In this document: positions 1 to 64,000 of the stretch, piece after piece | How the letters are laid out: every line of letters begins with the position of its first letter | Position numbering within the stretch: the first letter of the stretch is position 1 | Source of the DNA: Sphagnum compactum | Taxonomy: Eukaryota | Direction: 5' to 3' | Assembly (NCBI GenBank): GCA_965153455.1 | Contig: OZ234494.1 | Span: forward strand, 5,332,001 to 5,396,000 | Length of the DNA: 64,000 nucleotides | Made by a program: the position numbers and the translations under genes | The notes under the pieces: generated by a model | Database searches by the model: none | Seen by the model: only the letters and a program-made list of their open reading frames with translations | Told to the model about the DNA's origin: nothing

Positions 1-1686
1 TTGATGACTAGAGACAAATGACCTTAGTCATACATGCCATCCATGACTAAAGGTGATTGTGATGCACATGACTATATCAAATGGCACATTGATTACATGA
101 TTAAGATTGGGACATAGTTGCAAAATTTCCTTGTCATGGATGCTAGGTTTTGGCATAGTGCAACCACAAAATGCATACATGAAAAATAATCAATCCTTTA
201 TGAACATTTTTCACATTGCAACCACCTTTAGGATAACACACAATGCACATCATATCCTCTTCTACGTGCTTAAACTTTTGCTTAAAAAAACATTGCAAAT
301 AACTCCATGCATATGAACACCATTTGTGCACTCCTCTACAACACGTCAAATCACAAGGAACATGACAATAAATAAAAAAAACATAACAAACAACAACAAA
401 AAAATGAATCCACAAAAAGATAGAGCTCAATGGATCACAAACATAATAGAAAGATCAAGATCATCTTCAACATGGATACAAAATCATTGTTCATCTTCTT
501 TCACAACATTTTTGAACACACAAGTTCTTTTCTTCTTTTTCAATATTATACAAACTCGAACCCCCATTTAAAAGTTAGTTGCCAGGAACAAGACTATAAT
601 TTTTTTGTGCCAGTCAAATCAAGCTCCAAACTTGATAAGCCAAAACCAAAAGAATGTGAATGAATGGAAGGAAGGAAGAAGGCACAAAATGTAAGGCCCT
701 AAGGAGTAAAAATGTTCTACTCTTCTTCCCACTGCAAAATTGACTTTGAGCATGTACTCCTCCATTGATGTGTTCTCTAATCATCACAAATGGTGATAGT
801 GGATTGCATGACTATAACAATGTTGCAAAAGAACGATGATCAAGTGACAGATTTTGCTAGTTCTTAAAGTTTTCTATAATTTAGCAATTTCCAATGATTT
901 CCTATACATTAAGATCGCCATATTTTCTTCAACAGGTTAGGGAAAATTGTTAAATCGTTATATTTGGTTCTTGTGTAAGACAAATGAATAGCCATAAATA
1001 AAGAAGGATCCTTAAGAGTTTGTCCTCGATTATTGGTTTATGGTTAGATTTGGCTAAAACTAGATAAATGGGGTCATTCATGATTGGGGTTCCAAAAAAG
1101 AACATTTTATTTTTAAAAGATTACAAAGCCCAACTTTGGGTTTTTATTTTACTTAGATTATAACAATTGCAGTGTATTGTTGTATGCTAATAGATAAAAT
1201 GATGTCTTGTTAAATTAATAAAAATACTTTAAAGATTTTGCATATTATGTAAATGCCTTTTTGAGCCCTTCAAAGAAACTATACTAGTTGTTTTAACTAC
1301 ACTTTTAGAAAATAGGAATGTATACAATCATGCAATTCATTTCAAACTTTTTGTATAAGAAAAACATGTTTCCTTCTATGCAAATACATGTTCATTAAGT
1401 GAACATGATGAGAAAACAAATCATACCAAAATATCAAAGCCTTGAAATTTTGAACCAAAAGGTCACAATGGAAAATACTCATTTTTCTTTCCTACCATTT
1501 GGTTAATTGTTTATATTCCTTAGGCACAAAATTTTTAGCTCCAAGCATAGGTCACATGCAAGAAATAATTGTGTAAAAAAACATGTTTGGTTGTCCATAA
1601 AAGTTGATTTTGGCATTTAAAGTTTTTTTGTAAACCAAAATATTGATGCACAATTATGTGGACACATGAAAAGTCACCACTAGCAC

Positions 1687-1846
1687 CAACGTTTTTTTTT
1701 GGGGAAAAATTTCATTATTTTTGGACATAGAAATTGGGAAATTTTTGGAAATTTTTGTTTTTTCCAGTGCAAATTCGATTAATTTTGCTACTTTTTTGTT
1801 AAGATTTGCCAAAACTTTTATATAAAAAAAGAAAAGAAAAACACTA
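1687..1846. mobile_element. hAT-type MITE (short, AT-rich family)
   Basis: Perfect 8-bp direct repeat ACTAGCAC at 1679-1686 and 1847-1854. Degenerate TIRs CAACGTTTTT / AAAAACACTA. Similar copies near 22750-22920, 46802-46941, 49360-49520, 52221-52395 and 55077-55225. Confidence 0.8.
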
Positions 1847-3218
1847 ACTAGCACATGAATTATCTTATTTTGGACTATTAAAATTTTCTAATTCTAATTT
1901 GTTCCATGTAGATATTATTTGTCAAAATTAGCCCTAAAAAAAATCCTACAGTCTTTAATCCTTGTTTTAGATTCCCAACCATGAGCCCAAATATACCTTG
2001 AAATGGTCACCAAGGGTTCTACATCTTCAAGTGTGGACAATGGCTAGTTAAGATGCATTTTAAAAACCTAGAAAAAAAACTAGCAATTATTAAAAACATT
2101 CGTAATTTTGGTGATCTTTCATTAATGTAGCAATCATGAGAGATATTGTCCATATATGTTTGGATACTAAAATATGTGGTCTTGAGACATAAGATTTACA
2201 ACCTTTTCATTATGTTAAAACCACACTAAATTGTAGTACTCGATGAAAAAGGTAGTGAAGAAAAATGGGTGAAAGGTCAAATCAATCAACCCAATTTCCA
2301 ATGAGGACATTAGTCACATGCCAACCCTATCCACTCTAGGCAAGGACCACTTTAAACACCACATAAAACCTTAATTTGAACCTAACTAGTGTTGTATTGG
2401 TATAGAGGGTGCAACTTGGGTACCTATCTAATATTGGACGAAATGCCAATAATGAAAAAAAACCAATCGAATTTTATTTGAGGCAATTGCAACTTAAAAC
2501 ATATACTAGTTTAATATGTGACCTAAGGTAATGCCATGTATATACGTGCCTTTTTCCAGTGTCAACATTCGGTTTATACCTATTATATATACCATGAAAA
2601 AAATAGCCTTTGACTTAATAAGAATATTGGATTGGTATGAAAGTTTTTAAAACTACACAACACGAATATCTGCCAAGTATGGAGAAAACAAAGACCCCCC
2701 AATATCAAGAGCTTTAAAGCAAGGCCAACTCCACCAATGCACTAAACAACATGTTTTAAATGAAGAACAACAAAAATTGCTTGTTTTTAGTGAAAGTGGA
2801 TCCAGTGCCAATTATTTTTGGAACCCACCCCTTCAAATCCTTGTAGGTGATCAAGTTTCCATCATTTTTAGATTTGGAATTTTAGGTGTATTTAATTTGG
2901 AATGTGCCATTTTTAAAAGGTGAAACTTATACTGTTTTGGAACTAAGATGAATGATTAATGTGGCTTGGAATGGAGGGATATATATTACCAATTAAAACA
3001 ACAATTGATTTACAACCCCAACTTTAGAGCCATGCCATTGCCATTTGAGTTTTTAATTAATGTGCCATTAAATATTATTATTACTATTATTGATTTTAAA
3101 AAATAAATTGACAATAATTTATTAGTGCTAAGTAAGTAATATGTAGTACATAAGTAAACCTACCTACCTTACCCTACCATGACTTAAGCTAGCCTTGTTA
3201 ACTAGGCATGTGAATAGG

Positions 3219-3290
3219 TTGTAAGTATGAAGAATTGAATCCCTCACATACAAAAAAATGAACTATCCTTAACCAATGGACCACAATGTT
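3219..3290 (-). other. degenerate tRNA-like cassette (Pol III A/B boxes)
   Basis: Reverse complement reads GTGGTCCATTGGTTAAGGAT...GGGATTCAATTC, resembling an A box and B box at tRNA spacing. No convincing cloverleaf. Embedded in TAGGT-rich repeats. Confidence 0.45.
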
Positions 3291-6099
3291 GCAAAAGGTG
3301 ATAATGTCTTTGTCAATATGTTCATTTGACATGTTTATTCCAAATCTTGGGACATAATAAATATCGGTAAGTAATAGGTAGGTAGGTGAGTAGGGTAAGC
3401 TAGGCTAACTAGGTGGGTGGGTAAGTAGTTATTTAGGCTACACCTACCTTACGCACCCACTTACCCACATACCTACCTAGCCTACCAACTCGCTACCCTA
3501 GTAGTTAAGCACAATCTAGCTATTATATTATAATTTTCATATTATAATAATTATATAATCGTTATATAACCATTATACAAGCTAAAAAATTTATATTATC
3601 ATTAAATTATAATTAGAAACTACTGATGTGTTATTTTCCCATGTAATAAAAATGTAGGCTAATCATTTCTTGTAACGTATGTGGTTGATTTGATTGAATG
3701 TCAAATTATTATGGCCAATTTTATTAAACCTTGGCCATTTTGATTGACATTATCGACATTCTTTTTTTTTGGGGTCCTTTTTAACTAGATGTCTAAAATT
3801 GACACTTAGTGAAAAAGGTCACCTTAATCAAAATAACTACATGTATATTTCATGCCAAGCCTTTAGTGGATGTGAGCACCCTTTTTGGTCAATGTAAACA
3901 CTTTAGTCAAGTTGAAGCTAGTAAAAAGTTGTGATTTCTTATAGTGAATTAAATTATATATATACATCGGGCAATCTTTTAAAGGGATTTTAATTTTTGA
4001 ACGTGCCATTTACAACACAACCCATGCAACAGATTTCACTAGAGAATATTCATCAAAGAATGGTCAATAAAAGAAAGATGATGTGATACCAAGGTTTTTC
4101 CCATGGAGATGTTGGATTGGAGATGATAGTTGCAAACTAAAGTGGGTCATTTTTTGTGACATTCTAGTTGTCTACAAGGTATAGCATATTGAATTACAAT
4201 GAACATTTGGTAAAATCACCAATGGGTGAAAACATGGTATAATGAATCAATGACACAAAGGTTAAAGTCACTTTTTAATGATTTCATTTGACATGTGGCA
4301 TTCATGTGTTGGTATATTGTCCTAAATTTTGTATTTTATATCCAATTTACAACTTTTGCTACATATAAATATTTTTTGACTACATATTGATTCTATATCA
4401 TACATATGATGCATCCATGTTATTTAAAATCAAATAACTTTTATTCAATACATATTTTCAAAAATTGTAAATTTTAGAACCAAAAGCATGTTCAAATCAA
4501 AATGTGATGTAAACATGAAATTTCACCCATTTCAATTTGTATTGTTTTTTTAATCATCAATATGAAGATCCTCTTCAATTTTGACAAGGAATTGTGAACA
4601 TTTGATACCAAAAAGGATATTGTTTGAAAAAAAGATTGTCCACAAGCATATTTGGGTGCAACGCAACCTATTTCAAAAAATAAATAAATCCAAATGATTG
4701 TGTTCCCTTTGTGATTTTTTGAAAATTCTAGATTATAGTTTCAAATATTTCCACACCCTTTAATGGCTCCTTTTATTATGTTGTCACCCCAATATGCCAA
4801 TTTTTCAAGTGGTTTTAGATCATCAACTTGAATAAGAACATATACATAATAGTATTATACAACAAATATACATAAATGATGGACATTTGAAATGAAAATA
4901 TATGGATTGTTATTGCATCTGCACTTTTGTTTTTCATTTCAGAAATCTTATAGGAACTTAGCATATGATGCATTAAAGTTCAAAAAATAAATTAAAAGGC
5001 TTTGCTAGAATAACCTTGACTAAAAAATAGTTATGAACTTTTGGATGACTATATTTGGAATTTACTTTTCAAAAATCTCTATTTGTGTCATTTTTTGTGG
5101 ATTTTGTTTTCCTCTAGCATGTATCTTAAAGTGATGTGTAAGTAGGTTGCTCTTTCAATGGATCAAATTGGTCCAATTTTCACCATGTTGTGATTGCCAT
5201 TCAACCAAGGATATCATTGAAGTAACTATAAATTGGGTGAAAACATGTTATGGGTGGCCCAACTTGGGCACTTTCATGACATATGTCTAAAATATACTCT
5301 AAATGTGTTGCATCTAATTTCAAGTTTCACATTTGGTGTTTGGGATTTATATCTTGATTTTAAAAAATTAATGTTATCAATATTGCTCGAAAGAATAAAT
5401 TTAAAAAATTAAATTCAGGGAATAATGGGTATATTTATGATATATGCACTATAATAAAACTCGTTTCTTATTTTAAACTACACTAGTCTCTGGTTTGAAT
5501 TAGCCAATTAAAAATGTTTGAAATGAAAATTTAAAAAATAGCCCACCTAATTTTTTAAAACATTTTTTATCTGAAAATGATTGGTTGCCAAAATTTTAAT
5601 TTATCAGATACTTATGGTCATTGCCCTAAAAAAAACCTATTTGTGATATGATAATTATCAAACTCTTTACATAGTTCACAATTGTCTAAACTTTAATGAA
5701 TTTGTAGCAATTTCTTCTATTTGGTGTTGTGATTCTTCATCAAATATGATTGGAATCATGAATATTGAAATAGCTGTAGATGCATGCCATTTCAAGAATA
5801 CAGGGCATGAAGTTGATGGTGTGGGGGAGTCTTGGATAACCTCATGTTAGAAATTGAAACGAGGTACCCTTAATGGTTGCCCTTTGACTCTAAATCTTGT
5901 GACATGGGTGCAAGCTATTTAAAGAACTTCTAGCCCTGCAAGTCGGAAGTTGCACACTAAAAGAAATACCCATAGACCATCGCATGACTCACTAACCCGG
6001 ATGACTAACCTTCCTTACTAGTTTTGGCTCATAGGAAAATTTTAATTCTTGACAAAATTCTAGAACCCTATTACGCCAATACATTCATAGATGCGCAAT

Positions 6100-6420
6100 C
6101 ATCAATATCCAATGAAAATTACCTTTTTATGAAGTAAAGAGACAGAAGATGTTTGCATAGGGTAAAAGCCCCATGGTGGGGACATTCCCAGAATAAGGGG
6201 GGGGCCTTAGAGAAGGTGATGATAGTCCAACCCCACATTTGAATAGCGAATTTCCCCATCCCTTCATGTAATTTGGTTTTGGTTTGAAAACGTTTCGTCT
6301 AAACAGATGTAGATCATGACACATGAATATGAGTAGGACGAATGTTCATGCAAACAAGGTGCCCTCCGAGTACACTAATGAACTTATCGGGGGTCTTTAC
6401 ATGTAGGTTAAGGCTTCCTA
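6100..6420 (-). mobile_element. possible degraded LINE (L1-type) zf-RVT-like fragment
   Basis: Broken minus-strand frames give ...MKGWGNSLFKCGVG...LFWECPH..., similar to the C..C...HLFWEC motif of plant LINE ORF2 C-termini. Heavily frameshifted. Confidence 0.3.
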
Positions 6421-8477
6421 TGGAATGTATTGGGGTGGATGGTAAGACCCAATGAGTGAGGCATTACCGAATCATAAAGCCCTTGGAGGGGGGATACCTG
6501 AATTAAGAGCCTTCCCTCAGTTGCCACCTTGGAAGTGGCCCTTGCTCATGGGGTATTGGCCTATGCTTGAAATTGGCCCACTACAAGGGCCTTATGCAGA
6601 GTGAAAAGTTGGGTGGCCATTTGTTGCACAAGCCCTAGGGCACTGAAAAGATGGGTCCTAGTCTTCCACCAAAAGCCCTAGGGTAGTGAAGAAGTTTGAT
6701 GTGATAAATACCTATAGAGGCCCAATTAAGGTGAATGGGTAGAGATGCTCTCAGGTCAAGGCAGTAAACTATACAATTAAAATGTCACATAACGTGTACT
6801 AGGGGTCAAGTTCCTTGCCATAAACAAAGTAGAGGGCTGATTTTCCTACAAATAATGCAGAGTCTCAGGGAAGAATCTTACAATTTAAGAAGCCTGGAAA
6901 AAAGTGGTAGAATACATCAAATGTTTTTTTTAAATTAGGGGACTTTAGGGTGAACCAGCACCCTTATTCTCATATTTCTTTGGGACATTTTTATCATGTA
7001 ATAATGGTAAGTGCTGGTTCACCCAAAGCATCCAGGGGAGAGGAAACTTTTCTTTTCTTTCTTTTCTTTTCTTTTCTTTTAATTTAACGTCAATACCCGG
7101 ACCAGAGAGATCCATTTGCTGAACGCATTAATTTAACCAAGCTTCCACAAAAGGCAAATATGAGAAAAGAAGATGTGAGGTGATTGCTTTAGGCCCAAGG
7201 ACAAAAAGACATGCCATGACTCATAGACCTTCCTCTAGGCAAGTGGCACCTTTTTCTTAAAGAAACACTTGCTTTTTTTAACCAGGTTAGACCACTCTAG
7301 GTTAATAGGTGACAGGTCCCTAGTCCCTACCAAAGTGGGCAAAAACTGAAAACACTACTTTCTATGTTTCCACTTTTTTCTCACAAACACAACTCTGGTG
7401 GGATACACCTTAGATGTAACCTAGTTTTGGGGTGTCTCTATTTAGGTTGTATGCTACCTAGCCTAGCCTAAAATACATAGGTGATATATTATATATATTA
7501 GGTGTACTAGCCTAGGGATACTAGCCAGGTATATTAGCCTAGGTATATATTATGTTAGACTATTATACCTAGTACCTAGCAAGCTAGGCTGCCTAGCCTA
7601 AGCTAATATACATAGGTAATATATTAGGTAGATGGATGATCATACATTGTGGTTGTTAGATGTTGAATGTACATATTTCAAGCTTTGTGTAACACATACA
7701 AGTATATAAAGCTAATTAAGATGTGGGAAGGTGTACATGTGCTCCAATGGTGTTCATATATCCCAATGAATGTGGTAAAATGATGTGTAATGCTGGACTT
7801 GTGTTGGACTCACTAAATTGTGCGTAGTTGGTCATATTGCACAATGAGAATACACATGCAATCCACTATATTGGACAAAAGAAAAAATTAAAAAAATTGA
7901 TTTAATTAGAATAAATATTTGTCCAATGAAATCATCCACACAAGATCCACCATAATGAAAGTGCAATGATTTGTTCCACCCATATGCCCTACACAAGGCA
8001 TGGGTAACCAAGACTTCCACCCAACAACCAATTGGGTGTAATCATGTATGGTTTAGGATGTAGTTTCTAGTTATGTTGTTGTTAGTTGCACAAACAATAT
8101 ATGCAACTTTTAATTTCTGTGTTACTGCACTATAACTTAGTTTACACATGATGTAGGTATAATCTTCAAGTCATTTCTTGCATGATTAATTATCATCTGT
8201 CACCTTTGCTGCATTTTAAAATCTTCATGACATGATCTAGTATTACTAGAATGATGATTTCATACTTATGTAGAGTTTTGTGCATCTTGTTTTCATCCTT
8301 CAAGGAATAATATATCATGTGTTAGCAGTTTCTATATGTAAAAGTTTTTGTGTATCATTTCCTCCTTCTTGGAACAACAATATAGTTTTATGGGTTAGTA
8401 ATTTCTATGTTTCTACATTTTTTATTATTATTCAATGTTAACTACAATGTTCTAGTTTTATGGGAAACAAGGGTAGT

Positions 8478-10305
8478 CAGGGTTGTCAACATCCTGTTTT
8501 TTTGGAGAGATCCTTGGGACTTAAGGGACATTTCAAATAGGGGATCCCCCTTTAAATTGTAGGTTTGGTATTTGAATTTTAAGGTTTAAAAGTGTCCCAT
8601 CAAGGTTTGAGGGATGGTGGGAATACTCTTCAAATATGTTAGGGGATAACAAGCATATTAGACAATGTCAAGGAGATGCTAGGGGACACCAAATGACATT
8701 GAAGAAATGTTAGGGGACATCGAGAAATGTTGCAAAAATGTTGGGGGATGTTGGGTATTGTTTTTCAATGATGGCCTAGGAACATCAAAAAGACATCTAA
8801 GGACGATGGGAAGACATTGAAGTACTATAGGGATGATATATATAAAAGCAAACGTGGTGTCTGTCTGTGTGGACAAAAATTGGGCAGTGCCTGGAAGATT
8901 CTTCCAGTCACTGCCCGTTCCTGTGGAGCTGGTCTGTAGTAGATGGCAAAATAGGATAGGTGAGGTGATAATCAGGGCACAAAATCAGCACCCATGGCAC
9001 ATATAATCCTATATATAAAAGCAAACGTTGTGTGTGTGTGTGTGTGTGTGTCGAGGTCCTGAAACCCAAATCCCGTTTGTCCGTCTGTCGAGGTCTTGAA
9101 ACCCAGATCCCGTCTGTCCGTCTGTCTGTCTTACTTAAACCCCTAAACCACATCCCCAAGAAGAAGAAGAAAAACAAGACGAGGTCCTGAAACGAGCGAG
9201 GTCTTCAAAACCTTCGAGGACCTGAACCGAGGTGGCCAGAATCCTCGGTAAAGGACCTCAATCGAGATTCTTAGTACCCGGTCCAGACCTCGAGACGGAC
9301 CTGAAACGAGGTTCCCAGAAAGAAAACCCGTCGTTGGGGACGTGAAACGAGGTCCTCAGAGAGAAAACCCGTCGTTAGGGTCCTGAAACGAGGTCCTCAG
9401 AGAGGCCAAAAAAAACAGCGGCCAGGGCAGCCGCTGCGGGGGGCCGGGCGAGGTGCCACGGGTGGCTGGGGTGGCGTAGCCACGGGTCACAACACTCGTA
9501 GGGATGATGGGCAACACCGATGGTCAACAAGGATGTTGGGTATGTTTGAAGAGACATCAAAAGACATTAGTCAACACTGCAAAGATGTTGGGGGGGGGGA
9601 TGCTAGGCAATGTTAAGAAAATGTTCGGAAACATTGGGCATTTAAAAAAAATTGGGGGACATCATATTAATTTATTTTTTCAAGCAATGAGGATGTTAAG
9701 AAAACATTGGGGGACGATGGGGATGTTGAAAACCTGGGAAACATTAGGGGACATTGGTTTTTGTACAACAAGGGACGTAAGAAAAAACAACTAAGGACAA
9801 CAATAAGATGTAAATCCAAACCAAAAGATTAAATTTTTGTAGACATATATTAAAAATTCAGCATTGTTGAGGACATTAGGATGTTTTTGAAACATAGTAC
9901 TTAACCTAGGGGCACGTTCCTGAATTAAGGAGCCAACATGCATTTTATAGAAGTTTTTAGTCGGTGCTTAAATAGTCTCAAAAACTTTACATGACAATTT
10001 GGGATTAGTTGAATGGTGTTTAAATAATGCTTAAATATTGATTAAACAATGTTTCTTAGCACTATAAAACAATGGTTATAGTGCTTAAAAAATGTTTTTT
10101 GATATTTTAAATTCATTGAATTTTTTTCAATTTTATATAAATGTTACATTGACATGTTGAGAACATTATTGTATAAATTTATTGAGCTTTCATAAAGCTT
10201 CAAATTAGGCATGGTTTTAATTACTTAAACCTAAGTAGTGCTTACATATCAAGTGATTCCTTAATTCATGAATGTACCTCAGGGATGTTCCTTTTGGCAA
10301 CCCTG
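8478..10305. mobile_element. non-autonomous hAT-like element with GGGACAT subterminal repeats
   Basis: TIRs CAGGGTTGTCAA (from 8478) and TTGGCAACCCTG (to 10305). Many GGGACAT/GGGGAT motifs inside. The TSD is poorly conserved. Confidence 0.6.
8836..9498 (+). mobile_element. two abutting non-autonomous Helitron-like units
   Basis: The 5' motif ATATATAAAAGCAAACGT occurs twice (~8838 and ~9011; the second is preceded by A|TC at 9007). Followed by a (GT)n tract, internal CGAGGTCCTGAAAC repeats, a 3' GC hairpin GTGGCGTAGCCAC and CTCG|T at 9495-9499. Confidence 0.65.
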
Positions 10306-10339
10306 GTTGTGGTTGAGTTGTTACAAGTAGTTTTGGTTT

Positions 10340-11380
10340 ATAATTTGAAATATCAAAAGCTTTTGTGTGTTTTTTGTGGATTGATCATAATGCAATGTTA
10401 ATCTATTCATTGTTCGTGTGCAATATGCAAGAGTTCATTGACCCCACAATTATTCATGAGTTGCAAGCAAGCCAAGATGAAATTCTTGTTATTCCTACTT
10501 ATTCATTCCCTACTTCGGGTGACTTGATTATGGCCTCAGAGAAAGTAATGAACAATGTTGTGATATTGTTCCATAGCTTTGAACTCATGACAAATGATAT
10601 TGATTTCATTGTGGCACATGTTATAATTCTTTCACACATATATAAAACAATATTTAATTTTTTTTTTAGGTTTTTTTTTTTGGCTCTAGGTGCAAACATA
10701 ATAAAAAGACTCACCTTAGGTGTAACTAGTGGTTGGTTTTACATGTTTTTAAGTGGCACATCAAATTAATGTTGAAAATATTTTATGTACTTGTGCAACA
10801 ATATTTTTATTAATATAGTATGGGATCATTTGAAAAAGTTTGAAATGAATAAAATGAACATAGAATACCCAAAAACACTTTCGAAACACTATAACCAATG
10901 TTTTTTTTACTTAATGCACTCTTAAAAAGATTTGAAAAGATTTGGAAATGACATATAATTGTTGGAAAATTTTAAATATCAACTTGAACGTGATAGTATA
11001 ATGAAAAATTTAAAACATTAATTATTTTTCCAAAATATTTCAAAAATATTCTTCACCAAACATTAGACAAAATGGGCAGGTGTGAGTCATTTTAACATGT
11101 TTGGACATTCTTGCATGAAGATGATTTTTTAAAAAAAGGTTTAAAAGATCAAATTTAATCATGAGTTTTAAATGTGCAAAGTTACTACACATTGACTATA
11201 TGTCATCATTGTTGTAATATTGAATAAACATATTTGTGGTGTGCCATGACATCCATTGTGTTTTCATGTTTTGCTTATGTAAACAAATATGTTGGCACAA
11301 TGTGTTGAAATGACATGCATGTGAACGACTATGCCAATGCTTGTCATGAATCATATTTGGGCTTGGTAATGGCCTAGAGT
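10340..11380 (+). pseudogene. degraded copy of an unidentified spliced ORF (paralog of 61494..62479)
   Basis: MQEFIDPTIIHELQASQDEILVIPTYSFPTSGDLIMASEKVM aligns without gaps to MQEFTDPLLTREVQASQDEARVALALLYPTSGDLIVALERVM at 61.67 kb. 11220-11380 also matches 62020-62172. Confidence 0.65.
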
Positions 11381-13129
11381 TCTCATTTAAAAAAATAATG
11401 ACTTGGATGTGGATGAGTATTGAAGTTGTGTCATTAATTTGACTGAATGTTTGTAATCCATAATTAACTATATGATTAGAAACTAATTAAAAGTACGACA
11501 TCTAGTTTTTTCCTTCCCTCGTGTTCATTTTTTTTTCCTCATGTTGTTTGCTATTGTTGTTTCTTCCTCCTTGCAAGTTGATCTTCTTATGCAATTAATT
11601 GTAGCAACTACACTTTTCTTGTAGCTTTCATAGGCCTTGCCTTTGTGTTATAACTTATCTTGTTGCACTAAGATTCTCTTGTTGAACTGGATTATAATAT
11701 GTGTTTAAAAATATTGAGTACTCGTACTCCTTGCAAGATTGTGCACCAATTATGGGAATCAAGTTGTGATGGTATAGTTGAAATTTGGTGGGTTTTAATC
11801 TGGGTGGGTGGGTGGGATTCATGATTTGATCATTGATCTTTTCATGAAAAGAAGGGGATTGATGTGGTTAACCAATTATAAATATGATTTTGATAAATTT
11901 TTTAACTTTACCAAAACATATTATATTGGGACTTATTTTTATTGTTTTTCGATGAGTATATGATTGCTTTTTTGTTGATATTTGCTAATTTTGGTTTTCC
12001 TAATAAATGTTGAAGAAAATTTTCCTCCAAATTTTTGAGGCCAATAATGAGAAATTTGATCACTTTTGGTTTGTTGATTGGCCCAAAGTCATTGCTTGTT
12101 TGGGGGCCAATGGGTTCATGTGTGAAGCCATTGAGGCTATATGGTTTCATTTTTTTTCTTTTTATATCATTTTCCCTCTCATCTTTGCTTCCTTTTTCAA
12201 ACTAAACCTTAAAATGTAGACCACCATGGATGAGCATAGGACATAAAAATTGACCTAGTTCTCACATAGAGGCATAAAGAACTGAAACCGATGGTTCTTG
12301 AAAAAAAGTGAAAACCGCCCAACACTGGTAATAACATGTCAAATCACCATGAAAAAACCCAAAGGTAGAAGAAAAAAAAAAGTGTGTTGAATAAAACTGA
12401 CCCAATTTTTAATATTTTAAAATGTATATCATAACCCAATTCTCAAGGTATTCGGTTCTCATTCATTGGAGAGTAGTTGGTTTTCACAAATTTGGTTTTC
12501 AATTTAAAAAAAAAATCCTACCTACTAGAGTGTTTCATAAAATGAGCTTGCTTTGACCTTGCTTGGGGCCTTCTTTCAAGCTCTAAACTCATTGTTGAAA
12601 AGTAATGAAACTTTTCTTAAATATGGTATAAAATGTTGAAACTTAAGATTTAATGCATGTGGTTTGAAAACATTTATAACTATAGTACAACCAGCATTGC
12701 TAGTGAACGGTATTAATTTGTTGAAGGCGATTACAAAAAGGCAGACAATATGAAGTTTAGAATTTGAACCATTGAGCTCCATTTAAATCCATTTTATTTT
12801 TTTCATTGGGTTTTAGAAATCTCATCCTCTTTATGATTTTATGATTGTTTTTTCTTTACTTTATGGAAAATTCTACTACTTATTGGGCTGATAACCAAAC
12901 CTAGGTTCAGCCCACATGGGAATTGAGGTTTTAGTTTTTTTTTAAAAATCATTGAAACCAGTTCTTATGGGAATTGATTCTTACTCTTGGAGAACTTAGG
13001 AGTCAGTTTTCAGTTTCATTTTCATCAAATGCGATACATGATGGTTTTCAATCTAAGAATCAAATTGAAAACCAAAATGAGATTGGGCCCCCCTTTGAGA
13101 ACTGCACAACATTGGTTATTACTGTAGTT

Positions 13130-13600
13130 GTAGCATTGTGTTTCATCAACATTGTAGTGCAATGATGATGACGGTTGTTTTCATTATGGAAGCAAATGAA
13201 GTAGTCAAAAAGAGCTCTGTATGGAACTATGAGCGAACAAGTGGTTTCAAGGAGAGGCAACTTTTGGGGAGTGATTTAGCGAAGATGTTCAAGCAATGAA
13301 CAAGGTTAATCCCATAATTTTTTTATTTGTGTAGTATTGTAGTTCCATCATTGGGTAGGGTAGATTCTTGCATGCGATCATGCATTTTAGTGGAAACATG
13401 AGCAGGCATCACCCTATTTCATTTAGGTAATGGTAACACTTCACAAATGTGTGATGAAGTGTATGGAATGGCTGAAAGCATTACATCTATCATTGTAAGA
13501 AACTTTTATGCAACTATTAAAAAACATTTAAAACCTTCGTGATAGAAAGATTAATAGCAAGTAGGATAAGAAAAATGAAAAATGAGTTTTAAGAAGTGGA
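13130..13600 (+). mobile_element. PIF/Harbinger transposase pseudogene fragment
   Basis: Translation FYLCSIVVPSLGRVDSCMRSCILVET*AGITLFHLGNGNTSQMCDEVYGMAESITSIIVRNFYATIKKHL matches the N-terminal HTH region of Harbinger/HARBI1-type DDE transposases. Contains stops. Confidence 0.75.
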
Positions 13601-13801
13601 AATTGAAGGGGCATCATAATCGAAGAAAGACAAAGAAATAAAAATTAAAAAAAAATTGTTGCAAGTCACACAAGCTCATGAGTTATTAACCAACACATTT
13701 TATGAAACAAAATTAAAACATGAAGGTATAGTGTTTTTCACAACTACACCATCTGATTTTGAATCTGAATAGGTTTCATGGATCTATAACTTATTTATGA
13801 G

Positions 13802-14190
13802 TCAATCCATTTGATGAGTAATTCTTTCCAACAGAACATTGGTTTTTTCAAAAAAATTCACTATGATGATATTGTTTTCCACCATTTTGGTGAATTGGTG
13901 AATTGTTTGTTCATGAATTTTTTTCTTACCACTTTTAGTCGTAGATCGTGATGTTGCCTTTGAAGTTGGTTGTTTTTCCAACAATTCACTGTTATCTTCA
14001 AATTGAAGCAATTTGTGTCATTGGCAAATGTATTGACATGTTTCATTATGATATCTATTTGATGCCACCATTGATCAATGGATTCACAGAACTTACATTC
14101 ATGCCTGTCTTCTTGTGAAATGCCATTTGTTAATTTGTTGGTTTTGTATTGCATTGAGCTTCTTTTTGCCTGCTTCAACTACCTTTGTAA
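13802..14190 (-). mobile_element. probable second ORF (Myb/SANT-like partner) of the Harbinger element, degraded
   Basis: Frameshifted ORF pieces (CKFCESIDQWWHQ...; KSGKKKIHEQTIHQFTKMVEN...) converge on the transposase fragment and lie inside the right TIR at 15567. Two-gene layout is typical of PIF/Harbinger. The domain assignment is inference. Confidence 0.45.
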
Positions 14191-14452
14191 ATTCAGGAAT
14201 TGTCGTGACAATGTGAGCATGTACTTTTAGCCATACATCAACCTTTAAACATTGAAATTGAAAATTAGAAATGTTCATATGTGGGCCCTATGTTGTTTAA
14301 AAGTCACAACTGTAATCTAGGGGTTGATTTAGCTTTGAAATGGTGCAAAAAAATTTGTAAGAAAATTACATGGGTTGAAATTGTACAAGAAAAAAAGAAT
14401 TTACTTTTTTACACTTTGAATGGAATGGCTTGGTGATTAGGCTCCTTCCAAA

Positions 14453-14478
14453 CCCCCTCCCCCCCCCCCCCCCCCCCC
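14453..14478. repeat. poly-C tract (G-run on minus strand)
   Basis: About 25 C with a single T interruption. Confidence 0.95.
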
Positions 14479-15344
14479 TAATGAAGGGATGTGAGTTCAA
14501 ACCCCATGGTGCGAAACCAAAGGAAAAATGTTGAAGATGGGGGGAAAAGGAAAGCAAAGGTAAACAACTAAGGTTTTAATTGACCCTAATCTAAATATGA
14601 ATTTATGCTTTGCTTTTGCTTTAAATTTCCAAGTGAATATGAGCTAAAAGGCCCAATTTGAATTTGAGTTTTTTTCTTTTAAAATTTCAAATGAACATGC
14701 ATTGAAACACATTGTAATCTTACTTTGTATTTTTGCAATCTTGACAAATTTTGGCTTCATCTCCCCACGAAGAGCAATTGAGGCCTCCATATTGCAATCC
14801 TTCCAATTTTTTTATTTTCTTTATCTCCATTTACTTCACCTTGTTTAACCTTCATCACCTTTTTTTGGGACACAACCTTCTTCCAAGGTTTTTTTTTCGC
14901 TTGAAATGGTGCAACAACTTGAACATCCTCTTCTTGGGTGTTTTGAAAATTGTGAATTTCCTCACTAATTGATTTCTTTTTATTCACAAATTTCTATAAT
15001 CTTTTTAAACTCTCCCTCCCTATTTAGAACAATATGATTTGAGGTCAAAATGAGCATATTAGCTCTTGTAACTACAAGCATTTGAAAAGATGAATTGAAA
15101 GATTGAAATAAATGAGGACCTACATTTGACACACCCTTTTAATGAAACATTCCAACATTTTCCATATCCCAAATAGAAAACTCAAAAACTCCTTCCATCA
15201 TTCATAAACAAATAAAAAAGTTCAACAAGAAGAGAGCAAAATGGAGAGAGATGAAATATAGAAAGAGAAGATATAGGGTTTGGTTTAGAGTTTAGTTTGA
15301 TCCTATGGTGTGGATTTTATCAAAACAATAATATTTTATTGTTG

Positions 15345-15567
15345 GAACATTGGCCCCAAGGGTTGCAAATTGGGCTCCCAAGTTGATAGGTATCTTTTTC
15401 AACCTTGGGGCCAATACAAGGTCATAAAGTGATAGATTAAAAAAATTGTTTTATGTTTCGACCTTGATCTTAGTGTAAAGCCCTTGGGGCTGATTTCAGT
15501 AAAGGCACCAATAGGAATGCTTGATTTCAGTTGAAGTTTGGCCTTGACTCCTAGTGTAAAGTGGGCC
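15345..15567. mobile_element. right end and TIR of PIF/Harbinger element
   Basis: Ends TTGGCCTTGACTCCTAGTGTAAAGTGGGCC followed by TAA. Colinear with the right part of the MITE at 54460-54809. Confidence 0.8.
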
Positions 15568-18500
15568 TAAGAGAGCTAGCTGCTGGTTCCCCTTATTTCA
15601 AAAACCTCAAAGAACTGCAAGTTTTCATGAAAGAAATGGTAGTTTAGTGCACAACTATTTGACTTTATAAAGTTTTGGGAGAACCATGATGATTACATAT
15701 CAGAACTGGGCATTGAATTTTTGAGCTTTGCAGTCATGAATTTGTGAACCAGGCTGATACCCAAAGGGGTTTTGGTGCAAATTCTAATACTCACCCAATA
15801 CTGATTTATACTTGAACAACATGAAAGTGATGGAAACTTGATGAATAATGCTGTTATTGCAAATTGTACTAGAGTTGTTTGGATCATGTGTGGTATATTA
15901 AGCTATCGTTTAAAGTGGTGATAAAAATGGTGTAAAATCACTATTAGAGGTGTCGTCAAGTTCACTAAAAATTTCACTAGGTTTACAATAAAAGTAGGAA
16001 AATTTCATTACACAAGAAATGTAGTGATTTCACTATGTCTCCGGGTGATTAGGGATGGGTTGTTACATACAAAATAGAATTGTTGGAATTGCTGTTCAAT
16101 AGTAGAATTTGGTGATGGCAAAATAGATTATTTAGCTGACAAAAGCACATAAAGAAAATGAAGTTGTTTAGGTACAAAGTGAAAACATTTGTGAAACACA
16201 AATAACACAGTTTTTCATACTCAAGTCTACTTAGTCATCTTCTGCTCCATCATCTACATATATGCCTTTGAATATCTTACTGGCGAAAAAAAAAGTCTTG
16301 ATGCACCAAGTGAAAGCATTTGTGAAATACAAAACGCTGTCAAATCCAAAAGGGGGAGATGGAGGAAAATTGCTCCATTTCACTCTCTGCTAGTGAAGTT
16401 GACTAGAGCACAGTGAATTGGAATACATGTAATGCCTCACTTCTGAATGTGCATCCTCACACTCTGCTCTAAAATGCTCACCCAACCTGCCATTCCACTG
16501 CTACCCTGATGCATCACAAACACATCTGCACTACTCCTGTTTGCCAACTCAATTTGTATGCACTTATGATTCAACACAACCTCACAACAATTTTTAGCAT
16601 TGGGACCCCAAGACATTGGACCAATAGATCCATGAGCAGATCAAATCTTCAAGGAAAAGAAAATCATGTTGTATGTGGCAATTTGAGATTACTGATGATC
16701 CGGTTACAACAGAGCACAGCAGAAGACTAGAAAGATAATGTTAGGTCAAATCTGAAAAAACCTATGTACCTGATCGATATCCCCACCTCAACTCAGATGC
16801 ACTTGCTAAAACCTCCCCCTATCTGCCTTCCTCATCCAGCCTCTGCTTTGAGACTTACTCCAAAAACACTTCAAAAAACTACCTTCCCTTTCTTTTCTTG
16901 CTCCATACCTCCAATCCCCTTTAAGATTACTCCCCTTCAGCTCTTAAGCATCTCACCTCCTCCACAGACTGTTTTTTCAGAAGCATCTGCACCCACTGTT
17001 AGGATATTTGCAAATCTGAGGCAGCTGGCAATAATCAAGATGATCCATCAATATATGCCATCACCTCCAGCTCAAATCCAACTTCTCACCTCATGCACAC
17101 ATTGCACAACAGTCACCAGCAAACCAGCCCAGTATCCAGTGTTCAGTGTATGGTCCTGAAAAAAAATCCTAGGGAGTTGTGTCTGTGTCAGAACCTATTT
17201 TTTCATACTTTCTTCCCCATAGTCATGATGCAGTACTTACCTGAATTAGAACTGGCACATGAAGTGAGACAGCAGGTATGGATATATCTGAGGAACCCGC
17301 ACTCTTTGATCTTAGGTTTGAAATTGAAATAGAACATTTGAAGCACATGAAAGTTGTCCCATCTAGTTGACAAAAAGCTCTTTTTGATTTATGATGTTGT
17401 CTTCGATGCTGGATGGTGATAATTCATGGCCTGCTTAATAACCATGAACATTTCACAAGCATGGTGAAATGTCATGCTGATCATGCTGGTGCATGGCCAG
17501 CTTATCATCTGTGTGATCCAGGTTTTATTTATTTGTCCTTTCTTTCTTCAAGTTCAGGTTTGGGTCATCGAACCAACCAACCATGGATGTGGCAATCAGT
17601 CTACAAACAGGTGCAAAGAGTTAACTGAGGTGTCAGACCACTACAACAATCTTATGGTCTTTCAATGGGTTTGCCTTGTGTTTCTGGAATATTTCCACAT
17701 ACTGTGTAGTACCTTTGCAACTTTGACACATGTCTGTCGAATAATTAATTAATTAATTTTGAAAATTTCTTTTTGGTAAAGAAATATTCTTGAAAATTCA
17801 ATATTTGCCTTCATAGATTTCTTTTCTTTGATTTTCTTTTTGGGTAAAAATTTCAACATCTCTGAAAATACTATAATTAATGTTGAAGCTGCCAAGGTAT
17901 TATGGTATCCAGGACATGTTCAAGGTTCCTATATATTTGATGAAGATGTGACAAAAACATGCTAAGCATTGTGTTGTTGATGTGTCAAAACAAATACTAT
18001 CAATGACAATGCACATCAATAAACATGTTGAAAACACAAATTGTCAATGCAATTGTTTCATATAAAAAACAGCAAACTATTTTACATCACCTTCAGCCTT
18101 ACAACTTAAATTCAACATATTTTAGCACATTTGTACTGTTGTTTTTGCATATCTTCTTCACAAGTTTTTAGAGATTTTGCAATGCCTATTCACTATTTTG
18201 AAACAGTTTTCAGTCCCAAGTTGTCATGTTTATGCGATCTTACGTTTACTGACACAAATGTTTAAGATTTGTGTAAACTGAAAGAAATGTTGAAAGTTTA
18301 TGTTGTTGTTTATTTGGTGGGGTGGGCACCTTCACAAACCATGGCAATTTGAAAATTCCTTATTTGAAAAAAATAAATTCTGCAAGGATTGCAGATAATA
18401 CGTGAAAATTGAAGAAAGACTTCACATGTTTCTCAAAATATAGAGGCTAACCAGAATTTGTTCTAAACTTTGCAAACTTTGCAATTTGATCCATTGTGGA

Positions 18501-18993
18501 ATGAACTTCTTATTCATTTTTCCTTCAGGCCATCTAAGTTCTGGTCTTCAAAGATTTCTCTATTAATTTTCCTGTGTTACAATTTCTTCATTTTTTGTTT
18601 ATGTTTTCCTATTTTCACACTTGATTTGGATAATTCCAAATTCCCATTTTTGCACACTTCCTCTCATCAAGGTGTAAAACTCAAGCGAAATGTACAGAAG
18701 TTAACTGCATTACCTATTAGGACACAAAGAAGGAGCTTGAGTTCTGCAACATGATATCCCATAATATGTACATCTACAATTGCAATTGGAGTTTAAAATC
18801 CATACATTGTTTTCTGCAATCAATAAACTCTAATCTAATGTATCATGTTATGTATGTCCATTGTCCTCGTAAGGTCCATCATTTGGGAAGTCTATTGTAT
18901 CTTGTGGCACTATTCTTCTGACATTATAGAGGTATTACAAAAACCAAACAGTAGTTCTTCTGATATCTCTATTTATTAACTGTGGAATCATCA

Positions 18994-21781
18994 TCAGTTC
19001 AGTGAAGCTCCTGAGCCAATAATGAAAATTGCAATGAAAATGGAAATCAGGACAACTGAGATGCCAGCAGCAAGAAAGAAAGAACTTCCCTGGGGACCTT
19101 CATTTGCTTTCTTTCTAGCTGGGCCCTTTTCATTGATGAAAGCAAGGGCATCCTCCACATTGAATTTATCGTCAGTTTTGCACTGGGTCTTAGACTTTGA
19201 TTTCTTAGAACCTTTCTTCCCATTTGATGGGCCACACACTGTAGTCACAGCTGTTGCAGAGCTGCTGGTGGCTTTGTTAACACTGGAAGAAGTCTTGCTC
19301 ATTGTTCCAGATCTCTCCACCTTGATCAAACCCACAAAAATTAATTTGTAATTAAGCAAAACTTGTAATTTGGATCAGTCTAGAATCATGATGTTCAAAC
19401 TTTGCACAATTACAAAAGGAACAACAAATTAGTACTAATGCATACATGTGCACTCAGTCTAATCAATCTTAAATCAATTGACTATTCTCAGTATAATTAA
19501 TTCATCTTTCCTCACATGCCAAGATGTATATTGCTACTACTATATGATCATGTGCATCAAGATATTGACTGATTGCACAATTGAAGATGAAGAGCTGATC
19601 ACTGCAGACCAATATAGCTTCTTAATTACATCAAAAGCTTAATTAGGTGGGCCTGAATGATTAGGCCACTTACCAGTTTTACACTCTTCCCCTTAGCTCC
19701 TGCATCCAGCTGCTGCTGCTTCTTAGACTCTGCAACCTTCTGCAGTTGCAACTGATCTTTCTCCTTCCTCTTAAGATTCAGGCTGCAGTTCTTACTTGAA
19801 TCCTGCAACTCTTTCTTCTCCTTTTGCTTTGAGTTCTGAATTTCCATAGTCTTCAGTTGGTTCTAAAAATGCCAAACCATCCCAATCTCAGCTCATGAAC
19901 AACAATTAGACAATATGGACATATACATATACATCATGTGGCATTCATCAGCCTTTGTTGCCTGTGTTATACATCTTGCAGAAGGTTGAATTTACCTAAA
20001 CAAATTTGTGACCTTTTCCATCTCTGGAGAGCTTGCAGGGCTCATTGTGAATGGGAGCTCTGAAAAGGATCTACATTAGATTCTACATGCCAAGCTGGTT
20101 TCTAAGTGAGCTACAATATTATTATTTACCTCATAGTAGGAGACTGATCTGCGTGAAGAAACAACTTCACACTCAGCCATACGGAGCCTTTGTATCATTG
20201 CAGCAATCTTAGCAGGTTGCTGCTACATACACATCATGTGCACAACCAAAGGAATCAAGCTCAATGTAGCTGGAAGTATCCTCTTAGATCCAGCCTCCCA
20301 CATAATTAGTTACACATCTCTCTTAATTAGAAACAATATAGATTAGATTTAGCAGTCTTAGCATCTTTATTGAAAACACACCCATTACAGCTAGCTAATT
20401 GCTGTTTGAAAATCCTTGAGCTACCTAGGTTTTCAAGTTGAACTAGATCTGGAAATTAGGAATTGCAGGAAGAAGAAGAAGGTCATGTATATTTTATACT
20501 TCTTGAGCTTGAGAAGCATGTAACTTGGCCAGCTTTTCTTTCAGCCATGAGATTTCCTCACAAGCTTTTGCTGCTCTTCGTTGTTCATTTGCTAGGCTCG
20601 AACTCTGCAGCACACATACATGTATGAAGACACTTCTCACCAGCTTCTGAATTAGGTCTCGATATGATGAGATCAATCAGCAACAGAAACAAGTTCATGA
20701 TCAGAAAACGTTTATGAGACTTGTCCCCACATGATGACACTACATGAGACATCACGAGCTAGACTCTAGTAGTTCTGTTTTCAATGCAGCTAGTAGGTAT
20801 GAATTCCTAAAGTATTACAGCAACACAATATGATCCTGCAGAAGTACCCACCAACTGTTTGGCTTTCTCCTCAGCTTCTCGTAGCTTCCTTATCAACTCC
20901 TTCACACGTGACTGCAACGAATCCAAGGATGTCTGGTTTGGGGTGATCTCATGTGATGACCCTTGCTGCTGATGTACGAGGCTCCCGGATACTAGTGTAG
21001 ATCCGTCCTTTGTCGAAGTTTCTGTCTTCTTCGCCTGGAATATTGCAGCGTTGTTCACACGATCTCCTCGGAGCTTTTCCACCTCGGCTTGTAAACCTGG
21101 ATTTTTTTCCTGAGTCATTGATGCGATCACAGGTTGCGCCACTGGCATCTTGGACTCGGCAGGGTCATGAGTCCGGCGGCTTGAATTGAGAGCCGGCCAA
21201 TCCGTTTCATCGAACCAATTGCTTAGCTCGACTATAGCCTGTTCTCTCTGCAAAAGCAACAAACCCGCGCATCATGAATGCATGGTTGGTCACAAGATCC
21301 ATGTCCAGCCGTACCCAACAATGGCATGAAAGAGGACTTGCAGAGAATGAGATTTCAATGAAGGGGACTTAGTGGGGAGTTCATATACCCTTGCCTCAGA
21401 GGCTACGGCTTCCTCAGACCCTCCAAGTTGTGCAGAATCTGCAGCAGGGTTCATTGCCTCACGTGGAAGCTCCGGAACAATATGAGCGAGTACTGGACCA
21501 TCCTCTGGTATGGAAGACAGAGCTGCTGGATCATGCACCGCATTAAGCTGGTGTTGCAGTTCAGCATCATCGTCAACAGGATCATGAGAATCAGCTCGCG
21601 GGTTCGTTATGATCTCAGGCTGCTGCTGCTCCAAGGCCGCAATTTCGTGATCAGCGGCGGTTGTGGGATTCCCAATTAGGTCCAATGTGACGACGGCGTG
21701 CACCTCCTCGACATATGCAGATCGTCCATGTTCTGCAGCTTCCAGCTGGTACATCGCCTCTGCAGGAAATTGTGGTGCCAT
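18994..21781 (-). CDS. coiled-coil, tail-anchored membrane protein of unknown function (~517 aa if the ATG at 21781 is the start)
   Basis: Coding exons 21781-21338, 21247-20852, 20604-20500, 20222-20130, 19862-19674 and 19320-18994. All are bounded by GT/AG, join in phase 0 and have no internal stop. Acidic/Pro-rich N-terminus, heptad-like middle (LQSRVKELIRKLREAEEKAKQL), C-terminal hydrophobic helix FFLAAGISVVLISIFIAIFIIG. An acceptor at 21847-21848 implies a further upstream exon (~22100-22400), probably UTR. Confidence 0.85.
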
Positions 21782-24700
21782 GGTGATTTGATTGTGATCT
21801 GTTAGCTGAGGTGCCGAATCCACAACCCGTGGGTTCGCCTGCTCACCTGCATAAAGAATCCATTTTTTTCTTTCAGGGTTGATGAGATCAGGAGCCGGAG
21901 TCGATGGGCTTTGATTCTTTTCGTTTTCTTAGTCTTCTCCTAGGGAGTCTTAAGGTCATGAGCATCCACATACTTGTATACATAGTTAATGAGAGGAATC
22001 ATATAAACGAAAACAGAGCACCAAGCTACTTGTAACGACGAATGTACAAAACAAACTTTTTCCCCTAATCCAAGCTCTTTCTATACATGATCACCACATT
22101 CTCCGCAATAATTTCAACGATGCAGCATACATGTTCAATACTGTGGATGATGATACCTCTAATTTCTTTATGGTCGCGATCTGCAGACCTGGATTGATCG
22201 GCGGTGCAGCAGCATTCTCGCCACACGAGCACGGCACAGACACGACACACACCACCCCAGTCGACAAGAGGAGAAGTTCAGAGAAGAGGAGACAAACAGC
22301 GGGAAACGAAGGCCACTGCCAAACAAAACCCAACTTAAGAGTCCCCAAACAATACACAACGTCGAATCCCCAATGACCTAATGCCGCTTTTGAATGCCCC
22401 TTGTTCTGGCTGCTAAAGTTGGCCGGGAAACTCCTCTAAATTTAGCAACCGGCCGGCTAAATCAGGTGAGGTTTCTTTCAATCAGGGCTCACGATTCTGA
22501 CTGGCGACAGGCTCTTTTATTTATTTTATTATTGGTGAAATTTTGCCAAAACGTGAAATGAATAGTCCGAAAATGAATTGAATTTTTTTAATTGCCATAA
22601 TTTGAAAAAGGTCAAAAAAGATTGGGTCATATTTTCTGCATTTGGTTTGAGTAGGTAGCCAAAAATGTACAAGGGTGTTAAAATTTTTAATCTTTTTTCC
22701 ATAAAAAGATTTACCAAATAGGCTAAATCTTCCTATAGATGTTCACCAATTGGGTTACATCATAAACTGAGGTTCTTTTGGGGTATCGTTTTTGATTTTT
22801 TTCCAAAAAAATTGGGAAATTGTTTTGTTGTTTTAGTGCAAATTAGAGCATTTTTGCCTCATTTTTTGAAAATAAATTCCAAATTTTTTATGTTGAAAAA
22901 TTGGAAAGAAAACCCTGACCATAAAACTTGACCAAAAAACAAACCACTGAATTGACAGGAGGTAGTGGACAAATTAATTTTTGAGAAACCTCTTTGCATA
23001 CGGAGGACGACCTGACCTGAATTTCAGGACCAAATGTAAAGCAGCTGTTCAAGCGAGGGAAGTGGGTTGAGAAATGAAGACATCTGGCATGTAACTAGTA
23101 GTACATACAAGTGAAGAAATGTTGTAGACAAAGTTCTTTTTTAAGATATGTAAGTAGGTACTTATCTGGTGGGGCCCTTAAATTATGATGTGATTGGGTT
23201 AGGTGTTAGGTCATGGCAGCTACCTATTTGCCTGGTCTCGTTGTTGAAACTCTTCCTTATTTTGTACTCATCTTGCCTTTTGGGACTGTGACCCTTCTTT
23301 GAGCTCAAGGCTTTTAACTTTTAACCCTACTAATATACACAGGGTGTTGAATAGGTAGTGTGCACTTTGTTGTAGTTAGGCTCTATCTTCTTCTCTCCCT
23401 CTCTTTTCTTGTTTCCCCTTCAAAGGATGTGCATCCCAGTGCTTTTTTGAGTGACTATTTTTTGCATTGCTGTGACACCCCAAAAAAAAACATAAGGACA
23501 GAAGTATTCTTTCACAGATACTTGGCTTTTCTTTAATTTTTTTGCCAAACTCCTACCTCCATTAAGGTATGAATCTCTCGGTTTGGGAAGAAGAGGGAGT
23601 TACTTGATAATTTAAATGCACCCCTTTTTTTCTCTTCTTCTTTATCTCCAGGTTAGGTGCACTTTGGGAAAGTGGGTCAAAAGTTCCATCAACTTTTGGA
23701 CTTCCACTACCTGACATCAAATTGAAACGCATATGAAGCATAGACATATTGGCAAAAATACTATTTAGGGTTTTTTGGCTGTTATTTCATGCTTGGCACA
23801 ATTATGCAAACCACAACAATGGACCAATCAAAAAAGTAGAAAACAAAAAGTAATTCAATTTCTTCAAACTTAATATTTTCATAAAACAAAAGAAAATTTT
23901 GATTATTTCTCACTTTTCCAAGACTTCTTTTGTTCGTCCAGAGCACGTTCTGATAATACTGTAGTGACATTTTAAGATGGTTTTGGTCACTCCAAGTTGC
24001 AAGTGATCACCCAATGAAAATTACACATGGCCCCTCTCAACAACCCAATACAAGAAATAACAAGCTTGGATGGCTAGTGTTTGTCTAAAAGGGAAATGTG
24101 AATTAGAAAGGATGTAATGTTAAGTGGCCAATTGTCAGGTCCTCTCGTGTTGATTCACACCATTTGAACAAAGTACAAAAGTACCTATTGTGCAAGAACC
24201 CTTTCTGTAAATAGCTGCCTATTGCACATTGAACTGTTTATTCACTCAAAGTAAATAAGAAAACAAATTAAGACCACCAAATTCAGCAATCCTATTGGCC
24301 TGGAAAAACCGTATTCAGACCTACACACAACAATCCTATTCTGTTGAACATTGAAAATAATGTGTCTCTTTCTATCATTTCCATTGGTCTTCTAAAATTG
24401 GCACAAACCTACCAAACCCTATTACACATTTCAAGGTTAGTTCACTCAAGATAACTCAAAAAACAAGTAATCAGACCATAAAATCCAGTAATTCCATGGG
24501 GCATAATTTATTTTTTTCACACTCAGGCACAAGCATATTCAACACCCTTTGTATAATATATTAATATTATAGTGTCTTCTAGATGGCTAAAAACAACCTG
24601 TTACCTAAAAGTTCATAAAATAAATCTCACTTTGGTCATCATTCTACCCAATATTCCTCCTTTCAAAGCTATCCATAGAGTTCACAAAAGTGAGGATCAC

Positions 24701-24789
24701 TCCTCAAAATGAAGGACAAACATCTCAAAATTTTCATCCCAAAATGGTCACCATAGTTCTTGTTTTAACCATACTACAATCTACCTAGA

Positions 24790-25460
24790 TTACCAACACA
24801 TAGATTAGTGGCTACATAGGGTAGGGAGCTAATTAGGTTGGGGACCTATGGGCACTTGTGATTTATATATGGAGCTATTAATGGCTTATTTTAAAGGCTA
24901 CTCCAAGGGCTACCTAAGACAAGTTTAGAGGTTACTTAGAGCTTATGTAAAATAATCTAAGATAAAGGGCTATCAAAAGTTTCCATAATGGGTTACATAG
25001 GCCTTACTTAGGGTGTTACATAAAAGGCTACCTAAGAACCTATCTAAGTTACGGGAATTTTGTAAAATGTTTAAAAAACTACATCAAATTTACATAGGGA
25101 GCTTGAAGTTACATTAAGTATCCCTAAATAGTCCCTAATTAACCTTCTATGTAAGCCTTATGTAACCCCATTTGCATTATGAGTCAACCCTAGGTAACCC
25201 CTTATGTACTGTTATGAAACTACTTATGCACTATGAATCAGCCCTAGGTAGCCTTTTAAATAATTTTTAGATATCTCCTAGTTCTTAAGAAAGGTCTAGC
25301 TAGCCCCGTAGGTAGGCTCTATGTAGCCCCTAAGTAATCCTTAAATATCTCTAACTTAGGCAAGCCCCTACATGTCTCCCTAGGTAATCCCTAAGTTGAC
25401 CCTATGTAGCCCACTAATTATTGCATAAATATCCCATAACCTAGGTAGGCCCCTAAATGT
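24790..25460. repeat. foldback-like array of oppositely oriented short repeats
   Basis: Left half has GGCTACATAGG / GGGCTACCTAAG / GGTTACTTAG units. Right half has the reverse complements CCTAGGTAGCC / CTATGTAGCCC. Polarity switches near 25120. Confidence 0.65.
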
Positions 25461-25850
25461 ATCCCCTTATGAAGGTTTGTGCCTTCTCCGAAACAATCAT
25501 TAGGTGTCTCATAATCTAAACAAACCTTAGACACAAACAAAACATTAGAAAAAGAAAGAAACTCAAGTCATCTTAAGTTGAAGAGGAAATTTGAGTTTCT
25601 TTTGATACTTTTTTTTGTATAATCCCATCTTGCATTCAAATTATTGTATCAATTTCACTAATTGGGTATTCTTTGCATAACATCTATCATGTGTAAATCT
25701 ACTACATCCAATGCCAATCCACATCGTGGAATTCTTGAACACACACCAATTTTTGTTTCATTAGAAATTTAAAATGTTTGAGCATTCACTTTCTTGAATT
25801 AAAAAGTTTGGACAAATACATAAGTAATTGAGTGTAAATTATGTTTGAAT

Positions 25851-26852
25851 CAGTATTGTATGTGTATATCTTTTACTCGAACATATTCATTGGGTATGGA
25901 TAGGGTATATTATTTTATGCTAAATTTTTTTAATTGATATATTTGCACACCACACATGTTCACAAGTGTGTAATCTGAAAGTTGGTACCCTATTTGAACC
26001 CTTGGACATATGCAAACCCAAAAGAGGATTATATGTGAAAATATCAAGTCAAATTAAGGTAAGTAGGACCTAAAACTTATACATATCAAAAATTTGTTTG
26101 TAGGTGTTTCCAATTCCTTGGGGTGTGCCAATTCTACCAATTTGTTGGGATGTGAGATTGACAAACCGTTGAGAGCAATGATCAATCCTAAACAAAAAGC
26201 AGATGGCTAATCCACAAAGGCTTTACAAACTACTTTAGTTGTGTATGTTATATTTGTATGTAATTAACATTAGATAGTTGAGTTCCATTTTTCATTTAGC
26301 AAATTGAGAATTTTTAAAATCTATTTTGATACCTATACATATTGCTCGCGGTGCTCAAATAGATGTTTGTGAAGGCATCAGGGTTACAATTGAAAATCAA
26401 AGGTCAATATACCAATAACACCGGCTTTGTCGAATCCACCTTAACCCTGCAGACACACAAAATTGAATTTTTGGTGTGTTTGTGGATATTTGTATTCAAA
26501 GATGAATCAAACACTTTGATTTTTTGCATTCTGACATGAGATTTGTGCATGATTATTGAGTTTGGCCTTTGAAAATTATGTCAATTTACTATCAAAATGT
26601 GGAATTTTTTTCATTTTTAATTAAATATATAAAAACTAAATACTTGTTTTTTACCCCCAAAAGAAATATGTCATAATAAAAGGTACTTGGACCATATTCA
26701 TCTATCAAAAATCACAAATGTTTTATACCCAAATTCTATCTTGACAAAATGTTTTTAGTGTTAATATACCTTTACCCAATGGGTAAACCCATTAAAAAAC
26801 TTATATACTCTTACCTAAGGATACATACAACCCATGAACCCAAACAACATTA
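25851..26852. mobile_element. non-autonomous hAT element (~1.0 kb)
   Basis: TSD GTTTGAAT (25843-25850) / GTTTGAAC (26853-26860). Degenerate TIRs CAGTATTGT... / ...ACAACATTA. GGGTAT/ATACCC subterminal motifs. Confidence 0.7.
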
Positions 26853-27149
26853 GTTTGAACTAGTTTTGGGTAGGAACCTAGTTTGGCAGGTTAGAACCAA
26901 TGTTGTCCAGTTATCCAATTCACTCCGGTTATCAATATATATAATTAACATATATGTATATATACATATTTGACCTTGTGTCAAATTTTGAAATATATGA
27001 ATATACATATCTTGCAGATCTAGATATTGATTGATTATCTATGCATATCCATATCCGGATTTTGTAGGTTTTTTATTTTCTAAAGGTTGAAGGATATGCA
27101 TTCAAGTGCTTGAAGGTTTGCAAGTTTTGCTATCTCAAACCCTAAACAA

Positions 27150-27385
27150 CAAAAAGTTGTAGTGGCAAAATTCCCTTTCAATCCTACCAATGCCGGAACT
27201 TAGTTGCGTTTGTTTTTCCATGATTGTTTTGTGTAAGGGTGTGATGTGTGATGCTTCTATTCTGATCAACTCCACCAACATGAACCAGGCCGAAAACGAT
27301 GTGATTATCAACTTTAGTCTTGGGAACTTTTTTAACTAGAAAAAAAGTGCTCGTGTGTTGTTTCTTGCATGGACATATTGGCTTC
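27150..27385 (+). pseudogene. class III plant peroxidase fragment
   Basis: Pieced translation AGT*LRLFFHDCFV*GCD..DASILINSTNMNQAENDVIINFSLGNF..LEKKCSCVVSCMDILA matches the hallmark motifs LRLxFHDCFVxGCDAS and CPGVVSCADILA. Stops, a small duplication and a deletion are present. Confidence 0.9.
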
Positions 27386-29721
27386 TTTCTAGCTTCTACT
27401 TGGATTTTGCTCTTAGCAATTGAACCAACAAGCGAGCAAACATTGAATTGATGTTGAGTTTGCAAAGCTGATGGGAGCTTCCAATCAATTTCCAAGTTCC
27501 TAGATTTTTGCAGAGCTGCAAATTCTTACCACATTTTGAACAATAGTGAGCAAACGAAGTTGTAAGAAGACCAAAGATTTTTTTTGCATGCATATTTGAA
27601 AAGCTGCAAGAAGACAACAAGTGGTCTCCATATGTGTTCGAGAAGATGCATGCAGTCAAGTTTCCAAAAAAGAACACACATGTGAACACACACACTCTTT
27701 CACGATTGATCCAAAACTCTCACAAGACTATTATTTGTGTGCATTTGAAAAAACCTTCAACATTCATCATTGCAATGGAGAACTTTGTGGAGAAAATTCT
27801 ATGCATACTCAAAAGTGTAAAACATCCATGACTATTATTGTTGGGTAAAAGCATGGTTAGGTGGCTCATGTTTGACAATTTGAAGAGTCCGCATCTTACA
27901 CCAACCACAATTCCTGGATTTAAAATAATTATCAAACTATAAATCCTATAATTATCCCCTATGGTTTTGGTCACAAATATAAGTAGACCACCCTTGAAAT
28001 ATCCCTAAACATGTGATTGGTCAGGAAATTTAGAAAAAAGTTTAAAGATTTCAGTGTGAAATGGAATACCAATTGTAAAAAATGACGAAAATCACAACAA
28101 GTTAAATTTTTAAATATGAAAAAAAACTATAATGAAAAAAGTTCAATGCATCTTACAAATAAATTATTCATTGTATGGTGATCTACTTTTTAATTTTAAT
28201 TACTATGACATATTTTTTGAGTCCACAATTTTCATTGTTTTTGTGTGTGACAAACATAGTGTGATCATTTCAAAAGTCCACAATGAGTCCATTCTTTTCT
28301 TAAAACTCATCCGTAATTTTTAATAAGATTTTCATTAAAATCTATTGCAACATGGATAATGAAAAAATTGAAAATTTAATGTTTGATATGATTTTACATT
28401 TTATAATCTAGAAAAATTACAACTGTGACAATCCAAACAATCCACCTAATTGTGTTTTCACCCTATTGCGATGAGTCGTTAAAAAGAATCTACTTTCAAT
28501 GACACATGCATGATTTGATGAAAATGAACATTTCTTTCTATCTCTTTCTCTCTTTTTGCTTGCTTGTTTGCTTGCATGCACTTTCACTAATTCTTTGGTT
28601 GTTATTTAATTATTTACACCATTGTCAAGAGCTGATGAAGTAATTGCATAGTCATGCTAATTCGTCATTGTTATTTTATCATTAATTTAACATGTGATGA
28701 ATTAATAATGAAAATTGTGTGAAGTTCGTTATCATGCATTGAAAATATGTTTGACACACGAATAAATTTGTTGATGGATAAAGTAAGAACCTATGAATGA
28801 ACGAATGTTACATGGATTTCACATCTTTCAATAAATTTGTGTCTCAAATGTGTTCTCAATACACGATATTAATGTGTGAAACATACAAATTATGAATGAA
28901 TGAATTTTGCACGAATTCCATTACTACATCATGAGATGCTAAATTTATGATGAAATCATGATGAAACATGCCATTTTACAATATTAGTTTGCATGTAGGA
29001 CTCACCACATAGCTCGTCACTGCTATTTTGATGATGATGAAGTCATGATGAAGGTGATGGTCTAACATTTTGCAAGCAACTCTCACAAGGTTAGGAATTA
29101 AGATTTGTTTTCATTATTCTATCATTTCCAAGTGTTGTGTGGACTTCTCTATTATACATTAAACAAGTGTGTGAAAATAAATAATTTGGGCCAACCATTC
29201 ATTATGCTCGGCCATTTTGAACATACTATGATGTGGTTAAGGCTGATTTACACACTTTAGATTAATTTCATGTTTTGAAATTTGAGGATTAAAGTATCTT
29301 ATCTATATATACGGCTAGTCATTTTTCACTTCTTAATGAGATTTAAGGATTTAAGGAGTTGCAAGAACCTTGACTAACATCCATATGCATTCATGAATTT
29401 TACAACAATATATGGCCCACCTAGACATTAATATTCACCTATGTAGTTCAATCAACACTTGGTCGTTATGAGTGTGTAAGTCAATGTGGTTGTTTGTCAA
29501 ATCAATTGTCTTGACATGAGCAAGGATGGTTTAAAAGAGAAGTCAAAAACACCTATCCAAAAAGCACTAGTGTTTAAAAATCCCAGTTTTCTGTCACCTC
29601 AAATGATGGGGATTTGGAGGGAGTATTTTTCCATCCTTTCCTTGAACTAATTCTAGCTGAAAAAAATAGGATGACATAATTTTGGAACATATGAACTTCA
29701 TGAACTTCATTTCTATACTAA

Positions 29722-29793
29722 GTGAATGTGGCCTTGGTTCTAAAATTTGGATCCCTCGTGAATGTGGCCTTGGTTCTAAAATTTGGATCCCTC
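29722..29793. repeat. perfect 36-bp tandem duplication
   Basis: GTGAATGTGGCCTTGGTTCTAAAATTTGGATCCCTC occurs twice. Confidence 0.95.
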
Positions 29794-30378
29794 TTATACA
29801 TTTTCTTCTTTGGAAATGACCCAAAATTGTCAAATTATATGATTGAAAGGAGGCGAGGTGAATTGTGTCTTAAAATGGTTGGCATCTATTGATCAAACAT
29901 GGTGCTAATAATGATAAAGTGTGTTTTTTGTGTTTTGGGAAACACATTTGATCAAAAGAGTCTAATCAAAGTTATTGGTAGACTCCCTTTGTTTATTTAA
30001 TGTATAGTTATAATGTTTCATTGTTAGTAGAAAGTATCACACTTATCCATGTCTAATGATCTATAATAAAAAAATCTAGATTGTAGTTATTGTTTCACCT
30101 ACTCATTTATAAAACACAATTGTTCATAATATAATTAAAGCTAGTCCATGCTTAAATAGTTAGAAATTTTGTGTGTAGACCTTTTATCATATACATACCT
30201 TTGTATGTGTATGATTAACTTTTCCTTGAGTTGGTCCTTGTGTAACATGCCATTTTATAATACTAGTTTGCATGTAGGACTCACCACATAATAATCAAAT
30301 ATGAAGTTCATCATGATGTGCTCTTTTCATCGATCTATTGATCTGAATTTTTTTGTTGATATTTTAATGAGGATGCAG

Positions 30379-30470
30379 TTTCAAGAAATTTTTAACGAGG
30401 TTGACACTAACAAGGATGGCAAAGTGAATACGAATGAATTCATTGCATTAATTGCCAATAATGAAATGAG
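30379..30470 (+). pseudogene. isolated EF-hand-encoding exon
   Basis: CAG| acceptor, FQEIFNEVDTNKDGKVNTNEFIALIANNEM (canonical DxNxDGxVxxxEF loop), |GTAT donor. No complete gene found around it. Confidence 0.75.
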
Positions 30471-32409
30471 GTATTATGTTGCCCATTGGCCCCCCAACAG
30501 AGTAATATCTTTTTCACTTTTATTATAGAGATTTTGGATTTAAGATTTAACTTTTCCTGAAATAGGCTAAAGTAACATATAGTAATCCACTTCCTGTTGT
30601 TTACATTTATAACTCAAACTAGAGATATTGAGGGAGAATGCATTGGCTTTTGGGGTGTAGGACATTCAAGATTAATCAATGCCTTGTATGTGGTGAGAAT
30701 CTTGACAAAGGGACTTTTCTTATACGCATCAAGCTATAGTTTGGTTTTTATGGTATTACCAAGTCAACAAATAGTGTGGTTTGAAAACTGTGAGGGTGGT
30801 TGGTCAATGGTGGTTGAATTTTAATTGGTAACATTTTGTCTGACCATACCCATTTTATGTTGATGCAGTTTGTGCTCATTGTTAAATTCTCACAAATGTT
30901 GCCAATTTACTTTTGATCTATTGTAATACTTACCATGCATGGATTTCAGAGTGAACATTTAGTTCATATGTTTTGGGGTGACATTTTTGGGGACTTGTAG
31001 CAAAAATTTGAATTAACATATATCCATCAATCCTTGTGTGAGTTTTTCCCTAACTTGGGAGGTAATCTTTTAATTGTTTCGTTTCTTACTAGATATGACT
31101 TTGACAAATAAAATGTTCATTACATTAGGGAATTGCTCTTTAGTGAGAAAGAAGGTCTAATTTAACTACCTTCTAATAAAACATTTGTTTGACAACATTG
31201 AGCACCCTCATTTCAAAAGAAACAATGTGTGATTTAGTCCTTGGATCTTGTAAGAGAATGAATTAGGTGCTTTCTCAACCTTCCTGTTGAACACAATGTA
31301 GTTTCAATGGAATCATTTGCAAGGTCTAAGAGCTTGGTTTGTGATGTTATTACTACACACAAGGCTATCATTCCTGGGTGTGGTGAGGTGAAAGTTTGTT
31401 GTTCTTATGTTCCTACAAACGCTTTCAACCATTCCTTGTGATCCATTTCAGAAAAAATTGTTAACCTTTCTTTTATGTAAGAGCCATAGCTACAATTGGA
31501 GTCAAATATCGTATTCATACCATTGCTACTATATTTCCTCTTTGTTGTTTATGATCTTACAGGGTAGGGTGTAGGGTTTTCGTTCTACAATGGCTAAAGG
31601 ACAAAAAGGGGCATTGCATGGTGTTGATGTTGTTGCAAATGTGGGCGGGATTGACTCTAATTTCTTTGATTTGACAACATCAAATGTTGTTGGCAACAAT
31701 TCAAATGTTGAAACTTGAAAGCATGGTGGTTGGTAATTTGGCATTGGGTCAAAGTAGGATAAAGTATACCAAAAAAGTAGACGTCTCCACTTTAACCTTG
31801 CGCCTCTCATATAATTACCATAAAGTAGCATCAAATTAGGTGAAAGTATGTGTCAAGTAGCATTAGTTGGCTCTATTAAATTCATAAGAATCTAATTTTA
31901 AGAAAATTAAAAGCAAATCAATTTAAAAAGTTGATAAAAAATACATTTGCAACCGACTGAAAGATATGTGTTCAAACCTATTTTATGGTTTAAAACATTA
32001 ATGAAATTCAATATGTAATAAATTTAAAAAAGAAGATCAACATATATTTTAGCAAGTCATAAAAAAAAAATCTATTTCCTTTTTGTAAGAACTACTTGAC
32101 ATCTACTTGAAACCAAAAGCTCATAGTGAAAAATAAACATCAAAAGCTACTTACATTTTGAAAAACCTACTTAAAACCTACTATTATAGTTTGAAATATG
32201 AAAATCAATGCACATTAAGGTAAACATATATCATATTTAGTCATTAAAATGAAAACATTCAATGTTCCACAATTCTATAATGGGTTTTGTTGTTATTTTA
32301 AATCTATTTATTCTAGTTTTGACAAGGTATTCAAGTTGTTCACTTTATCTTGCTTACACCCCATTTGGTAATGTGGAAGTAGCAATAGAAGTTCTATAGT
32401 TTGTAACTA

Positions 32410-33761
32410 TAAAAGCTCAAGCTGGATTGTGGAAGCTTCACCATCACTCATCCGTTTTCTAGGGTTTTTTTTGCTGTTAATGATAACCTCCTTATTGACA
32501 TTGTGAACCCACAAATGTTGAGATGCATTATTTGCAGGTCTTAACAAGCAAGTGAAAGTGTTTTGACCAAGAGTTACTCTATTCTAAAAGAAAGGTTTAT
32601 AAAATACAAGTGTAATGGGGTGACTCTTATGAAGACAGACATTGATTGTGCGCATCCCAAATTGCTTGTTACCAGGAAGAAGCAGTTTATTGAAGTGATT
32701 CCCTTAGATCATACTTGACAACTAGCAAAGTAAAAGGTTGCAATTATTAGCAGTGCAATCACAAATGTTTTTGGGTTTTCATCACAAATAGCATGTGATG
32801 AAAAATTATAAAAATTTCTTGAAGATTTAGTCTTGTATATTTGTAAGAGCTACATGGCTCTATCTACTTGTGAGAATAATTGGTTAAGAAGGTTAGTTTT
32901 ACACTAGCACCCTTGTGTTTTATTTCCATTTCGCTCACAACTTATGGAAGAAGTGCTTCTTACTACGGTTACCAAATCTATGGAAATTCATGTTTTGCCA
33001 AAACTTGCAAGTGCATCAATTGTTTTTGCTTCATTTGATTTATGGATGTCCAAAAGAGGCATTAACACATTTGCTTTGGTTGTCAACTATTTATTTAAAA
33101 CTCGGGAGCTTATGCATGCCACTGTTGGCTTGTTTGAGGTAAATGAAACAATTGGCTTGTGCATGGCATGACAATTGCAATCTTTGCTTGAGAAATTTAG
33201 TTTGATTCATTTAGTTCTTGCTTTTGTCAAAGATGAAAGTAGCAACTTGGCTTCCATGGTTACAACATTGTGATCCATTGTTGATTATGAGTTGCTAAAC
33301 TTTCCCCAAGTTTATGAAGGCATTTGTTTTGGTCATGTGTTTAAAGCATGCCAATATTCTATGAATGATGACAATTTTTTTATGGGGCTAAGGCAAGTGA
33401 ATGTGAAAGATGGCTAAGCAGGTTTACAGAAAACAATTACTTGGACAAAAAAATCTAGGGAAAGGAGTCAAGAGTGAGAGAAAGCTTGTGTTGAAAACAG
33501 GTTGCCGCCTTGTAAGCTCAAAACACTTGTTAAAACAAGATTTGTAAGCAAAATCATTATGATTGAAGAATGTCTTGAATTCAAAAAAACCATCCTTCTT
33601 TGTTATGGCAAGCATAAAATAATGACATTACAACAACGAGTTCCTAGGGCCCAAGTTTGGGCTATTACAGAGGCAATTATTTCTTGCTTGAACCTTGTTG
33701 TGAGTGCATGTGTGATAAATCAATCAAGAGGGCATTGGTTCATATTAGATACTTTGACTAC
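32410..33761 (+). pseudogene. hAT transposase, 5' part (BED finger and DDE region), degraded
   Basis: BED-like ...GFFAVND...MLRCIIC...NGVTLMKT..., then ASFDLWMSKRGINTFALVVNYL (first catalytic Asp motif), CFGHV and KLKTLVKTRF. Multiple stops and frameshifts. Confidence 0.9.
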
Positions 33762-35480
33762 CACTGCAAGGAGTTTTGTGATCCATACCAACCCACACAT
33801 TTCTGACTTATGTCCAAATCAACCATATTTTCAACTATTAATGCAACTATCCTTTGTGACACCATGGTAAAAATGACTTGTGATCGTAAAAACAATTAAA
33901 AACTGGTTTGTAGTTGCATATGCAACTATGATTTGCGACTAATGTTAGTTTGGATGAAAATGAAGATGAAAAGTGAACTTATATCATTTATTTTTAATGG
34001 CATCTCAAAATAGATGAAAATGTAATTTTTGCAACTTGGGATGTGGTTCATAGGCCACAAAACATCATGTGGCATCTTATTCAACTTTAATTGTAACTAT
34101 AAATCCTAGTTACAAATGTATATGAAATTAAATGTAATAAAAATGAGTTGGCCAATGAAATTGTTAGATTTAGTGGTTTGATTTCTTTTCCTCAGCCTTC
34201 TTGCATGAACTATTAACCATTAGATGTGTAGTAAGGTTTGGTAGGTTTGTGAAACTTCAGAGGACCCATGGTAAATATGGATCATTATTTGGAATTTCCA
34301 ACATTAAATTTTATCATGTTGATATATCATAGTGTTTTTCAATTAGTTAATTGATTAGGTAGGCTAGGTAATATATATTAGGTATTGGGTACTAGTATAT
34401 AAGTAGGCTAATTATTAGTAGGTGTTTTAATATTGTGTTGAATGAAATAGTGTTATGTTTAATTATTTATTAGGTAAGCTATATAGTTATTCTATTTATA
34501 AATTAAGGTCGATAATAAGTAATATTTAAGTAAGATATATAGTAGGAAGTATGTTCATGGGTTAAGTAATAAATAGTAGGGGTAATTAATATGTGATAAC
34601 CTTTTTGTATAATTTAATCATTTAATTAGGTGGACTATTAATTAATCTAGCTATTTAGGCTAGGTAATAAGTAGTAATAGCTAGTAGGTCATATGTAGGT
34701 ACTTTGTCATGTTGATATGATTTTTTTTAGTTAATTATTTAATTAGTAAGCAATGTAATTTATGTATTGAATAGGTTAACTAAGTAGTAAGGTTAATTTA
34801 TGATCCATTTATAAACCTTATATGTGACTAAGTTATATATCATATATCTAAATTAATTGTTTTTGTACAATTACGATACATTATAAGAAAGAAATATAAT
34901 CACAACAACACATCTTGGGTTTTGTGACTAAGCTTTATGGCTACGTCCTAGTTAGGGAGGACATATGCAACTAGTCATTCACGAGTTGTTAAACCTATGT
35001 CATTTCACCCATGTAGTTGCAAAGGACATTTAATCACAAAGCCTAATCATCTTATTGATTAAGATTTTTAAATTTTGGCTTAATATTGATTCCATGTCAT
35101 CGATGACCTTGGTATGACGTGTAAAGTGCATGCCATCTCAACCTAGTTGTTTTATTCGACTAAGTGTTACAAAAGATGCCTTGATGGATGGATGACATGT
35201 GTTAAAAATCTATAAACACATTATGAATCATTGAACATGACCAAAAGTCAACTTAATTTAGCCCATGTAACTAGTGAAGTCAAAAATCAACTTGATTTAA
35301 CCTAACTAGGTTAGGCAACCTAGCCTAGCCCACTTAACCAAAAATCAACTTAGCTAAGTTAGCTACTTATGTTAAACAATTTAAGCTAGGTGGCCTAGAT
35401 TAAAAAAAACATCGAACTCTTAGCCCAAGGAGCTTAAACTAGGCTACCTAACTTAAGCCAAACGGCTTAGGTATCATAGG

Positions 35481-35550
35481 TTGTAAGAATGAGGATTTGA
35501 ACCCCTCACCTTCACTTTGGGGTTCAAGTCTTCATCCATTGTGCATTATC
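35481..35550 (-). other. degenerate tRNA-like cassette inside the CACTA element
   Basis: Reverse complement ATAATGCACAATGG...GGGGTTCAAATCCTCA has a canonical B box (GGTTCAAATCC) and a weak A box. Confidence 0.5.
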
Positions 35551-36584
35551 ACATTTTTTATATTAATTATATTTAACAAAAAGTTACAAAATTCAAAATT
35601 TTTAGCTTTGAATTAACGTTGGCCCCCTTAGGTTGACCTAGGTCAACTTATTTATTACTTACCAACCTAGCCTAAGTTAACCTAGACAATCTTAGGCTAA
35701 AAAAAAAACGTAGGATAGTTATGTCCCATCTAGTCATATCATAGTCACATCTAGTTGCACAAACTTGATAAAATATCTTATAATGAGGCTACCTAGGTTG
35801 ACTTGGCAAAAACCTTAAAGTTAGAAACCTAGGCAAACCTACTTAAATTTACCTATTACTTGGGTAACTTATTGTAGGTATATTTAAACATACTAAATGT
35901 AGTAAGTATATTATGTCTACTTAAGTACTTACAAGGTAATTTATCTTGCGAAGTAGGTTTTTACTAAGTAGCCTACATACATAGGTTAATTTAATAGGTA
36001 TGTTAATCTAAGCTAGTGTTTTAAATAGTTAAAAAGTCAAGGAGTTTTGTGTTGCCTTTTCCAAAATGATTATTAATATTGTAGTCATAATTATAATTAA
36101 CAATAGATTGTTTAGTACACATACACATGCATGTAGATTCATGACTTCAACAACCTCATAGCACACCAAAAAATATGGCATGCCACGACAAATATGGGTG
36201 TCATAAATTCAAGACACATAAAAACTTATGGTGTCACAAAAAATCATGGATTACCACGAAAATTTGTGACATCTTGTTACGAACACTAGTAGAAATCAGC
36301 CAAAATGTAACCACTACATTTGCAACTACATGCGACTTGTAATCATTTGCTACTAAATTTGGAAATATTTGTAGCTACGAGATTAAATTTTAACTATTTT
36401 GGTCATTTTCACAACTATGATGCAACTATTCGAAACTTCATCCTATTGGTTGTATGAATTTTAGGTTTATTTTCATCCATTAATAGGTTGATATGTCTCA
36501 TTAATCAAAATAGTCACCAAATTAATTACACCCTAAAGGTATTCTACGATGACATAGGGGGTATTTTTATGTATGTATTAAAAT

Positions 36585-36616
<32 letters not shown>

Positions 36617-36659
36617 AGTGTGTACATTAAATATGCATATGTATGTATATTGTTCATAT

Positions 36660-38010
36660 AATGAATCTCAAAATTAATATTTGAACTTTGAAATTTGTTA
36701 TTCAAATCTGAAAATTCCTCTTTGAATTCTGAAAATTATATTTGCATCTGAAAATTGTCATTTCAATTCTGAAAATGATATTTGAATTTTAAATTGATAT
36801 TTGAATTTGAAATTCGAAATATGAATTCATAAAATCGTTACTTGTACTAAAAAAAAATGATTAAGTCTAAAATTATAATTCCAATTAGGAAATTTTTATT
36901 TAAAAATTATAGTTCATTTCAATTTTGAAAATTGCTATTGGAATTTTTTTTTAAATGATTGAATTTGAAAAAAATACTTGAATCTAAAATCTAATATTTG
37001 AGTTCTAAAAATAGTTATTGGAATGGTAAAACAAATAATGACACACAAACTATTCCAAGAGTTGTTAAGTCTCAAAATTAATATTTCAATTCTGAATTTA
37101 AAATTTTAAAATTAAAAAAAAAATTGAATTCTGAAAACTGCTATTTAAATTCTTTAAAAAATTTATTTGAATTTGAATATGAAAATTGCTATTTCAATAG
37201 TTTTCAACATTATTTGAATTTGGAATTATCTATTTAAATTCAAAAGCCTATTTGACCTAAAAATTGATATTTGAATTCTAAATTATTATTTTCGAATCCA
37301 AAAGTTAGTATTTCTATTCAAAAAATTATAAGTGATTTTTAAAAAGGACATTTTAATTTTGAATGTTTTTACTTGAGTATGAAATTTTCTATTTCAACTC
37401 TGAAAATTTTGCATTTAAATTTTAAATAATCATTGGATTTGAAAGTTGAAATTTCAATTCCGAATTACTTCAATTCTGAAAATTATTTATTGAGTCTAAA
37501 AATGGACAGTTGAATTTTGAATATTGTTATTTGAATCTGAAATTGACATTGCAATTCTGAAATTTGCTTTTTAAATTCAAAATACTTATTGGATCTAAAA
37601 ATTAATATTTGAATTGTAAATTATTATTTTTGAATCTAAAAACTAGTATTTCAATTCAAAAAAAATTAATTGAGTCTTAAAATTGACATTTCTATTTTGA
37701 ATAGTTTTATTTGAATTCAAAATTTGATATTTGAATTCTGAATTTTTTAATTTAAATATTAAGAAAGTTTTTGACTTGAAAGTTGTAATATGAATTCCAA
37801 ATTATTATTCTTGATTCTCGAAATTAATATTTCAATTCAGAAAATTAATTGAGTCTGAAAATGGACATTTGAATTTTGAATATTGTTATTTGAATCTGAA
37901 ACTTGACATTTCAATTTCGAATTTTTTCTTTAATTCAACAAAAATATTTAATCTAAAATTTGATATTTGAATTCTGAATTACTATTTTGTAATGGAAAAC
38001 CAATATTTTA
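36660..38010. repeat. AT-rich degenerate minisatellite with higher-order periodicity
   Basis: ~19-20 bp TTTGAATTCTGAAAATTGATA-like monomers. The landmark TGAGTCT..AA.TG.ACA recurs at ~37491, 37671 and 37850. Confidence 0.85.
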
Positions 38011-39808
38011 TTTCAGTGTTCATGGTTATATTTCAATTGAGATTTTAGGGTTTTTTCTATTAGTGTTATCCATAATAAATCACTGTTATAAGTAATTATA
38101 AATAATTATTTTATAAAATTATAAGTTACAATAAATAATTATTGTATATCGTAGATTTTTGTATTATTAAATTTATATTCTTATAGTAAAAGAAATTAAT
38201 TAATGGAAATGATGTTAAATTACTTTAAAATCATTGTAATTACTTTAGATAAAAATTAATTAGTATGTGCATAATTATTTTTTAATTAAATATAATTATT
38301 CATAATCTGTAATTTATAACTTGAAACCTGAATTTAAAGTTCAATATAATGTAGTTAAAATAATTATTTAATGATTATTTAATTTCAGTAAATATTATAC
38401 AGTATTTCATTTTTTAATTTTTAAAATTCTGTAATTAATCATCTATGTTAAATATTTTATATAAAAATTATAAAAATTATAAAAGTTAATGTGATGTTTA
38501 GCAAATTATTGTATTTATAGTTAATAATTACCAAGAAAAAAAAGATTACTTGACTATAAAAGTTTTTACACCAATAAATGCAATTATATAGTAGTTAATG
38601 TAATTAGTTTAATATTATTGTTTTGAAAAATTTGTGTAAGAATTTACTTTTTAATAGCAATTTTTAATTCATTATTTATAATTTGAAAATAAATATTTAA
38701 AATAGTTTTTTTTAATTACAAGAATGAAATTACTTTTACATTAATTATATTGTCTATAATTCAACCAGATTCTTAAAAGTAATAAAACATTTTAAAATAT
38801 TCTAATTATTATAATTATCTAATTATATATCACATATCAAAATTAAATTCTATTGCTAAAATTATGATATACAAAAGCAATATTATATAATATAATTTAA
38901 AAAATCAAATGAAAGTTTAAAATACAAAATGTATAATATTATTTGTTATTATATTATCCACAAAAAAAATTTCCATTCATAAATCATGTGCTTGAATTAA
39001 ATTCTCGCAAGAAATGGTCATTGGAATGGTATTCAATAACAAAATTCAAGTATTTTCAACTAGTTGAGTACATTATTGAAAAATAATTACGATTAAACTT
39101 TAAATCTTGTCATTTGGACAAAATATCAATAGATATCAAATATCAAAAATTATGTTTTGTGTAATGTTTTGAATCAAGTAACCTAAATATAATGCACTTT
39201 ACTATATTGACACAAAAAGTGAAGTGGTTTGGTTGTAAAAGAGTTGATCTCCATCCTCGGGGTTCAAAGATCAATTCTCATAAATGACATAGGTTGGGGT
39301 TAGTGGTGGTAAATTGATTGAATATTACCTACCTACATAGCCTACTAGGTAGACTAGGTAGGTGGCTTACCTAATAACCTAAACTAAGTTTTTAGCCCAA
39401 CCAAGGTAATAACACATGTCAACAATTGATAAGTTGAAATTAATGAAATTATCAATAATACAAATATATAAATATAGAAATAATAATTTTATTTCTAATA
39501 TTTAAATAATAAAAATTAAAAAAAAAATTTATATAAATAATCAACTACATTGTTTAGTCGTAAAAGTAGCCACAAAATGACAATGCCACATATGCTAATT
39601 CGGATGGATGAAATGTTAATGTAAGTTGCATCTTCATGCGATTGCCATTGCGACTTGGTGCCACATATTGTTCCATGTATGTTTTGCAACTAAAATTATA
39701 TGCGACTTTATTAAGGCAATTGGAGCAAATTGTAGTCACATGTGGCATTTATGACTTTAAAATAATTAAAAAAACTAGTCATTAATATGAAAATTCCTTG
39801 TAGTGTAA

Positions 39809-40640
39809 TGCTGTTAATATTTCACTCAACATAGAAGCTAAGGTTGTGGGATTTGGTGATGCGTTTAAAATTCTAAATCAATTTGATTTTTGAATTGTTC
39901 CCCTTGTAAAAAAAAATGTCGCAGGAAATCATTAAGGTGATCAGACCTTTCTTCTTGTTTTTGAAGACATTTGATCTACATAATGTTCACAACATGCTTG
40001 CCATTTTGATAGATCCTCATTTCAAATTTCTACGAATTGTAAAAAATTATGTGGGTTGTGGTGCAACAATTCGTCTTGCTTTTAAATATGATGCAAAAAC
40101 AGTGATTCCATTGCTTATGGCTTGTTTTGATTGATTGAATCCTATTTCCCAAGCATGTGTAGATACTATTGATGTGTTCAATTCTCAATTTGAAGAAGGT
40201 AATATGTTTGGTGTTGGAGCATCCATGGAGGAATCCTTTCATGCTTTTGTTGTTGGAGAACTTTCTTTATTTAGGAGGTTATCTATCCTTGCATTTGCAT
40301 GTGCCGATCCTTTGTCTTGGTGGCGGTGCCAAGAAAACCAGTTTTTGAATGTTGGCTTTTTAACCAAGCAAACCCTTGGAATTCCAAGGTCCCAAATTGA
40401 AACTAAACGTGTTTTTAACCTTGCTGGTGTGTTGATAGCCTTGTGGCATTGTCATTTACGAGTGGAGAATCTAGACTAAATAATCATGGTTGTAAAAAAT
40501 TGGCTTGATGATCCACAACTGAATTGCATGCCTATTGTTGTTCTTAAGGATTATATGAAAGCTAAATGAGCTTTAGCTGAACAAATTTATGATTTAATTA
40601 AAGAGGCCGATTTTTTTTGAACAGTTGGAACTTGATGATG
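39809..40640 (+). pseudogene. hAT transposase, 3' part (C-terminal dimerisation domain), degraded
   Basis: HNMLAILIDPHFK, DPLSWWRCQENQFLNVGFLTKQTLGIPRSQIETKRVFNLAG (decayed S..ER.FS motif of the hAT dimerisation domain). Confidence 0.9.
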
Positions 40641-40875
40641 ATTATGTAAGTCAAATGGGTATCTTATTTTGTTGTCTCTTTTTTAACCAAAACTTGCAAT
40701 TTGATTATTTTTCTTCAATATGATTGATTTTAATTGTGTGCAAGTTTTATGCATGGATTATGGACTTCACACTTCACTACTCACCGATATCATATATTGT
40801 TGTTCAAGCTTTTGATATTATCTTGAGCTTTTAGATTTTGGGTGCCGGAGTGGTTTTTGTGTTTTTGTAGGTAGC

Positions 40876-40930
40876 TTGTGATGCAATGGGTGGAGTTCTT
40901 CTTTCAAGAACTAGGGTTCAATTCCCCCAC
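40876..40930 (+). other. degenerate tRNA-like cassette in the hAT 3' region
   Basis: TGTGATGCAATGGG...AGGGTTCAATTCCCCC: A-box-like and B-box-like motifs. Confidence 0.45.
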
Positions 40931-41011
40931 AAATTACTTCAATTTGTAAGGTGAATTGGTAAGGTGTTCATGTGTGTTTTACTATAGGTTTTTGTGTAAT
41001 ATTCGTATGTA

Positions 41012-41228
41012 CTATACATATTTATAGTTTATTAACATTTGAATTTCAATTCATTCATATTGGACCATATACATATCTATAATTTATTAGCATTTGAAAA
41101 TTGGTTCATTCATAACTTTACCATATACATATTTATAGTTTATTAACATTTGAAAACTGGTTTATTCATAATCCAACCATATACATATCCATAATTTATC
41201 AACATTTGAAAACCAATTCAGTCATAAC
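41012..41228. repeat. ~58-bp tandem repeat (about 4 copies), hAT subterminal
   Basis: CATATACATAT.TATA.TTTATTAACATTTGAAAA... repeated just inside the right TIR. Confidence 0.85.
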
Positions 41229-41391
41229 CAGCAAAGGGAAATTAAAACGATTGACTACATATAACTATCTATGCCATGCAATTTCCTGAATTTAAAAAAT
41301 ACATATCCTTATTCTTTTTCTAAAAAATTTGTTATGTTGATATCTAGATGTATGTCTTAAAACTAGATAATCAGACAACATTGGTTAGAAC

Positions 41392-41829
41392 TAGTGTTAG
41401 GCAAATACCCAATTTGGAGGGTTTGAATTGTAGGTTTTGGTTCTGGTTAATAAAACTTGAACTAAGTTTAGTTTTCGAATCGGATTTGCAACAAAAACCA
41501 GGGTTTTGGTCTTTTAAAAAGAACCAAAACTGAACTGGAACCAGGATTCTCGTTTTTAAAGAACTAGGACCCAAACCAGAAATGGCTCAAGGATTAGAAC
41601 TGGGGGTTAACTATTACTGAACTGCCAGTTTTGGTCCAAGTTACTTGGAACCAAGTCTATTTTTTCTGATTGGAACCAGAATCAGAACCAATATTTTGTT
41701 GTTTTCAAAGAATTGAACCCAAAACTGAAACCAATATTTTGTTTATTTAAAACCACAAAAACTGGAACAAGAACTACTTTAATTAATTTTCTTAAACCAA
41801 CACCGAAGGTAAGAACTACCTGACACTTG
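41392..41829. mobile_element. GGAACC-rich hAT MITE abutting the large hAT element
   Basis: TIRs TAGTGTTAGG / CCTGACACTTG. Flanks GTTAGAAC (shared with the large hAT) and GTTAAAAC (41830-41837). Confidence 0.75.
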
Positions 41830-43699
41830 GTTAAAACCCATCCATTCTAGTCCCGGTTAGTTAAAACCAAATTGGAACTGAAACCAGAACCTTTTTAGAA
41901 CTGGACCCAAAACACTAGGTTCTTCGATCTATTTATGTTTAAAACCCAAACTGAAACTAGATTTGAGATTTTGGAAAAACAACTAGAACTAAGGGCTAAA
42001 CAGAGGTTAACCAATAACTAATCACTGGCTTTGGTTTGAGTTACTTGGAAGGAGAGCAGAATTAAGTCTGATTTTCAAAATTGAATCTAAAATTTGTTGT
42101 TTTGAAAAATCAAACCCAAAACTGAATTCCCAGTTCCATTTATCTGTGGAAATACAGGTTGTTTACAAAAATGAAGAACTGCCCAACACTGGTTTGCACC
42201 TAGGGTGAAAGAATATGTTTATAGCCTCTAAATGGATTTAATTAGTTGATAGGTTAATAATATTCACATTCTTAATTGTATACCTGACCTCAAAACCCAA
42301 CAATCTGGGGGTGGATTGGTATAAATAATTTGGTCAATTTGGCAATACCATTATCATTTCAATGAAAAGAAACCAATAGAGTGTGGTTTGCCAAACCTTA
42401 GAAGGTTGGATATTTTTGTCATCCCCAGCCCAATTGCATCCCATGATCTACAACACAAAAAAATGATGTTCATGCCATGTTTCTGACTTCACCAGAACTT
42501 GGATAGGTTTATTTAATGTGGATTTTCTTTTTCCAGAAACTGGAACCAAAGGTTTTGTCAAATCTAAATTTCAACAGACCTGAACTGGAAGTTATTAACA
42601 AAATCAAAGAACCAAAGAACACTAGCTTAGACCAGTGTTTGACGGTTCTTTCATTTCCAACCCAACTGCAGCTCCAGGCTATACAAGATATGTAGGCATA
42701 TTACTGGCAGAGGCCAAAGTTTGAAAGACCCACCCCATGTGCTGCCCTGGAAAATAGAAATTTTTTATGGCATCCACCCTTGGCTCCGACCTGGCAAAAA
42801 CAAAAATGTCAAAGACTGGAAAAGAATCAACAGTTCTTTCATGAAACAGGAGGTTCTTTCAGGGGTTTGAAAAACATGGAACTAAGTGGTTCTTTGATTT
42901 TGTATTTTTTTCAAATACCTAGAATCGCCTCACATTGGCTTATACAGGCCGCAACATCAGCATTTGAGTGGCACTTGTAACTGCCTCCATCTATTCATCT
43001 TTCATTGTGAAGATGGAATTGCGAAGTAGTTTAGGGAGAGGTATGTATTAGGCACAAAACAATCACTTTGTATGTTACCTGCATTTGAATATGATCTGAA
43101 ACCAGGTACAAAGTCATACACATTTATTTTAATAACCAACAAGAAATTTCATAGGTGAAAAAGTTCATTCAACACATTTTAGATGAAGAAGGTGATTTGT
43201 CAACAATGCTCTTGATATGTTTGTGGGTTACACCAAGATGGCGTGATAGGGTTGTTGTCCGTCTTTTGTTGTCTTACTCTTGAGGCCCCACAAACACAAT
43301 TAACATCCCATTGTTCAGTTTAAGGTAAGGACTGAAACTGGGGCCATTCTGGGTATACGGGCCTGGTGTTAGGAGACATTTGAATGTGAGACCAAAATTC
43401 CAAGAATCACCCCACTCAAGATCTTTTCCAAGTATAAAGAATCACTAGAATATTGCTTATTAGATGGGCAGCTGGTTTTTTTTTTGGGAGAGGAGACTCC
43501 TTGTAAGATTCCTCATTTTTCAGGAAGCTTATGCATAAGGTGCCGTCCTTTGTTGAGGCAGAAATTTTAATAAAGAGTGGTTTTTACAAATTGTTCATTT
43601 CAATTGTAGGAACATCATATTCTGAAGAAAATAGAATATTGTAAGTAAAATTAACTTGGGTCACATCCCTACCATCAACACATATATGTGTGTTTCACC

Positions 43700-44270
43700 A
43701 TCTAAACTTAGGAAGAGTACTAGTTCAGTCTTTAGGAAGAGTCCACCCAACTATTTGCTTTGGAGTGTGGAGCATATGTTCAGAGGGTTTTTTTCTTAGT
43801 TCAGTTTGACGATGAGTAGATATCTTTATCACTAGAGATGGTTTTTGGACTTTGATGAACATTGTCATTGTTGATTCGATTTGCATAAATATGGTGTGGT
43901 AAGCATTGACGATGACAACACATGCAACGACGATGACTATTTAGGAAAAGACATGATCATATATTGAGCAAGCATCATGCGATGATTTCATTCCCATTGC
44001 TATTGAAACATATGCCTATGTCTTCATTCTCATTTTGATTAAATTTTGGCTGCTTGTGCACAGATTTCTATTGCGTGTTATCAATGATTTTCTTTAGTCC
44101 CTTTGATGCTTGTATCTTATTATCGATAGTGCATGTCCATAGCTTTGCAACATGTGCAAGCCATAACAATTTTTCATCTGTTGCACTTGGTTGAGGTTCT
44201 TCATCTCTTTCACACATCATAATTAGTGCACTTCCATCACTAGCCAATTTGTGGCAAACAATAGTTTTTT
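43700..44270 (+). mobile_element. 3' remnant of a CRE-like non-LTR retrotransposon (restriction-like endonuclease domain)
   Basis: Translation ..VDIFITRDGFWTLMNIVIVDS...EKT*SYIEQASCDDFIPIAIETY...CMSIALQHVQA resembles the R.D...D...K..Y...F.P.A.ET.G...S.ALQR.A pattern of RLE domains. Many stops. Confidence 0.7.
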
Positions 44271-47039
44271 CATCTTAGGTCTTCTTTATTATTGTTGATC
44301 GTCATTTCATAACCATGGGTCCTATTTGCATAGGGTTTTTATCTTATTTTTGTTGATTGTTTGTTTTGGTTTTTTCTTTTGGTTGTGTTTACTTGTGCTT
44401 TTATTTGGCTTGTATTTTTGATGGATGGGTTCCTGTCCTTGATTTTTATATACACGATTTATTTTTTTAGTTTTTGGACACATCTTATTTGAGCTTGGCA
44501 ATCACAAATTTATGCACTCAAACTTCCATGGCCCGGAGGCACCATTGTCCTTCTCAAAATATGTCGAGCACTAAGGTAAGAAATATGTGGATAGTTATTT
44601 GTAGGTTGATAGGTTGAAAAGAGACATGCATACTTGTTTATTAAGCTATTTTTAAGTGACTATAAAATATCCATTCCATAGCAAAAATAGGTCCCTAGTT
44701 GGAGTGTTGGTATTATGTATAGGGTGCATTTTAGAAGGTAAAATATTGGAATTAATTGATATAACACAATGGTATGGATAAGGATGACTCTATGAAAATT
44801 TCATAGGCATATGTGCAATAGGAGTATATTAAAAAGGTATGGTATTATGCATAAAGAAAGGTGATAATTCATTATTTTTTCATGTTAGTGATTTTTTTTC
44901 CAATTTTGCAATGTTGTTAATGTGGTGATAGTCCATAAATATATTTAGCCAAATTTGGCGAAATTAAAAATATGCAAGTACAAAATCTTAAGCACCCTTT
45001 CATACTATAGGCAATTGTGTCATTCTTGGTGATTTTTTCGATTGTTTTGTGGACTTTTTAAAAAAAAACATGGAATTTCTGACAGAAGTTCCTCGAAAAT
45101 ATTTTTTACAAATTGGCTTTAAAAACTCACTGTCTCTCTACAAGGATAAAACTTTTTCCACCATTTTGAACGAAACATTTTCCAGCCATCTTCAGCGCTT
45201 TTTCTGAAGGGTAAACTTTGGGACCTGGCCAGGTTATTAGTTATTACCTGTAGACTGAATAATGCAAAATTCAGTAGAAGGAAAGGGAAATTGAATGCAG
45301 GCAGTAGAAAAGTACTGCTGCGATTTTTTCTCGCAGTCTGCCCTTTGCCCCATTCATATTTTCTAAAACAAATTGGGTGATACCTGGGCATGTTCTGCAC
45401 TCATAACCTTTCATGCTATGAATGTTTGAAAGGGCACGCAACATGCCCAGTGACATATTACATACCCCTAACATCCATAACATGTTGAAAATATGCATAA
45501 CATGTACCCAAAACATGATAAGTTAAAAACAAAGTGGAGGAAACACTAAGGCCAAGAATGGAAATCTATTTGGATTGATTTGGGGAGAGGGTAGGGCTGC
45601 ATAATATAAGGACATTATAGTTTAGGGTACCCAACACTGTATCTTATGAGTTATGTTGTTGGAGTCCACCCAAGTGTTCCATGCTTAATGAGGGTCTTCT
45701 CTCATCTGAACCCAGTCACTAGCCCATGTTTCACCAGTGCACTCAACTTGGGTAGATAAAATTATGAACTAGCCTACCTATCCAAAGAGAGGGATGTTTG
45801 GAAACCACTCATGTACACTTGTGAGCCCCTTGCTAAATCAGCAGTAGGTCCTAAATGCAAGCAGTACAAAAGTAGTTCTACATTTCTTTTTTCATCATGT
45901 TTGCTTTTTTGGGGCTTATGTTACTAGGGGTATTCATGGAAATAAGGTGCCCTTGAAATGCACCAAAAAGAAAGACTTATGTGATTCATCTATTCGATTG
46001 TTGCTTGAACGTTATTTATAACTAATTCTAGAATTTTTTTTCCAATGATCTAGTTTGGTAATTTAGGATGCATCCTTGATTTTTGATAAAGTTTCAAATC
46101 TTTTTGTCATGTTGTTCTGAAACATTCCCAACATTGTTGAAACTAAACTATGTACACAAAATTCCCCATTTGCTTCTTGGAAACAGATTTTGAATAATTA
46201 GTTCTCACCATGAATTTTATAGCAATACTCATTTCTCAAAAAAATTGATGTCATGTTGCCATTTAGGGTTCATGTTTGTCCTCTCATATGTCATATTTCA
46301 AAATATATATTTTCTCCTATAATAACTACATTTTTATAAATCAAGTTTCCAAAGTTCTTTAGAGAACTTTTCTTAATGTGTATATGTTTCGTATCCTAAC
46401 TTTTGTAGATTTAATGTCAAAATTCTATTTGTCCAACATTAAGTATTTTACACCCATATGAGGTAGTTAGATGTAGTTCCCTAAGTGTCAAATCCCAAAA
46501 TTATACCATGTGGTTAACAATTAACTTAATTTTTTTTTGCAATTACACAAGTCATACATGGAATAAAATTGACGCAATATTATGGATGATACATAGACTA
46601 GTTTAGTTGTATGGCAAAATCAAAAACATGGAAAACATGGATTAATTCTGTTAAAAGGAAATTCCACCTTGCCAATTGTCCAAAATATCATCCTAGTTAA
46701 GGGAATTTGCTGTGAAAAAGAATGCATATTTCATGCAACAAAATTCAAAACTTCTCACATCTAAATCAAGGTGGAATGTGAAATCATATGTCACCGGTGA
46801 CCAGTGTTTTCTTTTCAATTCTCTGGTTTCAAAATTTTGGCCAATTCTTCCCAACTTTTAGTAAAGTTAGTCGAATTTGCACTAAAACCACCAAATTTGT
46901 TTGTCGACAGGTGGCAAAAATTCGCCCCAAAAAAACCACTGTCCGTAAAAGTTTTTCCTAACTCCCAACTAAAATGTAATTGAGAAAGGTTTTAGTGATA
47001 ACTGTTACCCTGTCGGAGTGATTCATTTCAATATCATAA

Positions 47040-48211
47040 AGTGTCGGGTAAATGCACGCGTACGGCAGGCGCCCACCATCGCCCGCCGACAAAGCAGTGC
47101 GTAACTAGTTCTTGCAATCTCCTGCCGCAACAGACAATGTCCACGTCGTGTGCCGCTGACAATGTACAGTTCTGCTTACACTCGCACGCTCTCGCCGATA
47201 GTGTGCACGTTGCGTTGATACTTGCAAACTTAGTGGCACGCGCTCCCTGTGCCCGGCCTTGATCCGACCGACAGTGTATGATTTCACGTAAGCTTGACAG
47301 AAGCTCACGTGCGGGTGGATCTCAAAAGTCTCATCGTGATCTCAACCCACGAGAATTTGAACTGTTTTACCTAGCATTGTAGTATGGACAGTCGAGACTG
47401 ATGGACCAAACACGAATTCAACGTATTCTTAGGGGCGAAGCCGTCGACTTCTTGGACAGGAATCAATACGGTGGATTCAGCATACGGTATCCCTGCACGA
47501 CCAACCAGATCATCATGAGTTTAGTGGAATCTCTGTGTTTTGAGTAGCGGACTAAATTAGAGTCAACGGGGCTAATAGCCAAAATGACGGAAACTCACAT
47601 GCGGGTGTAGTCGACGTCTCATCATGGCCCATGCAATTGAGAATTAATTTAACTGTTTTTAAGTAGCGTTGTTGCTGTCTCCAATTTGCCACCCATGAAT
47701 CATTTGTTGCTTAGTGGGTTGCTGCACAGTCTTTCTTGAATAGGAAGATTCAGTACTTTGTTACTTGAATGTTCGAAAATCCCTATATGGCGAAACGCAA
47801 TAACTAGGGATCTAAAAATTGAATTTAGTGGAATCTGGATGATCAGCAGCGGAAATTAGAGTCCTGAAGACGAGAGATTGATTAAGATACGACGCAAATC
47901 AATACTTAGTTACTTGAATCTTCGGAAATCCATATGGCAAAAGGATTTAACCATAAAAATGAGTTTAGTGGAATCTGGATTAATATCAGTGGCGGCAATT
48001 AAAGTCCTGATGAAGGCGAGAGGTTAATTGAGATACCACGCAAATTAGGCGTCGCCACGCATCTCGTCTGGACAATTGTAATCGCTTGCTCGCTTGTCTG
48101 GAGCAGTAACCCAAATTAGCAGAAATTTTAAAGAGTCCTGAAGAGGAGAGAGATCAAACCACTATGCAAATTGGACGTCGATACACATCTGATCTGCATT
48201 TCTTCAAAATG
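47040..48211 (+). promoter_or_regulatory. CpG-rich putative promoter/5' region with internal direct repeats, ending in ATG|GT
   Basis: Locally GC/CpG-rich. GCCGAC at 47085, ACCGAC at 47267, CACGTG at 47306. Repeated TTTAGTGGAATCT...AATTA(G/A)AGTC modules. AAAATG|GTATGG at 48209-48217. Confidence 0.45.
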
Positions 48212-48535
48212 GTATGGTTACATTTAACGTAATTAGCACCGTTAATTAAGGACATGCCCTTGTAAAGCTAATTCCTACATCATGCTGCAGCAACGCTCTA
48301 CTCGGTCAACTACCTTTGTTGTCGTTTGGGGTACGCAAATTAAGAATGTGAAATCTTGAGTTGAAGTGAATGTTCATGGGTTCTTGAGAAGGATTGTATT
48401 CATGTTATGGTGCTGTGGGTCATTGGTACAATTGAAGCAAGAGATTCATGAACTTCTTCCTTAGACTTGCATAATTTAAACTGAGTACAACTAATTCCAG
48501 CCACATTATTATAAGCATTTGTGAAATGTCCCAGC

Positions 48536-48794
48536 CAATTTTTTTATCATTGGCAAGGTTTCACCAAATTTTGACCTGAAATAGATAATTTCGACTTTTA
48601 CAAGTGATTTTCCACGAAATAAAAATTCAAAATCACCAATTTTTTATGGTGAGTTCTAGTAGGTAGCCAAGGATATAGAAGGATTCTGATTTTTTTCTAC
48701 TTTCATGTATAGTATTATGTAGCCAAATTTGCCTAAATTATTTTTTGGATGATTGCCACATTGGCTACATCACAAAATCCTTAAAAAAACACTT
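48536..48794. mobile_element. hAT-type MITE
   Basis: TSD GTCCCAGC (48528-48535) / GTCGCAGC (48795-48802). The empty site is seen in the paralogous sequence at ~63970-63995 (minus). Confidence 0.8.
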
Positions 48795-51700
48795 GTCGCA
48801 GCTCTTGTCCCATGCATCATCCCTCCTGACAAAAGCGATGAGTCTGTATGGGGTATTTTCCAAAACTACCATATGTATGGAATAAAGTAAATCTTAGAAA
48901 AATTCTCTCCTGATGTCTTGTAGTTCAGGATTCAATAGCACTCAGAGTGTTATGAGATTTATGGCCATAAACTTCTGTTCAAAATAGAATCCTGCCCAAT
49001 TCACAACAATAAATTCACAGCAGAGCAAATGGTTCGATAGTGGTTCTTGAAAGATCTACAATTTTCTGTGTCTTCCCTGGCATAAAATATCTGATACTTG
49101 TTAGATATCAGGGGAAAAGATTAAAATTTGAATATGGTCTTTATGTTTGGTAAAGCCTTCAGGTGTGGGCTTTATCGAAATTGGGCTCATGCTCAGCTTC
49201 ACTTTGAACAAGCCCTTATTCTGGTAAAGTCTATGGCCTCATGTTTTACCGTCCACCTAAAACAGTAACATTATTTGGAAGGAACATGCTATGCTAGGAG
49301 AACCTTTCAAATTTATATGGGTATGCCTCTCCATGAAAGTTCTGCCCAGAGGAGAATGGTATTGGGGTTTTGTCTTTCAATTTTGTGATATCGAAAATTT
49401 GGCAAATTTTTCCAAAATTTTAGGAAAATCAGTCAAGTTTGCACTGTGAAAACAAGAATTTCCTAAATTTCCCATTTTGTTTGGTAAAAATGAAAGAAAA
49501 ATTGTTGAAAAAATTAGAGTATGGTACCTGTAAACACAAAAGAAAAAATTAGGTCAGTGTTTTATAGATGAGAAAAAGAAGCGTGATGAGTTTCTGTCTT
49601 CTGCCTTCTCATTATTTTGAACTTAATCATGTATTTATACATGTGTAAGCAAAAATGTTCACAGCGTGCCCAAATATGTCAATCTAGAATGTGTTTGGAT
49701 ACTTGCCCATTTCAATTGGTTTTTAAAAAAAAACAAAATAGTTGAGTTAGTTATTCACACATGATTTATCAAAAATATTGGGTCCCTTATCAAACCAACC
49801 TAAAGGATCCACAATTAAACACATAGGAAAAGGGGGAAAAAAAAAAGAAAGAGAAAGTTTGTGGATGGTTTGGCCATTGTGGAAGACCATGGTTTACCAT
49901 GCAATGCAAATTGAAGTTTGAAAATGAAGTTTATTCCCATACACTATGATAATAGTGGACTCCACTTGCAAGGTCTTAAGAGTTTAATTCCAAAGAGATT
50001 CAAACAATAACTGGTGGTGTGAATGCAAACTAGTCCCAACCACCACCATTGGTGGTTCTAATGGTGACCACATACACGTACATTATTACAAAATAAAGGT
50101 GAAATTCAGTAATTTCCCTATTCAGTGGAATAACGAATCCATCAGAGATTCACTAGTCTTCATTCAATGGGACTAGTGAATTCATTCAAAATCTAGTAAA
50201 AACATTTAATGAAGGTCCAAATTTTTTTAAAGGTGATCAAAATCTTGTCACAACATCATCCTTTTTCTATTTTTTTTACCTACTCCTTTTTATCATGTAA
50301 AGACACATTTATGGGTGATTATGATGGTATCTAAAATTATAATAATTTAAAATATAGTCATTTTGAAAATTTTGACAACTTTTGACTCATTATTTCTTAT
50401 GCGAATCAAAATATAAGATAAAAAAAAATTGTAGTAAAAACTAGACCCTTTTTGTTCTATGTGGTACACTTTAAAAGATTTTCACCTTGAACAAAGATGC
50501 ATTTTATTGTAGTGGTACTACTTTTTTAGTTTTTTTTGGTACAAATTTGAATTTTTCAATTATTTTTTCCAAAATCAAATGAACTCATTAAGTTTTTGGG
50601 TGAAATTTATTAATTATAAACCTTAGAATATTTTGCCCCCCATGTTTAGAACAATGTTAATAGTTGCTAAGTTGCAAATTAGGGCCAAATTTCACCCAAA
50701 AAATACACTATTGACAACCATTAAGAAAGCTTCTTAAAAAATAAAATAAAATATGGGATTAAAAAATTGTTAAAGTGCTAGTTCGTTAGAAATCTATCCA
50801 ACCTTAACCTAACCCTACTTTACTTAAAGGGTTTGTTGTTTAAGTGAGGAAATTAAAATGTTTAAAAAAATAATCTTGTGTGAGTTTTGAGTTTTAAGTG
50901 AAGGTGGACCCCTGTGATTTCACGTGCTGCTGTTGCTACACGGACATTCGATCTTTTGATGAAATTAAGAGAATTTGAACTCTTGTTTAGTGATCTCACT
51001 TGCAGCTACTGCAATGATCATCACATACGTGCATCTTCAGCGCTCAAACGTAATTGATCATGTATAGTGGGACGTAACACCTGCACAATATGAAAAGGCA
51101 TACATGTCTGCAAAACGAGATATTTAACTGATTTTTTTCATCAGTCCTGAGCATTCCTGAACGTGGAATTCTAAGGATACTGATACTGTTAAGAGCCGCC
51201 TCATGAGGGTAACATTTGCATGTCTATTGCACGTGGAATTCTGATACAGTTAATTCTGAAATGCGAGTTTAAAATTTGCATGTCTTTTGATTGATTCTAA
51301 GATGCAGTTTCAAGAGAGATTTTTTCTACTAACGAGACCAGGATGATAAAATTAGGCACTCGTCTAATAAATTAACATGTGTTCGTAGTCAACAGTTACT
51401 AAACAATTGGTTACGCAATCCCCTCATTTCCTGGAGTTCATGTAAAAAAGAGAGAAATTTTATAATTTGATGTTGATCACTCGTAGGGCTAGTGCTCGAC
51501 TCTTTTGTAGCCAATGCAAAATTCAAGTGTGCAATAGGAATCATTCATCATGCGGGTGAAGATTAGGCTACTATGTATTGCTCCTTTTTGTCGCTAAGGC
51601 AAAATCCAAGTGCCGGCGGCGGCGGTGGATGAGCCTAAGTCCTCGTCTCTGTCGCCAACGGAAAGTTGACCAAATCCATACGTCCATCCGTTAAAGCTTG

Positions 51701-53469
51701 TACAGCAGCTCTTTTTGTGGCCAATGCGAAAAACTACAACCAGTCGGTCGATGTCAGTGTTCAATTGGCTAATCAATTGCAATCTACATCCGTTATAATT
51801 AGTGAAAGTGTAAATTTAGCAAGTTAATCCTAATATGTACGTATTAGTACTAATACGGACAGGTTTCCAATTCGTCCTAAGGTCTGTAAGTGTTGTCGGT
51901 AAAGTCACGAGCACCAACGGATTTACCAGTAGCTGTTTTATTGTGACAGTTTTAAATTGCCCGAGATTCCGTAGGGACGGCCACACATTCGTGCATCCGT
52001 GCAACGGTAATTAACCGATGTGACAGATGATTTCCCACGCCTTAAATTGCGCAGCAGAACGAAATATTGTCTAATCTGTTATCACCAAGTTCACAGCTTG
52101 CGACTACTGCCGGCTGCTGCTGCTGAGATGGCTACCAAATGTAAGTATTGCACAAACGTGCACTTTGATGATGATGATTGCAATTAGTTACTGCACTAAT
52201 TTTTGCACTTGAGCCCTGTTCAGTGATTTTTTTTTCCTGTCCACGGTTTGTAGTTTTTTTTGGCACAATATTCGAGGGTAAAATGTGCTTTTTCTAGTGT
52301 AAAATTCGCAACTAAAATTTCTAATTTAATGGAAAAATTCACCAAATTTCCAATATTGTCACAAGATTGAACGAAAAAAAGAAAACAAAAGCCTGCATGC
52401 ATGTGACCAGTTCAAAAACGAAGTGGACATAAGGATCCATGAAATTATTGGAGATCAGTATTTTATTTTGTTTTTGGGGACAAGTGAGTTAAGGAAATGC
52501 ATGGATGCAGGAAGGGAAGAGCACATCCATACACGTTGACAGATAGCAGGGATCAACGGGTGTGCATCTGTTTGACGATGGACAATAATGTTCCCACCTG
52601 TTGGCAGAGCTCACCTTCATTGTTGTTTTCCGTGGATTGTAGGGCATTCCATATATTGATCATGGCACTTTAACCCAAGTACTTATAACGTTAATTTTAG
52701 TGTGCACGTGGAAAGAAACACAGAGAATTGAGCCAAACAAAGTGGAATCCAAACACAGTGCACGTGGAATCCAAACACCGAGAATTTAGGGTGAACGTTG
52801 AGAGTAAATTCAATTCCTTCTGGCAACATCATGAATTTGTGTACTACTCTTTAATTTTCCAGAATCACAATCTTCAGCTAGTTTTGTAGATTGGGTAGTG
52901 AAACTTTGGGACAGAGCCTTGACATCTCTCATGATTTGCAGATTTCAATTATGCTGCAGGTTTTTAATTAATTATGGACATTCATTTTTCCTGATTTCTT
53001 GTAGTCAATTGTTTTGCTTTAAGAAGAAGAAGAAGAGAATTCACTGTTTGAAGAATGTCCATAATTATTTGAAGAACTTTTTTGAATTCCTTTTCTAAAT
53101 TTTCTTTCATTGATAGTTTTGAAAATTTTGGGAAAAAAGGATTGCATTGAATATATTTTGAAATGGAGCTTCTGGACTTAGTCAGGATCTCAACGGTTAT
53201 GGTTGCGGTTGCCACTCTTTATGTACATATAAAAGTACAAAATAACAGATTTTGGACACTTCCTTCTGGAAGCGGTTGGAAAGTATAAAAGAAATTCAGA
53301 AAAATATATATCTGGTTTAGTCTCAGGTTACCTAAAATATCAATTTGGGTTGAAGCACTTGGTTTTATTGCATATTAGTTGAAATGTAACTTAGACTGTT
53401 GCCTATTTTATCAAATGGGTCTTTGTTGAAATTGAGCTTACTAAACTTGTGCAAATGCTTTTTAGTGAC

Positions 53470-53830
53470 TGGGAATTACCTGATTTTCGGAGTAAGTAAT
53501 TACAAATAAATAGGAAACATACTTTTTCTTGATAATCATGGTGGATTAGCCTAGAGGATATTATGGACTAAAAGAAAACCTCAAAGTTCCTTGCTGAATT
53601 ACAACTCTGTTTGAAAAAATTAAGGTTATGTTCCTTATATCAAAATTGTGGTTCTTCGTCGAAATCACCTTTTGAATTTGTGCTAAATTTTTTAGTACTG
53701 GTAAGTTACCTTATTTCAGAGTAGGTAATTAAGTAACTAATAAATGGGAAACAAAAACTTTTTTCTTGATAATCATGGTGGATTAGTCTAGAAGGATTTA
53801 TGACCTAAAGGAAAACCTAAAAGTTTTCTT
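53470..53830. repeat. diverged direct duplication of ~130 bp
   Basis: 53470-53600 matches 53697-53830 (TTTTTCTTGATAATCATGGTGGATTAG...AAAACCT.AAAGTT). Confidence 0.85.
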
Positions 53831-54459
53831 CACATTCATACCTAGTTAGAAAACAGCGTTATCCTGGTTTATCAGGGTATGAAGACCCCAGGCACTAATA
53901 TCCACCTTGGAAAGATCTTGCCAAGGGTATCCAAAACCCAAATCCCCAGTGATTAGCCTAGGGTATATCAGTAGTTTTCAACAAATATAAAAACCAGAGA
54001 TCTGTTATCAATATACCACTAATACAATTGACTAATGTAATTATGTTTAGGGTAAAGCCCAGAGCCACAGGCTTTACTGAATGTGAAGACCTGCATTGAT
54101 TTTCTTAATAAAACGCATGTCCCATTTGTCCAAACAAATTGGGAACCCTGGTTCAGATTCTGATTCTGGTTCCAAAAATCAAACCCCGTTCCAGTTCAAT
54201 CTGTACTAACTGGAACCTCTGGTTCAAAACCTCCAAACTGGGTACCTGCACAGCACAACACTGGTTCTATCCAATGGCCAATTTGTTCTTCAGTTCCAAT
54301 GACATTTCTCTACTACCACGAACATAAACTTGCAATTTCCAAGTTCGCCAAAACTTAAGGGTACTGGAAATAGAACTAGACTAGAACCCAGAACTGGTCA
54401 ACATTGTTCTTGGGTGGGCCATCATAGCTAGCACATCCTAACCTCTGAATAATCTATAA

Positions 54460-54809
54460 GGCCCTCTTTACACTAGGAGTCAGGGCCAAAAAAACTTGGT
54501 GCCAACTTTGAGCATTTTTGGGTTGCAAATTGGCCCTAAGTTACTAATACATGCTAGAACATTGATGTCAGGATATTAATAATGCTGGGACATTGGCCTC
54601 TCAAATTTGATGGTATCCTTTTTTCAGCCTTGGGGCGAATACGCCATAGAGTTCAGCATTATAAGTACTTGGGGCAGATTGAAAAGTTATTTTCTATTTC
54701 AGCCTTGACTCCTCTTGTAAAGCCCCTGGGGCTCATTTCAACTTTTGCACCAATAGGAATGCTGGATTTGGGTTGAACATTGGCCCTGACTCCTAGTGCA
54801 AAGTGAGCC
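54460..54809. mobile_element. Tourist-like PIF/Harbinger MITE (350 bp)
   Basis: 30-bp TIRs GGCCCTCTTTACACTAGGAGTCAGGGCCAA / TTGGCCCTGACTCCTAGTGCAAAGTGAGCC. TAA TSD on both sides. Confidence 0.9.
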
Positions 54810-57764
54810 TAAGACATGTACTCTATAACACACTAAAGAGTTTCCAATGTTGGCATTTAAGCACTTGGGTCAGGGCTGACATGACATGAGTTACAATGTA
54901 CCTTAAACCACCTCATCAAAAGTTCCCTGTATGATAACAATGAATGCACAGCGTGTTCGTACCATGGAACCATGTGAATTTTTAACTACATCCGCCTCCC
55001 TCCCCCTCAGGAGCCACAGCTTTAGATGCCTGGTTTTTGCATATTGTTTTGTTGTTGCTGGTGCAACTTCATTGGGATAAGTGTTTTTTGCCCGAACTAT
55101 TTTGTTGTCTTTTTGACCAAAAAAGAATGGGGATTTTTCAAATAGTCTAAATTTAACTGATTTTGCTAATGTTTTTTAAAAAATTGGCAAAATTTTGATA
55201 TCAAAAAATTGATAAAAGAATCCAGATTGGGATGCATAGCAATAAGTCATAAACCAGTTCGAGAAATTTTCTAGTGTAATTGGAGGACACCTTTGATCCA
55301 TGAATATCTCTCTAAGAAAAGAAAAGAAGAGAGATCTTACACCTACTCCTTGAGTGCAAGGGAGAGCATGCCTACTTATAGGTGTAAGATCCTTCTCACG
55401 CTTAGACAGTATGTAGAAGGATCCCTCCCTCTCCTCCTCATGATCAACACATACACTAGGAGTCAAGGCTGAAATGTACATGAGAATGAACATTTCTCAT
55501 GAACATTTGGCTTGTGCTCATGATAGCTATAGCCCACAGGTCCTCATATGAAGGCAAAAATTCAGGGCCAAACCAGGCTCGCACCTTGTCATAGACCCTT
55601 CATTGTAGGAACACCCCCAAATTAGGGCTTTACCCTACAAAGCAGAATCTTTTGTGTGATTTACAATGTTGTGAATGCCATCGTGGCCTCAAACGGGATA
55701 ACAAAATTTCCTTTCATCTGGACACCTTTATTTAATTATGCAATAAATTATTCTTATTCTCTTTCATCCTTCAACAGCCACAAAAGCTTGGTCACATACC
55801 CTTCACAAAAAAATAATACTGATCTTATCAAATATACAAGTCCCTAATCAGGATTTTTTTTTGGTGGCAAATTTCTTACTTCACAGAATTGAAAAAAATC
55901 CATGCTGCAAATTACTTGAATGCCATGCTTCATCATGATTACCTACAATAAAAGACTTGGGAGTTACTATTTGAACAGAAAGAATTGGTAGAATTTTATT
56001 AGAGAATGCGGAGGGAGCCTTAACTCCAGTAAAGATTTCTGCCTCAACAGAGGCACAACCTTAAGTGAGGAAAAATGGATGGATCTTCCGTGTAAAGCAC
56101 CTTCTCTCCTCAATCAAAATCAGAGCGATCCAAAATTCTATTCAAACCAACTTTGGTTACCTCCTTGGGCAGATTCCTCATTTTGATAGCTCGCCCTTAT
56201 CCTTGGGCCATACCTACTACCAAACAATTGTATGTGTATTTTGGGGGTTAAGCAGGAGGGTCCATGAAGATTAGGTTACCAAGGTGACTGAGTTGTGGAT
56301 CCATCCACAGCTGAGTCATAACAAGCTTCAAATGGACAGCGGGTGCACTGTGGGTGCTGGGTCACATAATCTAACATTGTTGCGTCAGTGTGATATGTGA
56401 TATGTTTGCATGTTTGGCTGATGGGCTTACTAACATGCAATCATATCAGTGCAGGACAATGTTTCTTTTAATGGCCATTTTTTGTGGGGACTGGTTCAAT
56501 GATTCTTATGGCCCACTTCAATTCTTAGGTGTAGGTAGGGTACTCTAAGATTTGTGTTGGCTTTTATCCATAACCTATTTTATAAATATTTTTATATTCT
56601 TTAAGAAAAAGAAAGAAATTGAGGGAGATAATGGATGGTGAATGAAACTTGTTTGTGCACAAAAAGCAATTTGTGGCTAGTTTTTTTTTCTTTCATGTGT
56701 TGAAGCCACAATGGTGAACACCCTAGACAGATTGCAACAATAAAGAGTAGCCAGTAAACATATATGTGTCGCCACTTTCCCCAAAACAATTCAATTTGGG
56801 TGCCCAGCAGGTAGGATACTCTAGAATATATAGAACCCAATACAAATCACTTTTGGGCTGTTTGCTTGCCTAGACTTTGTTCCTTGCACACCCCCACCCC
56901 CTTTTTTTCTCTGCCTTTCTTGGGTGCTTTCCTGTTATTAAGTTTGGCAGGGTTTCATCAATACAAATCTTGAGTGGACAATAGTAGTAATGAGATGAAG
57001 CAAAGCCTCCATTTGCTTTCCTTTTGATTGTGGCACAAGAAAAGAAACTCTCCACAATCACACAAGCAACTTGTACTCTCATTATGCATTTTGACAACCT
57101 TTGAATGTTACATTTTGTAATCACAAACCCATCAACCTCATTGACAGAGTCATCCTTACTCCCTAAAATTGTGAACCTGATTCAAACTCAACCAATGAAC
57201 CTTATCAGGATAAGAATTGTTAGAACTATGAATCAGTAATAAAAAATTTGACCTGGACCAAGAAATGAGGAGTTTGTTAGGTTCTTTGTTTCTATGAAAA
57301 CTTTAGGAACTGGAACCCATGGTTCTCCTTAAAACCTAAGAACTGGCGAACACTGGTTGGCACCCCCAAGCCAGGACATTTTCAAGCTTTAAGGAAAATA
57401 GTAGCTATTTATTATTTCAGGAGATAACTTATTTGACAAAACGGATCATCAGTAGGAAAAAGGTACCTAACATTTTTTCGGGCTGGGGAGGGGGTTGGGT
57501 TTTGTTGGAAGCTTTCAGAAAGCTTGGAGAAGTTGGTGGAAAAGAAAAAAAGCTTTTGTGCTTTCATCAAGCACATGATTGGGAAATACTGAGGGATTTA
57601 AGTTTGCTTAAGAACTCATTATCATTGCCAAGGTTTCTTTTAAGGATTTTGTGCTGAAGTCATTGTGGCCATCATCCATAAAATAAGTTAGCCAAATTTG
57701 GTTACATCTTAGATATGAAAGTAGAAAAAGAACAGAATCCTTCTGTATTCTTGGCTACCTACTA

Positions 57765-58356
57765 AGGTAAAAAGCTCATAACCGAACACTTAAGGTACGG
57801 TTTGCTTGCCATTTTTATAGGAGGGCCCAATTGTTTATGGTGTCCTGAGAGTAAATGGAGCCCTCCTCTTGGTGCATCTATCGCACTAAAAATTGGCAAA
57901 AATGTACTAGAGGTGAGAAAGCTATGGCCCCCCCAAGTAGGGGGCTCATTTTTATAGAAATTTTTTGATCATTCGTAACCTATTTTCGAACCCCTCAAAA
58001 AATCCTTAATTATTACTTGGTTGCCTTTAGAGTTACAAGATCATTTTTAGAGCTTAAGATGGCGATTGCAAAGTACTTCAAATCGCTCAATTTGAACAAA
58101 AAATGAGAAAGTTATGCACCGATGAAGTAGGAGGGATCAAAATGAAAAAAAAAGAAAAAAACTTATTTCATAATTTGAAAAAACGTATTTTCTTTACTGC
58201 TCGTTTTTGGCTGCCCCTTTGCATTTCAAAGATGATTTGTAGAGCTTGGGAAGGGGCTCCTATAACATTTTTAATCACTCAAACTGGAGAGAATTGAGAA
58301 AGATCTGCCAAAGTGTTCGGTGATAGGTTAGTGTTTGGTGATGGGCTGCTCTACCA
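57765..58356. mobile_element. Tc1/mariner-type non-autonomous element inserted in a MITE
   Basis: TA flanks. ~27-bp TIRs AGGTAAAAAGCTCATAACCGAACACT / AGTGTTTGGTGATGGGCTGCTCTACCA. Removal restores CTACCTACTAGAACT, seen intact (reversed) at ~48653-48668. Confidence 0.8.
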
Positions 58357-59243
58357 TAGAACTTATCATTAAAATATGGCAATTTGAAAAAAAATCTTTA
58401 GAAATCTAGTGAATTTGGGCCATTTTTTCCATAAAAATTCCTTTCTTTAGGTTGAAATCATATTTTTGAGGTTGAAATTTGACGAAAATTTTCCAGTAAC
58501 AGAAACACTGAATCTCAGTGTTTCTTTTGTTAAATTTTGTGACATGGCCAAAATGGTGATGATCTATAGAAAGATATAGAAAAGATCTATATAAGAATAA
58601 TTTTAGAATTTTCTATAAATCATCACATCCTTCTATGCTTTTGGTTACATACTTCAACCCTGTATGGACATCTGGTGAATTTTCTTAAATTTGTCTCAAA
58701 TTTATGGCTATTGAAAATCTAAAAGAGCACTTGATTTTAGCACTTTTAACTTCCACACAGCTTTTTGGCTACATATAGCCAGAAAAAAAAGAGGCTGCTC
58801 ATTATTTGCTTTAACATGCGAAGCTATGGCCATATAGACTAGTGAAAAAAAAACCTACCAACACCTAGTCAACAATTAGCAATATGTGGTGGTGAATGGT
58901 AACTTAGGTTTGGGACCTTTTGGAGAACTTGACTGGGGAATTGTGTAATATGAAAACATTTTAAGCAACATACATTTAGGAGAAAAGCTACCTTTGCTTG
59001 AGCAATAAATTATCCAGCTGACCTCTTCAGAGATTGTTTTTCTGCATTATGTGGAATTGTAGTTTTTCATTCTCTTGTGAATTTTTAAAAAAAGAATGGC
59101 TAACAAAACAGTTGTTTCTGTATAGGTGAAGGTTTCTTCTTTAGGCCCTTTCGGATTTTGAGGCGCATACCAAGGCCAATAGGCTGACAATAGGCGTCGA
59201 AAAATCCAGAAGGGCCTAACTAAAGGAGAAACCTTTTCCTGCT

Positions 59244-59791
59244 TAAAGAACCGATCCTATTTCTGCTTTCTTTCTGTCACTTTTATCTCTTTTCTTTTCC
59301 TGACTCCTTTATTGGTTCTGTTTTCCATATTGTCGCTAAAGTTTTTTGAATTTCCCAAGTTGAAATTTGGAGACGTGTTTGTGAGATTGTGTATTTTTGT
59401 AAAAAAATCTCTAAACTTCAGTTTTTTAAATTTTGATGGAATTTATTAATTAGTTGACACTTATTTTGCAAAAGATTATTTCATTTAATTTCTTTCTGGT
59501 AAAGAATTTTTTGTAAAGAAAAAACAGATGTTAATGAAATCTAGTAGTTTGGAAAGAAATCAGGCATTAAGGAAAGAAAATTGGGCATTAAAGAAAAGAA
59601 ATTGTATCCTTAAAGAAGGATTAAGTTTTGGTCCCTTCCAAAATTTGGAAGCAACCAGCGACAGCCTTGCAGGTTCTTCCAATTTGCAGAAGGGACCAGT
59701 GACAGCCTGGCATATTTGAAAGGAGCATTTGAAATCTTGGGCCTCAGAAGCGACCCAAAAAATACACTAAGGAAATAGGATCAATTCTTTA
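59244..59791. mobile_element. unclassified TIR element
   Basis: 20-bp inverted repeats TAAAGAACCGATCCTATTTC / GAAATAGGATCAATTCTTTA. No clear TSD. Confidence 0.55.
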
Positions 59792-61493
59792 CGTATCTAT
59801 AGGGTTTAAATTGTCATATTTCCAAAAAGTTAATAGAAAGTTCCAGATTTCTGTATTATGTTCTAGTAGATATCCAGAAATATGGTTGGGATGCATAAAT
59901 TTTCTACCTTGATATCTAGCTCTTTGGTTAAATCTTCTAACCAGATGATTATCACTTTTGCTATAAGATTGGGAAAAGAAAAAAAAACCAGTGTGATGCC
60001 TAAATTGCTGTCAGTGCTACAAACTAATAAAAAGCCATCTTCAATGCACACATCTCCAAATCCATTCAAAAACACATTCACAAATCAAGAACTTAGCCTC
60101 CACACACCTTTAGAATAGGCTAATGCCAATGATTTTTTTGTGGCAAGTTTTCACTAAATTTTGTAAATTTTCTTTTAATCTAACAACATGGAATTTTTTT
60201 TGTTCAATGTAAATGTGTTTTCCCATTGTAAAGAGTGTGTTCCAGAAGCAAAACGACAGACAAACTTTCTTTTTAAATAATGGCTAGAGCACATCAGAGA
60301 AAGATTTTTGTGGTCAATAGACTTTCCTGTTCTAAACAAAAGATCCCCTATAGTAATCGAACAACCAGCTCATTCCATAATCAGTCTGCCATTCAAAAAT
60401 GATCTCCTATATAAATATTCAACATATTAAATAATTGGAAACAAATGGTGATGGCAGTGGATTTTTTTTTTACAAATTTTCAACATGTTGCGATTTTATT
60501 TTATTTTAAATCTGTATTGAATTCCTTTCTTTTTTTTAAAAACATAATTTGGCTAAATATACCTGTGGATGAACAGCACTTGAGCAACATCACAAAATTA
60601 AAGGGGAAAAAACACACACACACACTCTGGACAGTGGTTAGCATTGTGAAGCCAAAGTGATCCATCAACTGTGTTGGAAATGTCTCTATAGTGAACTACA
60701 CATGACCCTAAAATGTGAAGGCAACAAACTTTGACCCATTTGTGAATGCATCCCAATGTCTCCGCCCTGAGGAGAGCCAAAAAGAATCATACCCAAGCAA
60801 CCTAGAGTAAAACAAGAAATTCGGACTGTGCCAGTCACAATGGCTGTTGGGAAGCAAGCATGTTAAAGAAGAAACCCATTTCTTTACTTGAAATATTTGG
60901 CAACAAGTTTACAAAATGTCTTATTAAGTACTTTACTAAAAACCCATTTCATGGGGTTAGATGATCATGGACACCAAACATCATGAGAACTTACTAGTAA
61001 GCAAAAACATTACTAATAATAAAACATGGGAAAAAGGAATCCAACCCACAATAAAATAACAAATAAAATCACATGTGCAAACTCTTATTGATAAATAAGT
61101 AGACTCCTCATCACAACACTTTAATGCTATAATGAATGTGATAAAGGCACACAAGCACAACAGGGCAAGTACAAACTCCAAACCAAAATTAAGTACATCA
61201 ACTTGTAGTAATGCAAAAAAAACTACTAACAAGGTAAGTAAGCAAGTAGGTAACAAGTAGATAAATAGGTAGGTAGATAAGTTTATAGATATATAGGTGG
61301 AGGGGTGGCTACTGAAGCCAATTTAATGGGTAGGTAGATGGGAACTTGGGATACTTATTATCTCTCTCACACACGGTACTCACTAGTGTACTTCTTTTTG
61401 GTCTTGTATGTCTCTTCGTGTGTGACCTTTTTTGTTTTCAAAGATGTTTCCACCCTTGTGTTCTTTGTTTTTGTTTTCTGTATTTGCTTTTAG

Positions 61494-62479
61494 AAGAAGA
61501 TTTTCGATCCTATTGTTAGAGAAATTGTAGCTTTGTCCTCTCACGATGCACTATTCGAGAATGTTTAGTTTTGTGAGCTAGTAGTTTACAGAGAGCTTGG
61601 AGTGTGTTTTTTTGTGGATTGGTCACAATGGACCAATCTTACTTGCACTACTCCTTCATGCGCGGTATGCAAGAATTCACTGACCCCTTACTTACTCGGG
61701 AGGTGCAAGCAAGCCAAGATGAAGCTCGTGTTGCTCTTGCCCTCTTATACCCGACCTCAGGTGACTTGATTGTCGCGTTGGAGAGGGTAATGAGCAGCAC
61801 TGTGATGCTGTTCACTAGCTCTGGACTGACGACAAATGGTATCGAACTCATGGTGGTATGTTATATCTTTCACACAAAAGCAGCTGCTCTATTTCAGGGG
61901 GTTTTGTTCTTGGTTTTGGCATGAAGATGATTTATTTCTTAAGTGCTCAAGAGATCAGATCTGTTCATGAGTTGAAAGGAATGGAGACGTACAGAAGATA
62001 TTGGATCTATTTGTCTATTTGCAATAAACGTATTCACATGGTGTGTCACGATGCCCACTGCTGTGTTTTCATGTTTTACTTATAGATGGATATGTTGGCG
62101 GCTTTGGAGCTGACACGCATAGACGAGTATACCATTGCTCATCATGAATCATACGTCGGCTTGGTAACGGCCATTGTCGATTTCTACATGGTAATGAAAC
62201 AAACATAAACCACAGGCCCCGGTTCCTGCACCATGTTCTGTACAGCTGCCATCATTCCAAACATACTTGCTTCCTGCAGGTTCATGAACACACTAAAACA
62301 GGCAGTTTGCTCTATCATTTCTTTTCTTCTACTTCTTTCAGGCCGATGCTGATATCCAAGTGAGAAACCCGACGATTGAGAGGATAGAAAGGACTTTCGC
62401 TGATTTGGCGAGGCCATCAACCGAGGGAGCAAAAAATTCTAAACCTTTTGTTGCTTCATCGAACCTGAATGATATCATG
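61494..62479 (+). pseudogene. multi-exon ORF of unknown identity, probably disabled
   Basis: Exon-like segments 61494-61855, ~61900-62190 and 62342-62479 with good splice sites (TTTTAG|AAG, GTG|GTATGT, ATG|GTAATG, TTTCAG|GCC, ATG|GTATGT). In-frame TAG stops and a frameshift. Second copy at 10.3-11.4 kb. Confidence 0.65.
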
Positions 62480-62916
62480 GTATGTGCTCCCCATGTATTC
62501 CAGATGATCTCTTATTGCAAGTGGCATTCGACTCTTCTCATATAATCAGTGTTTGATTTGCATTGAGATGCTAGCCTGGGAGTACACTTCAGATCATACC
62601 CATGGAAGTCGTTAGTCTATTGTGCTTCGGGCAGCGTACTATCTCATGTGTGTGACTGATTGATTTGGCAGTACATCTACATCAACACCTACATGTGGCA
62701 GACTCAGCGGCTAAGGACCTTCAGAAGCTTGAGTGAAACAAGGGAGCTGTTGCAGAATCCACCAGCATTTTCTGTTAACATGCCGCCACCACCACCAGGT
62801 ATAGTTCCTCCCAGCCCATGAGCTAAACTTGAAATGTAGAAAAGATCACTCTAGAAGCTGATGATTTTTTGTGCTGTTTTCTTGACACTCCTGATTTTGT
62901 ACAATGTAACGGATCC

Positions 62917-63153
62917 CTAAAGTGTCTTCATTGGGATTTTTTTAGGTTTCATAGATGCAGCAGGTGGAATCGTGTCTTCTGGAGTTACACCCTCTGGTAT
63001 AAGGTATTGGGAGGTGGGTGGGCCTTCAGGAGAGGCTCCAGGGCCACCTCCAGACGAAGTTGTTCCAGGGCCACCTCCAGCAGAGGAAGACGAGAAAGAC
63101 TTTCCAGGGCGTAATCCTGGAAAGCGTCCAGCTGCTTGAAGGAGACCCCGGTA
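62917..63153 (-). CDS. terminal exon of a small (~79 aa) protein with a mitochondrial-presequence-like N-terminus; first exon lies outside the window
   Basis: After a TAG acceptor (63154-63156) the frame reads YRGLLQAAGRFPGLRPGKSFSSSSAGGGPGTTSSGGGPGASPEGPPTSQYLIPEGVTPEDTIPPAASMKPKKIPMKTL*. GC-rich. Not in the ORF track because it lacks a start codon. Confidence 0.6.
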   Translation of the reverse strand, partial: YRGLLQAAGRFPGLRPGKSFSSSSAGGGPGTTSSGGGPGASPEGPPTSQYLIPEGVTPEDTIPPAASMKPKKIPMKTL

Positions 63154-64000
63154 CTAGCTTTTTCACAAAACACAGTCTGTTCCCGCTTTTGAGTTGTAGA
63201 AGGCGGTGGACATAAGCTGTAGTGCATTCGTGATCCATGTATTCTTGTTTGCAGAAGGATGTCACGAGGATTCAGAACAGTGCACATTGAATCATCATTT
63301 GCAGGATCTGCAAACAATTAATTTAGACATGAATTTTTGTGATGCCATTGAAATTTCTTGCTTGCTGAAGAAGTTCCTGATGCAACAATTCTATGTACTT
63401 CATGAAATGCTTATAGGTCTGATCATACATGAGCAATTGAGGCTGATTTTCTCTTGATTTCCAGTTTATTAACACACAGTCATGATGCATTGCTCCCCTC
63501 AAACAAAGCAAAGATCTTGCACTAGGGTTTAGTTCTTTGTTGCTTGCTGACAACAGATTTCCAAGCTAACAGAGCATATTATGCAAGATAAAATAGGCGA
63601 GGGTCTGGTGGACATTCAGCTTCTTATAGACATCCAATGACTGCACATGGATCATAGACATCTCATGACATCCTCAGATTTGCTATTAATGCCGTTATAA
63701 GACTTGAGGAGATGAACATTTTTCTAAGATTTTCTTTATCTCCTCCTGGAAAAGCAGAATCTACATGCATAGAACCTGCTGCACGTACATTCATGATCAT
63801 ATGAAAGTTTTGTAAAATCCCCATATAGTTCAGAGTCATCAATTTTCTAAAGAGGGATCATGCATTTAGTTGGGTGTAGCAGAAGGCTAATGACCATGTA
63901 TTGATCTGCAATCCCCACTAGAAGTATCCTGCTGCTGTAACAAAAACCAGCTATGACCAAAACAAAGACAAAGAGCTGGGACATTTCACAAATGCAATAA

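Follow-up and report, generated by a model that had tools for sequence, protein, structure and literature searches.

The DNA of Sphagnum compactum analyzed here (64,000 nucleotides in total, referred to as the window) contains a cluster of four elements arranged around two 8-bp sequences. Site 1 brackets element A and MITE B. Site 2 lies inside B and does the same for a 14.5-kb hAT pseudo-element and a MITE of 438 bp. Each site is present in three copies, with no strand assigned. The copies of site 1 are GTTTGAAT at 25843-25850, the left TSD of element A; GTTTGAAC at 26853-26860, common to the right end of A and the left end of B; and GTTTGCAC at 42192-42199, the right TSD of B. Both outer copies match the middle copy at 7 of 8 positions. 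The copies of site 2 are GTTAGAAC at 26890-26897, which is the left TSD of the hAT element and at the same time the native sequence of the B family at positions 30-37; GTTAGAAC again at 41384-41391, common to the right end of the hAT element and the left end of the MITE; and GTTAAAAC at 41830-41837. Here the outer copies match the middle copy at 8/8 and 7/8 positions. All of these 8-mers are found where the initial annotation had placed them (25843, 26853, 42192, 26890, 41384 and 41830). Its claim that different elements lie exactly one TSD apart also holds, at two junctions (26853-26860 and 41384-41391), and at both sites the spacer corresponds to both outer TSDs, as expected of double insertion. 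All eight element ends have the tip YARTNTTG in common. The GTTNGAAC-like motif leaves one position free, and the three copies of a site always agree there, with T at site 1 and A at site 2.

The hAT element (26898-41383, forward strand) is 14,486 bp long and decayed. Its TIR CAATGTTGTC matches at 10/10 positions, followed by 5 matches in the next 8 positions, and its TSD matches at 8/8. The element contains an AT-rich satellite (36654-38015), 56-bp subterminal repeats (41013-41228) and a transposase pseudogene on the forward strand. Both halves of the transposase were mapped by tblastn with P0002, a Ceratodon purpureus protein named "BED-type domain-containing" in its source, which is the best full-length relative (36% identity). 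The alignment begins at amino acid 63: the N-terminal and catalytic part (32464-33786) aligns to amino acids 63-501, and the C-terminal part with the hAT dimerisation domain (39892-40617) aligns to amino acids 524-761. There are 11 in-frame stops across 32500-33897. The ORF at 40135-40479 matches PF05699 (Dimer_Tnp_hAT) with E = 1.4e-4 and 22 bits, at a cut-off of 21.4, and the relatives P0002 and P0003 match the same domain at 1e-13 and 4e-12. The read-through transposase (P0001) matched 1437 proteins at E<=0.001, the best full-length ones of which carry Dimer_Tnp_hAT; a Pfam search with P0001 returned nothing, and a homologous-protein search with the 130-aa ORF gave no match at E<=0.001. The 8-bp TSD, the short TIRs and the C-terminal dimerisation domain place the 14.5-kb element in the hAT superfamily, and the hAT identity proposed initially is borne out by the 8-bp TSDs, the related TIR tips and this pseudogene.

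MITE B (26861-42191, TIR 10/13, TSD 7/8) is split by the insertions, and its own length is 391 bp (29+8+354). Its 29-bp left terminus, TAGTTTTGGGTAGGAACCTAGTTTGGCAG, lies at 26861-26889, and 41838-42191 holds its body and the right-hand TIR, which reads CAGTGTTGGGCAG on the reverse strand; both parts are on the forward strand. The MITE at 41392-41829 (forward strand) is a complete B-family member with an uninterrupted GTTTGAAT at positions 30-37; its TIR pairs only with a 1-nt indel (CAAGTGTCAGG versus CAGTGTTGGG), and its TSD matches at 7/8. The two share 72% mean column identity and align at both ends. They are both small and non-coding, with CAGTGTTGGG-like TIR tips and 8-bp flanks at 7/8, as is typical of hAT-type MITEs. 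B-family bodies are rich in GAAC: the MITE has 14 occurrences, and neither 300-bp end of the hAT element has any. The hAT ends thus lack the GAAC repeats of B, which is probably not derived from this hAT element. Element A (25851-26852, no strand assigned) is 1002 bp long and non-coding, with TIR tips CAGTATTGTATG and TAATGTTGTTTG matching at 8/12 and a TSD matching at 7/8. Its right tip is exactly 8 bp from B. With its weak TIRs, A is more doubtful than the other three elements, and relatives of it were found neither in the window nor in 89 metagenome loci. Local alignment of the two ends of an element did not exceed shuffled sequences for A, the hAT element or the MITE, the observed score being reached by 65, 109 and 39 of 300 shuffles, respectively. 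It is therefore position and TSD, rather than TIR length, that support the ends of these three elements. Within the window, each of the four elements was found only once.

Could the shared 8-mers be frequent GAAC-type motifs of a repeat family, and A ordinary DNA between look-alike motifs? The GAAC-rich B-family bodies, the native origin of site 2 and the TIR of A, which is not significant in a generic alignment test, would fit such mis-drawn boundaries, as would the loose junction pattern, which alone is expected 0.37 times in the window. When the window was searched for YARTNTTG ends that pair up with a TSD (at most one mismatch), five pairs were identified, all within the cluster, two of which are cross-pairs between the same sites; the same search on 100 Markov shuffles gave a mean of 0.3 pairs and a maximum of 2. 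It is also evident that the hAT element has a perfect TSD and TIR tip, that a complete MITE family member sits exactly between two copies of the 8-mer, and that 8-bp junctions recur elsewhere. These results make chance a highly improbable explanation of the array.

The recurrence is seen in metagenome data, where a search for this TIR in tail-to-head junctions identified 12 unique loci in moss-like contigs. The spacer is exactly 8 bp in 4 of the 12 and 7-9 bp in 7, whereas 3 of the 39 other junction clusters have 8 bp. The initial annotation had predicted an excess of 8-bp-spaced junctions, and such an excess is present in this proxy sample when judged against uniform spacing from 0 to 30 (P = 4.4e-4 for gap 8 and P = 4.1e-5 for gap 7-9, binomial test) or against the 39 other clusters (P = 0.044 and P = 0.011, Fisher's test), rather than against the genome-wide density of GTNNNNAC or the expectation from target preference. 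The moss-like series was delimited by contig-name prefix after the data had been seen, and it is independently supported only by BLAST matches to the window: all 16 loci that have them fall inside it, compared with none of the 54 others. The four gap-8 loci differ from one another both in the spacer and in the elements that they join. Outer TSDs close one partner at two of them, L073 (AGATATAC/ATATATAC) and L044, and both partners at none of the four. A loose pattern applied to 37.6 kb of representative moss-like loci found no junctions beyond those already selected. Since 8-bp junctions are found at other moss-like loci, TSD re-use is recurrent.

The nesting of the hAT element in B is also found at other loci. 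Homologs of the 29-bp B-left terminus are present at L006, in the L014 group, at L033 (twice) and in the MITE at 41392, which brings the distinct B-like left ends in the window and the 89 loci to six. Three of these six have the hAT family at positions 30-37, always in one orientation; the arrangement of 29 bp of B-left, GTTAGAAY and a hAT-family left end is found in the window, at the L014/L016/L043/L079 locus and at L033. In L043, a B-like element carries a hAT-family remnant at the same site, without the MITE and with a different left neighbour. The insertion of the MITE was thus a separate event, and the abutting units do not always occur together, in agreement with the initial reading of them as separate insertions. 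The flanks and the left neighbour of L043 are unrelated to those of the window, so that L043 was rejected as an orthologue of the window locus. It is a paralogous, not an orthologous, intermediate.

Because the B-plus-hAT nest recurs, it may have been amplified as a composite instead of forming at this locus: the array could have arrived, wholly or partly, as a unit that its outer ends mobilised, with internal "TSDs" that were inherited. The shared arrangement and its identical orientation in 3/3 cases are consistent with this, and the nested parts diverge between loci about as much as the B parts do (roughly 60-72%, by eye), which fits one old nesting followed by amplification. Moreover, the target preference is so narrow that three similar 8-mers by themselves do not prove that the junctions arose here rather than at an earlier locus. 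Against a composite, L043 lacks the MITE and has another left neighbour, and two B-family copies, L006 and the MITE at 41392, are un-nested; these patterns indicate that A with B, and the hAT element with the MITE, are not fixed units. The 29-mers of nested copies do not cluster apart from those of un-nested ones (a small sample, compared by eye), and a TSD of 8/8 with a TIR tip of 10/10 in the window would be slightly surprising if the event were very old. One original double insertion would be needed all the same. We consider composite transposition an improbable account of the array.

The four independent targets of the B and hAT families (GTTTGAAC, GTTAGAAC, GTTCGAAC and GTTGGAAG) all fit GTTNGAAS. 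The window contains nine GTTNGAAC/GTTCNAAC sites, of which only six are unoccupied, and half of the evidence for the preference therefore derives from the locus itself. Each insertion copies the preferred target beside its own ends, and a strong target preference is thus sufficient for elements to pile up. The array is probably best explained as old, dead hAT-superfamily elements that accumulated as one cut-and-paste insertion after another used the same 8-bp targets, in other words by double insertion at a TSD. The elements would share, besides the TIR tip (YARTGTTG), a narrow target preference near GTTNGAAC. Insertion would duplicate the preferred 8-mer and leave one copy flush with each element end, so that the next member of the group to use a copy would land exactly one TSD away. 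A plausible order begins with a B-family MITE inserting at GTTTGAAC, with the hAT element at the native GTTAGAAC (positions 30-37) either already aboard or received later. A second B-family MITE would then have entered the right-hand copy of the hAT element's TSD, and element A would have entered the left-hand copy of B's TSD. The initial annotation proposed that each insertion used the TSD of a previous element. The spacing of exactly one TSD supports this in part, but site 2 is not simply the TSD of an earlier element, being native B-family sequence. The further proposals of a "safe-haven strategy" and "self-extending arrays" are not supported, as the GTTNGAAS preference at 4/4 targets suffices, and we infer that preference alone could have been the cause.

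Insertions might also be steered by something beyond sequence preference, in line with the initial proposal that the lineage re-targets its own TSDs and ends. In such end-directed homing, transposase bound to resident ends or subterminal repeats could capture incoming transpososomes and direct them to the TSD and to a constant position roughly 30 bp into the left ends of B-family elements. The two re-use events within one 16-kb locus, the occupation of exactly positions 30-37 in constant orientation in half of the B-like left ends, and the six GTTNGAAC/GTTCNAAC sites left empty in the window are all compatible with such homing. The Hermes transposase is described as octameric, its several BED domains binding subterminal repeats (PMC10368747), and by inference this would make tethering physically conceivable. 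Nothing in the data tells homing from plain preference, however, and the nested copies could equally descend from one composite. The subterminal motifs differ between the hAT ends and the B-family bodies, as the GAAC counts show, which makes it less likely that a single protein binds both. The 37.6 kb of representative moss-like loci without further junctions also speaks against homing, which on balance appears unlikely. A further reading, which we put forward tentatively and regard as unlikely, would involve near-site-specificity of this moss hAT lineage for GTTNGAAC: B-family MITEs would have kept such a site conserved 30 bp inside the left end as a landing pad, to which the autonomous hAT family was drawn repeatedly, in one orientation and in different MITE copies (3 of the 6 sampled), its TSDs drawing more elements in turn, and arrays would grow from a docking site encoded in sequence and not by accident. 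That the target mimics a subterminal binding motif of the transposase is kept as speculation, because the hAT ends lack GAAC.

Double insertion through target preference is a mechanism already known for P and hobo. Tandem dimers of the P-element and hobo in Drosophila are attributed to two insertions at a single target site, for which site preference is given as the reason (McGurk and Barbash 2018, PMC5932611). Like the window array, the dimers described there are head-to-tail pairs with exactly one 8-nt TSD between them and a spacer that fits the preferred motif; hobo is itself a hAT element, and its junction motif GTGGGGAC fits GT....AC (PMC5932611). The partners in those dimers are copies of one active family, recent and polymorphic, whereas the window array, in a moss host, consists of old and decayed elements of different families with only the TIR tip in common, and one of its junctions lies inside another element. 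The SaTar MULE arrays of guayule and rice resemble it in being linear, non-nested arrays of mixed-family, non-autonomous TIR elements that repeatedly used one kind of target, but these belong to the Mutator superfamily, use microsatellite targets and have flanks that in many cases do not fit simple TSDs (Valdes Franco et al. 2018, PMC5907723), whereas the window array is of hAT type with clean 8-bp TSDs and one element split by others. Similarly, the MITEs of rice and maize often adjoin or nest in other MITEs through independent, preference-driven insertions (Jiang and Wessler 2001, cited in PMC5172404). Those multimers are mostly Tourist and Stowaway with 2-3-bp targets, for which exact re-use is trivial, while the target here is 8 bp. 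The large element shares with hAT elements of the Hermes/Ac type the 8-bp TSD, the target pattern nTnnnnAn, short TIRs and the C-terminal dimerisation domain as described for them (PMC10368747). The preference that we infer in the window (approximately GTTNGAAC, with 7 specified positions) is much narrower than that pattern (PMC10368747), and the transposase is present as a pseudogene only. What is new here is that site 2 is native to the B family, together with the repeated occupation of that position by the hAT family and the recurrence of the junctions in moss-like contigs.

The array leaves the knowledge of hAT transposition unchanged, as it represents a known consequence of strong target preference and not a new kind of system. 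It provides a clean, fully resolved non-animal case in which a TIR transposon with a narrow preference makes its own target duplications the next landing sites. In flies, tandem TE arrays and satellites are believed to be seeded in this way. The locus further supplies GTTNGAAC as a candidate for a narrow target motif, and a MITE family in which the nesting position is fixed.

The array at 25843-42199 opens with a copy of site 1 (GTTTGAAT, 25843-25850), which is followed by element A (25851-26852), a second site 1 copy (GTTTGAAC, 26853-26860) and the left part of MITE B (26861-26889). Then come a site 2 copy (GTTAGAAC, 26890-26897), the large hAT (26898-41383), an identical site 2 copy (GTTAGAAC, 41384-41391), a MITE (41392-41829) and a third site 2 copy (GTTAAAAC, 41830-41837), before the right part of B (41838-42191) and the last site 1 copy (GTTTGCAC, 42192-42199). 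Direct reading of the sequence reproduces exactly the order and coordinates of the elements in the initial annotation. All eight element ends share a YARTNTTG tip. The hAT has a TIR tip of 10/10 and a TSD of 8/8, B has a TIR of 10/13 and a TSD of 7/8, the right TIR of the MITE aligns only with one added base, and the TIR of element A (8/12) is the weakest among the four elements. No further copies of any of the four were found within the 64-kb window, which has a G+C content of about 33% and few long ORFs and is therefore eukaryotic; its two longest ORFs (154 and 212 aa) lie at 20807-21928 on the minus strand, roughly 4 kb to the left of where the array starts. Two further hAT-type right ends with GT....AC flanks are located at 12318-12335 (CAGTGTTGGGCGG then GTAATAAC) and 13097-13122 (CAATGTTGTGCAGTTC then GTTATTAC), and their flanks are mutual reverse complements. 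No convincing left partner for either was found, the best candidate being at 10553 (TSD 6/8).

It is very hard to attribute the locus to chance. YARTNTTG-type tips alone show no excess in the window (81 sites vs a shuffle mean of 75) and generic alignments of element ends do not beat shuffles, so the signal lies in position and TSD. Pairs of tip plus TSD (at most one mismatch) number five in 64 kb, all inside the array cluster, compared with a mean of 0.3 and a maximum of 2 in 100 shuffles; two of the five are cross-pairs, because the sequences of sites 1 and 2 differ in a single base.

The 14.5-kb element is a dead hAT. Its transposase reading frame (32500 to 33897) has 11 stops, and a protein search with it gave 1437 hits at E ≤ 0.001. 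Dimer_Tnp_hAT is present in the best of the hits that are full-length, two Ceratodon purpureus proteins being the best full-length relatives, and JGI metagenome fragments share 66-78% identity with the window transposase. These relatives and fragments make a moss origin of the window probable; that runs labelled moss metagenome have a few sequence words in common with the locus is only a hint in the same direction. By tblastn, residues 63-501 map to 32464-33786 and residues 524-761 to 39892-40617; the 6.1 kb splitting the two halves of the pseudogene (33787-39891) include an AT-rich satellite (36654-38015, 20/40-bp units, G+C about 22%). Also within this element, an EF-hand fragment (PF00036, E 3.4e-8; 30295-30528, plus strand) may represent part of a captured gene or of a further nested sequence. 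A 50-nt direct repeat (28962-29011 and 30241-30290, 94% identical, 1279 bp apart), each copy of which has a TIR-like TAATATTG tip adjoining GTTTGCAT, may mark another nested element.

B and the MITE can be aligned at both ends with 72% mean column identity, which places them in the same family as judged from sequence. The MITE is intact; B is interrupted 29 bp from its left end. Positions 30-37 of the MITE read GTTTGAAT, and in L006, a metagenome contig with an uninterrupted B-like copy, the 29-mer is followed by GTTAGAAC and then by the body. The motif cut by the hAT was thus inherited within the B family, and site 2 is native B-family sequence, which is a new point. The bodies of B-family MITEs (41392-42191 in the window; 1657-2030 in L043, a metagenome junction locus) carry strand-biased short repeats containing GAAC, with 14 GAAC in the 438 bp of the MITE vs 3.2 per kb window-wide and none in the hAT ends.

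Across the window and 89 metagenome loci there are six distinct B-like left ends; a seventh hit to the regular expression, L030, was discarded because it is unrelated and matches by chance. In three of the six (the window's B, the locus represented by L014, L016, L043 and L079, and one element in L033), a hAT-family piece directly follows the 8-mer in identical orientation, and the other three are uninterrupted. The piece in L043 is only about 92 bp long, keeps its CAGTG tip, has a single copy of the hAT subterminal CCRGTTATCAAT motif, is flanked by GTTAGAAT and GTTAGAAC, and is directly followed by a B-like body. According to L043, the adjoining of the window's MITE to the hAT right end is a separate event. 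This locus was rejected as an orthologue of the window, since neither its flanks nor its left neighbour are related to the window's. It also shows that either the site at positions 30-37 is a hot spot or B with its hAT has multiplied as a composite. The about equal between-locus divergence of the nested parts and the B parts leans towards a composite, but the perfect hAT TSD in the window and the absence of grouping among nested 29-mers lean the other way.

Junctions of the same kind recur elsewhere. Metagenome contigs were scanned for CCCAACACTG, 0-30 bases and CAGTGTTGGG, yielding 90 matches in 89 loci, which were clustered because many are one locus in several samples (88-99.9% identical over full length). 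The moss-like sample series (35 loci, 12 unique clusters) has gaps of 8 (four clusters), 7 (two), 9, 11, 13 (two), 15 and 18, whereas in the other 54 loci (39 clusters, many of them plain hairpins whose loops are palindromic or 4 nt long) gaps spread from 1 to 28, three being 8 and seven being 7-9. The TIR-8 bp-TIR spacing that the initial annotation proposed to count is found in 4 of 12 moss-like clusters vs 3 of 39 others; these contigs serve as a proxy and do not amount to a census of the genome from which the window comes. With the series delimited post hoc, after the data had been seen, the excess has P = 4.4e-4 for gap 8 and P = 4.1e-5 for gaps 7-9 against a uniform spread, and P = 0.044 and P = 0.011 against the other clusters. 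All 16 loci with BLAST matches to the window belong to this series. The spacers at the four gap-8 loci (GTTCGAAC, ATATATAC, CTACAGAC and GTTTAGAC) and their element pairs all differ, so each arose independently. At both gap-7 loci the spacer resembles an 8-bp TSD, the outer flank being G+TGCAAAC in L044 and GTTGGAAG vs GGTGGAG in L033, and the gap-18 locus has two differing TSDs 2 bp apart, so near misses occur too. In another locus (L049 1511-1525, the same as L055), the 15-nt spacer between abutting ends consists of CTATAAAC and then that 8-mer minus one base, which looks as if a third element, formerly between them, had excised and left a hAT footprint. At one 8-bp junction, an extra 18-nt unit (10-nt TIR tip plus 8 nt) is present in one form and absent from the other (L013, L018 and L074 vs L057 and L073, about 88% identical).

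The B/hAT group has four independent targets (GTTTGAAC, GTTAGAAC, GTTCGAAC and GTTGGAAG), a set far narrower than the nTnnnnAn pattern described for Hermes (PMC10368747). That insertions home to resident ends is unlikely, as is arrival of the array as a composite, and the locus is probably a double insertion driven by target preference. The stacking seen in the initial annotation holds; its interpretation, that the lineage re-targets its own TSDs and ends, is partly supported, and the 'safe-haven strategy' it proposes would be a hypothetical reading. Mixed end-to-end arrays through target re-use are described for MULEs (PMC5907723), and MITE multimers are reported to be common (PMC5172404). 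For the tandem dimers of P and hobo, preference with re-use is the published explanation, and a single 8-nt TSD that fits the preferred motif lies at their junctions (PMC5932611). Insertion by an element with a narrow preference would regenerate the best target on either side of itself, and with that target restored on both sides, exact re-use would be expected at some rate.
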